DNA from: Cyanobacteria bacterium P01_F01_bin.150
GTDB taxonomy: Bacteria; Cyanobacteriota; Cyanobacteriia; CAKZMO01
NCBI GenBank assembly: GCA_039189765.1
Contig: JBCCYL010000026.1
Coordinates: 2,787 to 66,786 of the forward strand
Direction of reading: 5' to 3'
DNA length: 64,000 bases
The notes under the pieces are model-generated. The model was given only the letters and a program-made list of their open reading frames with translations. It did no database searches and had not been told where the DNA came from. Of this stretch, positions 1-64,000 are shown one piece after another. The number at the start of each line of letters is the position of its first letter. Position 1 is the stretch's first letter. A program made the position numbers and the translations under genes.

Positions 1-1
1 G

Positions 2-289
2 ACAGAATGGTGTTTGGATTATCTGCGCTGGTTGTCAGATATCAGTCGCTGTGGGGATGAAATTATTAATTTATTTAAGCCAGATTGTTTAGTTCAGGCA
101 AAAGGAACAGAGACTATACCCGATGAATTGTCTGCACTAGTGATTGGTGTTGAAGTGGATCGAAGTAAGCGTACCAGCGATAGTATTCCGCTTCTAAAGC
201 AACGCTTGGATGATCCGGATTTAGCATCATGGTGTGGGCGGGGTATGGTTGGGTTAGCCCGAGCTATATATACTTTATGCCAAATCTAA
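2..289 (+). CDS. 3' end of a gene that begins upstream of the window; hypothetical protein
   Basis: The reading frame is open from position 2 and the listed ORF 14..289 starts at TTG, so the true start probably lies upstream of the window. No recognisable motifs. Confidence 0.3.
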   Translation, partial: TEWCLDYLRWLSDISRCGDEIINLFKPDCLVQAKGTETIPDELSALVIGVEVDRSKRTSDSIPLLKQRLDDPDLASWCGRGMVGLARAIYTLCQI

Positions 290-436
290 CCTATTTATAA
301 TGAATGCAACTCGCTTCTAGTGATTGCGTTATGCTTGCGTTGTAATTCACTTTCTTTAATAAACAACGTCATTGAGCTTAAAATTGACGCCTGAGAACAA
401 TAATTGATGTACGTTTCTTTTGTATGAATCCCCCCT

Positions 437-3400
437 ATGACCAATGTAGAGAATGAACTTGGCAACAGCCTATTATTGCCTCAGCTAAAGGACGATCGAG
501 ATATTCGAGCGGATCGGATTGGAGCTTGGACATTACATCCTACGGCTGCTTTTCAGCGAATTGCCGCAGGCTTAGATTATCAGGCACCGGGTGAGTTAAA
601 TAGCGTTAGCTCTGTGCCGACTATGTGGGCGCATCCCCTCACGGTTGAAATGGCGCTCCATAATCCAGGACACCCGATTCGAGAGCAAATGGTGGGGCAG
701 TGGCGAGGGATGTTGGCGGCGATCGCCCTTGCTTCAGTTCTGGGGCATCCGCTGAAAGCCAAGCGTATTCAAGTTGGTAAACTGGGCTATCATCCTTTTG
801 ATCGGGCATTAAATCGCCTAGTGCCGGATGCGTTCAATGCGCTCTATGACCATCGTCAAACAGGAGATAAACATCCTTGGCGTGACTTATTTGTTTTTTT
901 CTGGGGAGATAACCCGGTGGGAATGACTTCCCCCAGCACTATTGTTGTGCCAGGGGAAGCAGCTAATTGGGGAAGCTTACGCTGGTATAATCCGACGTCA
1001 AAGCGGCTTTACTCTCCCCAAAAAAGCGAACTCAATGAGGATGATCGCACTCAATTGTGGCTGTGGTTACAGAACCTGCAAAATGCTCTGACTGCTCCAG
1101 ATTTGGGAGGCAATGGGCAAGCGGTCAACACAATTGTGCGCCTGCTTGATGAATTCAAGGCCGACCTTCTAAACGCTCCTCCTCAGGAAGCCCTGGCCCT
1201 TAGTAGTGATAGAGAATTCTTTGGTATCCCCCTTAACCGTGGGATTCTTAGGACTTTAAGTAAACCAATTAAAGCGGCTGCAAAGGATTCTAGCGTAGCG
1301 ATTGTTCCCAGCGAAGGCAAAACGCCTGAGAAGCCATTAATTTTAATTGATCCGGAAATTGCTAAGCGTTGGGGGAAAGAGCCGGAGGATATTTATGTTT
1401 ATCAGGATAAGACCCTAGCAAAAATTAATCTAGAAGCGATCGACCAATATCGTTTTCAATGGAAAGACGAGGTAAATTGTGCGACTCCGGATGACTTATT
1501 TTTAGCCGATTTGAAGTTTATTGACCATGTGGCGGAGGCGATTCCCGGTGGATTGATGCCAAAAAGCACTCAGCCTTTGGTATTTGCTGGAGAGCATATT
1601 ACAGCCTTAATCCCTCTTAACTCCTTGCTTTTGGAGTACTTCACTCCAGAAGAGCTGGTCGATTTAATGACGTTAAAACCTCTTAATGAGGGTGAGTCTA
1701 GTAAAGTTGAGGTGTCTCTAGACTTGCCTTTATCCGGTACCGACAAATTAGGGAAGTCAGAAAACTATCGCCTAACTCGAGAATATGAGCTTACCCAAGA
1801 AAATGCCCTAACGGCTATTCCAGTCTTAGAATTGTGGCCCAATTTTAAGGCTAAAGATTGGCAAGCCTACTACGCACTGTTTTTTGACCTTGGCGCAGGC
1901 AACCAGACCTTTCGAGTCAGATTTACCGGCCAAACTGAAGTTGTGCCATATAAAGATGACCAAGGGGCAAACTATATTTTGACCCAGCTATATGAGTTTC
2001 CGACGGTGATTGAATGTTTAGATGATGCTAATCAATTGATCGGCCTAATTCTTCCCAAGCAGCCCCCAGAGGTTTTCCCAAAGGCCAACTGGAAAGTAGG
2101 CGTAGACTTTGGTACTTCTTTTACAAATATTTATGTGGGACGTAGTGGCAGAGCAGAGCCCTTGGAGTTAGATGAAGAGTTGCATCTCAAGGTCACAAAG
2201 TCTCCTCTAAATAATCGATTCCCAACCCTACTACACTTTTTTGTACCAGAGAGATTTCTGCCTCCGGAAAGACCCTTACCCCTGTCGACCGTATTAACCA
2301 CCCGAGCGAGTAGTTTGCCGAAGGGTAAAGGGGAGCGAGCAATCCTTGATGGCCGAATTTTCAACCCAAATTTACGAGATTTTAACCCCCAAGAGGATTG
2401 GATTGAAACCGATTTGAAGTGGAAAAATTTTGACCATCATCGTTTATTTCTTAAGCATCTAATCCTGCATATTTCAGCCAATGCAGTAAAGCAAGGCATT
2501 GCCAATATTCATTGGATGCTTTCCTATCCATCGGCGTTTTCCCGAAATGACCGCAGCATGTATGCAGCTACTTGGAATGATCTCACCGAAGCGTTAGGTC
2601 GGGATACCGGCATTCACTCGCAGTGCTCATCAAACCCCAATAGCGAGTACTTCAAAACAGAGAGTCTGGCTATTGCCCAATACTTTGCCGATCAGGAACG
2701 ATTAGATATGGTGTATTCCACCTGTATTGATATGGGGGGAGGGACCTCAGATATCTCTATCTGGCAGGATAATGAATTAGTGCATCAATGTTCTGTCAAA
2801 TTTGCGGGTCGGGATTTGCTATCTAACTTTTTGGAACTCAAACCTACCTTTGTTGCAACTCATTTTGAGCGTGACCCGCGTGAATGGTCTAAATTGCGGG
2901 GTGGCGATTTTCATGCCAAGCTGGATGTCTTGCTGCGGTGGGAAAGTGAAGCTTGGCTTCAGAAGAAGCGGCCGACGCTGACGGATGCAGATGATTTCCA
3001 AGGGTTAGTGCGTTTGATGGCTTTGGGGGTTTGTGGCTTGTATTATTATGTGGGTCTGATCATACAGTGCCTCAAAGAAAACGGAACCTATCGGCGTGAT
3101 GTCATTACACCCGTGTATTTGGGAGGGAATGGGTCACGATTACTCCACTGGCTCGATATCACAGGCCGCTTTAGCACTCATGGGGAAATGAATTTATTGT
3201 TGAGCCGGATTTTGAGTCGGGGTGCGAATTTAGATGATTCACAAGAAAATACCCGGCTTAGTGGCCACCCGAAGGATGAAGTGGCCTGTGGCTTAGTGTT
3301 GGCAGAAACTGACCTTAAAGGGTTGGATCCTAGGTCTCCAGACTCTTTGATTCCTGGTGAAGACTATGAATTGAATGGGATGTCCTATGGCTGGGATCGG

Positions 3401-3715
3401 ATTATGGATATAGAAGAAGATATTACTAGTTTCAGTATCCCTAAATTAGATCATTTATCTGAATTTCTGTATGAATTTCACAAGGGGTTAAAGGATTTTC
3501 GGATTGAAGGAATTAGACCGATTCCTGGATATACGCCAAGCACTGATATTTCGGTAAACCCGAAGCTTTGGCAGGGAACTCAGCGATCCTTGGATAAGCT
3601 TTTACGAGAAAGTAAACTAACGGGTGATATTACCAAGATTCAGATGCAGCCACCTTTTATTTTGGGGCTTAAAGCGTTATTGCATCATCTGGGGAATCAA
3701 TGGTCGGGACGCTAA
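437..3715 (+). CDS. Large (1092 aa) protein with a C-terminal Hsp70/actin-like (ASKHA) ATPase domain; N-terminal ~350 aa of unknown function
   Basis: Three motifs in the right order and spacing for an ASKHA fold: VGVDFGTSFTNIYVG (phosphate-1, cf. Hsp70 GIDLGTTNS), CIDMGGGTSDISIW (phosphate-2, cf. DLGGGTFDVS) and VYLGGNGSRLLHWL (adenosine motif, cf. GG.SR.P). Long uninterrupted ORF, with a degraded paralog downstream at 9425-11905. Confidence 0.6.
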   Translation: MTNVENELGNSLLLPQLKDDRDIRADRIGAWTLHPTAAFQRIAAGLDYQAPGELNSVSSVPTMWAHPLTVEMALHNPGHPIREQMVGQWRGMLAAIALASVLGHPLKAKRIQVGKLGYHPFDRALNRLVPDAFNALYDHRQTGDKHPWRDLFVFFWGDNPVGMTSPSTIVVPGEAANWGSLRWYNPTSKRLYSPQKSELNEDDRTQLWLWLQNLQNALTAPDLGGNGQAVNTIVRLLDEFKADLLNAPPQEALALSSDREFFGIPLNRGILRTLSKPIKAAAKDSSVAIVPSEGKTPEKPLILIDPEIAKRWGKEPEDIYVYQDKTLAKINLEAIDQYRFQWKDEVNCATPDDLFLADLKFIDHVAEAIPGGLMPKSTQPLVFAGEHITALIPLNSLLLEYFTPEELVDLMTLKPLNEGESSKVEVSLDLPLSGTDKLGKSENYRLTREYELTQENALTAIPVLELWPNFKAKDWQAYYALFFDLGAGNQTFRVRFTGQTEVVPYKDDQGANYILTQLYEFPTVIECLDDANQLIGLILPKQPPEVFPKANWKVGVDFGTSFTNIYVGRSGRAEPLELDEELHLKVTKSPLNNRFPTLLHFFVPERFLPPERPLPLSTVLTTRASSLPKGKGERAILDGRIFNPNLRDFNPQEDWIETDLKWKNFDHHRLFLKHLILHISANAVKQGIANIHWMLSYPSAFSRNDRSMYAATWNDLTEALGRDTGIHSQCSSNPNSEYFKTESLAIAQYFADQERLDMVYSTCIDMGGGTSDISIWQDNELVHQCSVKFAGRDLLSNFLELKPTFVATHFERDPREWSKLRGGDFHAKLDVLLRWESEAWLQKKRPTLTDADDFQGLVRLMALGVCGLYYYVGLIIQCLKENGTYRRDVITPVYLGGNGSRLLHWLDITGRFSTHGEMNLLLSRILSRGANLDDSQENTRLSGHPKDEVACGLVLAETDLKGLDPRSPDSLIPGEDYELNGMSYGWDRIMDIEEDITSFSIPKLDHLSEFLYEFHKGLKDFRIEGIRPIPGYTPSTDISVNPKLWQGTQRSLDKLLRESKLTGDITKIQMQPPFILGLKALLHHLGNQWSGR

Positions 3716-3767
3716 GTGCGCTTATGTCCATTATATTATTGCTTTAGTTTGACTTATTAGGTTAAAC

Positions 3768-4892
3768 ATGACTACTGAACAAAACTGGCAAGTCCCTTGC
3801 CAAATCTGCGGCTTTCACAATTGGTTCTCTAAACTTGGTGACAAGGTTATTTATTGTCGTAAGTGTGGTGGCCCTACCTATAATGTCCGCCGTCCTTTTG
3901 ATGAGGGTGATATGTATGACTTTATCAATAAAGTTAAATTATGGACGCGAGATGGAGTAGCGGTGAGAAGGGACTCCAGTGTTAACGAGTCTGCAATCAA
4001 GAATCAAGAATCCTCTTCATCTAATCAGGTAAGTCATTCAGCTGAGCTGGCATTTTTGAAAAAAGAAAATGAAGAACTAAAAGTTGGCTTGGATCAGGCC
4101 ATTCAAATCCTTGAAAATTTGCAAAGGAAAGAATTATTTTTACATGAATTTAAGATCTTAGCAGATAATTTTTATCAAGATTTTGAACACGTGAAAATGC
4201 ATGTCGATGCAGACTTAGAACAGTTAAAAAATATTAGAAAAGGCACTGAAATTGATGGCCCAGGTGGTTCTGAGATTGATGCACAAGAAGATTTGAAATC
4301 AGAACAAAATCTTAACAAGCAACAACCATCGGACTCTGTTGATAGGGAAGTAGATGTTTCCAAGAATCCAGAACTGGATCAAGAAAAGCGAGAAGAAAGG
4401 CCAAAACTGCCTAAATGGTTAGCAAGATATAATGCTTTAAGTTCTGCTACCGATAGGAGAATCTTCAAAATATTTAAAGAAGATTATGCTGTTCAAATGT
4501 TAATTACGCCCCAGGATGCATTGGAAGGCGATTGGATGTCCCGTCGTGATGATGAGGCAAAAACGTTTAGCTCTGTTGCAGAAGATGGTGAAAGTACATA
4601 TTGGCATATCCATGATGATGAGTTAGATGGAACGGATTTTTTAGTCTTGGATAGGCAGATATTTAGTATAAATAGATCAAGTCTATTATCGATAGCGGTT
4701 TGCTATAACTTCAATACGGACGATGAGGAACAGTCCAAGCAATTTAATCCCGCTAACTATATTCTAAAAGACTATAAAGTGATCTATCCTGCCGAAATTA
4801 TTCGAACGGAGGGGACAAACGAATGGCTTTTGAGTAAGCGGGGACGCATGGACTTTGCGGAAAAAGATCAAGCGAACAATCAAGAAAACTAA
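3768..4892 (+). CDS. Zinc-ribbon (CxxC...CxxC) protein with a coiled-coil and an acidic region, unknown function
   Basis: N-terminal CQICGF...CRKCGG four-cysteine zinc-ribbon motif. Central heptad-like coiled-coil (LKKENEELKVGLDQAIQILENLQRKEL) followed by an acidic low-complexity stretch. The gene is visibly more AT-rich than its neighbours. Confidence 0.5.
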   Translation: MTTEQNWQVPCQICGFHNWFSKLGDKVIYCRKCGGPTYNVRRPFDEGDMYDFINKVKLWTRDGVAVRRDSSVNESAIKNQESSSSNQVSHSAELAFLKKENEELKVGLDQAIQILENLQRKELFLHEFKILADNFYQDFEHVKMHVDADLEQLKNIRKGTEIDGPGGSEIDAQEDLKSEQNLNKQQPSDSVDREVDVSKNPELDQEKREERPKLPKWLARYNALSSATDRRIFKIFKEDYAVQMLITPQDALEGDWMSRRDDEAKTFSSVAEDGESTYWHIHDDELDGTDFLVLDRQIFSINRSSLLSIAVCYNFNTDDEEQSKQFNPANYILKDYKVIYPAEIIRTEGTNEWLLSKRGRMDFAEKDQANNQEN

Positions 4893-5090
4893 AATAGTCC
4901 AAAGTTAGAGTCCCGACCGCTTTAAGAAACTGAAGTTCTGGGCCAGCTCATTTTATTTCTGATTCCATGCCATTGCGCTAGAGGAGTTTTCCACGGCTGA
5001 GTTCATTCAACGTAAGACTCAATAAAGAAACTGTATCAGGGGGATCTTTAGCTTTTGATATCAACAGGAAAAGGCTTTTAAGGAGGATCC

Positions 5091-7523
5091 ATGAACTTTA
5101 AACAAATGCCTAAATATTGGCTTTTGTTATTAGTATTAGTCACAGGCATAGGCGTAGGCACCGCTCACCTCCGTCGGGCAACTCCTCCTTCAGATTTTTT
5201 AACGGAACAAAACACCCCAACGGATCAGGCAGGAGCTGTTCAGGACGACATAGAACTGAATTTAAATCAACTACAAGCCGACCTGGGTGACAGTATTTCT
5301 GTGGAAGAGCATGTCAACAAAATTGTTGAAGCTTACACGATTTACAATGACAGTCTTCAAGCAAGTTTGATTGAGCCGCTCAAAACTATTGCCGAGAAAC
5401 CTGGGGAACATAGAAGTAAAGCATTTATCAAAAATGTTCCTCTGAATATTGAGGCCGTTAACGATCAGCTGGAGACGCTGCATGGCTTTATTGTTGCCTT
5501 TAGTACTGATGTAATCGTCATTACAGTTAGTAGGGAAGATACGGACCGATTAGCTACCGTACTGAATGAGCTTGGAGCTATTCAAGAGGCAATTGAAGAG
5601 ATTCAAACTTTGTTGATTAAGCCGCTAATGTCTCCAGATGGCGAGCCAACCAGCGAAGAGGACTCAAGAACAGGCGAAAATGCCCAGCAGACGACCAACG
5701 CAGATAACCAGGCAACCATTGGCGATTACCCGGATATGGCTGAAGATGACCCGGATAAAGCCCAAGAGATTGCCCAGTTGATTGAGGAAATGGGTCCTAA
5801 AGGTATTTTTGTAAACCTTAGCTATAAAGAAGGACATGAGGATCTCCCGCCTGACGATCCTACTATCCCAGAAAAGTCTCGTTCCAAAGTAATTGCGTCT
5901 CTTCAGGAAAATATTGAGGAAGTAAAAAATATCCCTGCAGTTACCTTAAAAACATTAGGTTTCTATGGTCCTGCTACCTTTGCTGGAATTGAGGAGTTTT
6001 TGCAGTATCGAAATGAAACCATCAGCAATACTCAGTTGATTAGGGTTTCACTGGCTCCAGCTCCAGAGGATTTTCTCGTCAATACTCGTTGGAGAGGGAA
6101 TTTTGTTTTAAGTCTACTTGTCCTTGGTGCCTTAGCCGTTGCCTTATGGTTATTCACAAAACAACAAGGTAGACGTGTACAGAAAACTACCCGCCCAAGT
6201 GATGCTCCGGATCTAAATTGGCAAGGTGATGACCAAACTTCGATGTCTATGCTTAGCATGCAACAGGATATTCTCAAAAGATTAAGCCGTCTTGAAACAC
6301 GCATATCTTCTAAACATCTTGCTTCTTCCGTTAAACGGCTTGAGAAAGATATGATTTCTATTCAAGAGAAGCTCGGAGAAGAACTAGGCATATTGCACGA
6401 AGCAGTATCAAGAAGCCAAGGGCATGGTGAATCCACTAGCTTCCCTTCATCAGCTCAGCTTGGGGAAGTTACTATACTTTATAGACAGCAACCAACACGT
6501 TTTTATATTACGGATACGGTCGCACCATCTCAGGAGAGCCAAGAAGCCTTTTGGTCAGGGCGAAAAACAGATTTCTCTTTTATCACATCGGACCAAGGTG
6601 ACTATTACATTGTTACGCAAGATCAACGTACATACTATGTTGTTCTCCGAGAGAATTTCCCTTTCTCTTCCGGAGCTAATGCCATAATTAAAATGTCGTA
6701 TGAATACGACCATAAGCCAAATCCTAAAGATTTGCACCGTAATTACTTGGAGCTAGCCAGCGTTGAGGAGCATGGGGGGGCAAATGTCTGGGTACTTAAA
6801 ACGCGGGGACACCTGTCTTTTATAGATGGCAGCTTTAAGTCTAGTGTTGCTTTGCCACCTATTGCTCTTCCAGCCAAGCAAAAAATGATCGTTTCAGATA
6901 ATTCAAGTGCGGGTGACCATAAGAAGGCACTAACTCAGGAGATGACGCAGTTACGGACAGTGCTGGCTGAAATTAAACAATCTGTGACAAATCTGTCGTC
7001 ACAGGACACCGATAGAAGCAAGAAAGTTCAGGCATTAGAACAAAAAGTGTTGGGGTTGCAGGTCGTAATGGGAGAATTTACACAGCAGTTACATAACCTA
7101 CAGCAGTTTGTGCCTAGTCCTGAGGTGAATTGGGTGCAAAATTATAACCAGTCAGCGTCTCGACTTCGTGATTTTGCGGTAGTGGTGGAACAAACGGATG
7201 CTAGCTTGACTCAATATTTTCAGGGCATCAAGGATGTTTCGGTGCATTTTGAGCGTAACCCTCAAGGCATCTATTGGATAATGCCAGGAAAAATTTCTGA
7301 GCGTGGCGATCAGTTTGATTATTTAGTGCCAAAAAAAGAGGATATTAGGCTGAATCTGAATGCTTTACAATCAGTCAAGGCATGCTTTGACGTTCCAGAG
7401 CAAACGTCTGGCAATACGGATTTTGAACTAGTGTATCCGGCTATGGTACGGGCATCAGGCACCGTTGGTCGTTGGGAATTGGTAAAGCCAGGACAGTTAA
7501 AACTTAAGGATGGGACCCCATGA
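5091..7523 (+). CDS. Signal-peptide/transmembrane protein, paralog A (810 aa), unknown function
   Basis: Strong Shine-Dalgarno AAGGAGG at 5079-5085. N-terminal signal-like hydrophobic segment (WLLLLVLVTGIGVG), one internal TM helix (FVLSLLVLGALAVALWLF) and coiled-coil segments. About 85% identical over the first ~575 aa to the next gene. Confidence 0.6.
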   Translation: MNFKQMPKYWLLLLVLVTGIGVGTAHLRRATPPSDFLTEQNTPTDQAGAVQDDIELNLNQLQADLGDSISVEEHVNKIVEAYTIYNDSLQASLIEPLKTIAEKPGEHRSKAFIKNVPLNIEAVNDQLETLHGFIVAFSTDVIVITVSREDTDRLATVLNELGAIQEAIEEIQTLLIKPLMSPDGEPTSEEDSRTGENAQQTTNADNQATIGDYPDMAEDDPDKAQEIAQLIEEMGPKGIFVNLSYKEGHEDLPPDDPTIPEKSRSKVIASLQENIEEVKNIPAVTLKTLGFYGPATFAGIEEFLQYRNETISNTQLIRVSLAPAPEDFLVNTRWRGNFVLSLLVLGALAVALWLFTKQQGRRVQKTTRPSDAPDLNWQGDDQTSMSMLSMQQDILKRLSRLETRISSKHLASSVKRLEKDMISIQEKLGEELGILHEAVSRSQGHGESTSFPSSAQLGEVTILYRQQPTRFYITDTVAPSQESQEAFWSGRKTDFSFITSDQGDYYIVTQDQRTYYVVLRENFPFSSGANAIIKMSYEYDHKPNPKDLHRNYLELASVEEHGGANVWVLKTRGHLSFIDGSFKSSVALPPIALPAKQKMIVSDNSSAGDHKKALTQEMTQLRTVLAEIKQSVTNLSSQDTDRSKKVQALEQKVLGLQVVMGEFTQQLHNLQQFVPSPEVNWVQNYNQSASRLRDFAVVVEQTDASLTQYFQGIKDVSVHFERNPQGIYWIMPGKISERGDQFDYLVPKKEDIRLNLNALQSVKACFDVPEQTSGNTDFELVYPAMVRASGTVGRWELVKPGQLKLKDGTP

Positions 7524-9256
7524 ACTTTAAACGAATGCCTAAATCCTGGCTTTTGGTATTAGCATTAGTCGCAAGCATAGGCATTGGCAACGCTCACCTC
7601 CGTCGAGCAACTCCTCCTTCAGATCCGTTAACGGAACAAAATACCCCAACGGATCAAACAGGGGCTGTTCAGGACAACGTAGAACTAAATTTAAATCAAC
7701 TACAAGCAGACCTGGGTGGTAGTATTTCTGTGGAAGAGCATGTCAACAACATTGTTGAGGCCCACAAGGCTTTCAATGACAGTCTTCAAGCAAGTTTGAT
7801 CAACCCACTCAACACTATTGCCCAAGAACCTGCGGAACATAGAAGTAAAGAGTTTATCAAAAGTGTTCCTCTGGATATTGAGGCCGTTAGCGATCAGTTG
7901 GAGACGCTGTATGATTTTGTTGTTGATTTTAAGACTGATGTCATCCGCATTACAGCTGATAGGGAAGATACGGACCGATTGACTACCGTACAGAATGAGC
8001 TTGGAGCTATTCAAGAGGCAATTGAAGAGATTCAAACTTTGTTGATTAAGCCGCTAATGCCTCCAGATGGTGAATCGACCAGCGAAGGGGACTCAACAAC
8101 AGGCGAAGATGCCCCGCAGACGACCAACGCAGATAACCAAACAGCCATTGACGGTTACCCGCAGATGGCTGAAGATGACCCACAGATGGCCCAAGTTATT
8201 GCCCAGTCGATTGAGGAAATGGGTCCTAAAGGTATTTTTGTAAACCTTAGCTATAAGGAAGGACATGAGGCTCTCCCGCCTAACGATCCCACTCTTCCAG
8301 AAAAGTCTCGGTCAAAAGTCATTGCATCTCTTCAGGAAAATATTGAGGAAGTAAAAAAGATACCTACAGTTAACTCAGAAACATTAGGTTTCTATGATAC
8401 TAGTACCTTTGCTGGAATTGAGGAGTTTTTGCAGAATCAAAATAAGGCCATCAGCAATACTCAGTTGATTAGGGCTTCACTGGCTCCAGCTCCAGCGGAT
8501 TCTCTCGACAATACTCGTTGGAGGGAGAATTTTATTTTAAGTCTACTTGTCCTTGGTGTTTTAGCCGTTGCCTTATGGTTGTTTGCAAAACAACAAGGTA
8601 GAGGTGTACAGAAAACTATCCGACCAAGTGATGCTCCGGATCTAAATTGGCAAGGTGATGCTCCAACCTTAATGTCTATTTTTAGAACGCAACAGGATAT
8701 TCTCGAAAGATTGAGCCGTCTTGAAAAACGCAAATCTTCTTCTAAACTTGATTCTTCCGTTAAACGGCTTGAGAAAGATATGATTTCTATTCAAGAGAAG
8801 CTCGGAGAAGAACTAGGCATATTGCATAAAGCATTATCAAGAATCCAAGGACCTGGTGAGCCTACTAGTTTTCCCCCAGCAGCTCGGATTGGGGACATTG
8901 TTATACTTTTTAGACAGCAACCAACGCGTTTTTATATTACGGATACGGTCGCACTCTCCCAGGAAAGCCAAGAAGCCTTTTGGTCAGCTCAAAAAACAGC
9001 TTTCGCTTTTATCTCATCGAACCAGGGTGATTATCATATTGTTACGCAAGATCAACGTATATACTATGTTGTTCTCCGAGAGGATTTCCCTTTCTCTTCC
9101 GGCGCTAATGACATCATTAAAGCCTCGTATGAATATGACCAGAAGCCAAATCTTAAAGATTTAAACCGTAATTACTTAAAGTTAGCCAAAGTTGAGGTTC
9201 ATGGGGGGGCAAATGTCTGGATACTTAAAACGCGTGGGGAAATTAGCTTTGAATAA
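7520..9256 (+). CDS. Signal-peptide/transmembrane protein, paralog B (578 aa), truncated relative to paralog A
   Basis: Start overlaps the stop of paralog A (ATGA). Collinear similarity to paralog A residues 1-575 at both protein and nucleotide level. Similarity stops at the stop codon, so it lacks the C-terminal ~235 aa present in A. Confidence 0.55.
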   Translation: MNFKRMPKSWLLVLALVASIGIGNAHLRRATPPSDPLTEQNTPTDQTGAVQDNVELNLNQLQADLGGSISVEEHVNNIVEAHKAFNDSLQASLINPLNTIAQEPAEHRSKEFIKSVPLDIEAVSDQLETLYDFVVDFKTDVIRITADREDTDRLTTVQNELGAIQEAIEEIQTLLIKPLMPPDGESTSEGDSTTGEDAPQTTNADNQTAIDGYPQMAEDDPQMAQVIAQSIEEMGPKGIFVNLSYKEGHEALPPNDPTLPEKSRSKVIASLQENIEEVKKIPTVNSETLGFYDTSTFAGIEEFLQNQNKAISNTQLIRASLAPAPADSLDNTRWRENFILSLLVLGVLAVALWLFAKQQGRGVQKTIRPSDAPDLNWQGDAPTLMSIFRTQQDILERLSRLEKRKSSSKLDSSVKRLEKDMISIQEKLGEELGILHKALSRIQGPGEPTSFPPAARIGDIVILFRQQPTRFYITDTVALSQESQEAFWSAQKTAFAFISSNQGDYHIVTQDQRIYYVVLREDFPFSSGANDIIKASYEYDQKPNLKDLNRNYLKLAKVEVHGGANVWILKTRGEISFE

Positions 9257-9424
9257 GCTCACACACTTTGAATTTCCTCTATTTGGAAACCTAAAATTTT
9301 AATCTGGATTAGGTTGTTCGTGTCAGTATTGCTATTCAATGGCATGTAACCTCACTTCTTCCAAATTAAATAGAAATTTTTAAGCTTTTCTGTTTCAGAT
9401 TTACTATGTAGACTTGTAGATATA

Positions 9425-11905
9425 ATGGTGTCAAGGTCAGTTGCTATCGATCCCTTGCAAGATTATTCTTTCAGCTATGTGATGCTGATACCCAGCTGGG
9501 AAAAGCATCCTGAATCTCCGTTATTGCTTATTGTCCCTGATATCGCGTTAGCCTGGAAGACAGCTCCTCAGGACATCCTTGTTTGCGAAGGCGTTACGCT
9601 AGATCGCATCCCCTTGACACGCTGGCGTCCTATCGATTGCACTGGCCCAAGCTAGTTTTGACGACTCCCGATGATCTGTTTCTGGCCGATTTCTCCTTTA
9701 TTCCCATGTCGCAGAGGCTATTCCAGGTGGTCTGATGCCCGAGAGGCCAAAACCCTTGATATGTGCAGGCGAACCTATTACGCCGCTGATTCCTCTCAAG
9801 CCCCTACTACTCAATTACTTTACGCCAGAAGAACTGATACAACGATTAACCTTTAGGCGTCTTCTCCCTCCAGAAGACGCCCAGGTTGAAGTTTCGCTGA
9901 GATTAACACTTTCCGGGCCAAATCACTTAGATAGTCCTAAAGATTATCACGTCACTAAAATTTATCCTCTGGAACAGAAAAATGTCCTAACAGCCATACC
10001 CGTCCTGGAAATTTGGCCTAACTTAAAGCTAAAGACTGGCGAACATACTATAGTCGCCACTTCGATTTAGGGGCAGGCAATCAAACGTTTCAGGTTCATT
10101 TTGAGGATGCCGCCGAAACAGTGCCCTTTAAAGATGATCAAGGTGCAAACTACTCGTTGATTCGATTGAGCGAATTTCCAACCAGCATTGAATGTTGGCA
10201 GCAGGACAGCAAGCTTATCGGCCTGATTTTACTGAAACAGCCGCCAGACTATTTCCCCGATGCGGACTGGCGAGTGGGGATTGATTTTAATCCCTCGTTT
10301 ACCAATATTGCCGTTGGCTGTGGAGGAAAAGTGGATCTTTTGGCGTTGGCACAAGATTTACACCTCAAGGTCACTAAGTCCCCGCTCAATAAGGGATTTC
10401 CCGCTTTGATCAAATATTTCCTCCCAGAGCGTTTTCTGCCAGCAGAGGAGCCTTTACCCTTGCACAGTATCCTGACTACCCGTGCAAGTCCGTGGGGAAT
10501 AATAAAGTAGGAGAGCGACCTATTTTAGACGGACGGATCCTTCTCCCAAACTTACGGGATTTTACTCCACAGGAAGATTGGATTTATTGCAATCTGGATT
10601 GCAATACAAATACTCTGAATGCCACTCGCTTATTTTTGAGAAATCTCATTTTGCTAATCTCAGCAAATGCTGTTAAGTAAAGGGCGAAAACGCTGATTTG
10701 GAAAATTTCCTATCCCACCCATCTCTCGCGCAACTCGCGCAATCTGCGCGTTAGGATTTGGAATGATCTACTTCAAGAATTGGCTATGATGACCGGACTG
10801 AACTATCGTATTGCACATAATCCTGACTCCAGTCATTTTATGACCGAAAGCGTCGCCTTTGGTCAATATTGGCCTGTTCACGAAGAATTAGAACTGGACT
10901 GTGCTGTTTGTTTGAATATGGGACCTCAAACCACAGATATTGGTATTTGGTGCCAGGAGCAACTGATTCACCAATGTTCAATCAATTTCACGGGTCGGGA
11001 TTTATTTACAAACGTCCTGCGCCTCAAGCCTGCCTCTATTGCCCGGTATTTTGAACGCAATCCTAACGAGTGGCAGAACCTGAGTGGAGATGATTTTTCC
11101 TGGAAATTAGCGGTCCTACTGCGCTGGGAGAGCCGGACTTGGCTTCGGAAAAAGCGGCCATCTCTCAAAGAAAATAAAGACTTCCAAGGACTGATTCGTA
11201 TCATTGCTCTGGGCTTTAGTGGTCTTCACTACTATCTTGGGCTGGCCATGCAGTCATTAGCGACCCACGGGCTATACTCCAAAGACGATCTGCCCTCGAT
11301 TTACCTGGGCGGCGGTGATATGGGGCGAGTGGGGTCCCCGCGTTTACACTGGCTCGACGAAGCAGGACAGTTTTATCCGCACACTGAAATCAACTGGCTA
11401 TTCAGTCACCTTTTGAGCAGTGCTGCTGGGCTACCCGTTACGCAAACGTATACGCACCTCAGCACTTCTCCACAACACGAAATTGCTTACGGGCTAATCT
11501 CCCCCAAGCCTCTCCTTAATCCGATTGCTCCCCATGACAGCCCACTATTTGTTGCAGGCGAAGCTTACCAGATTAACTTTACGCCCTGTGCCTGGAACCA
11601 CCCTATCTTAACCCATAGAGCCTATTCGCCAATTTAGTATTCCTCAGGTCGATAATCTGGCCATTTTCCTGTATGAATTTCATCAGTGCTTGACCAACCT
11701 TAAGCTTGATAGCGTTAAACCATTACCGGGCTACACGCCAAGCCCTGACCTATCAGCGAACCCAGAGCTATGGCAAAGCACCCAGGGCATCTTGGCACAG
11801 ATGTTAAACGATCGCCATCTAACAGATAAGTCTGAAACCATAAAAATGAACCCGCCATTTATTTTGGCCCTGAAAGCATTGCTGACCCATCTAGGGAATC
11901 AATAG
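9425..11905 (+). pseudogene. Degraded paralog of the 437-3715 ASKHA-domain gene, covering only the region equivalent to residues ~280-1092
   Basis: Seven ORF fragments (9425, 9671, 9735, 10121, 10492, 10780, 11690) lie in three different frames and align collinearly with the 1092-aa protein. Examples: PDDLFLADL.../AEAIPGGLMP, FKDDQGANY...GIDFNPSFTNIAVG, CLNMGPQTTDIGIW, IYLGGGDMG, and the C-terminal PGYTPSPDLSANPELWQ...PPFILALKALLTHLGNQ. Multiple frameshifts and stops. Confidence 0.6.
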
Positions 11906-12170
11906 GTCGACAATGAGCAGCCAAATTAAGCTACGCTGTCCATGCTCACGGCATAGAAGCTTTTGGGTTCAGCGAACTCTACCGTTCGATAGAGTTATGC
12001 TCAACATATACGGTCGCAAAGCCTGAGGCTTATGCTTGATCATAAACAGATTGGGTTTGGAACACGAAAAACGCTTTCCAAACCCAAGTTTTGTATTCAC
12101 TATGCACGGAAAGCAGATCATATCTTCAAAGAAGAACGCGATCGCCACATTTATCACATGCTTTTAAGCA

Positions 12171-13337
<1,167 letters not shown>

Positions 13338-13857
13338 TTAGAAAATAATGCATGCAACAGGATGTAAATCAGGGAAGCTTAACAACTGCTACAAGCCCTA
13401 TTAAATAAGCATTCTAACTTTAATAAAGTTTAACTGAAGTGTTAATAGTTATTTATCTAGCATGGCATTTATTTGGTTACATTTTTTATCTTAGGTTAGC
13501 TTTTATTTTTATTTTGAAACTATTAATTGTCTTAGTGCTATCTGAAGCACATCTTTAAAGCGGCGATGGCCGATAAGACTGCATCCTATTTCAACGCTCA
13601 ACATCCTAACCATTAAGTCTTTATTTAGGGGGACCAACTTAAGGAGAGAAATAGCGCGTCGCGCCCCATTTCTCTCCAATTTGTTTCGCCTGACGTTGGA
13701 ACTCTTTTTTAGTCTATTGGGCATCCTTAGGAATGAGGATTTAATTGCTTATCAATGCGTAGGGTGCCGTTAGCGATAGCGTAACGCACCGTTCCAGAAA
13801 GTTTGACACTTTAATAAATCCTCGTTCCTTAGACTAGTCCCGCGTCAGCTTTATTTT

Positions 13858-13899
13858 GAGGGGAAAATCCCTGCGGGATTTTCCCCTCATTTATTTTCC
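13858..13899 (+). terminator. Strong intrinsic-terminator-like hairpin: perfect 14-bp stem (GAGGGGAAAATCCC/GGGATTTTCCCCTC), 3-nt loop, followed by ATTTATTTTCC
   Basis: Perfect palindrome read directly from the sequence, with a U-rich tail only in the + orientation. No annotated + strand gene lies upstream. Confidence 0.4.
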
Positions 13900-14091
13900 T
13901 GACAGAGTACTAATGAGCCAAAGGAGAAAAAATGCAGATTCCAAAATGGGTATGGTGTTGTTTAGGCGGCTTAGTTGGGATGGTCCCAATGATGGGAGCT
14001 ACGTTCTTAAACATGGATCAAGTGACATGTCAGAACCATGATTTTGCCGGAGACGTTGTAAAGACCATCGGTTCAGAGTGTAACCCTTGAG

Positions 14092-15618
14092 CTATCGCTG
14101 CCCTGTAAGGGTTGTCAACAATGGTGGCTCATCAAGTTCGTGCTTGGGCAATGCCCAAGCACGAACTTGATGAGCCATGATTTTCAAGAGTATGCCCGGT
14201 GCCACTAGGTTATGAGGTTTATCCAACATATGATTGACCCGCGTCATTCGCTCATATACCTTTGCGTCCCGAGTAATAAGAGCCAACAATTGGGATTGAT
14301 ACCAATTGTTAAAGCGCTCCAACAAAGTATGGGGTTGATTACGGTTAATGTACTGCTGATCCATTTCCGTTGCCATTGACCAGGGAATTTCTTCCGCCTT
14401 GGCAAACTGTTGTTGAATGGTTTGACACCAATCCGAACGGAGCGCATCGGGTAACTGATGTAAAGCGTGATCTAAAATTTGGGCTTCGATCGCGGCCATT
14501 GTGATGCCTTGACCATACACCGGGTTAAAGGCACAGGCAGCATGACCCATCACCAAGAAATTGTCTGGGTACACGGCCAGCTTTTCGTAGGCTCGCAAAC
14601 GGTTTTCATTACCGCGATACACGTAAATACCGCTCAACGGCTTAGCATCTTTAATCGCGTTGTAGATTTCAGGCGTTGGCAGACTGCGAGCGTACTCCAA
14701 ATATTCTGCCTCATTGGTTGGTGGATAATCGGGAGCCGCCCCTCCCAATCCAACAATCCAGCGATCGCCCTCCACTGGAAATAAGATAGCCGCTCGCGTC
14801 TGATCCGGTAAACTGGGCCAAACAATTGCCGCTTTCCACTCCACCGACGGCTGGCTCGGGAGTTCATAGATGCGATGGGCGTAGCCAATACGGGCATCTA
14901 GAAACGTTTCATCAGGAGCTTCATAGCCCAAAGCCTGGAGCCATTGGGGAGCTTTTGAGGTTTTACCACTTGCATCGATCACCAAATTGGCCATCAATGT
15001 TTGCTCACCATCTGCGGTCTTAACGTGAACTCCGCCGATTCCCTTTTGGTCTGGCATGCCCACAAGCGATGTCACTTTTGCCCCTTCTAGAAACTGAATA
15101 TTAGACTGCTGGCACAATCGTCGTCGAATAATCCAATCCAGCAATCCTCTTGTGGGCGAAATCGTGAGAATAGAGCTTGCGTCTTTCTTCGCCACACCAT
15201 ACTGACTAAAGAAGCAAATGTCTTGAGAATCGTTCAACAGAGGAGCACCGTGGGAGACTAATTCATCGGTCAAACCAGGAAATAACTCCTCCAGAATAAG
15301 CTGGCCTCGCTGAAGCAGCACATGGAGAAAACGAGACTGGGGTATCCCTTTACGAGGCGTTGGCTCCATTGGATAAACATCACGCTCGATAACCGTCACC
15401 TGTTGATAATGCTTGGCTAGAATGTGACCGGCCAGTAGCCCCGTCATACTGCCACCAATCACAATGGCATGGCGGAAATATTCGGGAGAATGGGCAGAGA
15501 CAACCTTACCGTTATTTACTGTATTTTGCTTGAATGGCATCCTGGCATAGAGTTGGGCAAACATCGAAGAGGCGGTCTTGGACTGTGAAGTCTTCGCTTG
15601 CAATGTCTTGAGTGGCAT
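14092..15618 (-). CDS. FAD-dependent oxidoreductase/monooxygenase (flavoprotein hydroxylase family)
   Basis: N-terminal Rossmann dinucleotide motif VIGGSMTGLLAGHILAKHYQQVTVIERD. Later GHAACAFNPVYGQGITMA resembles the GD...P..GQG.N flavin-monooxygenase motif. The annotated start is probably too far upstream; MPFKQ at ~15540 is more likely. Confidence 0.7.
   Translation of the reverse strand: MPLKTLQAKTSQSKTASSMFAQLYARMPFKQNTVNNGKVVSAHSPEYFRHAIVIGGSMTGLLAGHILAKHYQQVTVIERDVYPMEPTPRKGIPQSRFLHVLLQRGQLILEELFPGLTDELVSHGAPLLNDSQDICFFSQYGVAKKDASSILTISPTRGLLDWIIRRRLCQQSNIQFLEGAKVTSLVGMPDQKGIGGVHVKTADGEQTLMANLVIDASGKTSKAPQWLQALGYEAPDETFLDARIGYAHRIYELPSQPSVEWKAAIVWPSLPDQTRAAILFPVEGDRWIVGLGGAAPDYPPTNEAEYLEYARSLPTPEIYNAIKDAKPLSGIYVYRGNENRLRAYEKLAVYPDNFLVMGHAACAFNPVYGQGITMAAIEAQILDHALHQLPDALRSDWCQTIQQQFAKAEEIPWSMATEMDQQYINRNQPHTLLERFNNWYQSQLLALITRDAKVYERMTRVNHMLDKPHNLVAPGILLKIMAHQVRAWALPKHELDEPPLLTTLTGQR
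14125..14177. repeat. Perfect inverted repeat (~24-26 bp arms, 5-nt spacer) inside the 3' coding end of the FAD-oxidoreductase gene
   Basis: TGGCTCATCAAGTTCGTGCTTGGG caatg CCCAAGCACGAACTTGATGAGCCA, read directly. It encodes ...AHQVRAWALPKHELDEP... in the minus-strand ORF. Confidence 0.6.
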
Positions 15619-15844
15619 GGGGTATTCCTCGCAATGCGATTGGGGCTGGATTGCAGTCTGGGAGATGTGTAAAACGTAGCTTATTTAATTGTGGAGCGTT
15701 CATGTAGCGTTGAACCGCAATCCGCCGTTTTTATTCGCATCCATTATGTCAAGAGCAGTCCTAAATGCCACTACCCGATCGGGTGATGTTAGCCATAAAA
15801 AATGATAAATTTTTGCCGTAGACGCAGGGATAAACAGCAACGAT

Positions 15845-16549
15845 ATGAAGAGCGGACGGAGTCAGTGGCAAGTCAGAGGGACATTATTTATGGTGGGTGT
15901 CAGCTTAGGGTTCTGGATCGGCGCACCAGTGATGGCCTCCACCGCAACGGCTGAAAATTATCGCATTCAGGGGCTAACCTATCGCCAGCAAGGGCGATTT
16001 GATGAGGCGATCGCCGCCATGGAAGCAGCCGTTACCCTTGATCCAAACAATGTCTCTGGTCAAGTGCTCTTAGGCTGGACCCAACATCTAGCGGCCCAAG
16101 GGCCAGATGCCGCTACCACTCTCACCACCGCCATCCAAATTGATCCATTTCATGTTGAAGCGTCCAATGCTCTCGGTATTGTTCATTTGGTTCAGGGGAA
16201 CTTATACTCGGCAATTGTGACCCATCTATGGGCATCCTATCTTCAGCCCAACAATGAAATTGCTTACTTTAATTTGAGTTTAGCGACTCAGCGCCTTGGC
16301 TATTACGAATGGGCCATTGAACTTGCGGCCCAGGCTGTTGAGCTGGAACCTTACAACCCTCATCCATTAATTGCGGAGGCGATCGCCCACTGGAGCATAG
16401 GCAATCGTGAAGAGGCGGAGGATAGATATGGAGAGGCGATCGCCCTCAGTCCTCGCTATCGGACCGCTCAGCTCCCCACTTACTTAAAGGCCGCTGCCTT
16501 TAGTCCTGACCAAATTCAAGTCGCACAACAAATTCTCGCGCGTCTGTAG
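15845..16549 (+). CDS. Secreted tetratricopeptide-repeat (TPR) protein
   Basis: N-terminal signal-like hydrophobic stretch, then repeated 34-residue TPR-like units (AIAAMEAAVTLDPNN..., ...AIELAAQAVELEPYNP..., ...YGEAIALSPRY). Confidence 0.6.
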   Translation: MKSGRSQWQVRGTLFMVGVSLGFWIGAPVMASTATAENYRIQGLTYRQQGRFDEAIAAMEAAVTLDPNNVSGQVLLGWTQHLAAQGPDAATTLTTAIQIDPFHVEASNALGIVHLVQGNLYSAIVTHLWASYLQPNNEIAYFNLSLATQRLGYYEWAIELAAQAVELEPYNPHPLIAEAIAHWSIGNREEAEDRYGEAIALSPRYRTAQLPTYLKAAAFSPDQIQVAQQILARL

Positions 16550-16717
16550 TGATATCAATCACAATCATCACCGACGAAGAACACAGGGAGAAATTTGGAA
16601 TATTATCCGGATGGGCTGAATCTATTGATAGACAAACACACAGACACACAAAACAACGCCCCTTTCTGATATCCGTTTCTCATTCATGAGACTTTTTTTC
16701 ATAAACACACCCACGGT

Positions 16718-16747
16718 CCCAGGTCATTGATGACCTGGGATTTTTTT
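16718..16747 (+). terminator. Rho-independent terminator (CCCAGGTCAT tga TGACCTGGG followed by TTTTTTT)
   Basis: Perfect 10-bp (9-10) stem and 7-T run read directly from the sequence, downstream of the TPR gene. Confidence 0.55.
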
Positions 16748-16910
16748 AGTCTTGTTTTTCACCAATCTCCCAACATGCATTGGGTTCTGAGTGACCCATC
16801 CTCTCCCATCCACAACCCTCTCCAGAAAAATATAGGTTCTTCTCCGTAACTCCCAGTTAAGCCAATGTAGCTTGGAACGTCCCCTAATAATTAAATGCTA
16901 AGGGTGAATC

Positions 16911-17597
16911 ATGTCCCAGTCCATCGAAGCATTGCAAGATACGTGGCTAAAAAAAGATTATCGATATGGTGCCGCCGACCTTACGGACAGCCATAAGGTT
17001 GCAGCAGCCAAGGGCAAGCGATATAAAGTCCTGTCCTATGACGAGCGAGACGGTAGAACTGAAATGGGTGGCCATTTCAAGATTGAGCTTGATCATGGTG
17101 GTGGCACCTGGTACATTTTTGCCGAACACTGGCAGTTACCGTGGCAAGTATTTGTCAAAGAACCGCTTCAAACCGTTCCTGAGTGGAATGAAGTGGACTG
17201 GACCGACTGGAATGCAGCGGTCTCCAAATATTTCACCGTTGGTGAAGTAACTAATATGTCTCGCGAACGCATTCCCACTGCCACCGAGATCAAGAAGAAT
17301 ATTATTGCGATCGCCCGTCACATGGACGACATTCGCGAGTGGTGGAATGGTCCTCTGGCGGTTAACTCTTGGTATCGTCCCTGGCATGTTAATGCTCGCA
17401 TTGGCTCCCGTGCTCCTAACCATCCCAATGGCTATGGCATCGATTTTCGTCCCCTTGGCGGCTCGGTATGGGAATTGCAAAAACGATTCCAAAATGAGTG
17501 GTACAACACTGGGAAATGGAATGGTGGCTTTGGACTCGGAGCTAGCAAAGGATTTATCCACCTTGACCTCCGAAACAAGCGCATCTGGAACTATTAG
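16911..17597 (+). CDS. Peptidase M15 family (zinc D-Ala-D-Ala carboxypeptidase / L-Ala-D-Glu peptidase-like)
   Basis: SRAPNHPNGYGIDFRP (H..G.A/G.D zinc-ligand motif) and GFIHLD (second His/Asp zinc ligands), typical of M15/VanY/hedgehog-type peptidases. Confidence 0.55.
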   Translation: MSQSIEALQDTWLKKDYRYGAADLTDSHKVAAAKGKRYKVLSYDERDGRTEMGGHFKIELDHGGGTWYIFAEHWQLPWQVFVKEPLQTVPEWNEVDWTDWNAAVSKYFTVGEVTNMSRERIPTATEIKKNIIAIARHMDDIREWWNGPLAVNSWYRPWHVNARIGSRAPNHPNGYGIDFRPLGGSVWELQKRFQNEWYNTGKWNGGFGLGASKGFIHLDLRNKRIWNY

Positions 17598-18652
17598 CGA
17601 TCGCTCGGCCGTCGTCGCTTTGAGTTAAGCTCCCGTTTGACCGCAATAGACCATTTGTCCACCATCGTCATCATCGCTGGCATCGTTGGTGCAGCCCGAT
17701 CTGCCAGATCTAGCTCTCCAACCACATCATTAAACGTTCGTCCCTTCGTCATTCGATAGCCAATTTCCTCTACCTCTTCCCACGTTAAATCACTATCTAC
17801 AAACGCCTGGGTCATGGTAATCAACAAGTCTTGATACTGATTGCCCTCTTCCTTGGTCATCATTGTGTGAGGAATATCTAAGACCCGATCAAAGCGATGG
17901 TACCAACAGCTCGGTTGATACTTAAGTGCCTTTTCAAACAGGGCATAGTGGTCTCGATTGCCAACAGCTTTATCGCTTTCACTGGAAATCATAAAGAAAG
18001 GCGCGGATGGACCCCTGCGCCCTTTTTTTAAGACATGTCTGCCAATTTGTAAGATGGCGCGGAGAGCGGGTAGGCTAAAGCCCAAATAGCTTGGCCCCAT
18101 AGTGCGAGACCATGCAAAATAGCCGTCCATTTTCTCTACAAAAAGATCAATCACCTTATTGCTATTGCTGAGATAGGGCGCAAATAACACCGCCCGATCC
18201 ACCATCTCTGGTTTTTCCACAGCCAACCAACTTGCTAATGTGCCACCGCCAGAAAGCCCACCCACGATGACGCGATCGCCCAGCAAATGGGCTAGCTGGA
18301 GCCAACGCAGCGCAAATCGCAGATAACTCTTGGCATCGGTTAACAAAGGCGGGGGATTATGCTTTCCCCACTCACCAGCCTGACCATGGCCTGGCATCAG
18401 CGGCACTAAAACATTATGGCCATGCTTAAATAGTGCCTCGGCCATCGGTGCAAATTGATAAGGTCCGGCCGTAAAGCCATGAAAGAAGAGGAATACTTTT
18501 GAGGTCTGTTGGGGAGCAAAATAAAACCGTGAACGACAGTCATCATCAAAAAGCGGGAGGTTCGTTTCAGAGAGACGAATGTTTTCAGAGAGCGTTGCCG
18601 TAATCTTTGAATAATCCTCTGGCATAAGCTTAGTGGATCGTTTGCAGTACAA
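17594..18652 (-). CDS. Alpha/beta-fold hydrolase
   Basis: GLSGGG nucleophile-elbow (GxSxG) motif. Downstream Asp/His candidates lie in a region that resembles alpha/beta-hydrolase topology. Confidence 0.6.
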   Translation of the reverse strand: MYCKRSTKLMPEDYSKITATLSENIRLSETNLPLFDDDCRSRFYFAPQQTSKVFLFFHGFTAGPYQFAPMAEALFKHGHNVLVPLMPGHGQAGEWGKHNPPPLLTDAKSYLRFALRWLQLAHLLGDRVIVGGLSGGGTLASWLAVEKPEMVDRAVLFAPYLSNSNKVIDLFVEKMDGYFAWSRTMGPSYLGFSLPALRAILQIGRHVLKKGRRGPSAPFFMISSESDKAVGNRDHYALFEKALKYQPSCWYHRFDRVLDIPHTMMTKEEGNQYQDLLITMTQAFVDSDLTWEEVEEIGYRMTKGRTFNDVVGELDLADRAAPTMPAMMTMVDKWSIAVKRELNSKRRRPSDR

Positions 18653-18964
18653 CCTGACGAGATATGCTGCAATTTTACGGCGTTATTATGTTTTTTGTCT
18701 TATGCCGAAATGTTGTGAAACAGATTCTGGGGTCTCAAGAGCTTTAGGCTTGAGCAACATGGGAATCAACTTAAGGTGGGAAATTCTGTTTTTTGGACAT
18801 GGTGTACTTAGCGAGCTAGCGAGTTGATCCCCAAAATTGCTAAGGGATGAAACAAAGTTGTTTTTTCGTCGTCAGGAAAAAGAAAGGCAAGCATAATTAA
18901 AAGTTAATTAAATTGATGTCTATACAAAGATATTGATTTGGTTCCCTGGTTAGGATTTCACCTT

Positions 18965-19078
18965 AGAGGGTGTCTGAAAATCCAAAGCTGAGAGCTAAAA
19001 TATTGATTCTTTCGTTGAAGCCCAATGGACGAAACAGCACTTTTTTATGATGCGATGCCCCTTTTCAGACACCCTCTT
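18965..19078. repeat. Long-range inverted repeat: 16-bp perfect arms AGAGGGTGTCTGAAAA / TTTTCAGACACCCTCT separated by ~82 bp
   Basis: Read directly. Lies in the divergent intergenic region between the alpha/beta hydrolase and L,D-transpeptidase genes. Confidence 0.5.
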
Positions 19079-19195
19079 AATCGGATATGGGATCATCGGT
19101 GGTCAAGGGACTGTCTGTCCCTATCGAATGCCCAACGTTGATGCTCATTCTCGGCTGTATCGGAGTCATTTATAAATCGTGATGACAGAACTATC

Positions 19196-19762
19196 GTGAG
19201 GAGCCTTATATCCATGAAACGTTTTTTGAAGAGTTGCCAGAATCACGTTGGACAATTACAAGCCATAAGCTGTCTAAAGGTTCTTTCCCCTTTAGCCTTG
19301 ATCTCATTAACCGCATTTATGCCTGAACCAATTCTCCCCACGGCTTGGGCAAGTACCAATATTCCTGAGACGATCGCATCTTTACAACAAGAGCAGCAGC
19401 GCTGGCTGGAGGTGGATTTATCCAAACAGCGCCTAATCGCTTGGGAAGGCAATACCCAGGTTTATGCGGTCGTTATTTCGGCTGGAACTGAATTTGACCC
19501 TACTCTACCAGGATCGTTTACGATTCAGTCTAAGCATGAAAGCGCTCGCATGCGTGGAGAGGGCTATGATGGTTCAACCTATGATATTGCCGATGTGCCT
19601 TTTACCATGTACTACGACGGTAATTATGCGATTCATGGGGCCTACTGGCATGAAAATTTTGGGACACCCGTAAGCCGAGGCTGCATTAATGTCGCCGTTA
19701 ATCATGCCGAGTGGTTTTTCTCTTGGGCATCGGTGGGGACTCCCGTGGTCGTTCACTATTAA
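19196..19762 (+). CDS. L,D-transpeptidase (YkuD/ErfK domain)
   Basis: HGAYWHENFGTPVSRGCINV is the catalytic His...Ser/Thr-x-Gly-Cys signature of L,D-transpeptidases. N-terminal signal-like hydrophobic segment. Confidence 0.8.
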   Translation: MRSLISMKRFLKSCQNHVGQLQAISCLKVLSPLALISLTAFMPEPILPTAWASTNIPETIASLQQEQQRWLEVDLSKQRLIAWEGNTQVYAVVISAGTEFDPTLPGSFTIQSKHESARMRGEGYDGSTYDIADVPFTMYYDGNYAIHGAYWHENFGTPVSRGCINVAVNHAEWFFSWASVGTPVVVHY

Positions 19763-20082
19763 CAATCCAATGCTATAGGTATGCTGCTGGCCCAGAGAGG
19801 TTGTAAAACCTCTCTGGGTTTTGAGCTAATTGCCAAAAACAAAATTATACTCTGCACGGCTGAGTGCTGGACTTTTTATAAGGTGTGTCCTCCGCTGCGC
19901 GGGGGACACACCTCCAAATCTTAGCCGTTGGCAGTATACCGTGTTCTCTGGTAAAACGAGTGCAGGGAATATTGCATGAGAACAACTCCGATGACAACAA
20001 GGTCATTAAGTCCGTCCTAAATTGCTGATGTACGTCTGGCATCTTCCAAGCTTTCAGGAGCAAAGCGTCGTGCCTTCTCCCG

Positions 20083-21414
20083 GTGTCACTAAAGCGATTA
20101 CTAAATTCAGTAAGGCTAACCTTAAATACGGCTCCCATGAAACAACCACCCGAAATTTGTGCATCCGACGATAGCTCCTTCGCTGCCTACACCCTACGCA
20201 ATCGCCTGCCCCATATCCTGCGTCAAATTATTGAGGACAGCGACTATGCTACCGGAGTCGTTTACCAACTGGAGAGCTTAAACACCGAGGTTTTGGAGGG
20301 CACCATTACACCTTTGGTTGAGACGGGCGATCGCACCTCAGCCATTTGGAGTCAGTGCCTCCAGCCTCATCTGGATAAAAGCTGGTTTGATGCCCCCTTC
20401 TTTTTTGCCGAAATGTATTTCTATCGCCGCATTATCGATATTGTTGGCTATCGCAATAGCGCTAATCCAGAGTCCTGCGACCCGTTTCTTGCCAAGAAAA
20501 GAAAAGGCTTTGCTGATGCTCAGTCCCGCACCCAGCAGTTAGCAGAATGGTTAGCAACTCTGTCAGAAAAGGACAATACGATGGAAGCTTTACAGGAGCT
20601 GTTGCTAGCAAATCTTTGGTCCAACTGTGCTGACTTAAGCCAGTTGCCTGAGACGTTTAGACCAGGGCCGCAGGGAGGGCTTGAAAGCGCTGGGACAGCC
20701 CCCTCCCCAGCCCTCCCTTTGATAAGGGGAGAGAGCAAGACTGACCCATCCACATCCTCTAGAAACGTTGCGCAAGGTGGCAGTCGGCTGCTTATTGATT
20801 ATGCAGCTGAGGTTGCCACATACTGTCACACATCGCAGCCTTTGCAGCGAGTCGATATTATTTTGGACAACACTGGTATTGAGCTGATTTCTGACTTGGC
20901 CCTGGCAGACTTTTTACTTCGTACGGGTTTAGCCCAGCGGGTTATTCTTCATGCTAAGGACTATCCCGTCTTTGTGTCCGATGCCACCTTGCATGATATT
21001 CAGTTTACGATTCAACAGTTGATGGCCAGTGATATAACCGCCGTAGCCCAGTGGGGCCAGCGGCTATCAGAGTGGATGGCAGGCCAGGGCCTATTGGTTC
21101 AACATCATTCCTTTTGGACACTGCCGCTTTACTTTGACGTCATGGTTGCCGACTTGCAGGCGGATATGAACGCTAGCGATCTGTGGATTGTTAAAGGGGA
21201 CGCTAACTACCGGAGGCTTGTGGGCGATCGCCATTGGCCCCTTGATACCCCCATCGACTCCATTACCCAATACCTCACCGTCCCCTGCCTTGCCCTGCGC
21301 GTGCTCAAGTGTGAATTGCTGGTGGGGATGGATATGGCAACCCTTGAGAGCCTAGAGTTGGAAAACGACTGGATGACCAATGGCACCTACGGTGTTGTTC
21401 AGTTTATGCAGTGA
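20083..21414 (+). CDS. DUF89/ARMT1-like damage-control phosphatase family protein
   Basis: ILDNTGIELISDLALADFL (the D-N-x-G-x-E metal-binding motif) and IVKGDANYRRLVGD (K-G-D-x-N-Y-R-K/R-L signature) match the two conserved DUF89 motifs as I recall them. Confidence 0.6.
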   Translation: MSLKRLLNSVRLTLNTAPMKQPPEICASDDSSFAAYTLRNRLPHILRQIIEDSDYATGVVYQLESLNTEVLEGTITPLVETGDRTSAIWSQCLQPHLDKSWFDAPFFFAEMYFYRRIIDIVGYRNSANPESCDPFLAKKRKGFADAQSRTQQLAEWLATLSEKDNTMEALQELLLANLWSNCADLSQLPETFRPGPQGGLESAGTAPSPALPLIRGESKTDPSTSSRNVAQGGSRLLIDYAAEVATYCHTSQPLQRVDIILDNTGIELISDLALADFLLRTGLAQRVILHAKDYPVFVSDATLHDIQFTIQQLMASDITAVAQWGQRLSEWMAGQGLLVQHHSFWTLPLYFDVMVADLQADMNASDLWIVKGDANYRRLVGDRHWPLDTPIDSITQYLTVPCLALRVLKCELLVGMDMATLESLELENDWMTNGTYGVVQFMQ

Positions 21415-21606
21415 CTTAGTACAGCCTCTCGAAAATATGCCAGCAGTTGAACTACCTCCTCTAACTCCCTTAAAAAGGGGGAGGACCGGAACTTCCACCC
21501 TTGCTAAGAGGGGGAATTGAGGGGGGTGAGTTTCCGGTGATAAGAACCGATGAGTTACTTTCGAGAAACTGCACTTAGCCTGTCTTAATTAAGCCGTATG
21601 TCCTAT

Positions 21607-22212
21607 TTACTTTCCTTGAAACGGTAGTGACAGAATGCCTAAAATTTTGCCAACATCTTTGACGTAATATTCATCCAAGTCAATCGCAACGGTTGAGTCC
21701 ACCAATCGCAAAAACTTCCACAAAATGCCTGTTGTTACCGCCCCATAAATTGCCGGGATATCGTCTCCATTTTGTTGATTAAAACGCTGGGCTGCTACCA
21801 TTTCTGCAATACACTGGGCAAGGCCTCCCTTGATATCTTCATTTTTGGCTTCCACTAGGGTGACAACGGGCGATCGCACTTCATACAGTCCTGCAGAGGC
21901 CGTCAAAATATAGTCACAGTAGCCCGATAGCCCAGCATCTTGGTCCACGGTAAACTCAGTACCGGAAAAAAATCCCACACAACCAGGGTATTGGCGTCGC
22001 ACTTCAAGTAAAATAGGCGCTATCACCAACTCCGAACGCGCCTTCTCCGTATTCACGGCATTCGCAAGCGGCACATAATCGTCTAATGTCTTTTGCAACT
22101 GTTGATTGGGTGCAAGCGACGCAACATCTCGAAATAGATATTGATGTTCATCCGAGACTAAATTGAAGGTCGCGGTGACCTGATTGAGAGAGACAAATTT
22201 GCTGTAGGGCAT
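21607..22212 (-). CDS. Hypothetical protein, possibly PD-(D/E)xK nuclease-like
   Basis: D...(20-30 aa)...VEAK arrangement (GYCDYIL...TLVEAKNED) resembles a PD-(D/E)xK core. Weak. Confidence 0.3.
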   Translation of the reverse strand: MPYSKFVSLNQVTATFNLVSDEHQYLFRDVASLAPNQQLQKTLDDYVPLANAVNTEKARSELVIAPILLEVRRQYPGCVGFFSGTEFTVDQDAGLSGYCDYILTASAGLYEVRSPVVTLVEAKNEDIKGGLAQCIAEMVAAQRFNQQNGDDIPAIYGAVTTGILWKFLRLVDSTVAIDLDEYYVKDVGKILGILSLPFQGK

Positions 22213-22324
22213 GGCTTGGGTATCCCTATGCGCTAAGAGATTTTCGAAAATGATTCGGGTACGCTACCAGTATCTTGAAAAGTAATAGAAGACGTAATCA
22301 AGAATTAGGGAGGGCGCTGTACCC

Positions 22325-22627
22325 ATGGATTTAGATTTTACCCGCCTAGGAGTCCAAATTATAGTCGCAATCGCCTGTGCTGGAGTTGCCAATACCCTTA
22401 TTCCTCGCCGCATTCCCGGCAAGCTAGTGGGACTCGTTTTTATTGGCCTAGTGGGAGTGTGGCTGGGGGAATGGCTCATTGCCTACTTTGACCAGGCGTA
22501 CAATTTCACGCATCCAGCACTGCACTGGAATATCCAACAGGTTAAGCTTATTCCCGCAGTCTTAGGCTGCACGATCGTAATGTTTTTAATGAAGCTTTTC
22601 CTACAGTGGGGGCGATACGAACGCTAG
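22325..22627 (+). CDS. Small membrane protein, GlsB/YeaQ/YmgE (transglycosylase-associated) family-like
   Basis: ~100 aa with 2-3 TM helices carrying GxxxG-type motifs (IVAIACAGVANTLI, LVGLVFIGLVGVWLGEWLIAYF). Confidence 0.4.
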   Translation: MDLDFTRLGVQIIVAIACAGVANTLIPRRIPGKLVGLVFIGLVGVWLGEWLIAYFDQAYNFTHPALHWNIQQVKLIPAVLGCTIVMFLMKLFLQWGRYER

Positions 22628-22672
22628 GGCACGCTTAAAAAGTTGATGGCAGTCGCAGTTGGCAGCAGGCCG

Positions 22673-23221
22673 TCAGCCGCCAAGGGTATCTACATAGCCC
22701 TGTATATTCTCCGGCTGACAATCGCGCAACAGACGATTAGCTCGGTTGGTAATATTAGGTGCGCCTTTAACCACAACAAGATACTTCCCTTCATCTAGAC
22801 GATTTCGATAGGGCAAATCGTCTCCGCTTTGGGAAATGGCAACGCCTCCACCCACAAAGAAACTGCCCATGGCTCCAGCAATCGCTCCAAACAGCGCTCC
22901 CAACAAGTGATTTCCAAAGGAGCCAATTGCGGGCACCAGCATATACTGAGTCGATACATTAAATGCATAGCCGCTAACGGCACCAAACGGCACCAGCCAA
23001 AACGACATCAACGTTGCCCGTTTCTTTCCTTTCTTAGCAGGATCTACAAAGCCAAATTCATCAGCGGTCTTGTAGCCCCGTCCCAAAATACTCATTTGTT
23101 CCAAAGGAATCCCTTCTTTTTCTAGCTCTGAGTAAGCAGCTTCCGCCGCAATGCGATCACTCAGTACAGCAATAACGTAGTTCATAAGCCCCAAATGATA
23201 AAACGTGGTATGTTTTAGCAA
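22673..23221 (-). CDS. Membrane protein with an N-terminal soluble domain and a C-terminal glycine-zipper TM domain
   Basis: Hydrophobic C-terminal half with GALFGAIAGAMGSFFVGGGVA glycine zipper. No catalytic motifs. Confidence 0.4.
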   Translation of the reverse strand: MLKHTTFYHLGLMNYVIAVLSDRIAAEAAYSELEKEGIPLEQMSILGRGYKTADEFGFVDPAKKGKKRATLMSFWLVPFGAVSGYAFNVSTQYMLVPAIGSFGNHLLGALFGAIAGAMGSFFVGGGVAISQSGDDLPYRNRLDEGKYLVVVKGAPNITNRANRLLRDCQPENIQGYVDTLGG

Positions 23222-23279
23222 GTCTTTAGTCCAAGCGTCATTAATTATAATCGTTTTAACCTAAAGCATTCTTGCGACT

Positions 23280-24746
23280 ATGACCCATTCTTCAGTCTTA
23301 CCCCTGGCTTCCAAGTCCCAGATGGCGTTCCAAGTACCATTGCCGTTGATCCCCCCCTCAGATGCAGACGGCAGTGAGTTTATTGCCAAAGTTGACGCCT
23401 CTTTGCGTGAAATTTGCAGTCACGCCAATCACCTCGATGCAGATGCCACCGCACTGAAAGCAGCCTTTGGCCAATTGGGGCAGCGATCGCTCTTGGGGCT
23501 GAAAGGATCAAAAGCGTGGGGCGGCACAGAGCGATCGCCTCTCCTGTTCCATCAATTTCAAGAGACAATCGCACGATATTCTGGATCGCTGGCCTTCCTG
23601 CAAACTCAACATCAGAGCGCAGTGGCACTGCTAAGCCATTGTGAAAATCCAGACCTAAAAGAGCGCTATTTGAGAGACGCAATTCAGGGGACTGCGGGGA
23701 TTGGCGTAAGCATCTCCCAACTGCGTCGCCCTGGCACTCCGCTAGTGAAAGCCGTTGCCGTGGAGGGAGGATTTATAATCAATGGCCAGATCCCCTGGAT
23801 CACCGGCTACGGATGTTTTCAGCATTTTATCCTGGGTGCAACCCTGCCGGAGGGCCAGATTGTATTTGGATTACTGCCTTTCCAATCCACCACGCAGCCT
23901 CCAAACTCATCAAACTCCCCAAACTCCTTAAACTCCCCAAACTCCTTAAACTCCCCAAACTCCTCAAACTCCCCAAACTCCTCAAACTCCCCAAACTCCT
24001 CAAACTCCCCAAACTCCTCAAACTCCCCAAACTCCTCAAACTCCCCAAACTCCTCAAACTCTCCAAACTCCTTAAACTCCCCAAACTCCTTAAACTCTCC
24101 AAACTCCTCAAACTCTCCAAACTCCTTAAACTCCTTAAACTCTCCAAACTCCCCAAACTCCTTAAACTCCCCAAATAAATTATCCACAGGCGGTAGCCTT
24201 ACATTAAACCCTCCCCTTGAACTTGCTGCCATGATGGCAACCAATACGGTGACGGCCACCCTGACAGATTTTATGCTGCCCACAGCCCAAGTTTTAGGGA
24301 TAAAAGATGGCGATTGGATTCATAGGGGCGATCGCCGCAAAACCCTCAATCACAGCTTCTTTGCCCTAGGATGTGCCCGAGCCGGGCTAGATATATTAGA
24401 GCAAGCCGCTTCTCGGAGCAAAGCATCGGTCACTCTAAAATCAACTTGGACAGCATTAGACCGACAGCTTAGCCAATGTAGAACCCAGGTGTACAAAGCC
24501 CAAGCTGACGTGCAAGCCATCACCGACGATGGTGGAGCCTTGGCTGTAAACCATCGCCTCCAGCTACGGGCAAAGACGATTGATCTAGCCGTACGCTGTA
24601 CCCATGCAGCGGTTATTGTTTCCAAAGGAGCCGCCAATACATTGGAGCATCCAGCCCAGAGAGTTTACCGTGAGGCCTTAGCCTTTAGCGTATTTGGTCA
24701 GACCCCTGCGATTATGGATGCCAGCCTAGCGATGCTCTGTTCCTGA
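23280..24746 (+). CDS. Acyl-CoA dehydrogenase-like protein with an ~90-aa internal SPNS(L/S)N hexapeptide-repeat insertion
   Basis: GQIPWITGYG resembles the ACAD GqKxWITN motif and the overall layout is ACAD-like. The central low-complexity block is encoded by the 18-bp tandem repeat. Confidence 0.45.
   Translation: MTHSSVLPLASKSQMAFQVPLPLIPPSDADGSEFIAKVDASLREICSHANHLDADATALKAAFGQLGQRSLLGLKGSKAWGGTERSPLLFHQFQETIARYSGSLAFLQTQHQSAVALLSHCENPDLKERYLRDAIQGTAGIGVSISQLRRPGTPLVKAVAVEGGFIINGQIPWITGYGCFQHFILGATLPEGQIVFGLLPFQSTTQPPNSSNSPNSLNSPNSLNSPNSSNSPNSSNSPNSSNSPNSSNSPNSSNSPNSSNSPNSLNSPNSLNSPNSSNSPNSLNSLNSPNSPNSLNSPNKLSTGGSLTLNPPLELAAMMATNTVTATLTDFMLPTAQVLGIKDGDWIHRGDRRKTLNHSFFALGCARAGLDILEQAASRSKASVTLKSTWTALDRQLSQCRTQVYKAQADVQAITDDGGALAVNHRLQLRAKTIDLAVRCTHAAVIVSKGAANTLEHPAQRVYREALAFSVFGQTPAIMDASLAMLCS
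23901..24175. repeat. Tandem repeat, 18-bp unit (AACTCCCCAAACTCCTCA/TA), ~15 copies, in-frame within the ACAD-like CDS
   Basis: Read directly. Unit variants alternate CTCCTCAAA/CTCCTTAAA, so ORFs in the other frames (KLPKLL, EFGEF, SLRSLG) are frame artefacts. Confidence 0.85.
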
Positions 24747-24801
24747 TTACGAGGCTCAATGCTAGATGGATGGCATGAGCACGACTGCTTTGAAACGCCC
24801 C

Positions 24802-25368
24802 CTAATTACAGTAGGTCTTATTGTCCATAAAATAGGTTGCACCAATGTCCCCTTCACAGGCCACATTTTTCACCGTGGGATCACTAGAAACATCTAGCCA
24901 TGTTTTGCCCATAAAGCCTCGAAGATCGGTAAGGGGCATGGCAATAGAAATGGCTAAGACATCGATGCGTTTCCCATCTTGGTCTGAATTGATCGTTCCG
25001 CCTTGATGACTTCTGTAACGATAATGCTGCGTTTGAGTGGCGATACCCAAACCTAAATCCGTAAGATTATTGGCAAAATTTCCTTGTTCAGAATAGTATG
25101 CCTGCTGAGCCTTTAACATTGCTCCTACATTAGTTTTTGCTTCCGCCTCCTTCGCACGGGCAGTGACATTTATAAACGTACTGCTGGAGATAGCGGCAAG
25201 AATACCCAACATTACAATCACTACCAGTAGTTCAATCAACGTTAAACCTTGGATAGAGTGCAATGTGTTCTTTCGGCCAACACGTGATGCGACAAAATAA
25301 AGCGATCGCAATTTATAGAAAAATAACATGGGCTTTGCAGAATGGTAGATGAAATACAAAGACAACAT
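24802..25368 (-). CDS. Type IV pilin / prepilin-like protein (PilA family)
   Basis: Prepilin cleavage/methylation motif G|LTLIELLVVIVMLGILAAI. The true start is probably the TTG just upstream of HSIQG, since the annotated leader is too long. Confidence 0.7.
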   Translation of the reverse strand: MLSLYFIYHSAKPMLFFYKLRSLYFVASRVGRKNTLHSIQGLTLIELLVVIVMLGILAAISSSTFINVTARAKEAEAKTNVGAMLKAQQAYYSEQGNFANNLTDLGLGIATQTQHYRYRSHQGGTINSDQDGKRIDVLAISIAMPLTDLRGFMGKTWLDVSSDPTVKNVACEGDIGATYFMDNKTYCN

Positions 25369-25760
25369 GCAAAGTCGGTATCACAATCATCACAGAATCA
25401 AACAAGCCAGATGGTACTGGCTAAGCTTGAATTCAACATCAAATATCAATCAATGATGAAAAGACGTAAAAACAACAATAGGATATATGTGAATATACTG
25501 ATTTGCATACGTTCATTACACTCTAAGTTCAGGCCATTATAGGTATTTTTTATGTAAGGCATTGACAAGAACCTGTAAAATAAAATCATGAAAAAGAATT
25601 AAATACGTTTTTATACCTAAAGTCATTTGTATCACACTTTGCCCTAAATATTCGCCTTGGGACAAAAATTTTGCTTGAAATTAGAGAAAGAATAGGTAGC
25701 CAAAACGAATTGTGGCTCACCTTATAGCTGTCTATCTGGGCCATGGTCTTAAAATAAAGT

Positions 25761-26825
25761 ATGAAACAGGGAGTCAAAAATATGTATCGTACTCAAGCTA
25801 GGGACTTGCAAAGAAATAAGATGCCGGGAGTAGGATGGGCAAAGGAGAATAGAACGTGCCCATCGAAACGTTTAACTGATTGGCCCCCGTTCGTTCATAG
25901 TGAAGGATATTTCTCTGGCTGGAATCAACTACCTCTATTTTATCAATTGTGGTCTCCCAGTTGCTCTCCAAAAGGGATTGTGGCCCTAGTTCACGGATTG
26001 GGCAGTCATAGTGGACTATTCGAAACTATTGTTCAAAGACTCATCCCTGAAGGATATATCTTGTATGGCTTAGATTTAAGAGGTCATGGGCGATCGCCCG
26101 GTCAGCGGGGCTACATCAACTCGTGGGAAGAATTTCGAGGTGATTTAGATTGCTTTTTAAGTCACATTATCGATGCCCATTACTATCACAACCCTAATAC
26201 ACCCACTAACAAGTGTGGAGCCGCAAAGCATGCCAAAGACCTGCACCAACATCCACGCTTGCCCCTATTCGTAGTTGGCCATAGTTTGGGTGGAGTCATT
26301 AGCCTTGACTATGCCATGCACAACCCCGAGAAGCTGACGGGTGTGGTCGCGATCGCCCCCGCCATTGGATGTGTGGGTGTCCCTCCGATAAAACTCCAAA
26401 TTAGTAAAATGCTGTCTCAAATCTGGCCAAGATTTACCCTCAGCACAGGATTAGACCATGGTGCCGCCTCTCGCGATCCTGCCATTATTACCCGATATCA
26501 AAATGATTCACTGCGTCACGCGAAAGGGACAGCGAGGCTGGCCACAGAGTTTATGACTACCACTCGATGGATTCATAACCATGCGTCTCGACTAGCTTGC
26601 CCCCTGCTGATTTTGCATGGTGGCAAAGATAGAGTTGCATTACCGGAAGGAAGCGATCGCTTTTTCAACAACGTCCACTTTCCGGATAAAACCCGTCACC
26701 TATACGAAGAGAGCTACCACGACCTCCACAATGACACTAACTCCCCCAAAGTCTTACAGGATTTAGTTCAGTGGCTCCAAGTCAAAGGAGCAGAGCTAAC
26801 CTCTTCTGGGCCATTATCCGGCTAG
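25761..26825 (+). CDS. Alpha/beta hydrolase (lysophospholipase / monoacylglycerol-lipase-like)
   Basis: HGLGSHSG oxyanion region, VVGHSLGG nucleophile elbow, and downstream D and H in the expected order. Confidence 0.7.
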   Translation: MKQGVKNMYRTQARDLQRNKMPGVGWAKENRTCPSKRLTDWPPFVHSEGYFSGWNQLPLFYQLWSPSCSPKGIVALVHGLGSHSGLFETIVQRLIPEGYILYGLDLRGHGRSPGQRGYINSWEEFRGDLDCFLSHIIDAHYYHNPNTPTNKCGAAKHAKDLHQHPRLPLFVVGHSLGGVISLDYAMHNPEKLTGVVAIAPAIGCVGVPPIKLQISKMLSQIWPRFTLSTGLDHGAASRDPAIITRYQNDSLRHAKGTARLATEFMTTTRWIHNHASRLACPLLILHGGKDRVALPEGSDRFFNNVHFPDKTRHLYEESYHDLHNDTNSPKVLQDLVQWLQVKGAELTSSGPLSG

Positions 26826-26862
26826 AGATCAGCTATCAACTATATTTCAGCCCTCAACCAGA

Positions 26863-28377
26863 TTATTGAATGGGCAGTAGCACTTGGAATTCTGTTCCGC
26901 AGGGCTGATCATAGGGTATTTGAGGGAGCGTAGAAGAAGCTTCGAGAGAAGATGTCTCAGGCTTCAACACAGTGGGGGACACCGACGGCAATGCATCAGG
27001 GGGAAGGGGCGATCGCACCAGCAACTTACCATCATGCTTTTCAGTAACGATACGGTGGCTAACGGCTAAACTCGTTTCCTTCCCGGTCGGTTGTTGTTGG
27101 GCAAAAGACTGATGAATTTGTTGATATTGAGCCTCCGATAGGCCGGGGCCATTGTCCGCAAATTGAATCGAGATCCAACGATGTTGACTATCCTCAAAAT
27201 GCTGTGTCCATACTTGAGTCGTAATGCGAATACAGGGCTTGATAGCTGAGCCAGAATGGGATAAGGGGGGTTCTGGCTCAGCTATCTGCGTTTCAGCGAT
27301 GGGCGAACGGACTGCATTTTGGCCCATTTGTTTCAGTAACGCTTGGACCGCATTACTAAGAATATTGGTAAAAACTTGGTTGAGCTGACCGATATAGCAA
27401 ACAACAGGCGGTAAGGCTCCGTAGTCTCGGGTCACCTTAATATCCCCTGAAAGCTGATTTTCCAGCAAGAAAACAATACTATCCAAACAACGATGAATAT
27501 TTGCAGGCTTGGGATAGACCTCATCAATGTAACAAAAGGTCTGTAGGTTGCTAGCGAGTACTTTCAGACGGTTGGCCCCCGACTGAATACTGGCGATCGC
27601 CTTGGGTAAATCATCCTGTAGATACTCTAGCTCCACTTCTTCCCGCACCGCGTTCAAATTAGGCGGTAAAGGATGCATCGCGGCTTCATAGGTCTCAATA
27701 AGCTGGAGTAAGTCCTTGGTGTAATCTGAGATATGACAAAGATTTCCCCAGATAAATCCCACCGGGTCTAAAATCTCATGGGCGACACCGTTGACCAGAC
27801 GTCCCAGACTGGCCATTTTCTCCGTTTGAATCATCTGAATATGACTCCGCTCCAGCCTCAGACGAGTGTCCATCGACTTTACATGCCATGCCGCTTGTAA
27901 CAAATCAGTCCCATCCAATAGGCGATGGGTTGTGACATCTATACGTACAACAATCGGCTCTATGCCCAGCTCTGCCCTCTGCTGTTGTGAAGCCAGAACG
28001 TGCTCTGCGGCTTCCAGCAGTAACGTATTACCAGCCAGTACCAAGGGCTTTACACGGGCCATCCGCAACAAAAATGCGATGGGCTGTTCAAATAAATTGA
28101 GTCGGGGATTAATCAGCCATTCCAGGACCTGTTGACGACTAATCATCCCTCTAAATTGCCCTTGTTCTGTCACAATCATGCCGGGACAGTTTTGATACTG
28201 TTCCAGAAAAGGGGTAACTTCGCCAATAATGTGACCGATATCGACCTCAAAGTGATGTAGTGACAACGCGTCTAAGGTAGCGTCTAAAGGCCGTAACCGT
28301 TCATCCGCAACGCACACCATTGGGGCATTGAGTGGCGATCGCTCTGTGGACACTGAAGTAGACATTAAATCAGCCAT
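26863..28377 (-). CDS. Soluble sensor histidine kinase
   Basis: H-box VAHEILDPVGFI, N-box and G-boxes (ADNGPGL) in the C-terminal half. No TM segments; the N-terminal sensory region is uncharacterised. Confidence 0.75.
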   Translation of the reverse strand: MADLMSTSVSTERSPLNAPMVCVADERLRPLDATLDALSLHHFEVDIGHIIGEVTPFLEQYQNCPGMIVTEQGQFRGMISRQQVLEWLINPRLNLFEQPIAFLLRMARVKPLVLAGNTLLLEAAEHVLASQQQRAELGIEPIVVRIDVTTHRLLDGTDLLQAAWHVKSMDTRLRLERSHIQMIQTEKMASLGRLVNGVAHEILDPVGFIWGNLCHISDYTKDLLQLIETYEAAMHPLPPNLNAVREEVELEYLQDDLPKAIASIQSGANRLKVLASNLQTFCYIDEVYPKPANIHRCLDSIVFLLENQLSGDIKVTRDYGALPPVVCYIGQLNQVFTNILSNAVQALLKQMGQNAVRSPIAETQIAEPEPPLSHSGSAIKPCIRITTQVWTQHFEDSQHRWISIQFADNGPGLSEAQYQQIHQSFAQQQPTGKETSLAVSHRIVTEKHDGKLLVRSPLPPDALPSVSPTVLKPETSSLEASSTLPQIPYDQPCGTEFQVLLPIQ

Positions 28378-28485
28378 GAGACGATAAAGAATAGGGTAAT
28401 CAGCCGAACCATATTGCCCACTGGACAGAAATTGATAGCTCTAGCTATCGCTACTTCCTTAGCATTCCCCAGGACACCAGTAGCC

Positions 28486-31233
28486 TTACAATTCCATGGT
28501 AATTCGGAACGTCCCACTCAACGCTGAGAACGGATCGGTACTGAGCTGCCAGGATTGGAGCGATCGCCTCAAACCATCAATGACCGCCTGATCGTCCATA
28601 GTAGACAATCGATCGTCCCATAACACTTGCATTACTCGTCCATTCCGCACCCGAACTTGCCATACCACCTCACCACTCTGGTCGCTAGCGGTCGAGAAAT
28701 ACGCTAAATGTTGATCCAGAGTCTCTTTCAACTCAGATTGTAGAGACGGAGTTAATGCGCCATCAATCTGGATAACCCGAATATCCTGGATAGAACGAGA
28801 TGAATTATTAAGCTCATCCAGGGCTTCAGCCTCCTCCGACGACATAATCAATCCAGTCGCCGGAGCCGGAGCATTATGGGGCACATTAACGGCAGACGGA
28901 AGAGCAAGGGACTGAATATTTCCTCGCGTCGCTCCCGCAGCTCTTCGGGAACGGGGAGATGCGACAGGGGAAGGAGCAAACCGTCCCACTCCTCCAGGGG
29001 ACGCATCGTCCAGCCCAAAGATGCCTTCATAGCTGACGCCTTCCGGCAACTCTACCGGGACTTCAACCGTGCGGCGAGTGCCATCGGGGTTCACTCGGAC
29101 TTCTTCACTGACGGCCACAAAAGCAGTGTATTGAGAAAGCAGTCGATAGGCTAAGGCCGTTTCGGTGATGCCCTCAACTCCTGAAACTGTTTCCCCACGA
29201 TACATTTGATTCATCAAGTCCTTAATGCGCGATCGCCCCCATAGCTGCGCGATCGCCCCGGAACCATCCCCTTGGGTAAAATTCACTGGAATGGTCTTTT
29301 CGTAGCGCTTACCTCCCACCATCGTCCCCGTCACCTTTAGGGTGCCACTGATGCCATCAGCTTTACGGCCAAAAATGACCAACGGCTGCTGGGTAAATAA
29401 ATCGGGTGCCGCACCGGGATAAATTTCCGGCCCCTCGCCATTTCCGATCCATTCCACCTCAATATTGGTCAGGACAGGATTGTTAATCTGCTGGAAAAAT
29501 TGCTCGGCAACGGGACCACTGGGTTCATCCTGACGAATCACCTGTGACGTTCCCCGCCCCACCTCTGCCAATCGGTCGATTAAAAATCGATTGACGCCGC
29601 TGCCAACGCCAAAGCTGTAGAGTCGATTGCCCGGTGCTAACTCCGCCTGTACTTCAGCAATAACCTCAGCCTCATTGCCAATATAGCCATCGGTGAGTAA
29701 GACAATGCTACGGAGGCGATCGGGCCGAGCTGCCGGAAAGTTGAGCACCTCTCGCATGCCGTTTAACAGCTCTGTGCCCCCATTGGCGTTGAGGCCATTG
29801 ATATAATCAATGGCTCGTGAGCGATTTTGGGTCGTATTGGCCAACGGCTCATCAGAAAGCCGAGTAGTGGTGTTGGCAAAATCGATAATCGAAAAGGTAT
29901 CGTCTGGGTTTAGGCCATTTACCATCCGCCGCATCAGTTCCTGAGACTTGGCGATCGGGTCACCGGATTGAGACCCCGAGGTATCCATTAGAAACACCAC
30001 ATCCTTGGGCACAATCTGCTCACGGTCATACTCCACCGCTGGCACCAAATACAGGGCAAAATGCCCCCCTTCCTCGGTTGTGTCGGTAAGCAAGGTAGTT
30101 TGGGTCTCGTCTCCACTAATTTGATATCGCAGAATCAGGTCTTTATTGGGAATCGTATCGTTAGGTGCTAGATTCACCTGAACTCCTCTCCTGCCCTCTC
30201 TTTCTACCTCACCCCTGCCCTCTCCTTGCAAAGGAGAGGGGGCCGGAGGTGGATCGGTCTCCCCATCAGTCTCCCCTCCTACCAAGGAGGAATTAAGGGA
30301 GGTAATCTCCAGCTTATGGGAAGGTGATGCAATCGATTGGATTGGCATCCCCGCATCAAAATTAACGGCAACAGCGATATCATGGCCCGAACGAGTACCA
30401 GGTTTCAACACCGGAGGCGTAATCCGAGAGCCATCGCTGACCTGGTCCGTATCACCATTTTCATTGGTTGGTACGCCAGGGATATAGCGAGGACCCACCA
30501 CCATAGGGAAAACAAACTCGTAGTTATTCCCCTCAAAAGTCAGACTTTCCGTGTAACGAATGGTCACCTCAATCTGTTCCCCTGGGCGAATATTTGCCAG
30601 GGACTGGGTAAAAATATTTGCCCGCTCCTGCTCCAGTAAGCCTGCGGTACGGCCTGCTTGAACCGCCTGCTCATAAATTTCCTGGGCCTCCTCCCGTTTC
30701 TTAATATCGCCGCTAATGACGCGATCGCCCACGCGAATCTCCATATCGTCCACGGCGGCCTTATCCGGCAGTGGAAACACATAAACCGCTTCCAGCGACT
30801 CGTCAAAGGGATTCTCAAAGGTCTGGGTCACCTCTACTCGCGCCACATTCCCCTGAATAGTGGCATTCACATCCGTGTGTTTAAGAGGAAATGCCTGAGT
30901 TGCATCGTCTAAACCATCGGTCTGCTGGGGTGACGAGAACAAAAGACCAGAGGTGACGGATTCCGTATCTGTTTCCGCATCGATAGAGGCTGAGGAGGAT
31001 TGCTGCCCCAAGATGGTCTGTGTCAGACTCTCTGGAGCTGCCTGAGCTAATATTTTGGGGGCCTGCGTCCCTTGAACTAGCGTCTTTTGAGACCGTGATT
31101 TTTGGGATAACTCATGCGGTTGGAATAACGACTGGGCCTGACTTTGGGAAAACAATGAACCTAAAACAACGATCGCCGCGCCAATCGTCGCCGTTCCTAA
31201 AAAGATGGTTCCTGTCGTCAATCGCTCACGCAT
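28486..31233 (-). CDS. Secreted VIT + von Willebrand factor type A (vWA) domain protein
   Basis: Signal peptide, VIT-like N-terminal region, and MIDAS motif DTSGSQSG within a vWA fold. 915 aa. Confidence 0.7.
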   Translation of the reverse strand: MRERLTTGTIFLGTATIGAAIVVLGSLFSQSQAQSLFQPHELSQKSRSQKTLVQGTQAPKILAQAAPESLTQTILGQQSSSASIDAETDTESVTSGLLFSSPQQTDGLDDATQAFPLKHTDVNATIQGNVARVEVTQTFENPFDESLEAVYVFPLPDKAAVDDMEIRVGDRVISGDIKKREEAQEIYEQAVQAGRTAGLLEQERANIFTQSLANIRPGEQIEVTIRYTESLTFEGNNYEFVFPMVVGPRYIPGVPTNENGDTDQVSDGSRITPPVLKPGTRSGHDIAVAVNFDAGMPIQSIASPSHKLEITSLNSSLVGGETDGETDPPPAPSPLQGEGRGEVEREGRRGVQVNLAPNDTIPNKDLILRYQISGDETQTTLLTDTTEEGGHFALYLVPAVEYDREQIVPKDVVFLMDTSGSQSGDPIAKSQELMRRMVNGLNPDDTFSIIDFANTTTRLSDEPLANTTQNRSRAIDYINGLNANGGTELLNGMREVLNFPAARPDRLRSIVLLTDGYIGNEAEVIAEVQAELAPGNRLYSFGVGSGVNRFLIDRLAEVGRGTSQVIRQDEPSGPVAEQFFQQINNPVLTNIEVEWIGNGEGPEIYPGAAPDLFTQQPLVIFGRKADGISGTLKVTGTMVGGKRYEKTIPVNFTQGDGSGAIAQLWGRSRIKDLMNQMYRGETVSGVEGITETALAYRLLSQYTAFVAVSEEVRVNPDGTRRTVEVPVELPEGVSYEGIFGLDDASPGGVGRFAPSPVASPRSRRAAGATRGNIQSLALPSAVNVPHNAPAPATGLIMSSEEAEALDELNNSSRSIQDIRVIQIDGALTPSLQSELKETLDQHLAYFSTASDQSGEVVWQVRVRNGRVMQVLWDDRLSTMDDQAVIDGLRRSLQSWQLSTDPFSALSGTFRITMEL

Positions 31234-31457
31234 GGCAGCAGAGTCTCCCTATGTCATGGATATGGTGTGGATTTGATTTTCCACCTTAATGGGGTTGGCC
31301 ATCCTTATATAGGCTTCACCATGCCACTTCCTTGGTCCGGATCTAGCGGGAGTTACGAAAACTGAAACAGATTAGAGCACGGTGACTTTTATCCCAAAAC
31401 GGGACATTGGGGCGAGGAACGCTCCAATATCCCGTCAAATCTTTTCCAGCTTAAGCT

Positions 31458-32591
31458 TTAGGCCGATATCCGCCCCAAAATTTTAGAAAATGCCCCCGTT
31501 GCATTCCAGGTATAATCCGCCATGTCGTCCGGCCATGGAAAGTTCTCCGCCATTGCTTCAGCCGCAGTGACCGCCTCAAAGGAGCCTTGCCTCAGCGCAT
31601 GGTAAAGCCCTACAAAATCACCAATAGGCAGATTATTTTTGACAAAACTTTGGCGCAGCAGCTCGATGGTGTACATCATATTGTGCGCCTCAAAGTTCCC
31701 TGGTTCAAAAATGGATTCAAATACTAGAAACTGGATATCGTTGCGTTTCGCCCTTGAAATAAGGTCCGGGCCCATTCCCTTCGTCGTCGTCAGGGGGTCT
31801 CCTGAACACACAACCACCCGACTATCATCGACCTGACGTGGCTGGACATTATCTGGGTTGATACCAACAGTACAGGCGAGAGGATCACCATCAATAAAAA
31901 TCATGATGTACTTTGGCCCCTTGACCCAGATCCGATAGCCGTTGCCAAAGGTCACCACGTTAATAAACTGATTCGATAGCTCTTCCCAGCGCTGTTCCCA
32001 GTACTGATACTCCTTGGCATTCCAGCGGGATGCATGGCCAAGGATAAACCGTCTCCTAGCGGCCTGTAATCCTCGCCCTAAAAGGATAGTGCCATGGCTA
32101 TCGGTGGCAAAATTAATCACTTGACGGTGGTTAATGCCATATAAAATCAGCCGTGCACAATTGCCAATGACCGGACTTCCCGAAAGATCCAGCCGATGCA
32201 CCGTTGCTTCTATCCAATCCATTAAAGGATTTACCTTGGTCAAAATTGGGTTGCGCTTGATATAGGAGCCATTGTTCAAATTGGCAATACCTGTCAGTAA
32301 CCGCTCAGCATAGCGGCGGCTGCGTTTTGAAGAGGTCGCCTCAGTTTGGCCCAAACCAGGGATAAAGATAGTGAATAAGTTCCGATTATCGCTTGGCGGA
32401 TAGTACGTAATATGGCTTTCAATAAACCCTAATGGGTTTGGATTAACCATTACCCGATCGTCAAAGTCAAACACCTGCTGGGTCTTAGGATTCTGAAACT
32501 GACCATCAAAGGTTTTATCCGGAAACAAAGCTTCTAGAGGCCGACGCCACCATACAGACTGAATAGCTTGTTCAGATTCTCGGCTATACAT
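31458..32591 (-). CDS. Hypothetical protein (377 aa)
   Basis: Long ORF with no motifs I can recognise; co-directional with the DUF1611-like gene upstream. Confidence 0.4.
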   Translation of the reverse strand: MYSRESEQAIQSVWWRRPLEALFPDKTFDGQFQNPKTQQVFDFDDRVMVNPNPLGFIESHITYYPPSDNRNLFTIFIPGLGQTEATSSKRSRRYAERLLTGIANLNNGSYIKRNPILTKVNPLMDWIEATVHRLDLSGSPVIGNCARLILYGINHRQVINFATDSHGTILLGRGLQAARRRFILGHASRWNAKEYQYWEQRWEELSNQFINVVTFGNGYRIWVKGPKYIMIFIDGDPLACTVGINPDNVQPRQVDDSRVVVCSGDPLTTTKGMGPDLISRAKRNDIQFLVFESIFEPGNFEAHNMMYTIELLRQSFVKNNLPIGDFVGLYHALRQGSFEAVTAAEAMAENFPWPDDMADYTWNATGAFSKILGRISA

Positions 32592-32648
32592 AACTTATCG
32601 GCCTAGTAGATGTCGCGGTGTGCTTGGAAGCACTCTATCATTCTTTGC

Positions 32649-33701
32649 CTAATCCATAAAAATGGCGTCGATAATCGGCTCCGCACCGTAACGAATCACG
32701 TCAGTACAGGGCAAGTCCGTTTCTTTCTGGGCTTTTTTGATCGCGGCACGGGCCTTTTTGTCGGTTAGATGATGGGTATTCAGAGCGATCGCCATCACCT
32801 TTGGCCCCCCCGCCTTATCCTGAAATGTCCCCCCAGCAGCAGCCACCGTCTCATAGACTTGAATCGCATCCTTTAGCGACGGCAGATAAAAATCAGGACA
32901 GTTATGAATGGTGTCCTGTCCAGCTCGATGCACCAGCACTAAATGGGTGGGCTGGCTTCCCCGCAGCAGGGGTAACGTTGCCGTAGACCCTGGGTGCATC
33001 AGAGACCCCTGCCCTTCCACATACACCACATCCTGATCGGTGCCATGGGTCAAAAGCTGCTTTTCCACAGCCCCCGCCGCAAAATCAATCCGCACCGCAT
33101 CCAGAGCAACCCCATCGTAGCCGAGCATCAGTCCCGTCTGCCCCGTCGCAATAAACGTTGAGCGATAGCCCTTTTCTTGACTGACCCGATACAGTTCAAG
33201 ACAGGCGGACATCTTGCCCACGGCCATATCGGTGCCCACGGCCAATACCCGCCGACAGGGCAGCGAACGGGCCAGTCCGGCGCCAATCCCCAGTCCTGAT
33301 GGCTCCTGGCGAACATCCCAGATCCACTGATTGGGGCCAAGGGAGCCTAGCCCTCGATCATCCGCCATCGGGGTGTGCAATCCATTCACCACAGATAGAC
33401 CAGAGGCGATCGCGATTCGAATTTCATCCAGCCACGGCTCCGGCAATATGCCCCCTGACGGGGCAATGCCAATGGCCAATACATCCGGATCATAGGCTAA
33501 AGATTCCGAGACGGACCCAACAATCGGTACGTCCCGATCAATGCCGGTCAATGATTTGATGCTTTTTCCGACAGAGTCCTCATCCACCACTGCCACAATT
33601 GGATTCTTGCCATAGCGCAAGAGGGATAGTCCAGTTTTACCTTTTGTCCCCTTTAATCCATCATGGAGCAAAATAGCTATGCGGTGGTGCGATCGCAACA
33701 T
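32649..33701 (-). CDS. DUF1611-family protein (DgcN-like P-loop-like fold)
   Basis: N-terminal ILLHDGL...KTGLSLLRY and central VGTDMAVGKMSA P-loop-like motif match the DUF1611 pattern as I recall it. Confidence 0.5.
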   Translation of the reverse strand: MLRSHHRIAILLHDGLKGTKGKTGLSLLRYGKNPIVAVVDEDSVGKSIKSLTGIDRDVPIVGSVSESLAYDPDVLAIGIAPSGGILPEPWLDEIRIAIASGLSVVNGLHTPMADDRGLGSLGPNQWIWDVRQEPSGLGIGAGLARSLPCRRVLAVGTDMAVGKMSACLELYRVSQEKGYRSTFIATGQTGLMLGYDGVALDAVRIDFAAGAVEKQLLTHGTDQDVVYVEGQGSLMHPGSTATLPLLRGSQPTHLVLVHRAGQDTIHNCPDFYLPSLKDAIQVYETVAAAGGTFQDKAGGPKVMAIALNTHHLTDKKARAAIKKAQKETDLPCTDVIRYGAEPIIDAIFMD

Positions 33702-34016
33702 AATCAGACCTTCTGGTTATCTCGTCTATGTACGTATATCTGGGTTTCGATGTTAGCCGAAATGAAATTATGTGGAATTGTAGCGCTTTGCGTCCCGATT
33801 CCACGACTAAAGCAGATACTCATATGTACGTACATATCATCCTAACGACCCATATGTCCCTATGATCCATAAGGCATGAAAAGTAATGGAAATGGGGCTA
33901 AGACTCCAAATCGAGAAGAACCTAAAAAAAATCATTAATTTTTCCAACACTTATGTTAGGATAGTTGGGCTTGAGAAATACGACTCAAAAGAGTGTGTTC
34001 GCAGGTGGTGTTACGA

Positions 34017-34090
34017 GGCTTGGTAGCTCAGTTGGTTAGAGCAGGGGACTCATAAGCCCAAGGTCGGGAGTTCAAATCTCCCCCGAGCCA
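34017..34090 (+). tRNA. tRNA with CAU anticodon (Met or Ile2), CCA not encoded
   Basis: Acceptor GGCTTGG/CCGAGCC (one G-U pair), D-arm GCTC...GAGC, T-arm GGGAG-TTCAAAT-CTCCC, anticodon loop CTCATAA. TAGCTCAGTTGGTTAGAGCA is identical to the E. coli elongator tRNA-Met D-arm. The anticodon stem has only 3 central G-C pairs flanked by G.A and A.G mismatches. Confidence 0.6.
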
Positions 34091-34436
34091 TATTTATGAC
34101 CTAGTTCCAAGCTAGTTTGTGTGAGGTTGTAAAGTCAGTGGTCGTCTCCCATTGAGCGACAAAGCAATCAGACAATTGCGCAACCAATTGTCGTGGGAAC
34201 AGGATTGAATCAATCTTGAGATTCAAATCTGGAGCAACCAAGGACTGGGTAAGAGCCTCTGGAGATTGGGACAGGACAAAACAGGTGATGGTTCAGACAG
34301 CCAAATCTAATCTAGGATAAATCGTAACTGTCACACTTCAATTGTTACAATTGCAGTCGGGTTAAATGGGAGGGGAGAGCAGGTGGGGGGAGATCGCCCA
34401 GTAATCACGCCAATGATGTCAGCATCTAGAAACACC

Positions 34437-35864
34437 CTAGTGCCGTTCCAGGCTAACCCTTTGATGGGGGGCCTTACCAAGGCGAGCCAAAGCTGCACAT
34501 TGATAGATTTTGACCACTAGCTGCACGGTCAAAGCTTGGCGTAGTAGGTCTGCATCCGACTTGGTTCCCTGTAAAAAATCAAGGAACAGCCGTTCCCTGG
34601 ACGCCTCATTATGGCTAAAAGAGGTATCCATCTGCGCGATCGCCTGGTTATGTTGATTGCCAATTTCTATTTTCTCAAACGCCTCGCCTCCCACCAGATC
34701 ACTGTTCCGAAAAAACAGAATATCAAAATGATTAAGATGGCCTTCTCCGTAGTCTAAAGAACTATGCTCCCTGATCTGATGAGACTGATAGGAGTGAACC
34801 TGGACATTTAACAGAGTTGAAACCTTAATATTGACGCGTTCATGGCGAATGCGACCATTGCCTTTGTAAATATCTGCGGGCAAGCTTGGGGACGCTCGTC
34901 TAGAAAACGAGTTCTGCTGTAGATTTAGGTAGGTTGTCGTCAAAACCGCATCCTTTTGCCTAAACTGCGCCAAAACGAATAGATCCATTTCTCCATAGTG
35001 CTTCAGCGCTTCAATCCGTTCGGACGAAAAGTGTTGAGAAAGATCCTGCTGAAAAAATCTTTCATAGTGGTGAGGCTGTAGCTGAGCCATAAAATCAGAG
35101 GGCTGAAAACTCTGTACAAATACATCCAGTTCATCCGCCGCCTGCTTGCTTTCAGCTTGGCTAAGGTCCATTAGCCAAGCCAGCATATCAACAAAATGAT
35201 AACCAGAATGCATCAGCTTGCCAGTGCCGTATTTGTAAGGATGATTTTCACGCTCCCACTCATTGGGCATCACCCACATGCCATCCGCATGGGCAATATC
35301 AATGTAGGAAATGGGGACTTGAAACTCCCGTAAAAAGTCCTTCAAATAACGATAGATATGAACATAGCCTTGATGGGCACGACGTTGGACCTGAACAACA
35401 ACATTTGAGGTTGAATGACGATAAAGTTCGATTAGCTCTGCAAATTCTTGCTCTATTTCCTGTAGTTCAACTAACGGATTATTCGTTAAATCTGGATATA
35501 GAATGGGTTTATCGACTAAGACATCAATATTATGGGCGATCGCCCACTTTAGATAGGCCTTGTGACTTTTAGGATGGCTAGAAATAATGATTCCATCCAA
35601 ACCACATGTTGCCTCAATGCCTGTAAGAAATCGGGCAATATTATCATCTAGAAAATCTTGAGACGCACAGCTAGTCTCAACAAAGAATAGCTTTTGAGGC
35701 TGAATCGTTTGTTCATTTAAAAATTTGTAGACATTATCTTTTTCACTCCGTAACTCAACCAAACAGATAAAATTTATTTTTTGCTGGAGACCATATTTCT
35801 CTAAAAAGGGATAGTAAATACGTTTTGCATGGGGACCTAACCCAATCAGACCAATATTTTTCAT
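34437..35864 (-). CDS. Gfo/Idh/MocA-family NAD(P)-dependent oxidoreductase-like protein
   Basis: N-terminal Rossmann IGLIGLGPHAKR and the ISSHPKSH...VLVDKP pattern (cf. atP...H...GkhVlcEKP). Confidence 0.55.
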   Translation of the reverse strand: MKNIGLIGLGPHAKRIYYPFLEKYGLQQKINFICLVELRSEKDNVYKFLNEQTIQPQKLFFVETSCASQDFLDDNIARFLTGIEATCGLDGIIISSHPKSHKAYLKWAIAHNIDVLVDKPILYPDLTNNPLVELQEIEQEFAELIELYRHSTSNVVVQVQRRAHQGYVHIYRYLKDFLREFQVPISYIDIAHADGMWVMPNEWERENHPYKYGTGKLMHSGYHFVDMLAWLMDLSQAESKQAADELDVFVQSFQPSDFMAQLQPHHYERFFQQDLSQHFSSERIEALKHYGEMDLFVLAQFRQKDAVLTTTYLNLQQNSFSRRASPSLPADIYKGNGRIRHERVNIKVSTLLNVQVHSYQSHQIREHSSLDYGEGHLNHFDILFFRNSDLVGGEAFEKIEIGNQHNQAIAQMDTSFSHNEASRERLFLDFLQGTKSDADLLRQALTVQLVVKIYQCAALARLGKAPHQRVSLERH

Positions 35865-35883
35865 AGGATTTTACGCGGACATT

Positions 35884-36297
35884 TTAACCGACCTCATCAG
35901 CGGTTTGACCATCGTGCCAAGGACGATGCACAATGCTGATACCAAAGCATTTCATACTCTGCACAAAACAAGTTCTGGTATTATCGTTCCAATTTTCATT
36001 ACAGCGACCGCTCCACTCTGATGTTGCCAATTGGCCTGCATCAGTTCTGCCAAAGCGTCCACCAACCATTCTCGGCGATTGACTATGGGGCAGGCGTTCT
36101 AAAGCCTCAACTAAAATAGGATGGCTTTCAAAGTCAAGGGCAAGAGCAAGCTTAACGTTTGCACAATCAAACACAAAATCTAGAGGCTGTAAAAAGTCCA
36201 TAGATATTAGCTGCTGCAAATTTTGCTGCTTAATGTCGGTTGGAGCGACTAAGTCAATGACCAGTATACTTACACTATCTTCCGGGGAGTTTTCCAC
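35884..36297 (-). CDS. Hypothetical protein, probably co-transcribed with the oxidoreductase
   Basis: ORF only; 20-bp gap to the downstream gene on the same strand. Confidence 0.35.
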   Translation of the reverse strand: MENSPEDSVSILVIDLVAPTDIKQQNLQQLISMDFLQPLDFVFDCANVKLALALDFESHPILVEALERLPHSQSPRMVGGRFGRTDAGQLATSEWSGRCNENWNDNTRTCFVQSMKCFGISIVHRPWHDGQTADEVG

Positions 36298-36579
36298 GTT
36301 ACCCCTGCATTGTCTAAATCTGTGTTGTCTATCCTAAGATAGCATGACATTCCTTGAAGATGAACACCATAATTCCTCATATTTTAATCAATAAATACTC
36401 TCTAAAGGGCATCCGCTTTAGATGGCTATCCTAATGCAATAGAATTTATCATTCATTCTGTGGATAGAATCATGATTAAATACCATAAAACCTCTATTTT
36501 TTATTTTTAATATCGATCAAAAACATTTTTTGCGCTATTTATTAATAATGCGACGTTTGAAAATTTGGCATAAGCTTCC

Positions 36580-37893
36580 ATGAGACCTAATACTTTATTT
36601 GGTGATTTTACTCAGAAAGAATCATCTAGCTCCCTTACAATTGGGAATGAGATAGATGATTCTAAACTAGTTAAAAGTTTGGAGTTTAAGGATCATCGAG
36701 ACTTGATTTCCAGCTATATTTATTCCCTTTTACGCACGTTAGAGTTTGAGGCCTGCTGGCTGATTTCTTGCCAAAACAGTGACTTTAAAGTGCTCTTAGG
36801 TAAAAAAATGGGGTTTGATGCCAGATGGCTTGCCGAGCTTCATAGTCGCATGCATGAAAAGCTTTGCCTGAACTATGTTCCAACCGTTAGTGCAGCCTAC
36901 GCTCAAAACTTTGACTCCCATACACAGTTAGTGGAGGAAGGAGCGATCGCCAGCTTCCTGTATGCCTTGTCCCATGACCTGTACAAGCACCTGGATCAGT
37001 ATCTTGCGACAACGGATGCGATCGCAGATGAACCCACCTATCTCACCCTTAAAATGCTGCGGATAGAGATGGAGCCTCACCTCATCAAACTAAAACAGTG
37101 GAGAGATCAAGACATTGAACTGCATTCGCTGGCGTCTGTGCCAGAGATGCCCCAGTGGACACCCTATTCAGCCGAGGCTGCAATTCCTCCTATTCCTGAG
37201 TTTCCTGGCAGATCGGCCAATTTGCAATTTAACCCAAAATCTATCGTTAACCACAAGTCCTACGCTGATTTGGTCGCCGACATAGAGAAGCTACGACGGT
37301 TTAGCCACTACGTCTATGTGGACGTAGAAATTGCCGCCATGGAAGTATGTGCTAAAAACATTGCGGCTTATCGTGCGATGCCCCTCGACTTTAAGCTGGA
37401 TATGGCACGTCAAATTTGGGATGAAGCCCGCCATGCTATTGTTATGCGGCAGCTTCTGGAAAATCTTGGGGCCAGCGAAGGGGATTACACCTACAGTGCT
37501 AAGGTCTGGAAAAAGTGCGAAAAGGGGACCTGTTTAGCAGAACGGTTAGCCATTGAACAGGGATTTCAAGAGGGCAATGCGCTGGAGTCTAATTTTCTGT
37601 TGACCGAAAGCTTTAAACAAGCCAATCATTTGCAAATGACCTCACGCATGGACTACATAAATGCCGATGAAGCCATCCACGCTAAAATTGGCAACTTTTG
37701 GATGAACTATCTGCTGGACGGGAGTTACGAGGCTTACCAAGCAACAATGGAAAAAGCGGCTGAGCTAATGAATATTACCTTGTCGTCCAATGTCGCCATC
37801 GAACGCTCTGCTAGGAAAATCGCTGGATTCCCGGATCAGTTTGTCGATCTATTGGCCGAGAATAATGAAGTCTATGGTTATCGCAAATCCTGA
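36580..37893 (+). CDS. Ferritin-like di-iron domain protein (DUF455-like)
   Basis: E..H pairs in predicted helices (WDEARHAIVMRQ, ADEAIHAKIGNF) are consistent with a ferritin-like di-iron carboxylate fold. Confidence 0.45.
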   Translation: MRPNTLFGDFTQKESSSSLTIGNEIDDSKLVKSLEFKDHRDLISSYIYSLLRTLEFEACWLISCQNSDFKVLLGKKMGFDARWLAELHSRMHEKLCLNYVPTVSAAYAQNFDSHTQLVEEGAIASFLYALSHDLYKHLDQYLATTDAIADEPTYLTLKMLRIEMEPHLIKLKQWRDQDIELHSLASVPEMPQWTPYSAEAAIPPIPEFPGRSANLQFNPKSIVNHKSYADLVADIEKLRRFSHYVYVDVEIAAMEVCAKNIAAYRAMPLDFKLDMARQIWDEARHAIVMRQLLENLGASEGDYTYSAKVWKKCEKGTCLAERLAIEQGFQEGNALESNFLLTESFKQANHLQMTSRMDYINADEAIHAKIGNFWMNYLLDGSYEAYQATMEKAAELMNITLSSNVAIERSARKIAGFPDQFVDLLAENNEVYGYRKS

Positions 37894-37986
37894 GCCGATC
37901 TGAGCCTCTACCAAATTGTGTCGGCTTCGCCGACACAATTCGTTCAAAATGCAAAAAACACATCGTGTTTCTCAGGAGTAAAACCA

Positions 37987-39255
37987 TTAACTTTGCAGCA
38001 CTGTTTTAGAGGCAATGCGCGTTTTCTTGCGATCGCTCTCTGACAGCTCCTGTCCCGACTGTAGCTGAGTAGCTGAATGCTGCAACACCGTCGCCGCGTT
38101 CTTGTCCCCCATCTGGATTGCAGTTTTGGCCGCATGCTGGAGCATCGTCGCCGCGCCAGTGCGATCGCCCGACTGTAGTTTTGTTTCAGCAATTTGAGTC
38201 TGACGATATTTTGCCAGGGCTAATACATGGTGCTGGACCTGATCATTAGGCTGGGGCTTGATATCGGCTTTTACATTGACGGTTACTGAAACCGTATCTG
38301 AAAATAAATCCTGCTCGCTGCTGTTGGGATTTTCATAGCGCACTTGAAGCTGGGCAATCGGCGATTCACCCTCCGCCATCTGCCCCACGTACAGATTCAC
38401 CAACACCACCCGAGGCGCATCCACCATCAAATCCCCCAAGCGGACAATATGTTGTCCGGCCTCATCAATGACGGGTAGCTCAATCGTATCTGGCATTACC
38501 TGAGCCACGGGCTTAAGTTCTGCCAGCCGCACCTTTGGAGACAGGGTCATCAAAAGATAAGCATTGGTCAGCGCCACCGACTGGATCCGCTCAAACAATC
38601 GACCAAATTCCCCCATCGCATCCTCAGGACGCTCAATATACGACAGTGCGCCACCGCCCGCATCGGCAATTTTCTCCAGCACATCCTGATTCCAATTGGA
38701 GCCGAACCCAAGGGTGTTTAGCGTCAGATTATAGCTTGCTGCCAGCTCCGCCAACTTCAGACAGCGATCATTGTCGCCGTGCTCATTTTCGCCATCGGTT
38801 AATACAAACGCTTGGGAAATAGTCTCTTCTTTACCTTTTGCCAGCTCTGACACCCCCAACCGCATGCCTTCATCAATGGCGGTACCACCGCTGGCTTTTA
38901 AGGCGTTGATCTTGTGTTTAATGGCCCCGGGATTATCCAAACGCTGATTGGGCACCAAAATTTTAGCCTCATGATCAAACGCAATGATGGAAATGCGATG
39001 GCGCAACGCCTCCCCATCAGGAGTATCGCCCTCCGACAGCCGATCAATTAAGCCAATCGCGGCCTGTTTGACCCGCTCCAGCGGTTTACCTTTCATCGAG
39101 CCGCTATGGTCCAAAATTAAGCAAAGATTGAGGGGCGCAGAAGATCCGACACTCGCGGACACTGCCGACACAGAGACTGCCAACTGTCGCTGACTATTAG
39201 CCTGACTGACATCAATTTGGGCATCATTAAGTTTGGCATCTAATCCCACCTGCAT
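37987..39255 (-). CDS. vWA-domain protein with C-terminal tandem repeats
   Basis: MIDAS LILDHSGSMKG, and two ~16-aa tandem repeats near the C-terminus (AATMLQHAAKTA.../AATVLQHSATQL...). Confidence 0.7.
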   Translation of the reverse strand: MQVGLDAKLNDAQIDVSQANSQRQLAVSVSAVSASVGSSAPLNLCLILDHSGSMKGKPLERVKQAAIGLIDRLSEGDTPDGEALRHRISIIAFDHEAKILVPNQRLDNPGAIKHKINALKASGGTAIDEGMRLGVSELAKGKEETISQAFVLTDGENEHGDNDRCLKLAELAASYNLTLNTLGFGSNWNQDVLEKIADAGGGALSYIERPEDAMGEFGRLFERIQSVALTNAYLLMTLSPKVRLAELKPVAQVMPDTIELPVIDEAGQHIVRLGDLMVDAPRVVLVNLYVGQMAEGESPIAQLQVRYENPNSSEQDLFSDTVSVTVNVKADIKPQPNDQVQHHVLALAKYRQTQIAETKLQSGDRTGAATMLQHAAKTAIQMGDKNAATVLQHSATQLQSGQELSESDRKKTRIASKTVLQS

Positions 39256-39437
39256 GCTGTATTCTCCTCGTTGTTAGTGTGCTGTTACTAATGCGTTCTG
39301 GTTGATTTGTCGATGCAGCCACAACCTAAGTCGTACGTATAGATGTAGATATTGTGCGCGTGTCTATCATAGCGATTCTTACAGCGGTAGGATAAGAGGG
39401 ATATGAGATTTAATCAAGGGACTCTTTAAGATAGTTT

Positions 39438-40277
39438 ATGGCCAAGACAATGGTACAAACTGCACAGACCCCAGCCAAAACCTTCAAAAAACTCCAGGCT
39501 CGATTACGAGGGTTAGTAGGACGGGCGATCTACGACTTTTCTATGATTGAAGAGGGCGATCGCGTCATGGTTTGCCTATCCGGCGGGAAGGACTCATATA
39601 CCCTTTTAGATATTCTCTTAGCGATTCAAAAAAGTGCTCCTATTCACTTCGACATCCTGGCAATGAATCTAGACCAGAAGCAGCCTGGATTCCCCTCACA
39701 GGTGCTTCCCGAGTATCTGGATACGGTTGGTGTGCCCTATCGCATTGTTGAGCAGGATACCTACAGCACAGTAACCCGTGTCATTCCAGAAGGAAAAACC
39801 ATGTGCAGTCTTTGTTCTCGGCTTCGTAGAGGTTTGATTTATCGAGTGGCCCAAGAAGAAGGTATTTCTAAAATTGCCCTGGGGCATCATCGAGACGACA
39901 TTGTAGAAACCTTATTTCTCAATATGTTTCATGGTGGTGGCATGAAAGCAATGCCTCCAAAGTTATTGAGCAATGACGGCCAAAACATAGTGATTCGACC
40001 GTTGTCTTACTGCCCTGAAGCGGATATCCAACGATACTCTGATTTACGCCAGTTTCCGATTATTCCGTGCAACCTTTGTGGGTCTCAGGACAACCTCCAA
40101 CGGGCACACATTAAGCAACTTCTACAGCAGTGGGAAGCGGAGCACCCCGGTCGCATCGATCGTATTTTTCATAGCCTGCAGAATGTCGTTCCATCACATT
40201 TAGCAGATACTGATTTATTCGACTTTAGCCAACTCCACAAATCGGGACGCTCATCACACCAGCAGAAAACGATATAA
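39438..40277 (+). CDS. ttcA: tRNA 2-thiocytidine synthase TtcA-like PP-loop ATPase
   Basis: PP-loop [16 protein letters not shown] and CNLCGS cysteine motifs; ~280 aa. Confidence 0.7.
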
Positions 40278-41031
40278 ATACACAACCAAGACCAAGATTG
40301 CCTGCTGAATCTTCTAATTTTTATATTTAACTCAAAGCTTAATTAAGATTCGAATAACTTCTGATGAGAATCGGCATTATACTGTCCCAACATATTATTC
40401 TAAATCTCGTGTAGGGTGTATTTACGGATAAGGGACAAAACGAATCCTTCCTAGATGATTGCTAAAGGCTTCTACTGTGGCGGTATGAAGCTAACGAGCT
40501 ACGGGCCATATTGGTTCTTGCGCTCAAAGTTGTTAGCGATAATGGTATCTTTGAACTTTGCTTATAGAAAGTTACATGCAGGTTACATTAGATGCGGTGC
40601 TAGAAATGGTAAGGACATCCGAAACCTATCTTTATCCTATCCGATGCAGTTTCTTCCCGAAATAAACTTATTTCGTGAGAGAATAAAGGAAATAGTCCAT
40701 TAATTTTTAACATCTTGGGCACACTGTAGAGAGTTGTTTTCCAAGTCTAATGTTTATGTATAAGGCCTTTATTTGGACATCTAAACTAGGCTTTATTCAA
40801 TTATTGATCAAATATCCTTATTTTAATGATTTTATAACGAACATCAAATCTAATTCATGGTGGCCCCAAGTCATTTTTGATGATGTCAGTGCTATATGGC
40901 AGAGTGTTTAGACATCTCTTTCATATCTTAGTATGCAACAATTTTCTATTCTCTATATGTATGTTGTTTTTGACATCATCTTATCGACATATTTATTGCT
41001 AACAGAATTATTATGGAGACCGCGTAAATAA

Positions 41032-42102
41032 ATGGAAACTCTACTCAAAGTTGAAGCAGAAGCCTTTCAGAATATTGATGCTGATTATAGACCAGAACTA
41101 ATTGGTGATACAGGCGCTACGGTCCTTAGTTTGGTTCACCTTCGGCCCAGAGATACGTCTCCGAACGTGACGGCTGGGGCGACCACTCCCTTTGCATTTG
41201 AAGATGGAAAATACAATATTCTTCTTGCCTATTTTGATGAAGAAGATGGAGCTGGAACCTACGAGATTAACGTTGCGGGAAGGAGTGTTAGTCAATTTCA
41301 AACTCTTACTTCTCTTACCAACCCAGCCGTATCTGGGAACATTGCAAACAAAGATAATCGCCAAGAAGTAGAGGTCGCTCTAGGCATTAACATTTATACT
41401 CAAGATGAAATTGAAGTCATCTACACCACTGATCAAGGTGAAAGCCGCTCTTTTGACTTTATTCAGTTTGAACGAATAGGAGATGCCCCCGCAAGAGAGC
41501 TAGCAACGCCTATTAATCCACCTATAAATGGCTTTGGCTCCGATGAAAAGATAATCCTTGATAATGAAGATAATGTCTTTCGGGGCACTAGCAGAGACGA
41601 AACCGTTCGTGCTCGTAAAGGAAACGACCAAGTTACGCTACTCGGTGGAGACGACCGGGCCTTTGGAGGCAAAGGCAATGATACGCTGAATGGCCGAGGA
41701 GGCCGGGATATCCTATTTGGAGAAGAAGGTAGAGATGTCTTAATTGGAGGTGGCAGGAGTGATGTTCTTATCGGTGGACCAGGAAGAGATACATTAATAG
41801 GCAATACAGGGCGCGATCGGTTCGTATTTACGAGCCTAGATCATGGTCGCGATGTGATTCAAGACTTTAATGTCAATAAAGATCGTATTGATTTGCGTGA
41901 GATTTTATCTGGGGTTGAATTTACCACTAGCAGCCCCTTTGATAAGTTTCTTGAATTTGTTAGAGTAACGCAGGTGGGTTCCAGTACCAGACTCAGTATC
42001 GACAGAGACGGTGTGGTCGGAGACGCAGGCTTTAAAGCCATCGCGATTTTGAGAGGGGTGGATGCTACAACCGTCGATTCAGACAGCTTTTTGATTGACT
42101 GA
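41032..42102 (+). CDS. Calcium-binding protein with hemolysin-type (RTX) nonapeptide repeats
   Basis: Repeated GG.G.D.L.G motifs (GGDDRAFGGKGNDTLNGRGGRDILFGEEGRDVLIGGGRSDVLIGGPGRDTLIGNTGRD). Confidence 0.7.
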   Translation: METLLKVEAEAFQNIDADYRPELIGDTGATVLSLVHLRPRDTSPNVTAGATTPFAFEDGKYNILLAYFDEEDGAGTYEINVAGRSVSQFQTLTSLTNPAVSGNIANKDNRQEVEVALGINIYTQDEIEVIYTTDQGESRSFDFIQFERIGDAPARELATPINPPINGFGSDEKIILDNEDNVFRGTSRDETVRARKGNDQVTLLGGDDRAFGGKGNDTLNGRGGRDILFGEEGRDVLIGGGRSDVLIGGPGRDTLIGNTGRDRFVFTSLDHGRDVIQDFNVNKDRIDLREILSGVEFTTSSPFDKFLEFVRVTQVGSSTRLSIDRDGVVGDAGFKAIAILRGVDATTVDSDSFLID

Positions 42103-42165
42103 TAATCTTTTCCAAAAGAAATTTTAAGGATTCCAACGGAAGACGGAACAAGTATATGAAAAATT

Positions 42166-42190
42166 GGGGTGCGACGCGCCCCGATTTTTC
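42166..42190 (+). terminator. Putative intrinsic terminator (GGGGTGCG acg CGCCCC followed by GATTTTTC)
   Basis: Near-perfect GC-rich hairpin plus T-run, 65 bp downstream of the RTX gene stop. Confidence 0.45.
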
Positions 42191-42671
42191 ACCTTAAGTT
42201 GAGAGCCAACTTTAAACGGGACATTGGGGTAGCTTTATGCAACCGCTCCAATGGCCCGTTTTCTTTAAGGTGGGATAAAGGCAAAAAGTGACTCAGTATC
42301 TCCTAAATTCTTCTCCGCTAATTTTTACAGCTTTGTGGGCATATTTATTCATGCCAAGCTGACAGCTCAATGTATAGCCATGGTCACATTAGTTAAGCCG
42401 TTTTCGTGCGAGCGCAGAACACCTCCACAAAAACGACTCTGACCTAATGGCAGTACCTACGGTCATAAAAATGCATAGCCTTACCAATGGGAGATTTATA
42501 TAAAAGTAAATGAGGGACAAATAGCCCTTATTAGTTCATCGGTTCATCGGTAAAATCGAGCGTTGCATTTAGAGAGGCAACCAGACCATAATCTATCGGA
42601 GGAATGGTCATAAACTAAGGTGATCAAGAATAACGCAAATGTGGTAGCTAACCATACTGGATACTGAGGGG

Positions 42672-45152
42672 ATGACCAAGACTGAGTCAAAATTTCGCTT
42701 AAGAGTGCAGCAGGTGGAACGGACCTGCTTGTTTGAACTTTCTTGGGGGAATGGACAGCAAATTTCTGCTCAAGTTGCCTTGCCTGATGGCCTAATGCAG
42801 CAATATCGTCTATGGAAACAGGCGTACCTCGATTTTTACCAGTACGCGCCCCAATTTTCCAATTCCAAAAGGTCTGTTCGATTGAGCGCTCATGTCGAAG
42901 CCCAGCATCCCAACGCCTCAACGTCTCAACGTCCCGACCTCCTGCGAGGGCGAACGCTCAGTCAAGGAGAAATATCCGTGCCATCGCCAAACTGGCATAC
43001 TCAGCTCGTACAAGCCGAGGCAACGTTATTATCCGAATTCCAGCAGTGGCTACGACAGCGTGAACTATTTGATATTCGTTCCGCGATCGCCCAATCCCTA
43101 ACGGATACTTCACTTCCTAAGGATTTAACGTCTCATCGTCCCAATGGTCCAACATCCACCACTGTTTTTCTTATTTGTACCCCTTTAGATTTAGCTCGAT
43201 TCCCCTGGGAGAGTTGGGAATTGGGGACCGAATTTGGTGTAGCAAAACGTATTGCCATCGTGCGATCGCCTGCCAACATCCATTTTGAGGCCCATACTCA
43301 ACCGCCGCGACGACGTCGGCCCAGAATCCTAGCTATTTTAGGAGACGAAACGGGGCTGGATTTCCAAGCCGATCGCAAAGCAGTCCAATCCTGCGAGAAG
43401 GTCGCAGACATTCAATTTGTAGGATGGCAACCAGGGCAATCGATCACCGAGTTGAAAACCCATATTTGCCAGACCATTGCCGAACCAGAAGGGTGGGACG
43501 TACTTTTTTTTGCGGGACACAGCAACGAAACTCAAATTACTGGCGGGGAGCTGGCGATTGCCCCCGGAGCATCCTTTTTAATTCGAGAAATTACGCCCTA
43601 TCTCATCACTGCCCGTCAACAGGGACTACAGGTGGCCATTTTTAACTCCTGTAGTGGTCTCAATATTGCTGAATCTTTGGTGAATTTAGGGTTTAGCCAG
43701 GTGGTGGTGATGCGAGAACCAATCCATAATCGAGTGGCCCAAGCGTTTCTTACTCGTTTTCTACAAAGCCTTGCATCCCACGAAGATGTGCAAGACTCCC
43801 TGCTGGCTGCGACCCAATATCTTCAGGCTAGTGCCAGCCTGACCTATCCTTCAGCCTATTTAATCCCGACGCTCTTTCGTCATTACCAATCCACCTTGTT
43901 TCGAATTGAGCCTTCAGGGGTGATGTCACAGCTACGCAAATGGCTGCCTATCCGCTATGAGGCAATCGCCCTTACCCTACTTGCGGCAATTAGTTGGCCA
44001 CTATCCGTCCAAAACCAGCTAGTTGAACAAAGGACATTAGTGCAAGCTCAATATCGACAGCTAACACAGCGAGCCAATACGATCGAACCTCCACCGGTTG
44101 CCCTAGTTCGCATTGATAACGAATCTCTGCAAAGGAGGGGGATTAGTGCTCCAAAACCGATCAGTCAAGTTTATTTGGCCGATATTATTAAGCAGCTCAC
44201 CCCCTATGGCCCGGAAGTGATTGGCATTGATTATATTTTAGACCGCCCCAACGTTCAGGAAGCCCCCCAGCTAGCCATGGCTATAGAGGAGGCGATCGCT
44301 AAAGGAACGGCCTTTGTATTTGCCAGCTATCGAGAAGATGGTAAATGGGTAAAAGCTTCCCCTGATATTGCGCCTGAAATCGCCGGACAAAGCATCGCTG
44401 GCGATATATCGGGCTGGACATTACGAATGAGTTTGCCCCGTTGGGTTGACGATGGACCACGCCCCCTGAGCTATGAATCAGTTCGCCTAAAAGTGCCTAA
44501 TCTGCTTAATTATGGCCGCACCCAGAGGGGGATTTTGACATTTTTGTCCTACAGGTTCAAGCAACGTTGGCTTGACCCACTCATTGACTACTCCCTGCCT
44601 CCCCATCAGGTGTATGAAGAGGTACCGGCGTGGACCCTGTTTGACGGCCAAGTGCGGCCTCAACTTGGCGATTTAGACCAGCAGGTAGTGCTACTAGTTC
44701 CTGGAGGTTATGCAGAAGCAGGGATTAAAGATGGTGAAGACAACAGACCTCCCACCCTTGCCATGCGCTATTGGTACGAACAACGGAACCCCATTGATGG
44801 TCGGCAGCGAAATCTAACCGGAGGAGAAATCCACGCCTATCGACTACATCATTTTATGACCCAACGCTTGGTTATCCCAATTCCTGATCTTTGGCTGCTA
44901 TTACTGGCCTCACTGTTAGGAAAGGCGATCGCACTTCAGTGGCAGAAGCCGCACAATCATAGCGGAAATCATAATCCTTGGCATTGGGTTGGCATCGGCA
45001 TTGGTGGTAGCTTTGTCTACGGAATAATCAGTTTAGAACTCTATTTATCATCCACTGCCATTCTGCTGCCCATTAGCGTCCCTCTACTGGCCCTTTGGCT
45101 GTACATTGCTCCCATGGCCTTTTCATCCGATTTACGACGAGCTAATCGCTAA
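42672..45152 (+). CDS. CHAT (caspase-like protease) domain + CHASE2 sensor domain membrane protein
   Basis: CHAT catalytic dyad context (FFAGHSNE His; VAIFNSCSG Cys). CHASE2-like IGIDYILDRP region followed by C-terminal TM helices. GAGGGG RBS before the ATG. Confidence 0.65.
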   Translation: MTKTESKFRLRVQQVERTCLFELSWGNGQQISAQVALPDGLMQQYRLWKQAYLDFYQYAPQFSNSKRSVRLSAHVEAQHPNASTSQRPDLLRGRTLSQGEISVPSPNWHTQLVQAEATLLSEFQQWLRQRELFDIRSAIAQSLTDTSLPKDLTSHRPNGPTSTTVFLICTPLDLARFPWESWELGTEFGVAKRIAIVRSPANIHFEAHTQPPRRRRPRILAILGDETGLDFQADRKAVQSCEKVADIQFVGWQPGQSITELKTHICQTIAEPEGWDVLFFAGHSNETQITGGELAIAPGASFLIREITPYLITARQQGLQVAIFNSCSGLNIAESLVNLGFSQVVVMREPIHNRVAQAFLTRFLQSLASHEDVQDSLLAATQYLQASASLTYPSAYLIPTLFRHYQSTLFRIEPSGVMSQLRKWLPIRYEAIALTLLAAISWPLSVQNQLVEQRTLVQAQYRQLTQRANTIEPPPVALVRIDNESLQRRGISAPKPISQVYLADIIKQLTPYGPEVIGIDYILDRPNVQEAPQLAMAIEEAIAKGTAFVFASYREDGKWVKASPDIAPEIAGQSIAGDISGWTLRMSLPRWVDDGPRPLSYESVRLKVPNLLNYGRTQRGILTFLSYRFKQRWLDPLIDYSLPPHQVYEEVPAWTLFDGQVRPQLGDLDQQVVLLVPGGYAEAGIKDGEDNRPPTLAMRYWYEQRNPIDGRQRNLTGGEIHAYRLHHFMTQRLVIPIPDLWLLLLASLLGKAIALQWQKPHNHSGNHNPWHWVGIGIGGSFVYGIISLELYLSSTAILLPISVPLLALWLYIAPMAFSSDLRRANR

Positions 45153-45177
45153 TCCGTTTCCCCTTCAAGGAGATCCT

Positions 45178-46071
45178 ATGCCTCATTGCCAATCCACTCC
45201 CTTACAGCCCACGTCCGCTCTGCCCCATCGCCAACATGCCCACTTACGATTTATGCGCCGCTACACTGGCCTCTTTTTCAGCCTGGCGTGCGGAGCTTCA
45301 GCCATTGTAGCGCCAATGCCAATCGCAGCTATCGCAGCGTCAGCACCAACGCCAGCGCCAGATCTGCATGCATTTTGGGATACGATAATCCAATCCAATC
45401 CTCCTGAAGAGTTAGACCGTGACGGGTCCCGAGCGTTTCGCAATCTTTGGAACAGCATTTTCGAGACGGAACCCCCAGACGATCCTCAACAGAGTGGATC
45501 ACGGGGCGACTATTTTTGTTTAGCAGAGCCGGGTAGTCATGATGGAATGGCGTGGAGTGATCGCCCCACCCTTACCTGGCAGGGAGACACGAGGGCAATT
45601 AGCATCTATTCTTCAGAGAATCCGCTTATCGCCCTTTGGACCCATGAGCTTTCAGAAGATGACCAGCTAACTTGGGTCGATGGCTCAAAGGCAAATGGTG
45701 AAGACAAACCGATTTATCGGGTGACATACGACGGAGAAGAGCATCTAAAACCAGGTGAAACGTATATTTGGAAAATCCAACAGGCATTGGCTGATATTCC
45801 TGTTCACATCACTCTGATGCCCAGCAGCAATCAGCAGCAGATCAGAATTGAGCTGGAAGCGCTGGAGATGACATTAGCCGTTGAGGAATTGGATGGAGAT
45901 GCGATCGCCCTACGAAAAGCAGACTTTTTTGCAAGTCACCATCTCTGGAATGACTTCTGGTACTATCTTGGCCTTATAGAATCTCCTTCAGGAGAACTGT
46001 CCAACCTTATGGAAGGGGCGATTGGAACCTGGTGCCCAGCTTATGATCCCAGTTCTCTTGAACGAGTATAG
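45178..46071 (+). CDS. Hypothetical exported protein downstream of the CHAT-CHASE2 gene
   Basis: AAGGAG RBS 7 nt before the ATG at 45178; the listed 45106 start overlaps the CHAT gene. Signal/TM-like FFSLACGASAIVAPMPIAAIAA. Confidence 0.45.
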   Translation: MPHCQSTPLQPTSALPHRQHAHLRFMRRYTGLFFSLACGASAIVAPMPIAAIAASAPTPAPDLHAFWDTIIQSNPPEELDRDGSRAFRNLWNSIFETEPPDDPQQSGSRGDYFCLAEPGSHDGMAWSDRPTLTWQGDTRAISIYSSENPLIALWTHELSEDDQLTWVDGSKANGEDKPIYRVTYDGEEHLKPGETYIWKIQQALADIPVHITLMPSSNQQQIRIELEALEMTLAVEELDGDAIALRKADFFASHHLWNDFWYYLGLIESPSGELSNLMEGAIGTWCPAYDPSSLERV

Positions 46072-46847
46072 GCTGCTCGAACGGCCTGGATCATTGACGC
46101 TCGAACCCCCGCTAGCTCCATCTGCTCAATGCCGACAATGGTCGTTCCACCAGGACTCGTTACTCGGTCTTTAAGCTCAGCGGGATGAACGCCAGACTGA
46201 AGCAAATCTGCTGTTCCCCGTAAAGTTTGCAGCGTTAACTGGGTCGCGATCGCCCTTGGCAATCCCGCTAATACCCCACCATCAATCATCGCCTCAGCAA
46301 TTAAAGCCAGGAAACCAGGACCGGAACCCGATACCCCCGTCACAGCATCCATCATGGATTCTGGCACTTCAACCACCTGCCCAACCGCCTCAAATAGTTG
46401 TCGGGCAACTGTCATGTGCTCAGGAGTAGCATGCTGGCCCGGCGCAATGGCAGTGATCCCTTCTCCAACCACCGCAGGAGTGTTAGGCATTGCTCTAACA
46501 ACAGGGATATCCAAAAATGCAGCTTCTAGTCCAGCTAGCGATGTCCCTGCCAAAATAGAAATAATCACCTGATTAGAAGGCTTCTGAGAAGCTAAAACTG
46601 AACGAAGCCCATCAACAACTCGTTGAAAAATTTGAGGTTTTACAGCCAGAAGCACAACATTAGCCGCTTCTAAAACCACACCATTATCGCCAGTCGTATG
46701 TACCCCATACTTCTGACTCAGCTCTGCTTGGCGTTGAGGCAGGGGATCACTTACAGTAATTGCGCTGGCAGGATAAATTTTTTTATCAACAAGACGGGAT
46801 AATAAGGCTTCCCCCATTACCCCGCCTCCAATCAAACCTAATTTCAC
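46041..46847 (-). CDS. proC: Pyrroline-5-carboxylate reductase
   Basis: N-terminal LGLIGGGVMGEAL Rossmann and C-terminal P5CR-like SPGGTTI region; 268 aa. Confidence 0.8.
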   Translation of the reverse strand: MKLGLIGGGVMGEALLSRLVDKKIYPASAITVSDPLPQRQAELSQKYGVHTTGDNGVVLEAANVVLLAVKPQIFQRVVDGLRSVLASQKPSNQVIISILAGTSLAGLEAAFLDIPVVRAMPNTPAVVGEGITAIAPGQHATPEHMTVARQLFEAVGQVVEVPESMMDAVTGVSGSGPGFLALIAEAMIDGGVLAGLPRAIATQLTLQTLRGTADLLQSGVHPAELKDRVTSPGGTTIVGIEQMELAGVRASMIQAVRAAYTRSRELGS

Positions 46848-46981
46848 ACCACGACCTTATCGATAACAACAAAAGCATAGACCCAAAGTTACCAGAACCA
46901 CTAAAGAACCTCAGATTCAAAACTAGGCACGTAAGCCCAAAGGTCTTAAGTAAATTAGCAAAGCCAGGCATAACAAATAAA

Positions 46982-47566
46982 CTAGGCCATGCGGACTTGC
47001 GGTTCAACTTCCCATGCTGGAGCGGGAGACGATTGACGAATTTGCTCTTGGGGATGGCGCATAACAGGTGCTTCATTCATCACACCAATGGGAGTGCTGA
47101 CCTGAACACAGTTAGGCGTAAATAAGAAGATGCTCTCACCAATTCGCTCTTGATGACCATCAATGGCATAAGTACCACCAGCCACAAAGTCAACTGAACG
47201 CTGGGCTTGGTCGGGATCCATCATTGTTAGATTCAAGACCACTGACTTCCGCTCACGTAGGGCACGGATGACGTTTGGCATCTCTTCAAAAGATTGAGGC
47301 TCCATCACCACAACTTCAGACATGCCATTTAATGCTCCAGGCATACCAATAACATTGCTCAGGGGTGCATTGGTGGTCTCTGTCGCCATGGGTGTTCTCC
47401 TGCTTAATCGGCGCTGAGGCGGCTCTTCCTCTTGAATTGCTCTGCCATTTTCTTCCTGGTAGAGATTTTGATACTCATCTCCATCCATTTCGTCATACTC
47501 GTACTCGTATTCAGCGGGGTCATTTAGACCAACAAAGTCCTTCAACTTTCCAAAAATATTGCTCAC
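46982..47566 (-). CDS. sepF: Cell division protein SepF
   Basis: C-terminal SepF domain ([43 protein letters not shown]), with a disordered N-terminus. Confidence 0.75.
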
Positions 47567-48296
47567 TATTCGTACTCCATCACTACCGAATATACAAGTT
47601 CGAAGACACTATCGTCATAACTGAAACCCTGAAAACCCTAGAATCTCTGAATAATCTAACAGCAAACACGCTACTTTAATATACCTAAACGCTACCCTGA
47701 CAAATATTTTTCACTATTCAGTAACTATGTATTAAAAAACAGACTGGCGATAGAACTAACTAAACCGTAAAGGTCTCAGGGGAAGATACACGACTTTGGA
47801 GAATACTATACCCCATGTTTTTGTAAGTGGATAAACTGCATTAATTTGATACAAAAGACTCTAAAAAGGTTTGGTCCATTCTGAACTCAATTACTTCTAA
47901 AGAATTTATTAAGACTTTCCGATAACCGTAATTCTGGCATTCCAGAGATATTTTACTCTTTTTCAGATAGTGCAAAATTACTTCTGAACTACTTAGCATT
48001 TGAGTCAAGAACCCTTTATCCACGGCTAGTCTGCCCATGATAAGCGTTGCTGGGCTATCCCCTATTGCATTGTTTTTACATAGGTTAAGAACATGGCAAT
48101 CTTATATGCCATTAGAAGAATGAGACGTTTAGAGAACTTCAATTTGCTCCGTAATTTCAGCCTATCTTTTAAGGCAATGTTGGGGTGACGCGGGACTTCC
48201 CAACAAAACTATTGAATCAATCCTGGCTTAAGTTATAAGCCGTAATTTCGTTAAAAATATTCCAAGATAAGAGCGATCTAATTTTTTCGGGATCAC

Positions 48297-49010
48297 TCAA
48301 GGACTTCTGTCTCCAAAGATAGTTCGTCCAATTCTCACCATCGTTGCTCCAGCCTGAATAGCTAAGGGATAGTCTCCAGACATGCCCATAGATAGTTGGC
48401 GCATGGAGATATTTGGGAAGGCTTGAGCCTGGATTTTTGTTGCTAATGTTTGCGCTTGGGTAAAGATCTCTAAAATAGCTGCATCTGATTGTCCCAGGGG
48501 AGGAATCGTCATTAAGCCATCAATATCTAAATGGGAAAGATTGGCCAAAGTGGGTAAATCATTAGCCAAATCTGTAATGTCCCAGCCTGATTTATTTTTA
48601 TCAGGCACCATTTTGACCTGAAGACAAAGTTTGGGTACAGGACTCATTTGTCCGGCTTCCCTTGCTTGACCCAGTAATTGATTAAGTCGTTTGGCTAACT
48701 TCAGACTATGAACAGAATGAATCCAGTGAAAACGTTCTAATGCTTTGGCGGCTTTATTGCTCTGTAAATGGCCGATAAAATGCCAAGTGATATCGCTCAA
48801 ATCTTCTAGCTGTTCCTGCTTGAGAATTGCTTCTTGAATTCGACTTTCCCCAAAATGTCTTAGACCTAATGCATAAGCTGCTCGGATCGCTTCAGAAGAC
48901 TGCTTCTTGCTAATAGCAATCAGGGTTACGTCATCGGGGATGGTTGGTCGTATGGAGGTTAACCGATGGTCAATTTCACTTATTAACGAGTGACGAGTGC
49001 CAGAATCCAT
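48297..49010 (-). CDS. pipY: YggS-family PLP-binding protein (cyanobacterial PipY)
   Basis: LIAISKKQSSEAIRAAYALGLRHFGESRIQE contains the PLP-binding lysine motif. 237 aa, immediately downstream of pipX. Confidence 0.8.
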   Translation of the reverse strand: MDSGTRHSLISEIDHRLTSIRPTIPDDVTLIAISKKQSSEAIRAAYALGLRHFGESRIQEAILKQEQLEDLSDITWHFIGHLQSNKAAKALERFHWIHSVHSLKLAKRLNQLLGQAREAGQMSPVPKLCLQVKMVPDKNKSGWDITDLANDLPTLANLSHLDIDGLMTIPPLGQSDAAILEIFTQAQTLATKIQAQAFPNISMRQLSMGMSGDYPLAIQAGATMVRIGRTIFGDRSP

Positions 49011-49088
49011 AAGGGGTAGAGCGAAAAAGAAAAAATAGAGTTTAGCAGAGCAGCGTTACAGTCCACGGTATGGTCCACAGTTGCGGCA

Positions 49089-49361
49089 TCACTGAAACGT
49101 TTGCTTATGGGTTGACTGTAAAGCATGGTAAGCCTCTTGGTGCCCCATCCGTCTTAACGTTCGTAATCGCTGCTCCACGAGAGAACGAGCATCGGTTCTG
49201 CCAACGGGAGAAAAAAGCAAACGCCCACCCTGTTGCTGTTGAACAATAAAGAAGAGACGTTGGGCGTAGAGTGTAGCAAAGAGTTCGGAGCGTTCTTCTA
49301 GTAAGCAGACTCTATACAATAAACCAAAGTTTGGATGGTTGAGATATATTTCGCTACTCAT
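49089..49361 (-). CDS. pipX: PII-interacting protein PipX
   Basis: 90-aa protein. YLNHPNFGLLY..., ELFATLYAQRLFF and RLRTLRR match the PipX sequence as I recall it; it precedes a yggS homolog. Confidence 0.85.
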   Translation of the reverse strand: MSSEIYLNHPNFGLLYRVCLLEERSELFATLYAQRLFFIVQQQQGGRLLFSPVGRTDARSLVEQRLRTLRRMGHQEAYHALQSTHKQTFQ

Positions 49362-49560
49362 GTATGTGGAAGGATAAGAAGATGGGGTGTTTCGGGTCTT
49401 TTAAAATAACAAGCCATGATGCTTGGGTATCACATGAAGCCAGGTAATGATTGACAGACTAACCACATATAGAACTATTTGGGAGTGCTTTTACAAATGT
49501 AAGGCAATCGCTATGGCTGTAGTTAAAGATACCCTGTTGCAGATCAATAATACAGGAGAT

Positions 49561-51255
49561 TTAGAATTTCGCTTCAGACACGAAATTATTGGCAAGAGTC
49601 AGGGCGTTGAGTTGGGCTTTAGACTTATTAAGGGATTCAATCCATTCATGGGTGGGCTGGCTATCGGCAACAATTCCTGCACCCACTTGGCCCCAGATAA
49701 GCCGAGGCGAACAGGGTGAAGTAGGGTTAGGCTGAGATTCACACAGCAAGGTGCGAATCAAAATATTCAGGTCTAACATCCCCCTTTGATCCAAATAGCC
49801 ACAGGATCCATAAAAAAGGCTACGACGAACGGGTTCCAATTCTTCAATAATTTCCATACAGCGCACCTTAGGGCATCCGGTAATCGTACCGCCAGGAAAG
49901 AGCGATCGCACCACATCAACAACCGTTTGGCCGGGAGCGAGAGTGCCGACAACATTACTGACTAAATGCATCACATGACTATAGCTTTCGATGGTCAGCA
50001 GTTCGTCCACTTGAACGCTGCCCCATTGGCAAACGCGTCCTAAGTCATTACGCTCCAGATCCACCAACATAATGTGTTCAGCATTTTCTTTACGATTATC
50101 TGTTAGTTCCTGCTCATAGGCTAAGTCTTGCTCAAGTGTACTACCTCGTGGACGGGTTCCTGCTATTGGGCGAGTTTCGACAATGCGATCGCGGACCTTA
50201 ACTAACCGCTCGGGGGAACAGCTAACCACATCGCCCCAGGGGGTATGCCAATAGCTAGAAAAAGGAGAGGGATTAACCTGCTGTAGGGATCGATAAATGA
50301 GCCAACTAGGAGCCGCCGTTGTCGTCGAAAATCTTAGGGATAAATTAGTCTGAAAGATATCACCGGCCTGAATGTAGGCTTTGGCTTTCCGGACGGCTTC
50401 TTCGTAGTCCTGTTGGTTGGAAAGGAAGTTGAGGGTAGTCGAGGTGGGGAGTTGGGGAGGTGGGGAGGTGGGGAGTTGGGGGGGGAGGATGCTGGTGAGG
50501 TGATGGCTGAGGGTGTCGAGGTCGGAGGGGTTGGTGGCTGCTAGCCAGAGAGTTTGATCGAGGTGATCGAGAATGACAAACGTTTCGGGTTCATACCAGA
50601 AGGAAACAGGAAACGGGAGGGGATCGGCGTTTTGTTCTGGTAGAGTTTCAATTTCCCAGGCGACATCATAGCCTAACCAACCTAGCCAGCCTCCGTGAAA
50701 GGGAAGATGGGGAGGTGGGGAGGTGGGGAGCAAGGAGGCAGGGGAGCGGGGGAGCGGGGGAGCGGGGGAGCGGGCAAGCAGAATTTGGAGGGTGGAGAGG
50801 TGGGTGCCTGGTTTTGGAGTCCAGTGTTGGGATTGATTATTGAGGATGCGGGGTGCTCCGGCGCAGATTGAGTAGCGGGGTGTTGGGCGTTGGGCGTTGG
50901 GGCGTTGGGCGTTGGGGCGTTGGGCGTTGGGGCGTTGGAGAAGGGAGGCATTGGAGTCAGGGGATGAGGGACTTTCGAGGAGGGTAGCGATCGCGCTTTT
51001 CGGCATGCTTGTCTCAGGCTCAATGTATAGCGCCTGAAAGATTTCAGCTCCAGTGCGATGGTTGAGGGGGAGCGATCGCCAATGCCAAGGCTGTAGTGGA
51101 CAGTCCGCAGAAGGGCTGTCTCCACTTCCTGGAGGTAGCCGTGAATCATGGGTCTCAGAATTCAATACGTTTTGCTCCATGATCTTTGATTCTCTCCCCA
51201 AACTACTGAATACTGAAATCCTTATTGGATGCTGAAATTCGCCTTTGATGCCCAC
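49561..51255 (-). CDS. Chorismate-binding enzyme (aminodeoxychorismate/anthranilate synthase component I family) with low-complexity Pro-rich and QRPNA-repeat insertions
   Basis: C-terminal chorismate-binding signatures (VGAGIVADSQPTHEWIESLNKSKA; LFPGGTITGCPK) and N-domain GGWLGWLGYD. Carries QRPNAQRPNAQRPNAQRP and LPTSPPPQLPTSPPP inserts. The start may be the internal MEQNV. Confidence 0.7.
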   Translation of the reverse strand: MGIKGEFQHPIRISVFSSLGRESKIMEQNVLNSETHDSRLPPGSGDSPSADCPLQPWHWRSLPLNHRTGAEIFQALYIEPETSMPKSAIATLLESPSSPDSNASLLQRPNAQRPNAQRPNAQRPTPRYSICAGAPRILNNQSQHWTPKPGTHLSTLQILLARSPAPPLPRSPASLLPTSPPPHLPFHGGWLGWLGYDVAWEIETLPEQNADPLPFPVSFWYEPETFVILDHLDQTLWLAATNPSDLDTLSHHLTSILPPQLPTSPPPQLPTSTTLNFLSNQQDYEEAVRKAKAYIQAGDIFQTNLSLRFSTTTAAPSWLIYRSLQQVNPSPFSSYWHTPWGDVVSCSPERLVKVRDRIVETRPIAGTRPRGSTLEQDLAYEQELTDNRKENAEHIMLVDLERNDLGRVCQWGSVQVDELLTIESYSHVMHLVSNVVGTLAPGQTVVDVVRSLFPGGTITGCPKVRCMEIIEELEPVRRSLFYGSCGYLDQRGMLDLNILIRTLLCESQPNPTSPCSPRLIWGQVGAGIVADSQPTHEWIESLNKSKAQLNALTLANNFVSEAKF

Positions 51256-51373
51256 TATCGCCTCAATACAAGATCACAAAGCCTCAAATTTTCACCCGTA
51301 AGGTAAGCGATCGTAAATCTTGGCAGAGTAGAGTAAACAATGCCACCCCATTGGGAATTAGAGGCTACTCCCC

Positions 51374-51430
51374 AACTCTAAAACGCCTTAACTCTAAAAC
51401 GCCTCAACTCTAAAACGCCTCAACTCTAAG
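51374..51430. repeat. Tandem repeat, 18-bp unit AACTCTAAAACGCCT(C/T)(A/C)A, ~3.3 copies, in the upstream region of the chorismate-enzyme gene
   Basis: Read directly from the sequence. Confidence 0.8.
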
Positions 51431-51537
51431 GCGATTTTGCGAAAGCAATCTACCAACGGCGATGGGTTACACTGTCGCTAACCCATCCTACAAGCTGCTC
51501 CCTTGCCCCCTTGCTCCTCGGCTCCCCTGCCCAAACC

Positions 51538-52506
51538 CTATCCCCACAAAAAACGAGCAGTCACAAACATGATCAGGCCCAGAATCACCAGCAAATCTCC
51601 TTTTCCAAGCTTAAACTGATGCCACTGTACATAATGGGTATCAGGACTAGTAAAGCCTCTGACCTGCATCGCACTGGCGATTTGTTCAGCACGCATCAGT
51701 AAATTTTGCAGTAGCCGCTCCGCTACGGTCAGCCAAATCTGGAGAGTGCCTCGAACGCCCAGTTTTTTCCAGTTAATCGCACGAGTACTCACTGCCCGAA
51801 TTAGGTTTTGGACTTCTTCTAAAACCAAGGGAATAAACCGCAGAGACAAGGTGAGGGTCAAAACAATCTCAGTGATGGGTATTCCCATTTTCCGCAAGGG
51901 CGAAAGCCAGAAATTCATCCCAGCTGTAATTTCTTCCGGAGCCGTGGTTAACAAATATAAGTTGCTGCTGTATAGCAATGTAAACGTTAAGGTGGACAGT
52001 CGAACCGCCAGATCTAGGGAACGGCGAGTAATCCGAAAAATTCCTTTGTCAAACAAGACATATCGATAATTTGTAGGCTGGGGCAGCGTGGGGAAAAAGC
52101 CCTGTTGATCTGAAGGAGACCCTTGGGATTGATTTGGTGCGTCGTTTGTGAGAGGGCTATCAGTTGCGGAAGGGGTGGGCAGCGATCCCCACTCTTGTGG
52201 CGGTAGTCGGGGTTGATGGGAGGCATTAATCCCGTCAGGCAAAAAGACAGTGACCCCAAATAGCAGCAGTGAAAAGGCTAATAGGAGGCCAATTTGCCGC
52301 TTCCAAATGCGAATTGGAATGCGAGCGCTAATCGTTAGAATCAGCAGAAAAACAACAATACCTAAACGCCATTGGGGATTGGCTGCAATGGGTGTCAGCA
52401 AAAATCCGAGTAGCCAAACAAACTTGATCCGGGAATCCAGCCGATGGAGCCAGGTTAGAGGTTGTTCAATGTAGAGACCAATGGGAAGCGATCGCAGTAA
52501 ATCCAT
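51538..52506 (-). CDS. ECF transporter T component (EcfT/CbiQ-like) with an inserted hydrophilic loop
   Basis: N-terminal LHRLDSRIK-FVWLLGFLL pattern typical of EcfT; 5-6 TM segments; ~70-aa Pro/Ser/Gln-rich insertion. Confidence 0.55.
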   Translation of the reverse strand: MDLLRSLPIGLYIEQPLTWLHRLDSRIKFVWLLGFLLTPIAANPQWRLGIVVFLLILTISARIPIRIWKRQIGLLLAFSLLLFGVTVFLPDGINASHQPRLPPQEWGSLPTPSATDSPLTNDAPNQSQGSPSDQQGFFPTLPQPTNYRYVLFDKGIFRITRRSLDLAVRLSTLTFTLLYSSNLYLLTTAPEEITAGMNFWLSPLRKMGIPITEIVLTLTLSLRFIPLVLEEVQNLIRAVSTRAINWKKLGVRGTLQIWLTVAERLLQNLLMRAEQIASAMQVRGFTSPDTHYVQWHQFKLGKGDLLVILGLIMFVTARFLWG

Positions 52507-52522
52507 GTAGCGTCTTCACTCC

Positions 52523-53890
52523 CTACACTTTAGTCGCTCGATTCTTGCTGGCCCGTTCAATATCTCGCATTTTCTTACCGCGCCAGAGCAGGCGAATCGG
52601 AGTTCCAGCAAAGCCAAGCTGATCGCGAAATTGACGTTCAATGTAGCGACGATAGCTGTCTCCAAAAAGCTTGGGATCGTTGACGAACAAGGCAACGGTG
52701 GGGGGTTGGCTAGACACTTGGGTACCGTAGTAGATGCGGCCTTGGCGACCTTGGCGGGTGGTGGGAGGGCTGTGCCAGCCAGTGGCTTCTTCCAAGACTT
52801 CGTTGATCACCGATGTGGTCACTCTGCGCTTGTGCCCAGCAGCGGCGGCATTAACTTGGTCTAAAATCTTGGGTACGCGTTGTCCGGTTAACGCGCTGAC
52901 ATAAATGCTTTCGGCCCAGTCTAGGAAGTATAGACGCGATCGCAGCTCCTTATCGTAATCGTAAATAGTCGCTGAGTCTTTCTCAATTAGATCCCACTTA
53001 TTGACAACAATCACGCAGGCTCGCCCCTCATCTTCAATCCGACCCGCCAGCTTTTGATCCTGGTCCGTGACACCATCCACCGCATCGACCACCAAAAGCA
53101 CCACATCAGCCCGTCGAATGGCCTTAAAGCTACGGTTAATGCTGAAAAATTCAGGACCATATCGGACATTTTTCTTTCGCCGTATCCCCGCTGTATCGAC
53201 AAGCCGATAACGCTGATCGTCTCGTTCGACAATCATGTCGATGGAGTCACGGGTTGTACCAGAGATCGGGCTAACAATCGCCCGTTTTTCTCCCACAAAG
53301 GTATTGAGCATACTAGATTTGCCCACGTTTGGACGACCTACGATGGCCACGCGGATTTCATTTAATTCTTCCAACTGATCTGTTGGTGGCAAGTGGGTAA
53401 TCAGTTCGTCAAGCAACTCCCCAGTTCCATTGCCATGAATGCTGGAAATCGGGAACGGTTCCCCCAGCCCCAGCCCCCAGAATTGAGCGGCTTGAATTAA
53501 TCCTTGTTCGGGGGATTCGCACTTATTGACTGCCAGTACGACAGGCACAGACTGCTGGCGTAAAAGATGGGCGATAGTCTCATCCGCCGCCGTCGGCCCT
53601 TCTTGGCCATCTACCACCAATATAGCTGCACTAGCCTCTGAGAGCGCCAGCATTGCTTGCTCTCGAATCATCGGCAAAAACTCGGTATCATCATCAAACA
53701 CTAGCCCACCAGTATCCACCACTCGAAAATCGCGATTGAGCCAAAACGCTTCTTTGTAAGTGCGATCGCGCGTAACGCCTGGTTCATCATGCACAATGGC
53801 ATCCCGAGCCCCCGCCATTCGATTAACAAACGTGGATTTGCCCACATTGGGCCGACCAATAATAGCAACGATGGGAAGTGCGAGTGACAT
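52523..53890 (-). CDS. der: Ribosome-associated GTPase Der (EngA), double GTPase domains plus a KH-like C-terminus
   Basis: Two G-domains, each with GRPNVGKS(T/S) P-loop, DTGG/DTAG and NKxD (NKCE/NKWD) motifs. Confidence 0.9.
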
Positions 53891-54204
53891 AGAAAAAGTG
53901 GTATGAGTGATTGCCTAGTTTGATAGATACTAATTAGAGCAGAGGTGTCCCCAGATGAAGCTTTAGTTAGGTTATGGCCACATATCGATTTTGAACCAAT
54001 CGAACCCACTGAAGTAACAGATAGATCCAAAATGCCCAGTTGTCTATCTTAGCGCTCTCTGAAGATTTCAACGCAACAAAGATCAAAACCCCCCATTGAA
54101 ACTCAACACGTCAGGGAGCCTATTTTGTCCTACGAAACCTCAGAACAGCTTGTACTCAAGGATATTCACAAACGTTTTGCGCCTAAATTATGGGCATTTT
54201 TACG

Positions 54205-54588
54205 TCACCGTTGTTCTACGGTAGAAGGTACGTCCGTAAGACCAAAATGTTGCATAAGCATAGCAATGCCAAAGAGGGAGATGCCTCCAATGATCACGCC
54301 TATCACAATAAGAACAATATAAACTTTGAGAGCTGATCGACGGGCCTTATCAAATCGTTCACCTTGATCTTCAAACACTGGAATTAACTCTGGTGGCTCT
54401 TGGGACTGCCTAGTCAAGCTTGAACGATTGCCTGCCTCTAAACCATCTCCCCCCTTCCCGTATCCATACGAAGAGCCTGTTTTGGAAAACCCATTGCGAT
54501 TTAGACCGTTGGTTGATTTGCCATTGCCATTTTGTGGAAGTGACTGATCATCTGGGGAAAAAGGGTCCATAGGCCTCCATACGTTCAA
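54205..54588 (-). CDS. Small hypothetical protein with a C-terminal TM helix
   Basis: ORF with one hydrophobic segment (VYIVLIVIGVIIGGISLFGIAMLM). Confidence 0.3.
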   Translation of the reverse strand: MNVWRPMDPFSPDDQSLPQNGNGKSTNGLNRNGFSKTGSSYGYGKGGDGLEAGNRSSLTRQSQEPPELIPVFEDQGERFDKARRSALKVYIVLIVIGVIIGGISLFGIAMLMQHFGLTDVPSTVEQR

Positions 54589-55076
54589 CGTAATAATTTA
54601 GCTAAGGCAACATTCAGTGCCAAATACTTTTACTGTTCTAATGGATCTCTGCCACTCTTTTACTAAAAATGCAATAAGAACTGTTTCTTGCGGCTCCTTC
54701 TTGCAGCTCCTTCAGATATCTATACATTGTATGAGAAAGAAACTCAATATGGGAAAAATAAAGGCTTACTTGCCCATTTTTAGGCCAAAATATGCATATT
54801 GCTTCCCGAAATAAACAATCATTGAGGGGTATAATTTTTCCTTGCGTTTATTGATACCTTAAGATGTGCTACTTTTGGGCAAAATAGCATCAACATATTA
54901 GATGCGACTAAGGGGCTAGCCCTATACTCTTTCCTCCTGCACCGCTTGACAAAAGTGGATAACCTTAGAGATACAAGCCATCTTTGACTGAAGAGAGGCA
55001 GAAATAGCCTTAGTTATCGTTTGATAAAAGCGTAGGTATTGCGCGTCAACTGAACCCGAAACCAGAGATTAAAGAC

Positions 55077-56066
55077 ATGGAAGTTGTCGAATTAAAGTTT
55101 TTGCTGGCTCTACTAGGTCATCCCCCTGATTATCACACTGCTTTATCAGAATTACGTCCCACGGAAAGTCGCTCTGATCGGAATCGAGCCTGTCGCCAGT
55201 TGCGCGATCGCAACTTAATTGGCTGTTCTGAGGAAATCATGCAGTTCAAAACCTCCCCATCGGGTAAAGCCCTATTGACGCTATCTGAACAATCTTCAGT
55301 GCTCGGTGATTCTGAGTCTTCAAGCACCGGTAAAGCGAAAACGTCGGCCAAGGGCAAAGCGAAGGCAAAGACAAAGGGAACAAAGACGAAAGGAAAAGCA
55401 ATTAAAGGGACATCAAAGACGAAGGCAAAGGCCAGTAGTGAGGTCTTACCGATCACCAAAGACGAGATTAAGCTTCTGAAGGCGGGATTAAAAGGTCTCA
55501 TTACCCCCGGAAAAGCAATGAAAGGGACGCCACCCCAAAAACGTCAGGAGTTATTGCAGGAGCTAGATACGCGAGGTCTGATCCAGGCAGAAACCCAGAT
55601 CAAGAATGTGTGGCTAACCCCCCAAGGACGGGAATTTCTGATTAGCGATTGTCACCCCGACGGCAACCATACGGTGAGCTTTAACTTTTTGAGAAACTGT
55701 ATGGATTTTTTCCGGGGGGAATTAAAGCGATCGCCTGCACCGAATGGCAAAACGACGGCTGCAATCCCTAATGATTTGTGCTGGGATAAATCGCAAAAGC
55801 CAGGTGCTGAGGATGTTTTAGATCTAATTCAAGCATTAGATCAGGCATTAGAGACTCACAATTATCTGCCACTGTTTCACCTCCGCTATGCCGTGCAGCC
55901 TCCCCTTGTTGCCGATGAATTGGATCAGATCCTGTATCAGCTTCAACGAGAGGACAAAATTGAGTTAAGCTCTCTGCAAGACGCGATCGCCTACACTGCT
56001 GACCAGCTCAGTTCAGGTATTCCCCAGGATATTGGTGGTCCTTTATTTTTTGTTTCCCTATGCTGA
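55077..56066 (+). CDS. Hypothetical protein with a histone-H1-like lysine-rich linker (KAKTSAKGKAKAKTKGTKTKGK) between helical segments; possible DNA-binding protein
   Basis: Lys/Ala/Thr/Gly-rich ~45-aa stretch flanked by regions with winged-helix-like character; 50 bp upstream of the NTPase gene on the same strand. Confidence 0.45.
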   Translation: MEVVELKFLLALLGHPPDYHTALSELRPTESRSDRNRACRQLRDRNLIGCSEEIMQFKTSPSGKALLTLSEQSSVLGDSESSSTGKAKTSAKGKAKAKTKGTKTKGKAIKGTSKTKAKASSEVLPITKDEIKLLKAGLKGLITPGKAMKGTPPQKRQELLQELDTRGLIQAETQIKNVWLTPQGREFLISDCHPDGNHTVSFNFLRNCMDFFRGELKRSPAPNGKTTAAIPNDLCWDKSQKPGAEDVLDLIQALDQALETHNYLPLFHLRYAVQPPLVADELDQILYQLQREDKIELSSLQDAIAYTADQLSSGIPQDIGGPLFFVSLC

Positions 56067-56115
56067 AGTCCTCTCTCCGCCGTTGTCCTTGCCCTGCTCT
56101 CCCTGCTTGTGACCT

Positions 56116-58281
56116 ATGAACTCTATTGACCAACTTGTTTGCCAAGCAATTAATCCCTTTGACCCGGCAACCTTCAAGCCGGGTAACTTTTGGTATGAGC
56201 AGCCTGATTTAGAATTGGAAGTCGATTCTATTCATCAAGACGCGGTCGATCAGGCCAGTGAAATGGTGACCCAGGTTGTGGCAGACCACCAAACCCGTAC
56301 GTTGCTATTAATGGGAGACTCTGGCTCCGGTAAGTCTTACTTGTTGGGACGGATAAAACGGCAGCTAAACGACCAGGCATCTTTTGTCTATATTGATCCA
56401 TTTCCAGACAGTCAGGCCATTTGGCGACACATCTTACGGTACACCGTTGATGGATTAATTCAAGCACCCATCGTAAGTGGGGAAGCCGCTTCAACTAAAG
56501 CTAAATCCAAATCTAAATCGAGGAAAAAACCGCAGTCCCAGCTGCTCCGCTGGTTGAAGCAGCTAGCAGTGCTTGACTCAAAAGATGTGGGTAAATGGGG
56601 CAAAATTAAGCGTCAGCGAGTCATTCAAAAGCTGAAGGATGCCTATCCCACTGGCATTTACAACCCCAGTGAATTTTTTGGAGCACTGTATGATCTCCTA
56701 GATCCCAGTCGCTATACCACCGCCTGTGAGTGGCTGCGGGGGGATGACATAGATCAAGAAAGTCTCGAAACGTTGCAGGTGAAGGAGGCGATCGTCACCG
56801 AAGATGCAGCTCAAAAAATCCTTGCCAACTTTGGTCGCATTGCCGCCGATACCCAGCCGATTATTTTGTGCTTTGACCAGCTCGACAACATTGCTCGCAA
56901 TGCGGAAGGACAGATAGATTTACAATCTCTATTTGGCGTTAACTCTACTATTCACAATCAAGGGCTAAAGAATTTTCTGGTCATTATCAGCATCATTACC
57001 AGCACGTGGCGGCAGCAATCCCAGCTCATACAGACGGCTGATCGCGCTCGCATTGACCAAACCGTCTCCCTACGTCGGATTTCCCTTGACCAGGCAGAAG
57101 CCCTGTGGGCCTATCGTCTTGCCCCGCTCCATGCGGAAGCGGATCCGGCACCAGAATCGGCGATCGCACCCTTTAGCCGCAGGGCTTTAGACCGTAAATT
57201 TCCCGGCGGAAAAACCCATCCCCGCAATGTATTGGAGCTAGGCCGTCGCCAGTTCCAAGCCGTAAAAACAGGGGTAGCTGATAAGCTTGGTTTGGATGGA
57301 ACGGGTGTCCCTTCTGAGGCCAAGACACCTTCGACAGGGACTCAATCCTCAGGACCGATGCTGGCACAGAGCAAAGAGGATCGAGTGGCGGCCTTTCGGC
57401 TACTATGGCGGAAAGAATTGGCCCAAACCCAAGAGAGAATTACCCGCCTGCGTCAGCTTGCAGCTCCTGATCTAATTCTGATGCTACAGGAAATGCTGGA
57501 GGTCATCAAGATTGAGGATGTGCGATCGCGCCTTATCCCCAGCCAGACCTACACAAGCCATTCCCTCAGCTATAAGGCTCGCCCCACCGATAATCTCCCC
57601 TCCCACGCTCGGATTGGGGTAGTGTGGAACGATGATCCCAATATGACAACCTTTTACCATGTGATGAATGCCTGTTGGCGAGTCACATCCATTGGCCTTT
57701 GCCATACCCTGTACCTGATTCGTTCATCCCATACTGGAAAACGAGGCCGCAAGAGTAATGCCTTGTTTAATGAGATTTTTGATGGCAAGCCCCATCAACG
57801 CATTCGCGTCGATCTGCTATCGGTCCAGTATTTGGCAACCTACCATCGCTTGGTCAATGCAGCCCATGGCCAGGAACTGATGGTGGCAGGGGCCATCATT
57901 GGCCTGGAGGGGCTAGAGTCATTGATGCGGAAAGCCCGAATTCCTCGCAACTGTCGATTACTACAGGATTTAGGCTTAGTGTGGGGACGTGAGCGACGTT
58001 CACACAGCGCTTCGGAGGACGCATCCAGTCAAGAGGATGAGCCAAATCCTGTACGCCTTAGTAAGGAATTGGAACCCATCAAAGAGTTTCTCCTGGATTT
58101 GATTAAAACTCACCGGATTTTAGGCGTTTCCACCCTAATTGATACAGCAGCAATGGAGTTTCCCCAAGTGCCGCCGGACCAGTGGCAGAAGTTGGTGACT
58201 GATTTGTGTAAAGGGAAACAGGTTAAGCTACTGGACCCAAAGGCAAAATTGGATGCTCAACTTATTGCCTTTTCTGACTAG
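56116..58281 (+). CDS. NACHT/STAND-like P-loop NTPase (721 aa) without recognisable repeat sensor domains
   Basis: Walker A LLLMGDSGSGKSY, Walker B IILCFDQLDN (the hhhhD-G/Q-hD-E/N pattern of STAND NTPases), then LVIISIITSTWRQ resembling the NACHT TSR motif. Confidence 0.5.
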   Translation: MNSIDQLVCQAINPFDPATFKPGNFWYEQPDLELEVDSIHQDAVDQASEMVTQVVADHQTRTLLLMGDSGSGKSYLLGRIKRQLNDQASFVYIDPFPDSQAIWRHILRYTVDGLIQAPIVSGEAASTKAKSKSKSRKKPQSQLLRWLKQLAVLDSKDVGKWGKIKRQRVIQKLKDAYPTGIYNPSEFFGALYDLLDPSRYTTACEWLRGDDIDQESLETLQVKEAIVTEDAAQKILANFGRIAADTQPIILCFDQLDNIARNAEGQIDLQSLFGVNSTIHNQGLKNFLVIISIITSTWRQQSQLIQTADRARIDQTVSLRRISLDQAEALWAYRLAPLHAEADPAPESAIAPFSRRALDRKFPGGKTHPRNVLELGRRQFQAVKTGVADKLGLDGTGVPSEAKTPSTGTQSSGPMLAQSKEDRVAAFRLLWRKELAQTQERITRLRQLAAPDLILMLQEMLEVIKIEDVRSRLIPSQTYTSHSLSYKARPTDNLPSHARIGVVWNDDPNMTTFYHVMNACWRVTSIGLCHTLYLIRSSHTGKRGRKSNALFNEIFDGKPHQRIRVDLLSVQYLATYHRLVNAAHGQELMVAGAIIGLEGLESLMRKARIPRNCRLLQDLGLVWGRERRSHSASEDASSQEDEPNPVRLSKELEPIKEFLLDLIKTHRILGVSTLIDTAAMEFPQVPPDQWQKLVTDLCKGKQVKLLDPKAKLDAQLIAFSD

Positions 58282-58552
58282 CCATGAAAAAACTCCAGGA
58301 TACTGGCCAGACAGGAAATCTAAGTTCCCATGTGGCCTAAATCCTAGAGTGCTCATCACGTTCATCTATGGAGTTAAATTAAATTAGTTGTTGGGGTTCA
58401 TTGTTATTGAACCACTGGTGACTGCACGATAAAGTTGCTGCTTGTCAAAGTATCTGCATCGACCCCCTTCAACACTGCCAGCGTTTTAGGACGGGTATCA
58501 CCGTCTAAACCATCGACGTCGATACCGATCTTAGTGCCACGCTTTGATTGCC

Positions 58553-58975
58553 CTAGAACGATGTCACCAGAGCTTCGAAAATAGCGCCTTCACTGCCTGC
58601 CGTATCGGTAAGGTTAGCAAAGTCGTCAAGCACATACCCCACTTGCTGAAGCAACGCAGCCACAAGCTGATCGGGCAGAGCATCTGCTAAAAATTCCTCC
58701 GCTAAATAAACGGTGTTGGCTTCCGCCACATAAACGGCAGTTCCTCCATCTAAGACCTCAGCTGCTACTAATTCCAATGGAATGAGCGCGGTTAAACCTT
58801 CAAGGCCTAGGGTACTGATTATTTTCTGTACAGTTTCTAGGTTTAGCTGGTCACCAAAAACATCAGCTAACAGCACTGTGGCGTCTGTTTGTGAGAAAAA
58901 TGTGCTAAGAATTGTTGCTGCCTGTACCAGAGCATTATCGAGTTTTGTGGCAAGATCGGGCGTTGCAGTAGGCAT
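58553..58975 (-). CDS. Hypothetical acidic Ala/Leu-rich protein
   Basis: ORF only. Confidence 0.3.
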   Translation of the reverse strand: MPTATPDLATKLDNALVQAATILSTFFSQTDATVLLADVFGDQLNLETVQKIISTLGLEGLTALIPLELVAAEVLDGGTAVYVAEANTVYLAEEFLADALPDQLVAALLQQVGYVLDDFANLTDTAGSEGAIFEALVTSF

Positions 58976-59527
58976 AGGTTAAACCTCTTAAAGATGTTGT
59001 CATGTGTGAGTAGAGTGCGCTTGCTCTCTGTAGTTAATATGACATCTTCAATAGAGGATGAGTATCTATAAAACCTGATATATAGTTGATAATCTAAACT
59101 TAATAAGTGAAATTACATAACTATTTCATATGTACATTCTTGTATTTAACATCACACTAATAGCAACTCTATCCAAATCATGTAAGCACTGCATGCCCGC
59201 ATTACTCGTCAAGGTTGTTTCGCCTTGAAACGCAACGCCATCGAACTGATTAGCCATCAATTTCCATCCTGTCCGGGACAATTCAGCTAAATTACATTGA
59301 GAGTTGAAAATAACGGTAACCATTTAATGCTCTGGAGGCTAGAATGAGCGAGAAATCTTGCTCTAGAGAGGAACCTCGACCTTAATCTAGCGATCATGCG
59401 ACCAGAATAACAATTAGCGTAGGGTTTGAAGATTCCCCATCATTGCGAGATCGGGCACTGGAGGAAGACATGCTATGTCCAATATGTTTTCAATCCAAGA
59501 GCACTGAGTCGTTATTGATTTTCTATT

Positions 59528-60163
59528 ATGAATGAATTAAATCTATCAAAGGTTGTCAGTGAAAGCTGGAGGTTATTCTCTGAAAACCTCGTAGTTATTT
59601 TGTCCGTCTTTATTGTTTACATCATCGTAAGCATTCTCACATCTTTCTTGACTGCAGCCGTGCCTGAAGATGCGGTTGGTCTGGTTGTAATTGTCAACGT
59701 AATAGATTTCATGATCTCCTCTTTCCTGACGGCTGGCCTCTATAGATTTGGGCTAAATATCATACAAGGAAGAGATGCTGCTGTAGGAGATTTATTTTCG
59801 CAATCGGCTAGCACAACGCTAAAACTGATTGGATTGTCTATCCTCGTTGGATTACTCGTCTTAGTTGGGTTTATCCTACTGATCGTACCTGGAATTATCC
59901 TAGCCCTGAAATACTCCATGGTCTTCCAGGTTTTAATCGATGAGCGAGTTGGTCCACTGGAGGCGATGGATAAAAGTTCTCAGCTAACCTCTGGCCATAA
60001 ACTCCAGTTATTCTTGCTTGGATTTATTAACCTGGGCATTATCATACTCGGAGCACTATGTTTTGGCATTGGCCTTCTGGTTGCACTTCCCGTCACGTGG
60101 CTGACAACATTCGTTGCCTATAAGATGCTCAATCCAGCCATCACAGATATGCAGCCTGTATAA
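59528..60163 (+). CDS. Polytopic membrane protein, unknown family
   Basis: 4-5 predicted TM helices; no catalytic motifs. Confidence 0.4.
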   Translation: MNELNLSKVVSESWRLFSENLVVILSVFIVYIIVSILTSFLTAAVPEDAVGLVVIVNVIDFMISSFLTAGLYRFGLNIIQGRDAAVGDLFSQSASTTLKLIGLSILVGLLVLVGFILLIVPGIILALKYSMVFQVLIDERVGPLEAMDKSSQLTSGHKLQLFLLGFINLGIIILGALCFGIGLLVALPVTWLTTFVAYKMLNPAITDMQPV

Positions 60164-60273
60164 CTTATGTTGGTGATTGGACATCTAATCAGCGGCAGCC
60201 CTCTCTTAAATCCCATGATTCACAGATGAACGTGTTTAAGCCCAATAGGCCATTAGGGCATCAAGCTCAATCA

Positions 60274-61638
60274 TCAATCATCAAAAGAAAAGGGAGCAAG
60301 AGCGATCGGGTGTCCAGAGCCATTATCAATGACTACCCAAAAGCATTCTTGGCGATCGCCCACCACCTGGGCATATAAATAGCCATCGGAGCTTGTCGCC
60401 GATAGTTGACGATCGGCTAAGCATTGAGATTGATCGTACACGGTCAATCTCATTCCCATTGGAGCAGGCGTTCCTGGAGTAGTGCCTAAAATAAGCAATA
60501 GGACCCATTCATTTTTATCTAATGGCCAGATGATGGCATATAGACGCAGGGTCAGTTCGTTTTGAACGATATCTTTGTAAGCACCTTGTGCGTGAGGGGA
60601 GATAGCAATTCCATCCGCATTGAGAGATGCAACAACAGTTTCAAAGTTATCGACGAGAGACGCTGATCGCAAACCTCTAAACCCCAGGGATAAAGACGGC
60701 ATTAATACCCATTCCAGATCTTGGGCAATCTGCCCTAGTTGATTTTGCAACCATTGCCCAGCATTAACGATTGATGGAGCCAGGGGCTGTGCAGCTATTG
60801 ATTCAATGTTTTGAGCACTGGACTGATACTTATCTTCAAACACGGGCCGTAGGGGCAATGGCTCTCGCCCCATCTGTAGCTGATAGAGCCAGTTTTGCTG
60901 CTCCACACATTGCAAAATAATGGCCGCCTCTTGCCAGGATAATACGTCTTCCAAGGGAAACTCAGGGTCCCGTAGCCGAGGCCAGAGTTGGTTCAGCCTT
61001 TGGGATAGGATGGCGATCGCATTAGTTTCTACACCTACGGCTTGGGGCAGCGGCACACTATTGGGGTCTAATCGTTCCAGAATCAGCAACAACGAATCAA
61101 CATCCGTTGTAAATGTTGCTTTAGCAATGTCGTAGGTCCATGATGTGGGGTTACGCTCAATAATCTGAGACATTAACTGAGAATGGGTGCCGTATCCTAC
61201 CACTTGCACCTGCTGGTGCTCCTCAAGAACATCTACAAGAATATAAATCTGAGCCGCATAGTCTGACAGGTCCAGTACAGCACGGGGAATGGAAAGAATC
61301 GGATCGTCCAAGCATCCAAGCGCTAGTAAACACACCTTCATATTGTTGACCGATAGCTGGCAAACTGACTCAACAAGAGAAGCGATCGCAGGCTGATAGA
61401 GTGAGCAAGTCTCAGCATGGAGGGGAAAACGGGGCGATCGCGATCGCAACCATTGCTTAAATCCTGACAATGCCAGGGCATGGCGATAAATTTGCCATTG
61501 GCGGTCCGGTTTTGAGATTGCTTGGGATACTTGAACCGCATTTTCAATATCTGCGTTGCTGAGAGTAACGGTATCAAGCGGGAGGACAGTCCAATCCTGG
61601 CGGTCACTGGGGCCAGGATTACTAGGTGAAAACATCAT
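60274..61638 (-). CDS. Hypothetical protein (possibly DUF1822-like, cyanobacteria-restricted)
   Basis: Long ORF; the family assignment is from memory of general composition only, with no motif support. Confidence 0.35.
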   Translation of the reverse strand: MMFSPSNPGPSDRQDWTVLPLDTVTLSNADIENAVQVSQAISKPDRQWQIYRHALALSGFKQWLRSRSPRFPLHAETCSLYQPAIASLVESVCQLSVNNMKVCLLALGCLDDPILSIPRAVLDLSDYAAQIYILVDVLEEHQQVQVVGYGTHSQLMSQIIERNPTSWTYDIAKATFTTDVDSLLLILERLDPNSVPLPQAVGVETNAIAILSQRLNQLWPRLRDPEFPLEDVLSWQEAAIILQCVEQQNWLYQLQMGREPLPLRPVFEDKYQSSAQNIESIAAQPLAPSIVNAGQWLQNQLGQIAQDLEWVLMPSLSLGFRGLRSASLVDNFETVVASLNADGIAISPHAQGAYKDIVQNELTLRLYAIIWPLDKNEWVLLLILGTTPGTPAPMGMRLTVYDQSQCLADRQLSATSSDGYLYAQVVGDRQECFWVVIDNGSGHPIALAPFSFDD

Positions 61639-61736
61639 AGGTTTAGCCCGAAGAAACGGGGTCGAAAAAAGGTTGTAGAAACGGAAGGACTAACAGAAGA
61701 CGCAATCAGAATAAGAAAAACAGGCAGAGCATTACA

Positions 61737-63149
61737 TTAAGCCGTACTTATAGACTTCAGGTAATCGCATAGGCGACGGGCAAATAAACTTTTTAGGGGA
61801 TGGTGGCGGGTTCCACTAGTTTCGTCCACGGCTTCTTGGATAACAGCATTTACCTGCTCTTCCAAGGCTGAATCCATCTGCTGTAGTTGAGCAATATCTA
61901 CATAAGAAGACGCTAACTTTTCTACTGAGGCGCATAACTTTGCCAACACAGCTCGTCGTACATCAGCTCGTATCTCCTTTAGTTTGAGTAATCGAGTGAC
62001 TTGGTATTGAGCCTTTAACTTTAGCGGTTTGGCAATCTCGCCCATCGACATGCCGCAGCAGTGAAACAAGTGCAGTCCTTGGACGAACTGATCGGCGTTG
62101 CCTTTTTTGCTTTTTTGAAGCTGAGAGATGCGATCGCCCACAACTTCAGCGATGGCCTGATCTAAACAAATTTTGAGCTGGACACGATACTGGGCTAAAA
62201 AAGTATCAGCAGCATCTTCGTCCGGTGGTAGTTCTGCTGTTTTGTCCCCTACACTTACCTGCCCTTCTGGTGTATTCAACGATACGTTATCTGTCCTGCC
62301 CCCTCTGGCATAAATACGATATTGGCGTAAATAGTCAGCGAGCTGCCTCAAGGATTTCATAACATTTACGGGATTATTTAAAGTATTTGACTGGTACACC
62401 AACGACGCAGAGGCCCGCGACAATGTTTTTCGTTCCATAAACGCCACCATCCGTTGGAGTTGATCGGTGGATGGGGGAGAGCATAGGCGACCCTGGCGTT
62501 TTTTCAGTTTGAGGCGATCGCTTCGATAGACCTGATGATAAGCCGTTAACAAATAGGCATTGGTTTCTATTTCCATCTGACTTAGGGTATGAAATTCAGT
62601 CAAGATCCGCCGAAGCTGTTGCCCAGATGTATCATTCAAAATAGCCCAATCACTGACCCGATAGACCCCCTGCTCCAGCAAAAACTGATTGAGATCAGAA
62701 TGCTGTTTAACCCGCTGAGTCACCCAATGACCTAAGCCAGCGCGCTCTAGATCAATAGTATTTAGAATATCCGTTGCCAATGAGACATTGGGGGTTTGGG
62801 TGGATGATTTGCGATAAAAACGACCGTCATCACTGAGAACATAAGGAAGTAAATCGAGCTGGGTAAACCCATGATTATGGCCAAACTGGTCGGCAAGCTG
62901 GGCACAAGCCTGATCGATCTGATAGGAAATAAAACATCGTAGACATATCTCAGCAAGTAGGGACTCTGGCGCTGATTGTGTCTGCATTTGCTTCCATAAC
63001 GTCCATTGGACATCACGATTAGGCAAATCCGTCAGGCCATTGCCAAAAATCTGACCCAGAAAATCAGCGGCCTCTGTTACCTGTCGGCGTTGGCGTTGTC
63101 CTCCCATATTCAAAGTAATCATTTGGCTATAGTGTGATACAACTGCCAT
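61737..63149 (-). CDS. Hypothetical protein (470 aa), co-directional with the upstream 454-aa ORF
   Basis: ORF only. Confidence 0.35.
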   Translation of the reverse strand: MAVVSHYSQMITLNMGGQRQRRQVTEAADFLGQIFGNGLTDLPNRDVQWTLWKQMQTQSAPESLLAEICLRCFISYQIDQACAQLADQFGHNHGFTQLDLLPYVLSDDGRFYRKSSTQTPNVSLATDILNTIDLERAGLGHWVTQRVKQHSDLNQFLLEQGVYRVSDWAILNDTSGQQLRRILTEFHTLSQMEIETNAYLLTAYHQVYRSDRLKLKKRQGRLCSPPSTDQLQRMVAFMERKTLSRASASLVYQSNTLNNPVNVMKSLRQLADYLRQYRIYARGGRTDNVSLNTPEGQVSVGDKTAELPPDEDAADTFLAQYRVQLKICLDQAIAEVVGDRISQLQKSKKGNADQFVQGLHLFHCCGMSMGEIAKPLKLKAQYQVTRLLKLKEIRADVRRAVLAKLCASVEKLASSYVDIAQLQQMDSALEEQVNAVIQEAVDETSGTRHHPLKSLFARRLCDYLKSISTA

Positions 63150-63625
63150 GAAAATTCACAACTATCCTCATTGGTTCAACACAGGGATTGACTCGAAACT
63201 ACAATGCCGATTTGTTATGGCGACCTAGCACGAGGCTTTAACCCAGCCATAAGATTATCAGCATAGTTTGTGGCTTCAAATCAGTTTGCCCTTGAAAGCA
63301 AGAAACATGGAACACAAAACGCTCTGGTTTCCCATCGACTAACTGCTCGGCCCTCAAAACTTCTTAAATATGGAGGTCTGTGAGGTATGCATTCTCAAAC
63401 CAGTGAAATGTAAACTTTTTTAAATAATCCATTTAATCTGTGCTCTGCTGTCGATAACTCATTGTGTGCGTTCTTAATAACGTGTCGGCAATCCGAAGTA
63501 ATCGGAAACACCTTGCCCCTATCTAAAAACACCGCACACGCTCCCTATACAGTCCGCTATCGACTCGTCTTGGTCGGGTTGTCCATGTTGAACTGTCCTT
63601 TCACTAGCTGTCTTCTATGTGTACT

Positions 63626-64000
63626 GAAGCAAGTCGTCCCCATGACTCTGACCATCCCCTTATCCATCGCCTGTGGCAGGCGTTCCAAAATCATGACGCA
63701 CTGACAACACTGCTATCTGAACCTGAAACCCTGCGCACCATTATGAACACGGTGGAAATTCGACGCTGGCTATTTGAAGAGATTCAGCGCCAGTCCAACG
63801 GCTGCGATCCCTGTGCGACCCAGGCTAGTCAAAATCTGATTCGCATGATGGAAGCATCCAAAATGATTCGAGGTAGGGGCTATATTGCCGAGGACATATA
63901 TGCCGAAGCATATTCGCGAACATGTGAGTGGTTATTAAAAAAGCTTCCGACCTATGACCCTGAAAAAGCCAGCTTTGTCCACTGGTTCAATAAGAAATTA
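63626..64000 (+). CDS. 5' part of a gene running off the window; possible sigma-70-family region-2-like protein
   Basis: ATG at 63626 in an open frame to the window end. YDPEKASFVHWFNKK resembles sigma region 2.2 (YDP..G.FS.Y..W.I). Confidence 0.3.

Follow-up and report, generated by a model that had tools for sequence, protein, structure and literature searches.

What are the five co-directional genes, all on the plus strand, that occupy positions 437-11905 of the window (the whole stretch of 64,000 nucleotides analyzed here, from a metagenome-assembled cyanobacterial genome), and do they form a single functional unit? An earlier note, made from the sequence letters, had described this region as a large ASKHA-fold ATPase gene followed by a zinc-ribbon gene, two paralogous membrane protein genes and a decayed ATPase paralog. 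All five features were found where the note had placed them, including the open reading frames, the 52-bp gap between the ATPase and zinc-ribbon genes (3716-3767) and the ATGA overlap of the stop of the first and the start of the second membrane protein gene, which is read directly in the sequence at 7520-7523. With the 3' end of one additional gene at the left edge, the layout is as follows:

2..289, plus strand: 3' end (last 95 codons and stop) of a predicted tubulin/FtsZ-like GTPase gene (tblastn)
437..3715, plus strand: giant ASKHA-fold ATPase, 1092 aa (ORF)
3768..4892, plus strand: zinc-ribbon/acidic coiled-coil/C-terminal X-domain protein, 374 aa (ORF and X-domain HMM)
5091..7523, plus strand: bitopic membrane protein (Mem810), 810 aa, with two X domains (hydropathy scan and X-domain HMM)
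7520..9256, plus strand: tandem paralog of Mem810 (Mem578), 578 aa, with one X domain (identity and X-domain HMM)
9473..11905, plus strand: pseudogene of a short ASKHA paralog (tblastn segments)

These five genes are the 3' half of an undescribed, conserved cyanobacterial cassette that is cut by the left edge of the window. Its tubulin-like centerpiece was not visible from the window, as the gene is truncated by this edge, and the remainder of the cassette lies further to the left. An independent Logan assembly of the same organism (contig L004) reproduces the region and encodes a tubulin-like protein of 509 aa, to residues 415-509 of which positions 2-286 of the window are 100% identical (tblastn).

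The giant ATPase consists of an α/β module (approximately residues 1-350), a β-rich module (approximately 350-548), an actin/Hsp70-like nucleotide-binding core with the duplicated, two-lobe RNase H-like fold (approximately 550-940), and a helical C-terminal region that ends in a conserved helix, PPFILGLKALL..W. Thus, the part outside the ASKHA core, previously described as a single N-terminal domain of about 350 aa, is some 550 aa long and includes, in addition to the α/β module of about 350 aa, an all-β module of about 200 aa. The core contains the phosphate-1 (VGVDFGTSFTN, residues 555-565), phosphate-2 (CIDMGGGTSDIS, 763-774) and adenosine (YLGGNGSR, 894-901) motifs, in agreement with the superfamily signatures DxG[TS]xx[TS], DxGGGT and GGxx. 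In 33 homologs, the segments DFGTSFTN, DMGGGTSD and GGNGSR are invariant, down to the individual residues D557, G559, T560, D765, G767, G768, T770, G896 and G897, and the structural model is similar to the nucleotide-binding domains of MreB, EutJ, ParM, PilM, FtsA and Hsp70; the assignment of this protein to the ASKHA ATPases is borne out by both lines of evidence. The thresholds of the FtsA, MreB and PilM families are not reached: the FtsA model (PF14450) gives 20 bits where 31.8 are required, MreB gives 14.1 where 27 are required, and the NCBIfam ftsA, mreB and EutJ models, with cut-offs of 176-409, give 10-14 bits, with the FtsA/MreB matches limited to about 32 residues around the phosphate-2 motif. 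Membership in the Hsp70/DnaK family was rejected as well, given that a Pfam HSP70 match together with a C-terminal β-sandwich substrate-binding domain with a lid was not found.

The gene upstream of the ATPase is predicted from its sequence to encode a tubulin/FtsZ-like GTPase of the Pfam Tubulin_2 (FtsZl1) type, of about 505 aa (509 aa in the window organism). All 22 family members scanned match Tubulin_2 (PF13809; E≤0.01, best E 3.7e-10) and 11 of the 22 also match PF00091; the copy of the window organism scores 26.9 bits against the Tubulin_2 cut-off of 27, and its ortholog in locus L005 scores 33.2. The glycine-rich nucleotide-binding loops (T1, GGTG; T4, GGGTG[ST]G-like) are present: GIGGTG and GSIFGGTGASG are invariant, and the longer segments GIGGTGAKC and GSIFGGTGASGLPT show little or no variation. 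A search of PDB sequences with the profile of this family gave no match. The two NTPases co-evolve, as shown by the correlation of their pairwise distances (r=0.93, 53 taxa), and natural fusions of the tubulin-like protein with the full ASKHA protein exist (P0179, 1605 aa; P0186, 1341 aa). Further upstream are a gene for a small membrane protein with 3-4 transmembrane segments (hereinafter TM156) and a divergent gene for a lipoprotein of about 465 aa. The latter contains a lipobox, an invariant D-G-S-x-S-M motif (DGSGSM, of the DxSxS MIDAS type) and a downstream T-D; these motifs and one faint match to Pfam VWA_2 (E 0.07, in 1 of 20 members) suggest that it is a vWA-like protein, and its profile retrieved nothing from the PDB.

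The cassette, in the order divergent vWA-like lipoprotein, small transmembrane protein, tubulin-like GTPase, ASKHA ATPase, one to six X-domain proteins and, optionally, a short ASKHA paralog, is conserved in the genomes of at least 195 species of cyanobacteria and is neither a local oddity nor a lineage-specific combination. The synteny check proposed in the earlier note recovered homologs that are syntenic and without annotation, rather than well-annotated genes in unrelated neighborhoods. About 80 loci, which represent every major cyanobacterial order and include plasmids, retain the gene order. Among 86 loci, the same order and orientation hold for the tubulin-like gene in 82, TM156 in 76, the X-proteins in 70 and the lipoprotein gene in 58, and the order survives even in a Picosynechococcus-plasmid subfamily that is just 29-32% identical. 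Searches of Pfam, NCBIfam, PADLOC and PDB sequences gave no match that would name the unit, its context is other than those of dnaK, hscA, mreB, ftsA or pilM, as had been supposed, and the literature yielded no match naming such a system.

The genes downstream of the ATPase are united by the X domain, a new module of about 120 aa that profile analysis revealed in the zinc-ribbon and membrane proteins of the window, and of which we detected 259 copies in 205 ORFs. In every listed locus, these copies follow the ASKHA gene and share its strand, with the exception of a single minus-strand upstream copy in locus L058; the X-domain HMM found no further copies elsewhere in the 64-kb window. Among 192 non-redundant X-proteins, the domain is at the extreme C-terminus in 164, transmembrane segments are present in 72 and a zinc ribbon in 46, and X is also fused to WD40 domains and to the short ASKHA paralog. 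The domain appears β-rich from its sequence pattern and has a conserved terminal motif, W.L.E.G.L.F; the consensus lacks a Walker A motif, and a profile search gave no match. The zinc-ribbon protein of the window combines a CxxC...CxxC motif (residues 11-33) with X at residues 227-365 (nt 4446-4862; HMM score 50.7 bits), and an N-terminal zinc-ribbon/C-terminal X protein is encoded next to the ASKHA gene in 39 of 65 loci. Mem810, according to a hydropathy scan, comprises a signal/anchor segment (residues 9-27), an extracytoplasmic region of about 310 aa, a transmembrane segment (338-356) and a cytoplasmic coiled coil, followed by X domains at nt 6456-6827 and 7119-7511 (60.8 and 83.3 bits); the same topology is seen in Mem578, with its X domain at nt 8888-9253 (64.4 bits), and the scan also showed a bitopic topology for the protein L5_475. 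Mem578 is a recent tandem paralog of Mem810 (78.5% amino acid identity over 577 aa; 87.5% nucleotide identity), and the dN/dS of 0.56 for this pair, at a dS of 0.21, indicates relaxed constraint, short of demonstrated positive selection.

These observations bear on whether the genes are merely unrelated, fast-evolving ORFs brought together by chance or in one lineage, or an annotation or assembly artifact, with no common function. Such a view could draw on the metagenomic origin of the genome, on a search of 5.8 billion proteins in which the homologs of Mem810 were only itself and its paralog, and on the zinc-ribbon protein, for which tblastn found matches in only 4 loci. Nevertheless, all three of these proteins have the X domain in common, a domain present at this position in 70 loci, the Logan assembly is independent, and the synteny of the core is kept across orders; chance juxtaposition is refuted on these grounds and we give it next to no credence.

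The X domain also figures in an Hsp70-like reading, whereby the ASKHA protein would be an ATP-driven chaperone or assembly factor for the folding, insertion or assembly of X-containing clients, with X as a client tag read by the β-rich module and the tubulin-like protein as a co-factor. In favor of this scheme, the structural similarity of the ATPase to the nucleotide-binding domains of Hsp70, Hsp110 and Ssz1 is about as strong as that to MreB, the β-rich domain adjoins the nucleotide-binding domain, the extreme C-terminal position of X and its W.L.E.G.L.F end recall C-terminal docking peptides, and one UniRef name for the family is "molecular chaperone". We regard a chaperone function as improbable.

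The last gene of the window, previously described as a decayed ATPase paralog, is indeed a pseudogene: it spans 9473-11902, with a stop at 11903-11905, and covers residues 285-1088 of the long ASKHA protein in six tblastn segments that alternate among three frames, with at least five frameshifts. Together with the tandem membrane paralogs, it substantiates the proposed local duplication and decay. It did not, however, arise by simply duplicating the active gene, but descends from a recurrent component of the cassette that was already devoid of catalytic motifs: the phosphate-1 and phosphate-2 motifs of the pseudogene are degenerate (DFNPSFTN and NMGPQTTD), and so are the ATP-binding motifs of the intact short paralogs in other genomes. 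One short form is fused to a caspase.

Most copies of the cassette are chromosomal, but the whole of it is also found on a mobilizable 47.5-kb plasmid, Cy782204, and some genomes have two copies; it is decayed in Trichodesmium erythraeum IMS101 and partly decayed in the window genome. Because of this patchy distribution, the location on plasmids in some strains and the repeated decay, the cassette is most likely an accessory system. The combination of two NTPases could represent TubZ-like and ParM-like segregation motors of a DNA or plasmid partition cassette. The prevalence of chromosomal copies, the predominance of membrane and periplasmic proteins, the size of the proteins (2-3 times larger than partition NTPases), the affinity of the tubulin-like protein with Tubulin_2 rather than TubZ, and the lack of any observed centromere-binding adaptor or repeat array make this a very remote prospect.

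The components of the cassette evolve at two speeds. Between loci L005 and L035, the core proteins are 92% (TM156), 90% (tubulin-like) and 82% (ASKHA) identical and the short paralogs 78%, whereas the lipoproteins reach 59% and the X-proteins 35-57%; the same pattern of slow core and fast periphery is repeated in three other pairs of loci and, across relatives, core proteins that are 80-92% identical are accompanied by X-proteins with 35-57% identity. The description of the locus as fast-evolving therefore applies to the zinc-ribbon/X, membrane/X and vWA-like proteins but not to the well-conserved TM156/tubulin-like/ASKHA core.

The closest precedents are of two kinds. Makarova and Koonin (2010, Biol Direct 5:33; PMC2875224) described Tubulin_2 (FtsZl1) genes with vWA neighbors and membrane proteins, and predicted a membrane-associated multiprotein complex with a role in membrane remodeling for this family, whose function is experimentally unknown. 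Similarly, the cassette combines a Tubulin_2-type GTPase with a protein containing a vWA-like MIDAS motif and lineage-specific membrane proteins. However, the cyanobacterial FtsZl1 proteins in that work are about 900-1130 aa long, and their genes have B7/OmpA neighbors and a vWA gene that points in the same direction, whereas the tubulin-like protein of the cassette has about 505 aa, the vWA-like gene encodes a divergent lipoprotein, and an ASKHA protein of 1090 aa is an obligatory partner, followed by X-sharing genes. The text and tables of that paper mention none of these features; conversely, of the accessory genes frequent in the FtsZl1-vWA systems (a Ser/Thr kinase, a novel P-loop GTPase and an OmpA-family protein), Pfam identified none among the cassette genes of the window, L004 and L005 or among 94 X-proteins. 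The predicted conflict systems with DO-GTPase/GAP1-N2 themes (Kaur, Burroughs, Iyer and Aravind 2020, eLife 9:e52696; PMC7159879) resemble the cassette in combining tubulin-superfamily, HSP70/ASKHA and vWA proteins with zinc ribbons, transmembrane proteins, paralogs that lack activity and changeable modules serving as adaptors or effectors. In both, the NTPase core is conserved and the periphery varies, and both follow the logic of small shared domains (there the effector-associated domains, EADs) that recruit different partners. The defining components of those systems are one or two TRAFAC-class DO-GTPases and a GAP1 protein with GAP1-N/M/C domains. Their themes are reported in Firmicutes and Actinobacteria, and tubulin and HSP70 belong to different ones, unlike the cyanobacterial cassette, where the two co-occur (the tubulin-like gene is present in 82 of 86 loci) and sometimes fuse; EADs are α-helical, in contrast to the apparently β-rich X of about 120 aa; and the zinc-ribbon protein of the cassette carries X and no GTPase. 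Pfam and NCBIfam detected no P-loop GTPase domain, and hence no TRAFAC-class DO-GTPase, in any cassette gene.

With FtsA, MreB, PilM, EutJ, ParM and Hsp70 the cassette ATPase has its ASKHA fold in common, as well as the full set of three nucleotide-binding motifs, with a phosphate-2 motif (D-x-G-G-G-T-S-D-I-S) of the FtsA/MreB/PilM type, and, as with FtsA and FtsZ, an actin-fold and a tubulin-like protein would be paired at the membrane. An accessory housekeeping cytoskeleton or membrane-remodeling system is the foremost competing explanation: the FtsZ/FtsA-like pair would polymerize at the membrane and, via the X membrane proteins and the periplasmic vWA-like lipoprotein, shape or repair the envelope, septum or thylakoid membranes. 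Consistent with such a function are the phosphate-2 motif, which is closest to FtsA/MreB; the membrane and periplasm-facing components, including an X-protein of L005 with a weak PG_binding_1 match; the strongly conserved core; the ASKHA tree, in which some clades are incongruent but which largely follows taxonomy, as expected of an old cellular function inherited vertically; the flanks of the locus in the window, which hold housekeeping genes of metabolism and the cell wall and are no defense island; the lack of matches to defense models; and the above hypothesis on Tubulin_2/vWA operons. A cyanobacterial actin-like system repurposed for cell shape is also on record, namely CorMR of Anabaena sp. 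PCC 7120, with the 336-aa ParM derivative CorM and the adaptor CorR (bioRxiv 10.1101/2025.06.27.661541; PDB 9rmi), although CorMR has neither a tubulin-like partner nor X-domain proteins and shows no sequence relation to the cassette beyond the fold. The patchy distribution with plasmid-borne and second copies, the repeated disruption of the cassette, the very rapid turnover and variable number of adaptors, and the caspase and WD40 fusions, which are typical of conflict systems, all weigh against this option, and we consider it rather unlikely, albeit a serious contender.

Most likely, the cassette encodes an accessory assembly that spans the envelope and is driven by nucleotides. The physical picture of an NTPase core with X-docked adaptors appears probable. 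The tubulin-like GTPase and the ASKHA ATPase would form a single cytoplasmic assembly, like FtsZ held by FtsA, with polymerization assumed by this analogy, and TM156 would position it at the inner membrane. We infer from co-occurrence and fusions that X docks to this core, so that interchangeable adaptors (a soluble zinc-ribbon protein, coiled-coil proteins, WD40 proteins, or bitopic membrane proteins with a large, variable periplasmic part) could be plugged onto it. Along with the periplasmic vWA-like lipoprotein, the adaptors may make the core assemble or disassemble in response to events in the envelope, and the inactive short paralog might be a regulatory partner or a cap. Because the extracytoplasmic parts diversify rapidly, we favor, tentatively and at somewhat short of even confidence, envelope surveillance or conflict over a housekeeping cytoskeleton as the role of this assembly, which could sense phages or other invaders and mount a thresholded NTPase response; the overall explanation, with core, docked adaptors and surveillance or conflict role combined, has about an even chance of being correct. 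A conflict role is plausible, but the housekeeping neighbors and the lack of a defense model match count against it. In PADLOC-DB 2.0, the ASKHA, zinc-ribbon, Mem578, tubulin-like, TM156 and short-paralog proteins had no match, in keeping with the expectation that the locus is not a known defense system; a 21.9-bit match of the lipoprotein to HEC-01A was judged spurious, HEC-01A being an ABC ATPase, and the remaining matches were coiled-coil noise. No homologs of the cassette were found in phage or viral contigs, and most loci contain no recognizable toxic effector. As for the window genome, its adaptors are the zinc-ribbon/X protein and a pair of membrane/X proteins that arose by recent duplication, and its inactive paralog survives as a decayed copy.

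The earlier note had described five features of the locus, all of which were found: the open reading frames, the 52-bp gap between the ASKHA ATPase gene and the zinc-ribbon gene, the ATGA overlap joining the 810-aa and 578-aa membrane protein genes (7520-7523, read directly from the sequence), the paralogy of the latter, and a frameshifted ATPase relative. Four genes are intact in the ORF listing:

437-3715, + strand: ASKHA ATPase gene, 1092 aa
3768-4892, + strand: zinc-ribbon/X gene, 374 aa
5091-7523, + strand: membrane protein gene (Mem810), 810 aa
7520-9256, + strand: membrane paralog gene (Mem578), 578 aa

The two membrane proteins are 78.5% identical across 577 residues, and their genes show nucleotide identity of 87.5%, dS of 0.21 and dN/dS of 0.56, values that indicate a recent tandem duplication with relaxed purifying selection. 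In a search of a 5.8-billion-protein database, Mem810 matched only itself and its paralog. The latter has been deposited at NCBI as a 508-aa protein (AAGD25_11260; P0272 in our searches); the 578-aa ORF that opens at the ATG of the ATGA overlap aligns with its paralog from residue 1, and the start in the NCBI record is probably placed too far downstream. At 9473-11902, tblastn detects ASKHA residues 285-1088 in six pieces, with switches among all three frames from piece to piece, which implies at least five frameshifts and hence a true pseudogene. The non-ASKHA N-terminal part of the large ATPase spans ~550 aa, in contrast to the unknown domain of ~350 aa originally proposed. The cassette is flanked in the window by genes for GAPDH, an FAD oxidoreductase, a TPR protein, an M15 peptidase, hydrolases and an L,D-transpeptidase, a neighborhood that is not a defence island; the M15 peptidase (16911-17597) and the YkuD L,D-transpeptidase (19196-19762), located 5-8 kb downstream, are peptidoglycan-remodelling enzymes. 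An Rfam scan of window positions 1-14000 gave no match, and a promoter/terminator scan predicted fewer sites than in shuffled sequence and was uninformative on operon structure.

Three conserved genes directly precede ASKHA in all long contigs examined: one of ~505 aa, before it one of ~156 aa and, before that, one of ~465 aa that is usually in divergent orientation. The upstream DNA missing from the window is supplied by a Logan contig from the same organism (L004), and window positions 2-286 match, at 100% identity, the final 95 codons of a 509-aa protein which, by its sequence, is a member of the tubulin/FtsZ superfamily: Pfam Tubulin_2 was matched by all 22 scanned orthologs (best E 3.7e-10) and PF00091 by 11 of the 22, the loops GIGGTG and GSIFGGTGASGLPT are invariant, and the Gloeothece copy is labelled 'tubulin-like domain-containing protein' in RefSeq. 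The 156-aa protein (TM156) contains 3-4 hydrophobic helices. The ~465-aa protein combines a textbook lipobox, L-x-[SAG]-C, with an invariant D-G-S-x-S-M (a MIDAS-type DxSxS) and a later T-D, suggesting that it is a periplasmic vWA-like lipoprotein; Pfam support for the vWA assignment is faint, and neither the lipoprotein profile nor that of the tubulin-like family matched any of the PDB sequences. A PADLOC match of one lipoprotein (L005:6403-7800 (-), aa 254-428, 21.9 bits, E 1.8e-5) to HEC-01A was followed up in the preprint on HEC-01A and judged spurious because HEC-01A is an ABC ATPase. Of 86 sequences (85 fetched loci and the window), tblastn detected the tubulin-like gene in 82, the gene for the small TM protein in 76 and that for the lipoprotein in 58; many of the absences are caused by contig ends.

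The 1092-aa ATPase belongs to no curated Pfam or NCBIfam family and produced only sub-threshold matches of ~32 residues at the phosphate-2 motif (FtsA, MreB, EutJ); comparisons with PDB sequences and PADLOC models returned no match in either. For the window proteins as a whole, Pfam, NCBIfam and PADLOC scans gave nothing but sub-threshold matches to this motif and to coiled coils. A word-indexed search recovered 231 homologs of ~1080-1100 aa that are 45-68% identical, every organism-named one being cyanobacterial, and HMMER, run exhaustively against 1.84 billion cluster representatives, yielded 1359 clusters at E<=1e-3 and 496 at E<=1e-30. Down to ~28% identity the architecture stays full-length, and in the distant clusters, too, the few members with a name belong to Cyanobacteriota. 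When one genome per GTDB species was scanned with a pattern, a relative was confirmed in 195 stretches, and 79 distinct loci were retrieved, from Nostocales, Oscillatoriales, Chroococcales, Pleurocapsales, Chamaesiphon, Thermosynechococcaceae, Acaryochloridaceae, Geminocystis and others. Even in a subfamily that is 29-32% identical, on Picosynechococcus plasmids, the gene order is retained: vWA-like, TM, tubulin-like, ASKHA, membrane proteins and a TM2+X protein.

At first sight, the genes downstream of ASKHA differ between genomes; an all-against-all comparison revealed one segment of ~120 aa, here denoted X, that is common to them. An HMM seeded with seven copies and iterated detected 259 copies of X in 205 ORFs from 70 loci, with 1-6 X genes per locus; these genes lie downstream of ASKHA on the same strand in all loci inspected, apart from one minus-strand upstream copy in locus L058. 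The consensus is ...YN..P...V.eT.ES....G....LE...G.YWI......YLVP....IN.....T...LFeC..Y......F.L.KPA.V........W.L.E.G.L.F, and hhalign indicates that X is unrelated to the ASKHA family (probability 0.3%). A profile search with X in the 5.8-billion-protein database gave no matches, of which the word pre-filter is the probable cause, so that this result is not evidence of absence. X occurs four times at the window locus and nowhere else in the 64 kb (HMM matches):

Zinc-ribbon protein: one copy, aa 227-365
810-aa protein: two copies, aa 456-579 and 677-807
578-aa protein: one copy, aa 457-578

Among 192 non-redundant X-proteins, X occupies the extreme C-terminus in 164, is present in two copies in 49, and is combined with predicted TM segments in 72 and with a CxxC...CxxC ribbon in 46. 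A protein with an N-terminal zinc ribbon and a C-terminal X is encoded next to ASKHA in 39 of 65 loci, the window included, so the zinc-ribbon gene of the window is a cassette member whose position is conserved. The window's two membrane proteins fit a recurrent class, in which an N-terminal anchor is followed by ~300 residues outside the cytoplasm, a TM segment and, on the cytoplasmic side, X. The only known domains that Pfam detected in 94 X-proteins were WD40 propellers, in 6 of them; one such beta-propeller lies N-terminal to X in the Lyngbya confervoides locus (L002, 18516-20000).

About 10 of the ~80 distinct loci contain a short second ASKHA gene (~residues 350-1092), which is intact in L005, L035, L050 and L058, fused to an N-terminal X domain in Lyngbya confervoides, and split in L003 and L043. 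The phosphate-2 motif is lost in all short copies (DMGGGTSD is replaced by DIGNAVSN, NFEPDHTD, NIDRYFTD, HIEDLISS, YLQENTTE etc.) and phosphate-1 in most; the fold-defining segments and the C-terminal helix PPFILGLKALL..W are kept. The window pseudogene carries motifs of the inactive type, DFNPSFTN and NMGPQTTD, which makes it a pseudo-ATPase partner that decayed afterwards.

The conserved cassette consists of a tubulin-like and ASKHA core with an array of X-domain proteins. That its parts work together is supported by the gene order retained in the distant Picosynechococcus subfamily, by the fusion of X to the short ASKHA paralog in Lyngbya confervoides, by natural fusions, P0179 (1605 aa) and P0186 (1341 aa; it ends inside the ASKHA core and may be truncated), in which an N-terminal tubulin-like part (MAAYLIAVGGTG..., SIFGGTGASGLPT) precedes the full-length ASKHA part, and by the correlation between the pairwise distances of the ASKHA and the tubulin-like proteins (r = 0.93, 53 taxa). 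By analogy with FtsZ held by FtsA, the two NTPases would be joined in a single nucleotide-driven assembly on the inner membrane. X would act as a docking module through which interchangeable adaptors attach to this assembly, bitopic X-proteins and the vWA-like lipoprotein would connect it to the periplasm, and the inactive short ASKHA paralog could be a regulatory partner. We consider this physical picture, an NTPase core with X-docked adaptors, reasonably probable.

Judged from pairwise identities, the cassette evolves at two speeds, a slow one for the core and a fast one for the periphery, as illustrated by three of the pairs compared:

Protein identity between cassettes (%)
Richelia sinica (L005) vs Sphaerospermopsis (L035): TM156 92, tubulin-like 90, ASKHA 82, short paralog 78, lipoprotein 59, X-proteins 35-57
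Window vs locus L003: tubulin-like 67, ASKHA 68, membrane X-protein 26
Trichodesmium IMS101 vs MAG R02: tubulin-like 97, ASKHA 95, X-proteins 68-83

The earlier view of an uncharacterised, fast-evolving locus is borne out in part: uncharacterised it is, with rapid evolution at its periphery, but the locus belongs to a widespread conserved system, the key gene of which lies just beyond the window edge. The neighbor-joining tree of ASKHA recovers many taxonomic groups, among them Trichodesmium with Okeania, Microcoleus, Crocosphaera, Chamaesiphon, and Thermosynechococcaceae with Acaryochloridaceae, and splits Nostocales and Pleurocapsales each into two distant clusters. One of the two copies of Crocosphaera sp. 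Alani8 adjoins the copy from Cy782204, a 47.5-kb mobilizable (MOBP) plasmid of Gloeothece verrucosa PCC 7822 (L086) that carries, at 5308-15215, a complete cassette with two X-proteins amounting to about a fifth of the plasmid; the plasmid record was matched in two places. No cassette homologs were detected in the phage collection and IMG/VR contigs searched. In the complete genome of T. erythraeum IMS101 (L015, NC_008312.1; 6438-8287, 10001-13276), the ASKHA gene is split into ORFs of 706 aa and 382 aa and the small TM gene into two pieces ~1.3 kb apart; the copies in Trichodesmium MAGs are intact. The cassette seems to be decaying in this culture strain.

A further fusion, P0121 (1166 aa), joins a caspase-like protease domain (PADLOC caspase model, E 7e-11) to a short-form ASKHA (residues 281-1091) with partly degenerate motifs (phosphate-1 DFSSSFTN, phosphate-2 DMGSNTSD); a member of its cluster, P0285 from Cyanobacteria bacterium J06650_10, is annotated 'caspase family protein'. 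This fusion and those of X with WD40, together with the patchy distribution, the plasmid-borne and duplicate copies, the repeated decay and the fast divergence concentrated in envelope-facing parts, point to an accessory character and fit a role in envelope surveillance or conflict, which we put forward tentatively. A serious rival is a cell-biological housekeeping role in membrane or envelope remodelling, for which the strong conservation of the core, the partly vertical tree, the ordinary gene neighborhood, and the lack of a recognisable toxic effector or of any defence-model match all speak; we regard it as less likely than the surveillance or conflict role, and models of the cassette as a chaperone or a partition system as less likely still. 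Extending the proposal of surveillance or conflict, one can envisage, with considerable doubt, that cyanobacteria carry a hitherto unrecognised machine: the tubulin-like GTPase and the giant actin-fold ATPase would be physically coupled in one composite, membrane-anchored polymer or switch and wired through X to fast-diversifying, periplasm-facing sensors. Such a machine would be a 'dual-cytoskeleton' device for immunity or surveillance across the envelope, and nothing comparable would have been characterised in any organism.

Among described systems, the neighborhood of FtsZl1 (Tubulin_2) and vWA genes comes closest, a predicted system for which a membrane-remodelling complex has been proposed (Makarova and Koonin 2010, PMC2875224). 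The cyanobacterial loci reported there, with FtsZl1 of 900-1130 aa and co-directional vWA, 'B7' and OmpA genes, are of a different type, and no actin-fold partner is mentioned in the text or supplementary tables of that work. The DO-GTPase/GAP1 systems of Firmicutes and Actinobacteria (Kaur et al. 2020, PMC7159879), with tubulin or HSP70 themes, vWA domains, zinc ribbons and inactive paralogs, follow a similar logic, but their defining DO-GTPase was not found in the cassette. Tubulin_2 proteins figure in Santana-Molina et al. 2023 only as an outgroup of unknown history. CorMR of Anabaena, considered as a counterpart, is an unrelated ParMR derivative. Among open-access papers and bioRxiv preprints searched for FtsZl1, for Tubulin_2/PF13809 and for tubulin-like proteins with actin-like, vWA or defence themes, we found no description of the cassette, and the literature searched contained no experimental function for any Tubulin_2/FtsZl1 protein.

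Proteins of the Tubulin_2/FtsZl1 type have been known from sequence since 2010, and the cassette gives them a well-defined and compact setting that is widely conserved and includes an evident partner, a giant ASKHA ATPase that is sometimes fused to the tubulin-like protein. It also offers a modular adaptor domain and natural 'experiments', namely the inactive paralogs, the caspase and WD40 fusions, and the copies on plasmids of Picosynechococcus and Gloeothece strains that can be cultured. Should the two NTPases work jointly, the cassette would represent an obligatory pairing of tubulin-fold with actin-fold proteins in a bacterial system other than the divisome, and the long-open role of FtsZl1-type tubulins would become directly testable. 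An immune or surveillance role, if true, would extend cyanobacterial defence by a mechanism based on the cytoskeleton, of relevance to bloom-forming genera such as Microcystis and Trichodesmium and to the nitrogen-fixing Crocosphaera.

The C-terminal helix of the ASKHA protein, PPFILGLKALL..LG..W (window 3649-3712, aa 1072-1092), is near-invariant across long forms, inactive short forms and the caspase fusion. It has a moderately amphipathic character and could serve in interactions or in membrane binding. We make no claim of membrane targeting, since its hydrophobic moment does not exceed a moderate value and the helix is packed confidently against the protein in the model. Finally, Calothrix anomala FACHB-343 (L016) encodes, upstream of the main cassette, a second full-length ASKHA homolog (3185-7129, 1314 aa) that, in contrast to the short inactive paralogs, has near-intact motifs (DFGTSFTN, DVGGTTSD).

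Follow-up and report, generated by a model that had tools for sequence, protein, structure and literature searches.

The gene at positions 437–3715 (+ strand) of the window, the 64,000-nt stretch of DNA from Cyanobacteria bacterium P01_F01_bin.150 that was analyzed, is a single ATG ORF encoding a protein of 1092 aa in which an orphan N-terminal half precedes an ASKHA ATPase core. We give an about even chance to the reading that this protein defines a new family of the ASKHA superfamily and serves as ATPase subunit in a conserved, membrane-associated two-NTPase module. The identical protein at NCBI is hypothetical protein AAGD25_11245 of "Cyanobacteria bacterium P01_F01_bin.150".

The putative nucleotide-binding core was assigned to residues 546–960 (2072–3316, + strand) from Foldseek results and sub-threshold FtsA and MreB profile matches. 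Four ASKHA motifs, all on the + strand, were found in canonical order in the 1092-aa translation: phosphate-1 (VGVDFGTSFTN, residues 554–564, 2096–2128), connect-1 (TESLAIAQYF, residues 741–750, 2657–2686), phosphate-2 (IDMGGGTSDISIW, residues 764–776, 2726–2764), and adenosine (YLGGNGSRL, residues 894–902, 3116–3142). The preliminary description had placed three of these in canonical order in the C-terminal half; all were located, together with connect-1, which was absent from its list, lies between phosphate-1 and phosphate-2, bears a catalytic-type Glu, and is the counterpart of the NEPTAAA/EEPMAAA motif in Hsp70 and MreB. Conservation was assessed in 115 divergent relatives (25–52% identity). 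D557, G559, and T560 of phosphate-1 were kept in 114, 111, and 92 of the 115 relatives, E742 and A747 of connect-1 in 110 and 101, D765, G767, T770, and D772 of phosphate-2 in 106, 109, 102, and 111, and G897 and N898 of the adenosine motif in 115 and 100. The catalytic Asp, Glu, and Thr residues, for which an alignment of homologs had been proposed as a check, were thus retained.

The AlphaFold model of the 1092-aa protein (pLDDT 82.7) contained two lobes, lobe I at residues 550–753 and lobe II at residues 760–953, each with the canonical element order β-β-β-α-β-α-β-α. In the model, the motifs fall on the β1-β2 hairpin (550–569), a helix (742–753), a second hairpin (760–777), and, for the adenosine motif, a strand (893–897) followed by a helix (899–906). 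The core also carries a partly disordered IB-type insertion (602–664) and a long helical IIB-type insertion (791–881). The Foldseek search against the PDB gave 174 matches at E ≤ 1e-3, and the best 50 were all MreB, DnaK/Hsp70/BiP, or BeeR, including MreB 8ab4 (E 7.2e-8, probability 1.00) and DnaK/Hsp70 nucleotide-binding domains (E 2e-7 to 1e-5, probability 1.00). The TM-scores (target) to MreB and Hsp70 were moderate (0.42–0.50) because of the large insertions in the core. Since the motifs lie on the expected structural elements, the Foldseek probability is 1.00, and the residues are conserved in the 115 relatives, the motif pattern is not due to chance. On the model, residues ~546–960 are predicted to have an ASKHA fold of the actin/Hsp70 class, and with this fold and intact catalytic motifs, the predicted binding and hydrolysis of ATP are very probable. 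The C-terminal Hsp70/actin-like ATPase core described earlier is therefore supported by the modeled lobes, the Foldseek matches, and the kept catalytic residues, and the motifs occupy positions structurally equivalent to those in MreB and Hsp70.

The sequence-profile support for the ASKHA assignment was sub-threshold and confined to the phosphate motifs, with a best Pfam E of 6e-6 (27 family members) and a best PDB profile E of 0.004. The FtsA profile PF14450 matched 27/27 members at 20–22.8 bits (cut-off 31.8), MreB_Mbl reached 14–16.7 bits (cut-off 27), and TIGR01174 reached 14.3 bits (cut-off 175.9). The FtsA and MreB Pfam matches, all below the gathering cut-offs, spanned only the ~30-residue phosphate-2 hairpin, which is the part aligning to FtsA and MreB in both the Pfam and PDB searches. 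PDB profile matches to DnaK and BiP had E values of 0.18–1.5, PF00012 was not among the Pfam matches even at E ≤ 1, and weak Pfam matches to EutA (14/27 members) and Hydantoinase_A were obtained. The profile search, proposed earlier as a check that could refute the ASKHA claim, returned the sub-threshold FtsA and MreB matches, so that the claim narrowly escaped refutation; the structural evidence is decisive, because the sequence profiles alone remain below threshold. The statement that the protein fits none of the classic families held, given the lack of a PF00012 match and of an Hsp70 substrate-binding domain and the FtsA and MreB scores below the cut-offs.

The N1 region (residues 1–275, 437–1261, + strand) is α/β in the model, with low confidence for residues 1–61, and varies more across the family than any other part; in many relatives, the match to the family profile starts only at ~270–345. 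A motif at residues 59–68 (611–640, + strand), S-[IV]-P-x-[MIV]-W-A-[RH]-P-L, persists in relatives with an otherwise divergent N1 (P61 in 105, W64 in 107, and R/H66 in 101 of the 115 relatives) and is a candidate docking motif. The N2 region (residues 276–545, 1262–2071, + strand) is mostly β, with a ~10-strand sandwich at residues 411–540, and is conserved along with the ASKHA core; Foldseek gave only weak Ig-like matches to it (best E 0.013). The first ~545 residues had no match in Pfam, NCBIfam, PADLOC, or PDB sequences, and the N-terminal half, when modeled separately (pLDDT 80), had no significant fold match in the PDB or BFVD, in agreement with the earlier observation that the first ~540 residues carry no known motif. 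The C-terminal extension (residues 961–1092, 3317–3715, + strand) is mostly helical in the model and ends in a conserved amphipathic-looking helix, PPFILGLKALL..LG..W, in which alignment A1 shows L1078, K1079, and W1089 to be invariant; this helix might bind the membrane.

The 3′ end of a Tubulin_2-type (FtsZ-like) GTPase gene lies directly upstream, at positions 2–289 (+ strand), and comprises the last 95 codons and the stop codon of a 509-aa protein. Residues 415–509 of this protein, which was found in full on a Logan contig (L004) from the same organism, correspond to window positions 2–286 with 100% identity (tblastn). The window starts inside this gene, and the preliminary description could not see this partnership because of that cut. 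The 509-aa protein contains the motifs GIGGTGAK (T1) and GGTGASG (T4) and scored 26.9 bits against Pfam Tubulin_2 (cut-off 27). Across its family, PF13809 (Tubulin_2) matched 28/28 members (best E 8.6e-11) and Tubulin matched 13/28; G9-G10-x-G12 and G187-G188-T189-G190-A191-x-G193 are invariant, and the length is 484–538 aa (73 ORFs).

In 79/82 loci, the gene order was a 4-TM protein (~156 aa), the Tubulin_2-type GTPase (~500 aa), and the ASKHA gene, with the tubulin-like gene directly upstream of the ASKHA gene on the same strand; in the three exceptions, the contig breaks off no more than 335 nt from the start of the ASKHA gene. The 156-aa upstream protein has four hydrophobic segments. The tubulin-ASKHA order was also present in the called genes of Calothrix, Lyngbya, Trichodesmium, and the P01_F01_bin.150 MAG, and it was kept in a 27%-identity relative (L084) and on plasmids. 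Furthermore, natural fusions were found (P0168, 1605 aa; P0186) in which the tubulin-like sequence (AVGGTGMK ... GGTGASG) runs into the ASKHA sequence. The pairwise-identity matrices of the two proteins were correlated at r=0.92, and 0/999 permutations gave a value as high, although such a correlation is also expected for any two vertically co-inherited genes. The ASKHA, 4-TM, and tubulin-like GTPase genes are inherited as a unit, and the conserved neighborhood together with the fusions indicates that the association is not incidental.

Downstream of the ASKHA gene, three genes on the + strand encode proteins bearing a new ~100-aa domain. Gene 1 (3768–4892, 374 aa) has a zinc ribbon (CxxC...CxxC) at the N-terminus, a coiled-coil/charged region, and one copy of the domain at the C-terminus (residues 258–361, iterated HMM); the 374-aa protein was found in only 1/82 loci (tblastn). 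Gene 2 (5091–7523, 810 aa) has hydrophobic segments at ~9–25 and ~338–356, coiled coils, and two copies of the domain (residues 476–575 and 698–804). Gene 3 (7520–9256, 578 aa) is a tandem duplicate of residues 1–577 of gene 2, to which it is 78.5% identical over 577 aa, and has one copy (residues 476–575). Next is a degraded second ASKHA copy, an apparent pseudogene (9473–11902, + strand), which corresponds to residues 285–1088 in six collinear pieces in three frames (39–64% identity; frames 2, 1, 3, 2, 1, 2; tblastn). The ORFs at 9735–10070, 10121–10510, and 10780–11637 each match within the ASKHA genes of 82 other loci, and one piece is annotated by NCBI as AAGD25_11270. Across the loci, the ~100-aa domain was found in 205 ORFs in 71 loci, all but one directly downstream on the same strand, in arrays of 1–6 genes with 1–3 copies each; these proteins also bear zinc ribbons, coiled coils, or transmembrane segments. 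The genes flanking the module vary among genomes, and the window flanks consist of housekeeping genes, for example, GAPDH and L,D-transpeptidase. The module showed no link to cell-division genes, and DnaJ and GrpE genes were absent from the neighborhoods examined (Calothrix, Lyngbya, Trichodesmium, the MAG, L084, and the plasmids).

A divergently transcribed lipoprotein-type gene (~465 aa) was present in 56 loci; the contig of P01_F01_bin.150 ends without covering its position. In this protein, D75, S79, and D183 are invariant and G76 and T182 are conserved at ≥90%, giving a MIDAS-like pattern of D-G-x-x-S-M and T-D. Pfam VWA_2 matched 1/24 members (E 0.07), and the PDB profile search with the ~465-aa protein gave no match. 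The L084 locus also contains an OmpA-domain gene. As judged from sequence features, namely the 4-TM protein, the 810-aa TM protein, the lipoprotein-type gene, and the OmpA-domain gene in L084, the module is predicted to be membrane-associated.

The family comprised 2236 clusters at 50% identity (profile search), with full-length homologs of 1070–1110 aa. Among named sources, the hosts were cyanobacteria only. Members are annotated as hypothetical, with two UniRef homologs auto-named "Molecular chaperone" and "Ppx/GppA phosphatase domain...". By far the majority of the loci are chromosomal; plasmid copies were found in Gloeothece PCC 7822, on a mobilizable plasmid of 47.5 kb that has its own ParA, and on Picosynechococcus plasmids. 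Some genomes and loci have more than one copy, and a search of IMG/VR viral contigs gave no relatives. The variable downstream copy number, decayed second copy, plasmid copies, and multi-copy genomes are signs of an accessory or conflict-like element and not of a housekeeping one.

Compared with known systems, the module resembles FtsA-FtsZ in that an ASKHA-fold ATPase gene adjoins a gene for a tubulin/FtsZ-superfamily GTPase, with joint work at the membrane presumed, and in that FtsA gives the best sequence matches to the phosphate-2 hairpin (PF14450 in 27/27 members; PDB 7q6f). However, the 1092-aa protein is ~650 residues larger than FtsA and has the orphan N-terminal half, the partner is Tubulin_2/FtsZ-like rather than FtsZ, and the module adds the 4-TM protein, the lipoprotein, and the array of ~100-aa-domain proteins. 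An FtsA orthologue was rejected on the scores (22.8 versus 31.8 bits; TIGR01174, 14 versus 176 bits). With MreB, ParM, MamK, and BeeR, the protein has the five-motif order in common, and the best structural matches are to Geobacillus MreB 8ab4 (E 7e-8, TM 0.46) and BeeR 8r2n (E 2e-6), but the identity is 12–16%, the IB- and IIB-type insertions are large, and the total size is three times larger. Membership in the FtsA, MreB, or ParM families was rejected, as all profile scores fell below the curated thresholds. The nucleotide-binding domains of DnaK, BiP, and Hsc70 matched as strongly as MreB (E 2e-7 to 1e-5, TM 0.44–0.50), and the long helical IIB-like subdomain is also shared with Hsp70/DnaK; the 1092-aa protein, however, lacks a PF00012 match, an EEVD motif, and DnaJ/GrpE neighbors. 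The Hsp70/DnaK family was rejected because the C-terminal 130 residues are mostly helical, without a β-sandwich substrate-binding domain or lid.

Membrane association, in complexes that include vWA and OmpA proteins, has been described for FtsZ-like 1 (FtsZl1) operons (Makarova & Koonin 2010, PMC2875224). The published FtsZl1 proteins are 900–1200 aa (910–1189) and combine a coiled coil with a helical C-terminal domain; those of cyanobacteria lie in vWA-FtsZl1-"B7"-OmpA/MotB operons; an ASKHA partner is not discussed, and one Magnetospirillum FtsZl1 operon has a 1626-aa COG0443/DnaK-like gene (PMC2875224 and its supplement). Like these systems, the present module is membrane-associated by prediction and has a partner GTPase of the same Pfam family (Tubulin_2, PF13809) with T1 and T4 loops, and related loci have a lipoprotein with a DxSxS-like motif, one divergent locus adding an OmpA-domain gene. 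Unlike them, it has a tubulin-like protein of ~500 aa that is constantly accompanied by the 4-TM protein and the 1092-aa ASKHA protein. The FtsZl1 architecture was rejected for the partner by length (484–538 aa in 73 ORFs versus 910–1189 aa), and in Trichodesmium IMS101, the published FtsZl1 kind and the ASKHA-linked kind are both present at different loci. The module is part of an FtsZ-like/vWA/Hsp70 theme.

A further comparison is with the GAP1-N2 DO-GTPase conflict systems with tubulin or HSP70 components (Kaur, Burroughs, Iyer & Aravind 2020, PMC7159879). The two are alike in theme, with tubulin homologs, an HSP70 fold, vWA (only a candidate in the present module), zinc ribbons, and TM components, and a constant core with variable linked genes. 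The published systems were reported from firmicutes and actinobacteria, and in them tubulin and HSP70 belong to non-overlapping themes (PMC7159879), whereas here the tubulin-like and ASKHA proteins co-occur (79/82 loci, the rest being cut contigs) in cyanobacterial hosts. No GTPase Pfam match was found in the neighbors, and no FNIII or GAP1 gene was seen, GAP1 being without a public profile among those available to the search. No Walker A motif was present in the downstream proteins of the window, and the only match, GTDKLGKS, occurs in a loop of the ASKHA protein (residues 434–441) that is not conserved. Membership in the DO-GTPase/GAP1 systems was rejected, as the constant-core GTPase is absent from the Pfam matches of the neighbors.

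Three other readings were weighed. The leading one, which we regard as possible but on the unlikely side, is that the module serves in anti-phage defense or another conflict, a role compatible with the same molecular picture: an invader would trigger a nucleotide-dependent assembly of the tubulin-like and Hsp70/actin-like proteins, and the variable downstream proteins would be sensors or effectors, a scheme that Kaur et al. (2020) put forward for their GTPase-centric systems containing tubulin and HSP70. A constant core with a variable, fast-diverging array (1–6 downstream genes; the 374-aa protein in 1/82 loci) is consistent with this role, as are the tandem duplication and decayed paralog in the window, the additional copies in some genomes and loci, the copies on the Gloeothece PCC 7822 mobilizable plasmid and Picosynechococcus plasmids, the varying flanks, and the precedent of systems joining tubulin homologs, HSP70, vWA, and zinc ribbons near the membrane (Kaur et al. 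2020, PMC7159879). However, PADLOC-DB v2 gave no match for the ASKHA, 374-aa, or 578-aa protein and only one coiled-coil match (E 0.014) for the 810-aa protein, and Pfam scans revealed no effector domain (nuclease, TIR, protease, or pore-former). The DO-GTPase and GAP1 of the Kaur systems were not seen, the neighbors having neither a conserved Walker A nor a GTPase Pfam match; the window flanks are housekeeping genes (GAPDH, L,D-transpeptidase) and not a defense island; and IMG/VR viral contigs contained no relatives.

It is improbable that the protein is a cytomotive, filament-forming actin homolog in the manner of ParM, MamK, or MreB that, with a TubZ-like tubulin, positions or segregates cargo, which would be a plasmid, chromosome region, or organelle, with the downstream zinc-ribbon/coiled-coil proteins as cargo adaptors. 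TubZ (tubulin-like) and ParM (actin-like) are both established plasmid-segregation motors, the nearest structural and profile matches include the filament formers MreB, FtsA, BeeR, and MamK, and some copies are plasmid-borne. Nevertheless, the great majority of loci are chromosomal, the Gloeothece plasmid has its own ParA, the module has integral-membrane and lipoprotein-type components, which are absent from partition systems, and a 1092-aa protein with ~545 extra N-terminal and ~130 extra C-terminal residues is unlike known filament-forming ASKHA protomers. In addition, FtsZ-like 1 proteins lack the T7 and C-terminal elements for FtsZ-type filaments (PMC2875224). It is very improbable that the protein works alone, as an enzyme or chaperone from a different ASKHA class (sugar/acetate kinase, Ppx/GppA phosphatase, or classical Hsp70), in an incidental neighborhood. 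The two UniRef auto-names and the weak EutA (14/27 members) and Hydantoinase_A matches point that way, but the best 50 structural matches are MreB, Hsp70, or BeeR and none is a kinase or Ppx; PF00012, a substrate-binding domain, and a nearby DnaJ or GrpE are lacking; and the neighborhood is conserved in 79/82 loci and reinforced by fusions.

By analogy with FtsA and FtsZ, the most likely role of the 1092-aa protein would be that of an ATP-driven partner to the tubulin-like protein, within an assembly at the membrane. FtsZ is tethered and regulated by the actin-like FtsA; the mechanism would follow this logic, the likeness being one of shared fold only. Gene order, fusions, and co-inheritance, the sole grounds for the interaction, suggest that the ASKHA protein and the tubulin-like GTPase may form a complex at the cytoplasmic face of the membrane. 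For docking, the orphan N-terminal half with its PxxWARP motif, the C-terminal tail that is conserved in the tubulin-like protein, or both could be responsible. The ASKHA core, as it binds and hydrolyzes ATP, would then move the complex from one state to another, and this switching would control the assembly of the tubulin-like protein and recruit the downstream adaptor proteins. The output of the module could be membrane/envelope remodeling or an assembly-based defense response.

The ASKHA gene (437..3715, + strand) is a single ATG-initiated ORF encoding a 1092-aa protein, and an identical protein, AAGD25_11245, is annotated as hypothetical in NCBI for the MAG "Cyanobacteria bacterium P01_F01_bin.150". 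The preliminary description had placed an ASKHA ATPase in the C-terminal half of this protein, quoting three motifs, and all three were found in the translation: phosphate-1 (VGVDFGTSFTN, residues 554-564), phosphate-2 (IDMGGGTSDISIW, residues 764-776), and adenosine (YLGGNGSRL, residues 894-902). A connect-1 motif, TESLAIAQYF (residues 741-750), which matches the NEPTAAA-type helix of Hsp70, MreB, and FtsA, was absent from that list. Sequence profiles on their own were not convincing. The Pfam scan returned FtsA (PF14450, E 9e-4) and MreB (E 0.02), and the NCBIfam scan returned FtsA, EutJ, and MreB (E 0.016-0.25), in both cases over the phosphate-2 hairpin only and far under the curated cut-offs. 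Neither a phmmer search of PDB sequences with the protein alone nor a search with the profile of the full-length family gave a significant match. The profile of the ASKHA region only gave 46 PDB matches at E<10 (best E 0.004), which were without exception MreB, FtsA, BeeR, MamK-type, or Hsp70 proteins, and Pfam FtsA and MreB_Mbl were matched by 27/27 family members (best E 6e-6 and 1e-5, respectively).

The ASKHA assignment was settled by the predicted structure rather than by the sequence profiles. An AlphaFold2 model built from a 38-sequence alignment (mean pLDDT 82.7, pTM 0.67) contained two canonical beta-beta-beta-alpha-beta-alpha-beta-alpha lobes (residues 550-753 and residues 760-953), and the motifs fell on the hairpins and helices where they would be expected. 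A Foldseek search of the PDB with this model gave 174 matches at E<=1e-3. The best 50 were MreB (8ab4, E 7e-8), the nucleotide-binding domains of DnaK/Hsp70/BiP, and BeeR, with a probability of 1.00 and target-normalised TM scores of 0.42-0.50; no sugar kinase or Ppx/GppA protein was among them. The functional residues were largely kept in 115 relatives with 25-52% identity to the query (D557 in 114, E742 in 110, D765 in 106, D772 in 111, G897 in 115, and N898 in 100). The fold match and these residues together indicate that residues ~546-960 are, as modelled, an actin/Hsp70-class nucleotide-binding domain, which is very probably catalytically competent, and the predicted ATP site is of the actin/Hsp70 type and intact. 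In the model, the core carries a partly disordered IB-type insertion (residues 602-664) and a long helical IIB-type insertion (residues 791-881), and it is followed by a helical C-terminal extension of ~130 residues. Thus, the profile check proposed in the preliminary description yielded sub-threshold matches, whereas the model, the structural comparison, and the conservation check all supported its reading.

The N-terminal region of ~545 residues is without known relatives. It contains two strongly conserved motifs, at residues 59-68 (S-[IV]-P-x-[MIV]-W-A-R-P-L) and 88-94 ([EQ]-W-R-G-L-L-A). The former was retained even where the first ~300 residues of a subfamily otherwise drop out of the profile match. 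From this comparison, the far N-terminal region is the variable part of the protein, and the beta-rich region travels together with the ASKHA core. A metagenomic relative of 1335 aa (P0199) carries an internal duplication of its N-terminal ~390 residues, with the PxxWARP-type region present twice in front of one ASKHA core. A Walker-A-like sequence, GTDKLGKS (residues 434-441), was rejected as a P-loop because it was unconserved.

A word-indexed search returned 231 relatives of the ASKHA protein. The 120 listed were 45-68% identical to it and nearly all full length (1070-1110 aa; shortest 945 aa); every one was annotated as "hypothetical", and every named source was cyanobacterial. The exhaustive profile search found 2236 clusters (50% identity) at E<=1e-3, 866 of them at E<=1e-30. 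When one genome per GTDB species was scanned, 214 genomes gave matches, and the best 80 were cyanobacteria wherever the title named a taxon, including Nostocales, Trichodesmium, Crocosphaera, Microcystis, Chamaesiphon, Thermosynechococcaceae, and Prochloron, among others; two were titled only "uncultured bacterium". The profile of the ASKHA region only found no proteins outside the family and returned family fragments only, and the family is therefore an island within its superfamily at the sequence level. No relatives were found on IMG/VR viral contigs, and P0385, which at 653 aa had looked like a "short subfamily", turned out to be the module in an assembly riddled with frameshifts. Some genomes contained two paralogues, in tandem on one contig in Calothrix anomala FACHB-343 (L014, 3863-~7130 and 10001-13219) and at two loci (L036 and L040) in Crocosphaera sp. 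Alani8.

The main new result on the ASKHA protein is its genomic context. In a Logan contig of the same organism (L004), two genes on the strand of the ASKHA gene lie in front of it, one for the 4-TM protein (156 aa, four hydrophobic segments) and one for a 509-aa tubulin-like protein. The window start cuts the latter gene, leaving its 3' end at 2-289 on the strand of the ASKHA gene. This obligate partner, which the preliminary description could not have seen, makes the ASKHA protein more interesting. The 509-aa protein contains the motifs GIGGTGAK and GGTGASG and scored 26.9 bits against Pfam Tubulin_2, for which the cut-off is 27. Within its family, Tubulin_2 was matched by 28/28 members (best E 8.6e-11) and Tubulin/FtsZ by 13/28, and the Gloeothece orthologue is named "tubulin-like domain-containing protein" in RefSeq. 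Among 82 related loci, 79 have the tubulin-like gene directly upstream of the ASKHA gene and 73 have the 4-TM gene; those without the tubulin-like gene, three in all, are contigs cut <335 nt from the ASKHA gene start. A 27%-identical relative (L084) has the module order 459-176-496-1057 aa followed by an OmpA-domain (PF00691) gene at 12488-13195 (+), which echoes the OmpA association published for FtsZ-like 1 operons.

Two relatives, P0168 (1605 aa) and P0186, are natural fusions in which the tubulin-like protein is joined to the ASKHA N-terminus, and in the one fusion locus examined, a 157-aa gene precedes the fusion. The pairwise identities of the tubulin-like and ASKHA proteins at 65 loci were correlated with r=0.92, a value reached in 0/999 permutations, which shows co-inheritance as a unit and is not in itself a sign of interaction. 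The genomic coupling of the ASKHA protein with the tubulin-like GTPase is thus obligate, and covalent fusion is occasional.

By BLAST, the downstream genes appeared unconserved, an impression that an iterated HMM overturned. A domain of ~100 residues at the C-terminus of the 810-aa protein recurs in the 374-aa and 578-aa proteins, with copies at 4539-4850, 6516-6815, 7182-7502, and 8945-9244 (all +) and the consensus ..VSET..S...RR.G.....ILE...RGNYWI..E....YLVPK.NLKINE.NY.TV..LFEC..Y....S.F.L.KPA.V........WQL.E.G.LQ. It was detected in 205 ORFs at 71 loci, in one to six consecutive genes per locus and one to three copies per protein, and all but one of these ORFs were directly downstream of an ASKHA gene on the same strand. 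No relatives were found in Pfam, the PDB, or a collection of 5.8 billion proteins, and the domain is previously undescribed. The proteins that carry it also contain zinc ribbons at the N-terminus, coiled coils, or transmembrane segments. When the ASKHA protein and the three downstream proteins were scanned against Pfam, NCBIfam, and PADLOC, only sub-threshold ASKHA matches and coiled-coil noise were returned, Pfam scans and a Walker A motif check found no P-loop GTPase in the module, and a promoter/terminator scan was uninformative, with fewer sites than in shuffles.

A gene of ~465 aa with a lipoprotein-type signal was found at 56 loci, usually divergent and just upstream of the module (for example, L001:6006-7409 and L005:6069-7568, both on the - strand, with 54 other loci); in Trichodesmium and Okeania, it is at the downstream end. 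In its product, D75, S79, and D183 never vary, and G76 and T182 are kept in at least 90%; the resulting pattern, D-G-x-x-S-M with T-D, is similar to a vWA MIDAS. Statistical support for an assignment to vWA was not obtained. Membrane proteins and a dedicated accessory-protein family belong to the module.

Over its first 577 residues, the 810-aa ORF (5091-7523, +) shares 78.5% identity with the adjacent 578-aa ORF (7520-9256, +), which is thus a tandem duplicate; the two overlap by 4 nt. The truncation point of the duplicate abuts a degraded second ASKHA copy at 9473-11902 (+), suggesting a deletion that joined two formerly tandem modules. This copy consists of six collinear tblastn pieces in three reading frames, one of them annotated in NCBI as AAGD25_11270; it covers residues 285-1088 at 39-64% identity, lacks the first ~284 codons, and has no tubulin-like gene in front. 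The level of divergence marks it as an old paralogue rather than a recent duplicate. Elsewhere, the whole module occupies about a fifth of the 47.5-kb mobilizable (MOBP) plasmid Cy782204 of Gloeothece verrucosa PCC 7822 (NC_014503.1, L086), where a second match position is listed, and it is found on large plasmids of three Picosynechococcus strains, including PCC 8807 (L087), and of Synechococcus sp. NIES-970.

Plasmid carriage and multiple copies, together with the variable downstream array, the duplications, and the decayed paralogue, are features in favour of a conflict or defence role. However, the module has no recognisable effectors or PADLOC matches, and the annotated flanks offer no defence-island context: in the window, the module is followed at 12171-26825 by ordinary chromosomal housekeeping genes (GAPDH, FAD oxidoreductase, TPR protein, peptidase M15, L,D-transpeptidase (YkuD), ARMT1-like phosphatase, and alpha/beta hydrolases). 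We regard a defence role as rather unlikely.

The identity of the protein as an ASKHA ATPase partnered with a tubulin-like protein is, in our assessment, highly probable. In the mechanism that we propose, the two NTPases would associate into a complex on the cytoplasmic side of a membrane, docked through the orphan N-terminal half of the ASKHA protein or the conserved tail (G-x-V-G-L-A-x-A-x-Y) at the C-terminus of its tubulin-like partner, and the ATP cycle of the ASKHA core would gate tubulin-like assembly and the recruitment of ~100-aa-domain proteins. For this molecular picture as a whole, the chances appear evenly balanced. More tentatively, and with the odds against it, the module could be a membrane-anchored, horizontally mobile machine present throughout the cyanobacteria, whose tubulin-like GTPase and actin/Hsp70-like ATPase act as an obligate heteromeric pair, sometimes as one polypeptide, served by its own family of ~100-aa-domain adaptors. 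If so, it would be a new prokaryotic assembly class uniting both cytoskeletal NTPase folds, and it would serve either to remodel membranes or the envelope or as an immune device based on assembly.

Cytoskeletons rest on two kinds of NTPase, the actin-like and the tubulin-like, and to our knowledge, FtsA with FtsZ is the sole well-understood bacterial case of their direct cooperation. This pair is the nearest working analogy, and the ASKHA family would represent a second, independent, tightly coupled pairing, as supported by strict synteny and natural gene fusions.

The FtsZ-like 1 family, now Pfam Tubulin_2, was defined by Makarova and Koonin in 2010 (PMC2875224), who proposed membrane-remodelling complexes with vWA and OmpA proteins and found the remaining operon genes lineage-specific and unrecognisable. 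The cyanobacterial FtsZl1 proteins of that study are ~1050-1130 aa and lie in vWA-FtsZl1-B7-OmpA/MotB operons, a locus type different from the ASKHA module; its supplement includes a Magnetospirillum operon with a 1626-aa COG0443 (DnaK-like) gene on which the main text is silent. In Trichodesmium erythraeum IMS101 (NC_008312.1), the ASKHA module is at ~1.85-1.87 Mb (L013) and a long FtsZl1-vWA-B7-OmpA operon is at ~2.59-2.60 Mb (Tery_1705-1709), and the two system types therefore coexist. Tubulin_2 proteins were still treated as uncharacterised outliers by Santana-Molina et al. in 2023 (PMC9871819). Tubulin or HSP70 components also occur in the GTPase-centric conflict systems that Kaur et al. 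2020 (PMC7159879) described from firmicutes and actinobacteria, but the defining proteins of those systems, DO-GTPase and GAP1, were not seen in the ASKHA module. No publication on the cyanobacterial tubulin-like/ASKHA module turned up in literature searches with accessions, locus tags, and keywords. Given these comparisons, the most fitting description is that of a new ASKHA family together with a short-tubulin-like/ASKHA configuration that is new among FtsZ-like systems.

The preliminary observation was real and its interpretation is supported, and the long-uncharacterised FtsZ-like (Tubulin_2) proteins gain a concrete, testable partner. Because plasmid copies occur in culturable Picosynechococcus and Gloeothece, knock-outs, localisation, and reconstitution look feasible. 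The module is widespread in ecologically important cyanobacteria such as Trichodesmium, Crocosphaera, Microcystis, and Nostocales, and whether the role proves to be membrane remodelling or conflict, it would give a function to more than 2000 sequence clusters, all of which still carry the label "hypothetical".

What the first reader, a model, noticed from the sequence alone, without database searches (positions are those of the whole stretch)
55077..58281. Two-gene module: histone-H1-like lysine-rich protein followed by a NACHT/STAND-like NTPase lacking repeat sensor domains
The 721-aa NTPase has Walker A, a STAND-type Walker B (CFDQLDN) and a TSR-like motif (ITSTWR). Unlike the abundant cyanobacterial NACHT-WD40/TPR proteins, it has no repeat array and no N-terminal effector. 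It is preceded by 50 bp by a protein with a KAK/TKG lysine-rich linker reminiscent of histone H1 or nucleoid proteins. STAND NTPases paired with a small partner are a recurring theme in antiviral and signalling systems, so this could be an uncharacterised module.
Basis: partly seen in the sequence, partly recalled or inferred. Interest (0 to 1): 0.6.

Follow-up and report, generated by a model that had tools for sequence, protein, structure and literature searches.

The report
Cyanobacterial rcaD–rcaG DNA-binding/ATPase gene pair
The two genes are real and conserved together, but they are this genome's copy of the already named cyanobacterial rcaD–rcaG pair (a winged-helix DNA-binding protein plus its ATPase), not a new histone-like/NACHT module. 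The unexpected result is that in many other genomes the same pair is followed by a nuclease–DNA-translocase gene that is missing here.

Summary
Both ORFs exist as described: 55077-56066 (329 aa) and 56116-58281 (721 aa), same strand, 49-nt gap.

- **Upstream protein.** It belongs to the family that NCBI and UniRef name "transcription factor RcaD". It folds as three winged-helix domains.
- **Lysine-rich "H1-like" linker.** It is a disordered low-complexity insertion, present in 7 of 84 family members.
- **ATPase.** It is the RcaG-type partner. It passes Pfam AAA_16, fails NACHT, and its model resembles ORC/Cdc6 AAA+ proteins most closely. It has no PADLOC match.
- **Linkage.** An rcaD-like gene sits directly upstream of rcaG in 72 of 78 informative cyanobacterial loci.
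- **Prior description.** The pair was described in Calothrix PCC 7601 (Noubir 2002, as summarised in PMC2799420) as a promoter-binding protein plus a putative ATPase.

New here:
- In 36 of 60 informative cyanobacterial loci, rcaG is followed by a 3'-5' exonuclease / Cas4-like nuclease / FtsK gene.
- Starting from that gene, 60 of 63 informative metagenome loci have rcaG just upstream.
- Distant RcaD/RcaG-like pairs with such a nuclease occur outside cyanobacteria, once fused into a single protein.
- The window and its closest relatives lack this third gene next to the pair.

Verdict: a new member of a known but poorly understood pair, of moderate interest.

The parts
55077..56066 (+). rcaD-like gene (329 aa), encoding a DNA-binding protein with three winged-helix domains
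   Evidence: ORF. There are 369 cyanobacterial homologs, several named 'Transcription factor RcaD'. It is 35.7% identical (E 5e-50) to the Scytonema protein that NCBI names RcaD. The AlphaFold model has pLDDT 85.3.
55077..55307 (+). RcaD winged helix 1 (residues 1-77)
   Evidence: Helix and strand pattern. It is an internal duplicate of wH2 (hhalign probability 95.9%, E 5.5e-9).
55308..55448 (+).
   Evidence: pLDDT is below 50 for residues 86-121. The insertion is present in only 7 of 84 family members and varies in length from 32 to 67 residues. Short DNA tandem repeats lie at 55349-55395.
55449..55730 (+). RcaD winged helix 2 (residues 125-218)
   Evidence: The family profile gives weak MarR/HosA and S10e/S25e winged-helix matches in PDB.
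55806..56063 (+). RcaD C-terminal winged helix 3 (residues 244-329), the most conserved part (NYLPxFHLR...LYxLQ...GGPLFF)
   Evidence: Invariant columns. Weak Z-alpha-type winged-helix matches: 1sfu at E 0.0033 and 4kmf with TM 0.74. PMC2799420 reports the C-terminus as the presumed DNA-binding region.
56067..56115 (+). 49-nt intergenic spacer with no terminator-like hairpin, so co-transcription is likely
   Evidence: The median rcaD-rcaG gap in 72 loci is 64 nt.
56116..58281 (+). rcaG-like gene (721 aa), encoding an AAA_16 / ORC-Cdc6-like P-loop ATPase with a middle alpha/beta domain and a C-terminal winged helix
56116..56235 (+). Conserved N-terminal motif region (NPFD...GNFW...SIH, residues 1-40)
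   Evidence: Residues N13, P14, F15, N24, F25, W26, I39 and H40 are invariant in 83 sequences. The NPF is retained in the distant Thermodesulfobacteriota relative.
56236..57300 (+). AAA+ core and lid (residues 41-395), including Walker A 56314-56337, Walker B 56860-56889, sensor-1-like T295, ADRARID 57034-57054 and GGKTHPR...GR 57205-57246
   Evidence: Pfam AAA_16 covers residues 54-275. Conservation, coordinates, fold matches.
56470..56532 (+). Lys/Ser-rich insertion inside RcaG (residues 119-139), specific to this lineage
   Evidence: Present in 3 of 83 members. pLDDT is below 50 for residues 124-134. A DNA repeat lies at 56497-56519.
57373..57993 (+). RcaG middle alpha/beta domain (residues 420-626), unclassified
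   Evidence: Confidently modelled and conserved, but with no PDB sequence relative. It is retained in the distant relative P0447.
58048..58278 (+). RcaG C-terminal winged-helix-like domain (residues 645-721)
   Evidence: Helix-strand-helix-helix-strand-strand pattern at pLDDT about 88-93. ORC/Cdc6 matches span up to 600 or more alignment columns. The assignment as a winged helix is my reading of the secondary structure.

Best explanation
This is the window organism's copy of the cyanobacterial rcaD-rcaG operon. RcaD is a DNA-binding protein built from three winged-helix domains; the first two are an internal duplication and the third is the most conserved. RcaG is its dedicated partner, an AAA+ ATPase of the AAA_16 / ORC-Cdc6-like type with its own C-terminal winged helix. 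The two genes are most likely co-transcribed. I infer that RcaG binds ATP and acts as a nucleotide-dependent switch or loader. The basis is an intact Walker A, and a Walker B that reads D-Q/N rather than D-E throughout the family, which suggests slow hydrolysis. In this reading RcaG controls how RcaD occupies DNA. In many other cyanobacteria the pair drives or targets a third protein, a 3'-5' exonuclease / Cas4-like nuclease / FtsK translocase. That gene is not next to the pair here or in its closest relatives. In this lineage the output is therefore more likely DNA occupancy or transcriptional control, as reported for phycobiliprotein promoters in Calothrix, than DNA degradation. The lysine-rich linkers in both proteins are recent disordered low-complexity insertions; they may add non-specific DNA affinity but do not define the system. 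Shown: gene identity, conservation, linkage, domain folds, and the three-gene association elsewhere. Inferred: physical RcaD-RcaG interaction, switch-like ATPase behaviour, and the output in this lineage.
For: Identity: RcaD-family naming by NCBI and UniRef. The window protein is 35.7% identical (E 5e-50) to the NCBI-named Scytonema RcaD encoded directly upstream of a 45%-identical RcaG homolog. PMC2799420 summarises RcaD as a cpc2-promoter-binding activator, and RcaG as a putative ATPase encoded just downstream that may help RcaD bind DNA. Linkage: 72 of 78 informative loci, median gap 64 nt; no terminator in the 49-nt spacer. Folds: RcaD has three winged helices with wH1 and wH2 duplicated. 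RcaG passes AAA_16, its model has pLDDT 85.5 and pTM 0.85, and its best PDB matches are ORC4, Cdc6 and Orc1. Motif conservation; LCFD[QN]L[DE]N was one of the conserved peptide patterns used for the genome scan and is retained as LCFDQIE in a Thermodesulfobacteriota relative. Housekeeping context and identities that fall off with taxonomic distance. Functional coupling to a nuclease-translocase elsewhere. Absence of that gene here.
Against: No direct comparison with the original Calothrix PCC 7601 sequences was possible, because they are not in any accessible source and the primary paper is not held. Orthology therefore rests on naming, synteny and full-length similarity. No interaction prediction or ATPase evidence was obtained. 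The published transcription role comes from one organism and from DNA-affinity work. The family occurs in cyanobacterial orders well beyond the one organism studied, and it is tightly coupled to a nuclease elsewhere. Both points suggest that transcription control may not be the primary function. The third gene could exist elsewhere in this genome, since only 64 kb was visible.
Confidence: 0.68

Rival explanations
1. The pair is the DNA-recognition and ATPase-switch half of a three-component DNA-degrading machine, used for defence against foreign DNA or for DNA-end processing and repair. The effector would be a 3'-5' exonuclease / PD-(D/E)XK / FtsK protein encoded elsewhere in this genome. On this reading the 'transcription factor' label reflects general DNA affinity.
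For: In 36 of 60 informative cyanobacterial loci the nuclease-FtsK gene follows rcaG; in the two loci examined it starts 22 nt after rcaG or overlaps it by 4 nt. From the nuclease side, 60 of 63 informative metagenome loci have rcaG upstream. Distant pairs in Planctomycetota, Thermodesulfobacteriota and other MAGs keep an RcaD-like protein (E 1.6e-16 and about 1e-10), the ATPase and a Cas4-like nuclease with or without HerA/FtsK. Limnochorda P0474 fuses the ATPase and the nuclease-FtsK in one chain. The non-cyanobacterial neighbourhoods include a methyltransferase/HNH, TIR-WD40, SIR2 and AAA_5 genes. The effector's ATPase resembles SspH, mad8 and HerA defence components. Both RcaD-like proteins of Lyngbya were pulled down by the same unrelated promoter DNA (PMC2799420).
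Against: No third-gene homolog occurs anywhere in the 64-kb window. None lies next to the pair in any close relative with at least 3 kb of downstream sequence (L003-L005, L007-L009, L012, L013). RcaD/RcaG persist without it in 24 of 60 loci, so they have an effector-independent role. No PADLOC family matches RcaD or RcaG. No RcaG relative was found on viral contigs. The pair looks vertically inherited and sits among housekeeping genes.
Confidence: 0.22
2. One reading: an uncharacterised antiviral or signalling module made of a NACHT/STAND NTPase and a histone-H1-like nucleoid protein.
For: The Walker B pattern D-x-h-D also fits the NACHT style D-G-h-D-E (from general knowledge of NACHT motifs). 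A precomputed NACHT hit is listed for 14 of the 120 family members shown. There are weak Avs2 and nSTAND hits confined to the Walker A region. The lysine-rich segment exists.
Against: NACHT is below its cut-off and matches only residues 61-87. None of the 50 best PDB fold matches listed is a STAND protein. The linker is confined to one clade and is disordered. The family is already named and partly studied. PADLOC is negative.
Confidence: 0.05
3. A general nucleoid-associated or chromosome-organising pair, consisting of an abundant low-specificity DNA binder and an ATPase that remodels or loads it, with no dedicated target genes.
For: There are three winged helices plus, in this clade, lysine-rich tails in both partners. 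The family is widespread among cyanobacteria. A ParA-like gene is often nearby in Nostocales. The protein was pulled down by unrelated promoters.
Against: There is no evidence on abundance or genome-wide binding. The tight coupling to a nuclease elsewhere does not fit a purely architectural role.
Confidence: 0.08

Closest known systems
RcaD-RcaG of Calothrix/Fremyella/Tolypothrix sp. PCC 7601 (Noubir et al. 2002, Mol Microbiol 43:749; summarised in PMC2799420)
   Same: A DNA-binding protein of about 280 aa with a conserved C-terminal domain is followed immediately by a co-oriented P-loop ATPase gene. The family naming is the same and the synteny holds across cyanobacteria.
   Different: The window's proteins carry lysine-rich disordered insertions (329 aa against about 280, and 721 aa against about 670-700). 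The organism is an uncultured marine MAG (Cyanobacteria bacterium P01_F01_bin.150) whose pigment physiology is unknown. Identity to Nostocales orthologs is only about 35% for RcaD and about 45% for RcaG.
ORC/Cdc6 (Orc1) AAA+ initiator proteins
   Same: They are the best structural matches (5zr1_D ORC4, 7jgr_G Cdc6, 2qby_B, 1fnn_A; E 1e-4 to 2e-3, probability 1.0). The layout of an AAA+ core, a lid and a C-terminal winged helix is shared. So is a Walker B pattern D-x-h-D and a GxxxPR...L..LGR stretch that recalls the Cdc6 sensor-2 'GDAR' motif; that last comparison is by eye and from memory.
   Different: RcaG has a helical insertion of about 150 residues between strand beta-2 and Walker B, an extra 200-residue alpha/beta domain before the winged helix, Q or N in place of the catalytic Glu, and a conserved N-terminal NPF/GNFW motif. 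TM-scores are low (0.24-0.46). No sequence-level ORC family reaches significance.
STAND NTPases (NACHT, NB-ARC, MalT-type AAA_16 proteins)
   Same: RcaG is a P-loop NTPase of the AAA_16 type with a winged helix, and is paired with a partner as in some conflict systems.
   Different: The NACHT profile is below threshold. There is no repeat sensor domain. None of the 50 best fold matches listed is a STAND structure.
FtsK/HerA-nuclease defence and repair machines (HerA-NurA, SspFGH/DndFGH with SspH, MADS mad8)
   Same: The third gene linked to rcaDG in other genomes has an FtsK/HerA-type motor that matches SspH (1.9e-43), mad8 (4e-21) and HerA profiles, and a Cas4-like PD-(D/E)XK domain.
   Different: None of these systems contains RcaD-like or RcaG-like proteins (no PADLOC hit). 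The cyanobacterial effector additionally carries a DnaQ/RNase D-type 3'-5' exonuclease. The window itself lacks the effector.

Membership tests
RcaD-RcaG operon (cyanobacteria) | The upstream protein belongs to the RcaD sequence family over its full length | tested here: met
   There are 369 homologs at 94-100% coverage, several named 'Transcription factor RcaD'. It is 35.7% identical (E 5e-50) to the Scytonema protein P0241, which NCBI names RcaD.
RcaD-RcaG operon (cyanobacteria) | A P-loop ATPase gene (rcaG) lies immediately downstream on the same strand | tested here: met
   The gap in the window is 49 nt. The same arrangement occurs in 72 of 78 informative loci. PMC2799420 describes RcaG as the ATPase downstream of RcaD.
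RcaD-RcaG operon (cyanobacteria) | Direct sequence match to the founding proteins of Calothrix PCC 7601 (CAC39267 and its neighbour) | not tested
Orthology is inferred through Nostocales orthologs that carry the RcaD name.
RcaD-RcaG operon (cyanobacteria) | Binds phycobiliprotein promoters and affects chromatic acclimation | not testable with these tools
   This needs EMSA, ChIP or mutants. It is known only for Calothrix.
NACHT / STAND NTPases | Significant match to the NACHT (or another STAND) profile across the NTPase domain | tested here: not met
   NACHT scores 20.7 bits against a cut-off of 26.7 and covers only residues 61-87. nSTAND3 and nSTAND5 score 12-14.5 bits.
NACHT / STAND NTPases | The fold is closest to STAND NOD modules (Apaf-1, NLR, MalT) | tested here: not met
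NACHT / STAND NTPases | A C-terminal repeat sensor (WD40, TPR or LRR) or an N-terminal effector domain | tested here: not met
   There are no repeat Pfam hits. The model shows a single alpha/beta domain and a winged helix.
ORC/Cdc6-type AAA+ ATPases | AAA+ core with Walker A and B, a lid and a C-terminal winged helix, with fold similarity to Orc1/Cdc6 | tested here: inconclusive
   These are the best fold matches, but with modest scores (E about 1e-4, TM 0.24-0.46). AAA_16 passes. Extra domains and a non-canonical Walker B (D-Q/N) are present. The arginine finger, sensor 2 and the initiator-specific motif could not be checked in 3D.
Known anti-phage defence systems (PADLOC-DB v2) | Significant match of either protein to a defence-system component profile | tested here: not met
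   The best hit is mad8 at 1.3e-5 (22.9 bits), over the Walker A end of the ATPase (residues 58-175). RcaD's only hit is BrxA at E 0.05.
Histone H1 / linker-histone-like nucleoid proteins | A linker-histone globular domain, or a lysine-rich tail conserved across the family | tested here: not met
   No linker-histone Pfam hit at E<=1. The lysine-rich segment occurs in 7 of 84 members only and is disordered.
Z-alpha (Z-DNA-binding) winged helix | Significant match of the RcaD C-terminal domain to the z-alpha profile | tested here: inconclusive
   The window protein has no hit. Seven of 84 family members hit at E >= 0.017. The family profile matches PDB 1sfu at E 0.0033. A phage homolog of the domain does pass Pfam z-alpha (28.5 bits against 21).

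The most novel reading that the evidence does not exclude
RcaD and RcaG are not primarily light-colour regulators. They would be the DNA-recognition module and ATP switch of an undescribed, ancient three-gene system whose effector is a fused 3'-5' exonuclease / Cas4-like nuclease / FtsK translocase, able to degrade DNA while moving along it. The system is common in cyanobacteria. It occurs sporadically, in defence-island-like settings, in Planctomycetota, Thermodesulfobacteriota and Limnochordia, once as a single fused protein. A cyanophage giant protein carries copies of RcaD's C-terminal domain, possibly as a decoy. The window would then hold an effector-less derivative that has been kept for regulation.
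Probability: 0.35. Interest if true: 0.7.

Novelty: new member of a known kind. Interest (0 to 1): 0.42.

Why it matters
For this window the result is mainly a correction. The two proteins, deposited as a hypothetical protein and an 'AAA family ATPase', can be annotated as RcaD and RcaG. The histone-like and NACHT labels should be dropped.

More broadly, RcaD/RcaG have been cited for two decades as chromatic-acclimation regulators on the basis of one organism. Three findings here point to a more general job on DNA. The pair is widespread among cyanobacteria. In most informative loci it is the front end of an operon with a nuclease-FtsK translocase. Homologous trios and a fusion protein exist in unrelated phyla. 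Together these give a concrete, testable hypothesis (defence or DNA-end processing) for a conserved cyanobacterial gene set with no known mechanism.

Tried and rejected
- **PADLOC.** Scans of both window proteins and of nine proteins from distant loci matched no defence family for RcaD-like or RcaG-like proteins.
- **NCBIfam.** No model matches RcaD. For RcaG the Sll1717 family scores only 29.7 bits against a cut-off of 75.
- **PDB sequence searches.** The RcaG family profile gave only Walker-A-level hits (Rad24, DnaI-like loaders, Rab). The RcaG middle domain (A5) gave nothing meaningful.
- **Domain comparisons.** RcaG's C-terminal winged helix shows no detectable homology to RcaD's winged helices. 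The L081 298-aa upstream protein is not significantly similar to the RcaD profile.
- **Z-alpha.** Membership of RcaD wH3 is weak and inconsistent.
- **Other searches of the window.** No paralog of either gene occurs elsewhere in the window. The upstream intergenic repeats and the promoter/terminator scan were not above background.
- **Viral contigs.** No RcaG relative was found.
- **Beyond the window.** The only contig returned is 12,976 bp and shows the same genes as the window.
- **Literature.** Three searches found no description of the three-gene set. The primary RcaD/RcaG paper and a supplement with the Calothrix sequence were not available.


Full report
**1. Observation**

The window holds two co-oriented ORFs, 55077-56066 (329 aa) and 56116-58281 (721 aa), separated by 49 nt.
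- No terminator-like hairpin lies in the spacer.
- The upstream protein has a lysine-rich stretch at residues 78-124, with 14 K in the 46 residues counted.
- Both proteins have many full-length homologs: more than 1,000 for the ATPase and 369 for the upstream protein, all named hits being cyanobacterial.
- An identical copy of each is deposited from the MAG 'Cyanobacteria bacterium P01_F01_bin.150', as 'AAA family ATPase' and 'hypothetical protein'.

**2. What the genes are**

Several sources name relatives of the upstream protein 'Transcription factor RcaD'.

I searched with the ORF that sits directly upstream of the ATPase homolog in Scytonema (locus L021). The result was a long list of Nostocales proteins that NCBI calls 'transcription factor RcaD', including that ORF itself. 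The window protein is 35.7% identical to it (E 5e-50). The ATPase is 45% identical over residues 1-719 to its Scytonema neighbour.

RcaD and RcaG were described in Calothrix (Fremyella/Tolypothrix) PCC 7601 by Noubir et al. 2002. That paper is not held. Jones et al. 2009 (PMC2799420) summarise it as follows:
- RcaD binds the cpc2 promoter and alters expression of several phycobiliprotein operons during acclimation.
- RcaG is a putative ATPase encoded just downstream that may help RcaD bind DNA.
- The conserved C-terminus of RcaD is the presumed DNA-binding part.
- In Lyngbya the orthologous pair (7968/7969), and a more distant paralogous pair, keep the same gene order.

The module is therefore already named, although little studied.

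**3. Linkage**

A scan of reference genomes returned 80 loci with an RcaG homolog, all from cyanobacteria where the record names a taxon.
- In 72 of the 78 loci with enough upstream sequence, an RcaD-like ORF lies directly upstream on the same strand. The median gap is 64 nt.
- The exceptions are L004, L015, L023, L066, L074 and L079.
- Some lineages have expanded the genes. Many Oscillatoriales carry rcaD-rcaG-rcaG, L016 carries rcaG-rcaG-rcaD-rcaD-rcaG, and Coleofasciculaceae and Waterburya carry rcaD-rcaD-rcaG.
- The window has a single pair and no paralog elsewhere.
- The neighbours are housekeeping genes: a chorismate-binding enzyme, EcfT and the Der GTPase upstream, and DUF975 and DUF1822 proteins downstream.

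**4. Anatomy**

RcaD (AlphaFold model pLDDT 85.3):
- It consists of three winged-helix domains, at residues 1-77, 125-218 and 244-329.
- The first two are an internal duplication (hhalign probability 95.9%).
- The third is the most conserved. It gives only generic or weak Z-alpha-like winged-helix matches.
- The 'H1-like' linker is predicted disordered. It is a 32-67-residue insertion in just 7 of 84 family members; the other 77 have about 9 residues there.
- The underlying DNA shows short tandem repeats, as expected for slippage-driven low complexity.

RcaG (AlphaFold model pLDDT 85.5, pTM 0.85):
- The same narrow clade has a Lys/Ser-rich insertion in RcaG as well, in 3 of 83 members.
- The protein has a conserved N-terminal NPF/GNFW motif, then an AAA+ core with a helical insertion of about 150 residues between strand beta-2 and Walker B, and a lid.
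- After these come a linker, an unclassified 200-residue alpha/beta domain (no PDB relative) and a C-terminal winged-helix-like domain.

**5. Classifying the ATPase**

- Pfam AAA_16 passes its cut-off (38.8 against 32.6 bits).
- NACHT does not pass (20.7 against 26.7 bits) and covers residues 61-87 only, the Walker A strand and helix.
- The best PDB fold matches are ORC4, Cdc6 and archaeal Orc1/Cdc6 (E 1e-4 to 2e-3). Lon, NSF, p97, HslU, TnsC and BrxC are also among the 50 listed, and none is an NLR, Apaf-1 or MalT.
- Walker B reads D-Q/N-h-D/E throughout the family, and also in a distant relative. The usual catalytic Glu next to the Asp is absent. I read this as pointing to a slow, switch-like ATPase; that is an inference.
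- The invariant GGKTxPR...LGR stretch in the lid recalls the Cdc6 sensor-2 motif. That comparison is by eye and from memory, not a test.
- PADLOC finds nothing convincing for either protein.

**6.

*Distant relatives outside cyanobacteria*
- An exhaustive profile search found the orthologs (above roughly 390 bits) and a second tier at roughly 120-170 bits.
- The second tier includes proteins from a Thermodesulfobacteriota MAG, a Planctomycetota MAG and Limnochorda.
- The Thermodesulfobacteriota protein aligns to the RcaG profile over 518 columns at probability 99.9%.
- I opened six such loci (L081, L082, L084-L087). In all six, a small protein with no Pfam match precedes the ATPase.
- Two of these small proteins match the RcaD profile directly: L082 at E 1.6e-16 for the full profile, and L086 at about 1e-10 for wH3. 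Three more are linked to those two by BLASTP through the same C-terminal domain. The sixth, in L081, is not significantly similar to the RcaD profile.
- In five of the six loci the next gene encodes a Cas4-like PD-(D/E)XK nuclease, usually fused to an FtsK/HerA ATPase.
- Limnochorda P0474 fuses the RcaG-like ATPase (residues about 18-613) to the nuclease-FtsK part (about 628-1344) in a single chain.

*The same gene in cyanobacteria*
- 36 of 60 informative cyanobacterial loci have a homolog of this third gene on the same strand right after rcaG.
- In Scytonema it starts 22 nt after rcaG. In Gloeocapsopsis it overlaps rcaG by 4 nt.
- It encodes about 865 aa with a DnaQ/RNase D-type 3'-5' exonuclease, a PD-(D/E)XK domain and FtsK alpha and motor domains.

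*Reverse test*
- A metagenome scan starting from this third gene gave 63 informative loci, and 60 have rcaG upstream.
- Two of the three exceptions look like decayed copies.

The nuclease-translocase is almost never found without rcaG. The pair, in contrast, often occurs without the nuclease-translocase.

*The window*
- It has no homolog of the third gene anywhere in its 64 kb.
- None of its closest relatives with sufficient flank has one next to the pair (L003-L005, L007-L009, L012, L013).

I found no paper describing this three-gene set.

**7. Mechanism**

Best-supported reading (confidence about 0.68): this is the rcaD-rcaG operon.
- RcaD binds DNA through its winged helices.
- RcaG, an ATP-binding AAA+ switch with its own winged helix, controls RcaD's engagement with DNA.
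- In genomes with the third gene, the pair probably recruits or licenses a translocating nuclease.
- Here that effector is not linked, so the likely output is DNA occupancy or transcriptional control, as reported in Calothrix.

Shown: identity, linkage, folds and the three-gene association. Inferred: the RcaD-RcaG complex, the switch behaviour and the output in this lineage.

Main rival (confidence about 0.22): the effector is encoded elsewhere in this genome, and the system is really a DNA-surveillance or DNA-processing machine.

**8. Comparison with known systems, and novelty**

- The pair is a member of the RcaD/RcaG family. Sequence family and synteny were tested and met. Direct comparison with the founding sequences, and function, were not tested.
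- It is not a NACHT/STAND protein by profile, fold or architecture.
- It resembles ORC/Cdc6 in fold, but membership is inconclusive.
- It matches no PADLOC defence family.
- The 'histone-like' feature is a recent low-complexity insertion.

For the window, the finding is a new member of a known kind. The part that would interest a specialist is the coupling of a supposed chromatic-acclimation regulator pair to a nuclease-FtsK translocase, together with its presence in unrelated phyla. That coupling makes the function of this conserved cyanobacterial gene set directly testable. Interest is 0.42. The most novel reading not excluded is a new three-component DNA-targeting system of which this is an effector-less derivative (probability about 0.35, interest 0.7 if true).

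Noticed in passing
L021:8162-10759, L014:7971-10559 and 34 other cyanobacterial loci (not in the window): A gene of about 865 aa follows rcaG on the same strand in 36 of 60 informative loci. It encodes a 3'-5' exonuclease (DNA_pol_A_exo1), a PD-(D/E)XK/Cas4-like nuclease and an FtsK alpha plus motor domain. Conversely, 60 of 63 informative metagenome loci with this gene have rcaG upstream. I found no description of it in the literature.
   Followed up: yes
L081, L082/L083, L084, L085, L086, L087; protein P0474: Distant RcaD-like and RcaG-like pairs occur outside cyanobacteria (Thermodesulfobacteriota and Planctomycetota MAGs, and other MAGs of unknown taxon). Five of the six are followed by a Cas4-like nuclease, usually fused to HerA/FtsK. 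Limnochorda P0474 (1348 aa) fuses the ATPase and the nuclease-FtsK. Neighbours include an N6/N4 methyltransferase with HNH, TIR-WD40, SIR2 and AAA_5 genes, which looks like a defence island.
   Followed up: partly
L088:1073-9906 and L089:4471-12579 (IMG/VR viral contigs): A giant phage ORF of more than 2,700 aa has a tape-measure- or polyvalent-protein-like N-terminus. It contains two or more tandem copies of the RcaD C-terminal winged helix (46-49% identity). One copy passes Pfam z-alpha (28.5 bits). It could be a decoy of the host RcaD domain; that is speculative.
   Followed up: partly
L013, L016, L017, L026, L062, L070, L077 and others: There are lineage-specific tandem expansions: rcaD-rcaG-rcaG in many Oscillatoriales, rcaG-rcaG-rcaD-rcaD-rcaG in L016, and rcaD-rcaD-rcaG in Coleofasciculaceae and Waterburya. 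Several Oscillatoriales loci with duplicated rcaG (for example L017, L019, L026, L047) lack the adjacent nuclease-FtsK gene.
   Followed up: partly
window 55308-55448 and 56470-56532: Both partners acquired Lys/Ser-rich disordered insertions in the same narrow clade (7 of 84 RcaD and 3 of 83 RcaG homologs). Their length varies between close relatives, and the DNA shows 11-15-nt tandem repeats. This parallel gain may raise non-specific DNA affinity.
   Followed up: yes
L021:10996-11889 and many Nostocales loci: A ParA/MinD-type ATPase gene (AAA_31/CbiA) follows the nuclease-FtsK gene on the same strand, with orthologs at 60-95% identity in many Nostocales loci. It is also present in L017 and L047, which lack the nuclease gene. 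This may be plain conserved synteny.
   Followed up: partly
L028:5788-10650: In a Chroococcidiopsis MAG the ORF after rcaG is 1,620 aa, roughly 750 aa longer at the N-terminus than the usual nuclease-FtsK protein. The extra region was not examined.
   Followed up: no
window 60274-61638 (-) and 61737-63149 (-): A DUF1822 protein (454 aa) lies next to a 470-aa protein with no significant Pfam family. They are co-oriented with a 98-nt gap and may form another conserved cyanobacterial pair of unknown function.
   Followed up: no
window 49561-51255 (-), especially 50500-50999: The chorismate-binding (PabB/TrpE-like) ORF carries proline-rich low-complexity repeats in its N-terminal half (QRPNAQRPNAQRPNAQRPTP; PPQLPTSPPPQLPTS). 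This coincides with a local GC peak (0.60) and strong GC skew (0.51).
   Followed up: no
window 54205-54588 (-) and 58553-58975 (-): Two small ORFs flank the pair (127 aa and 140 aa) and have no Pfam family. Gene callers also call both on the Logan contig (L090), the first from a later start (121 aa).
   Followed up: no
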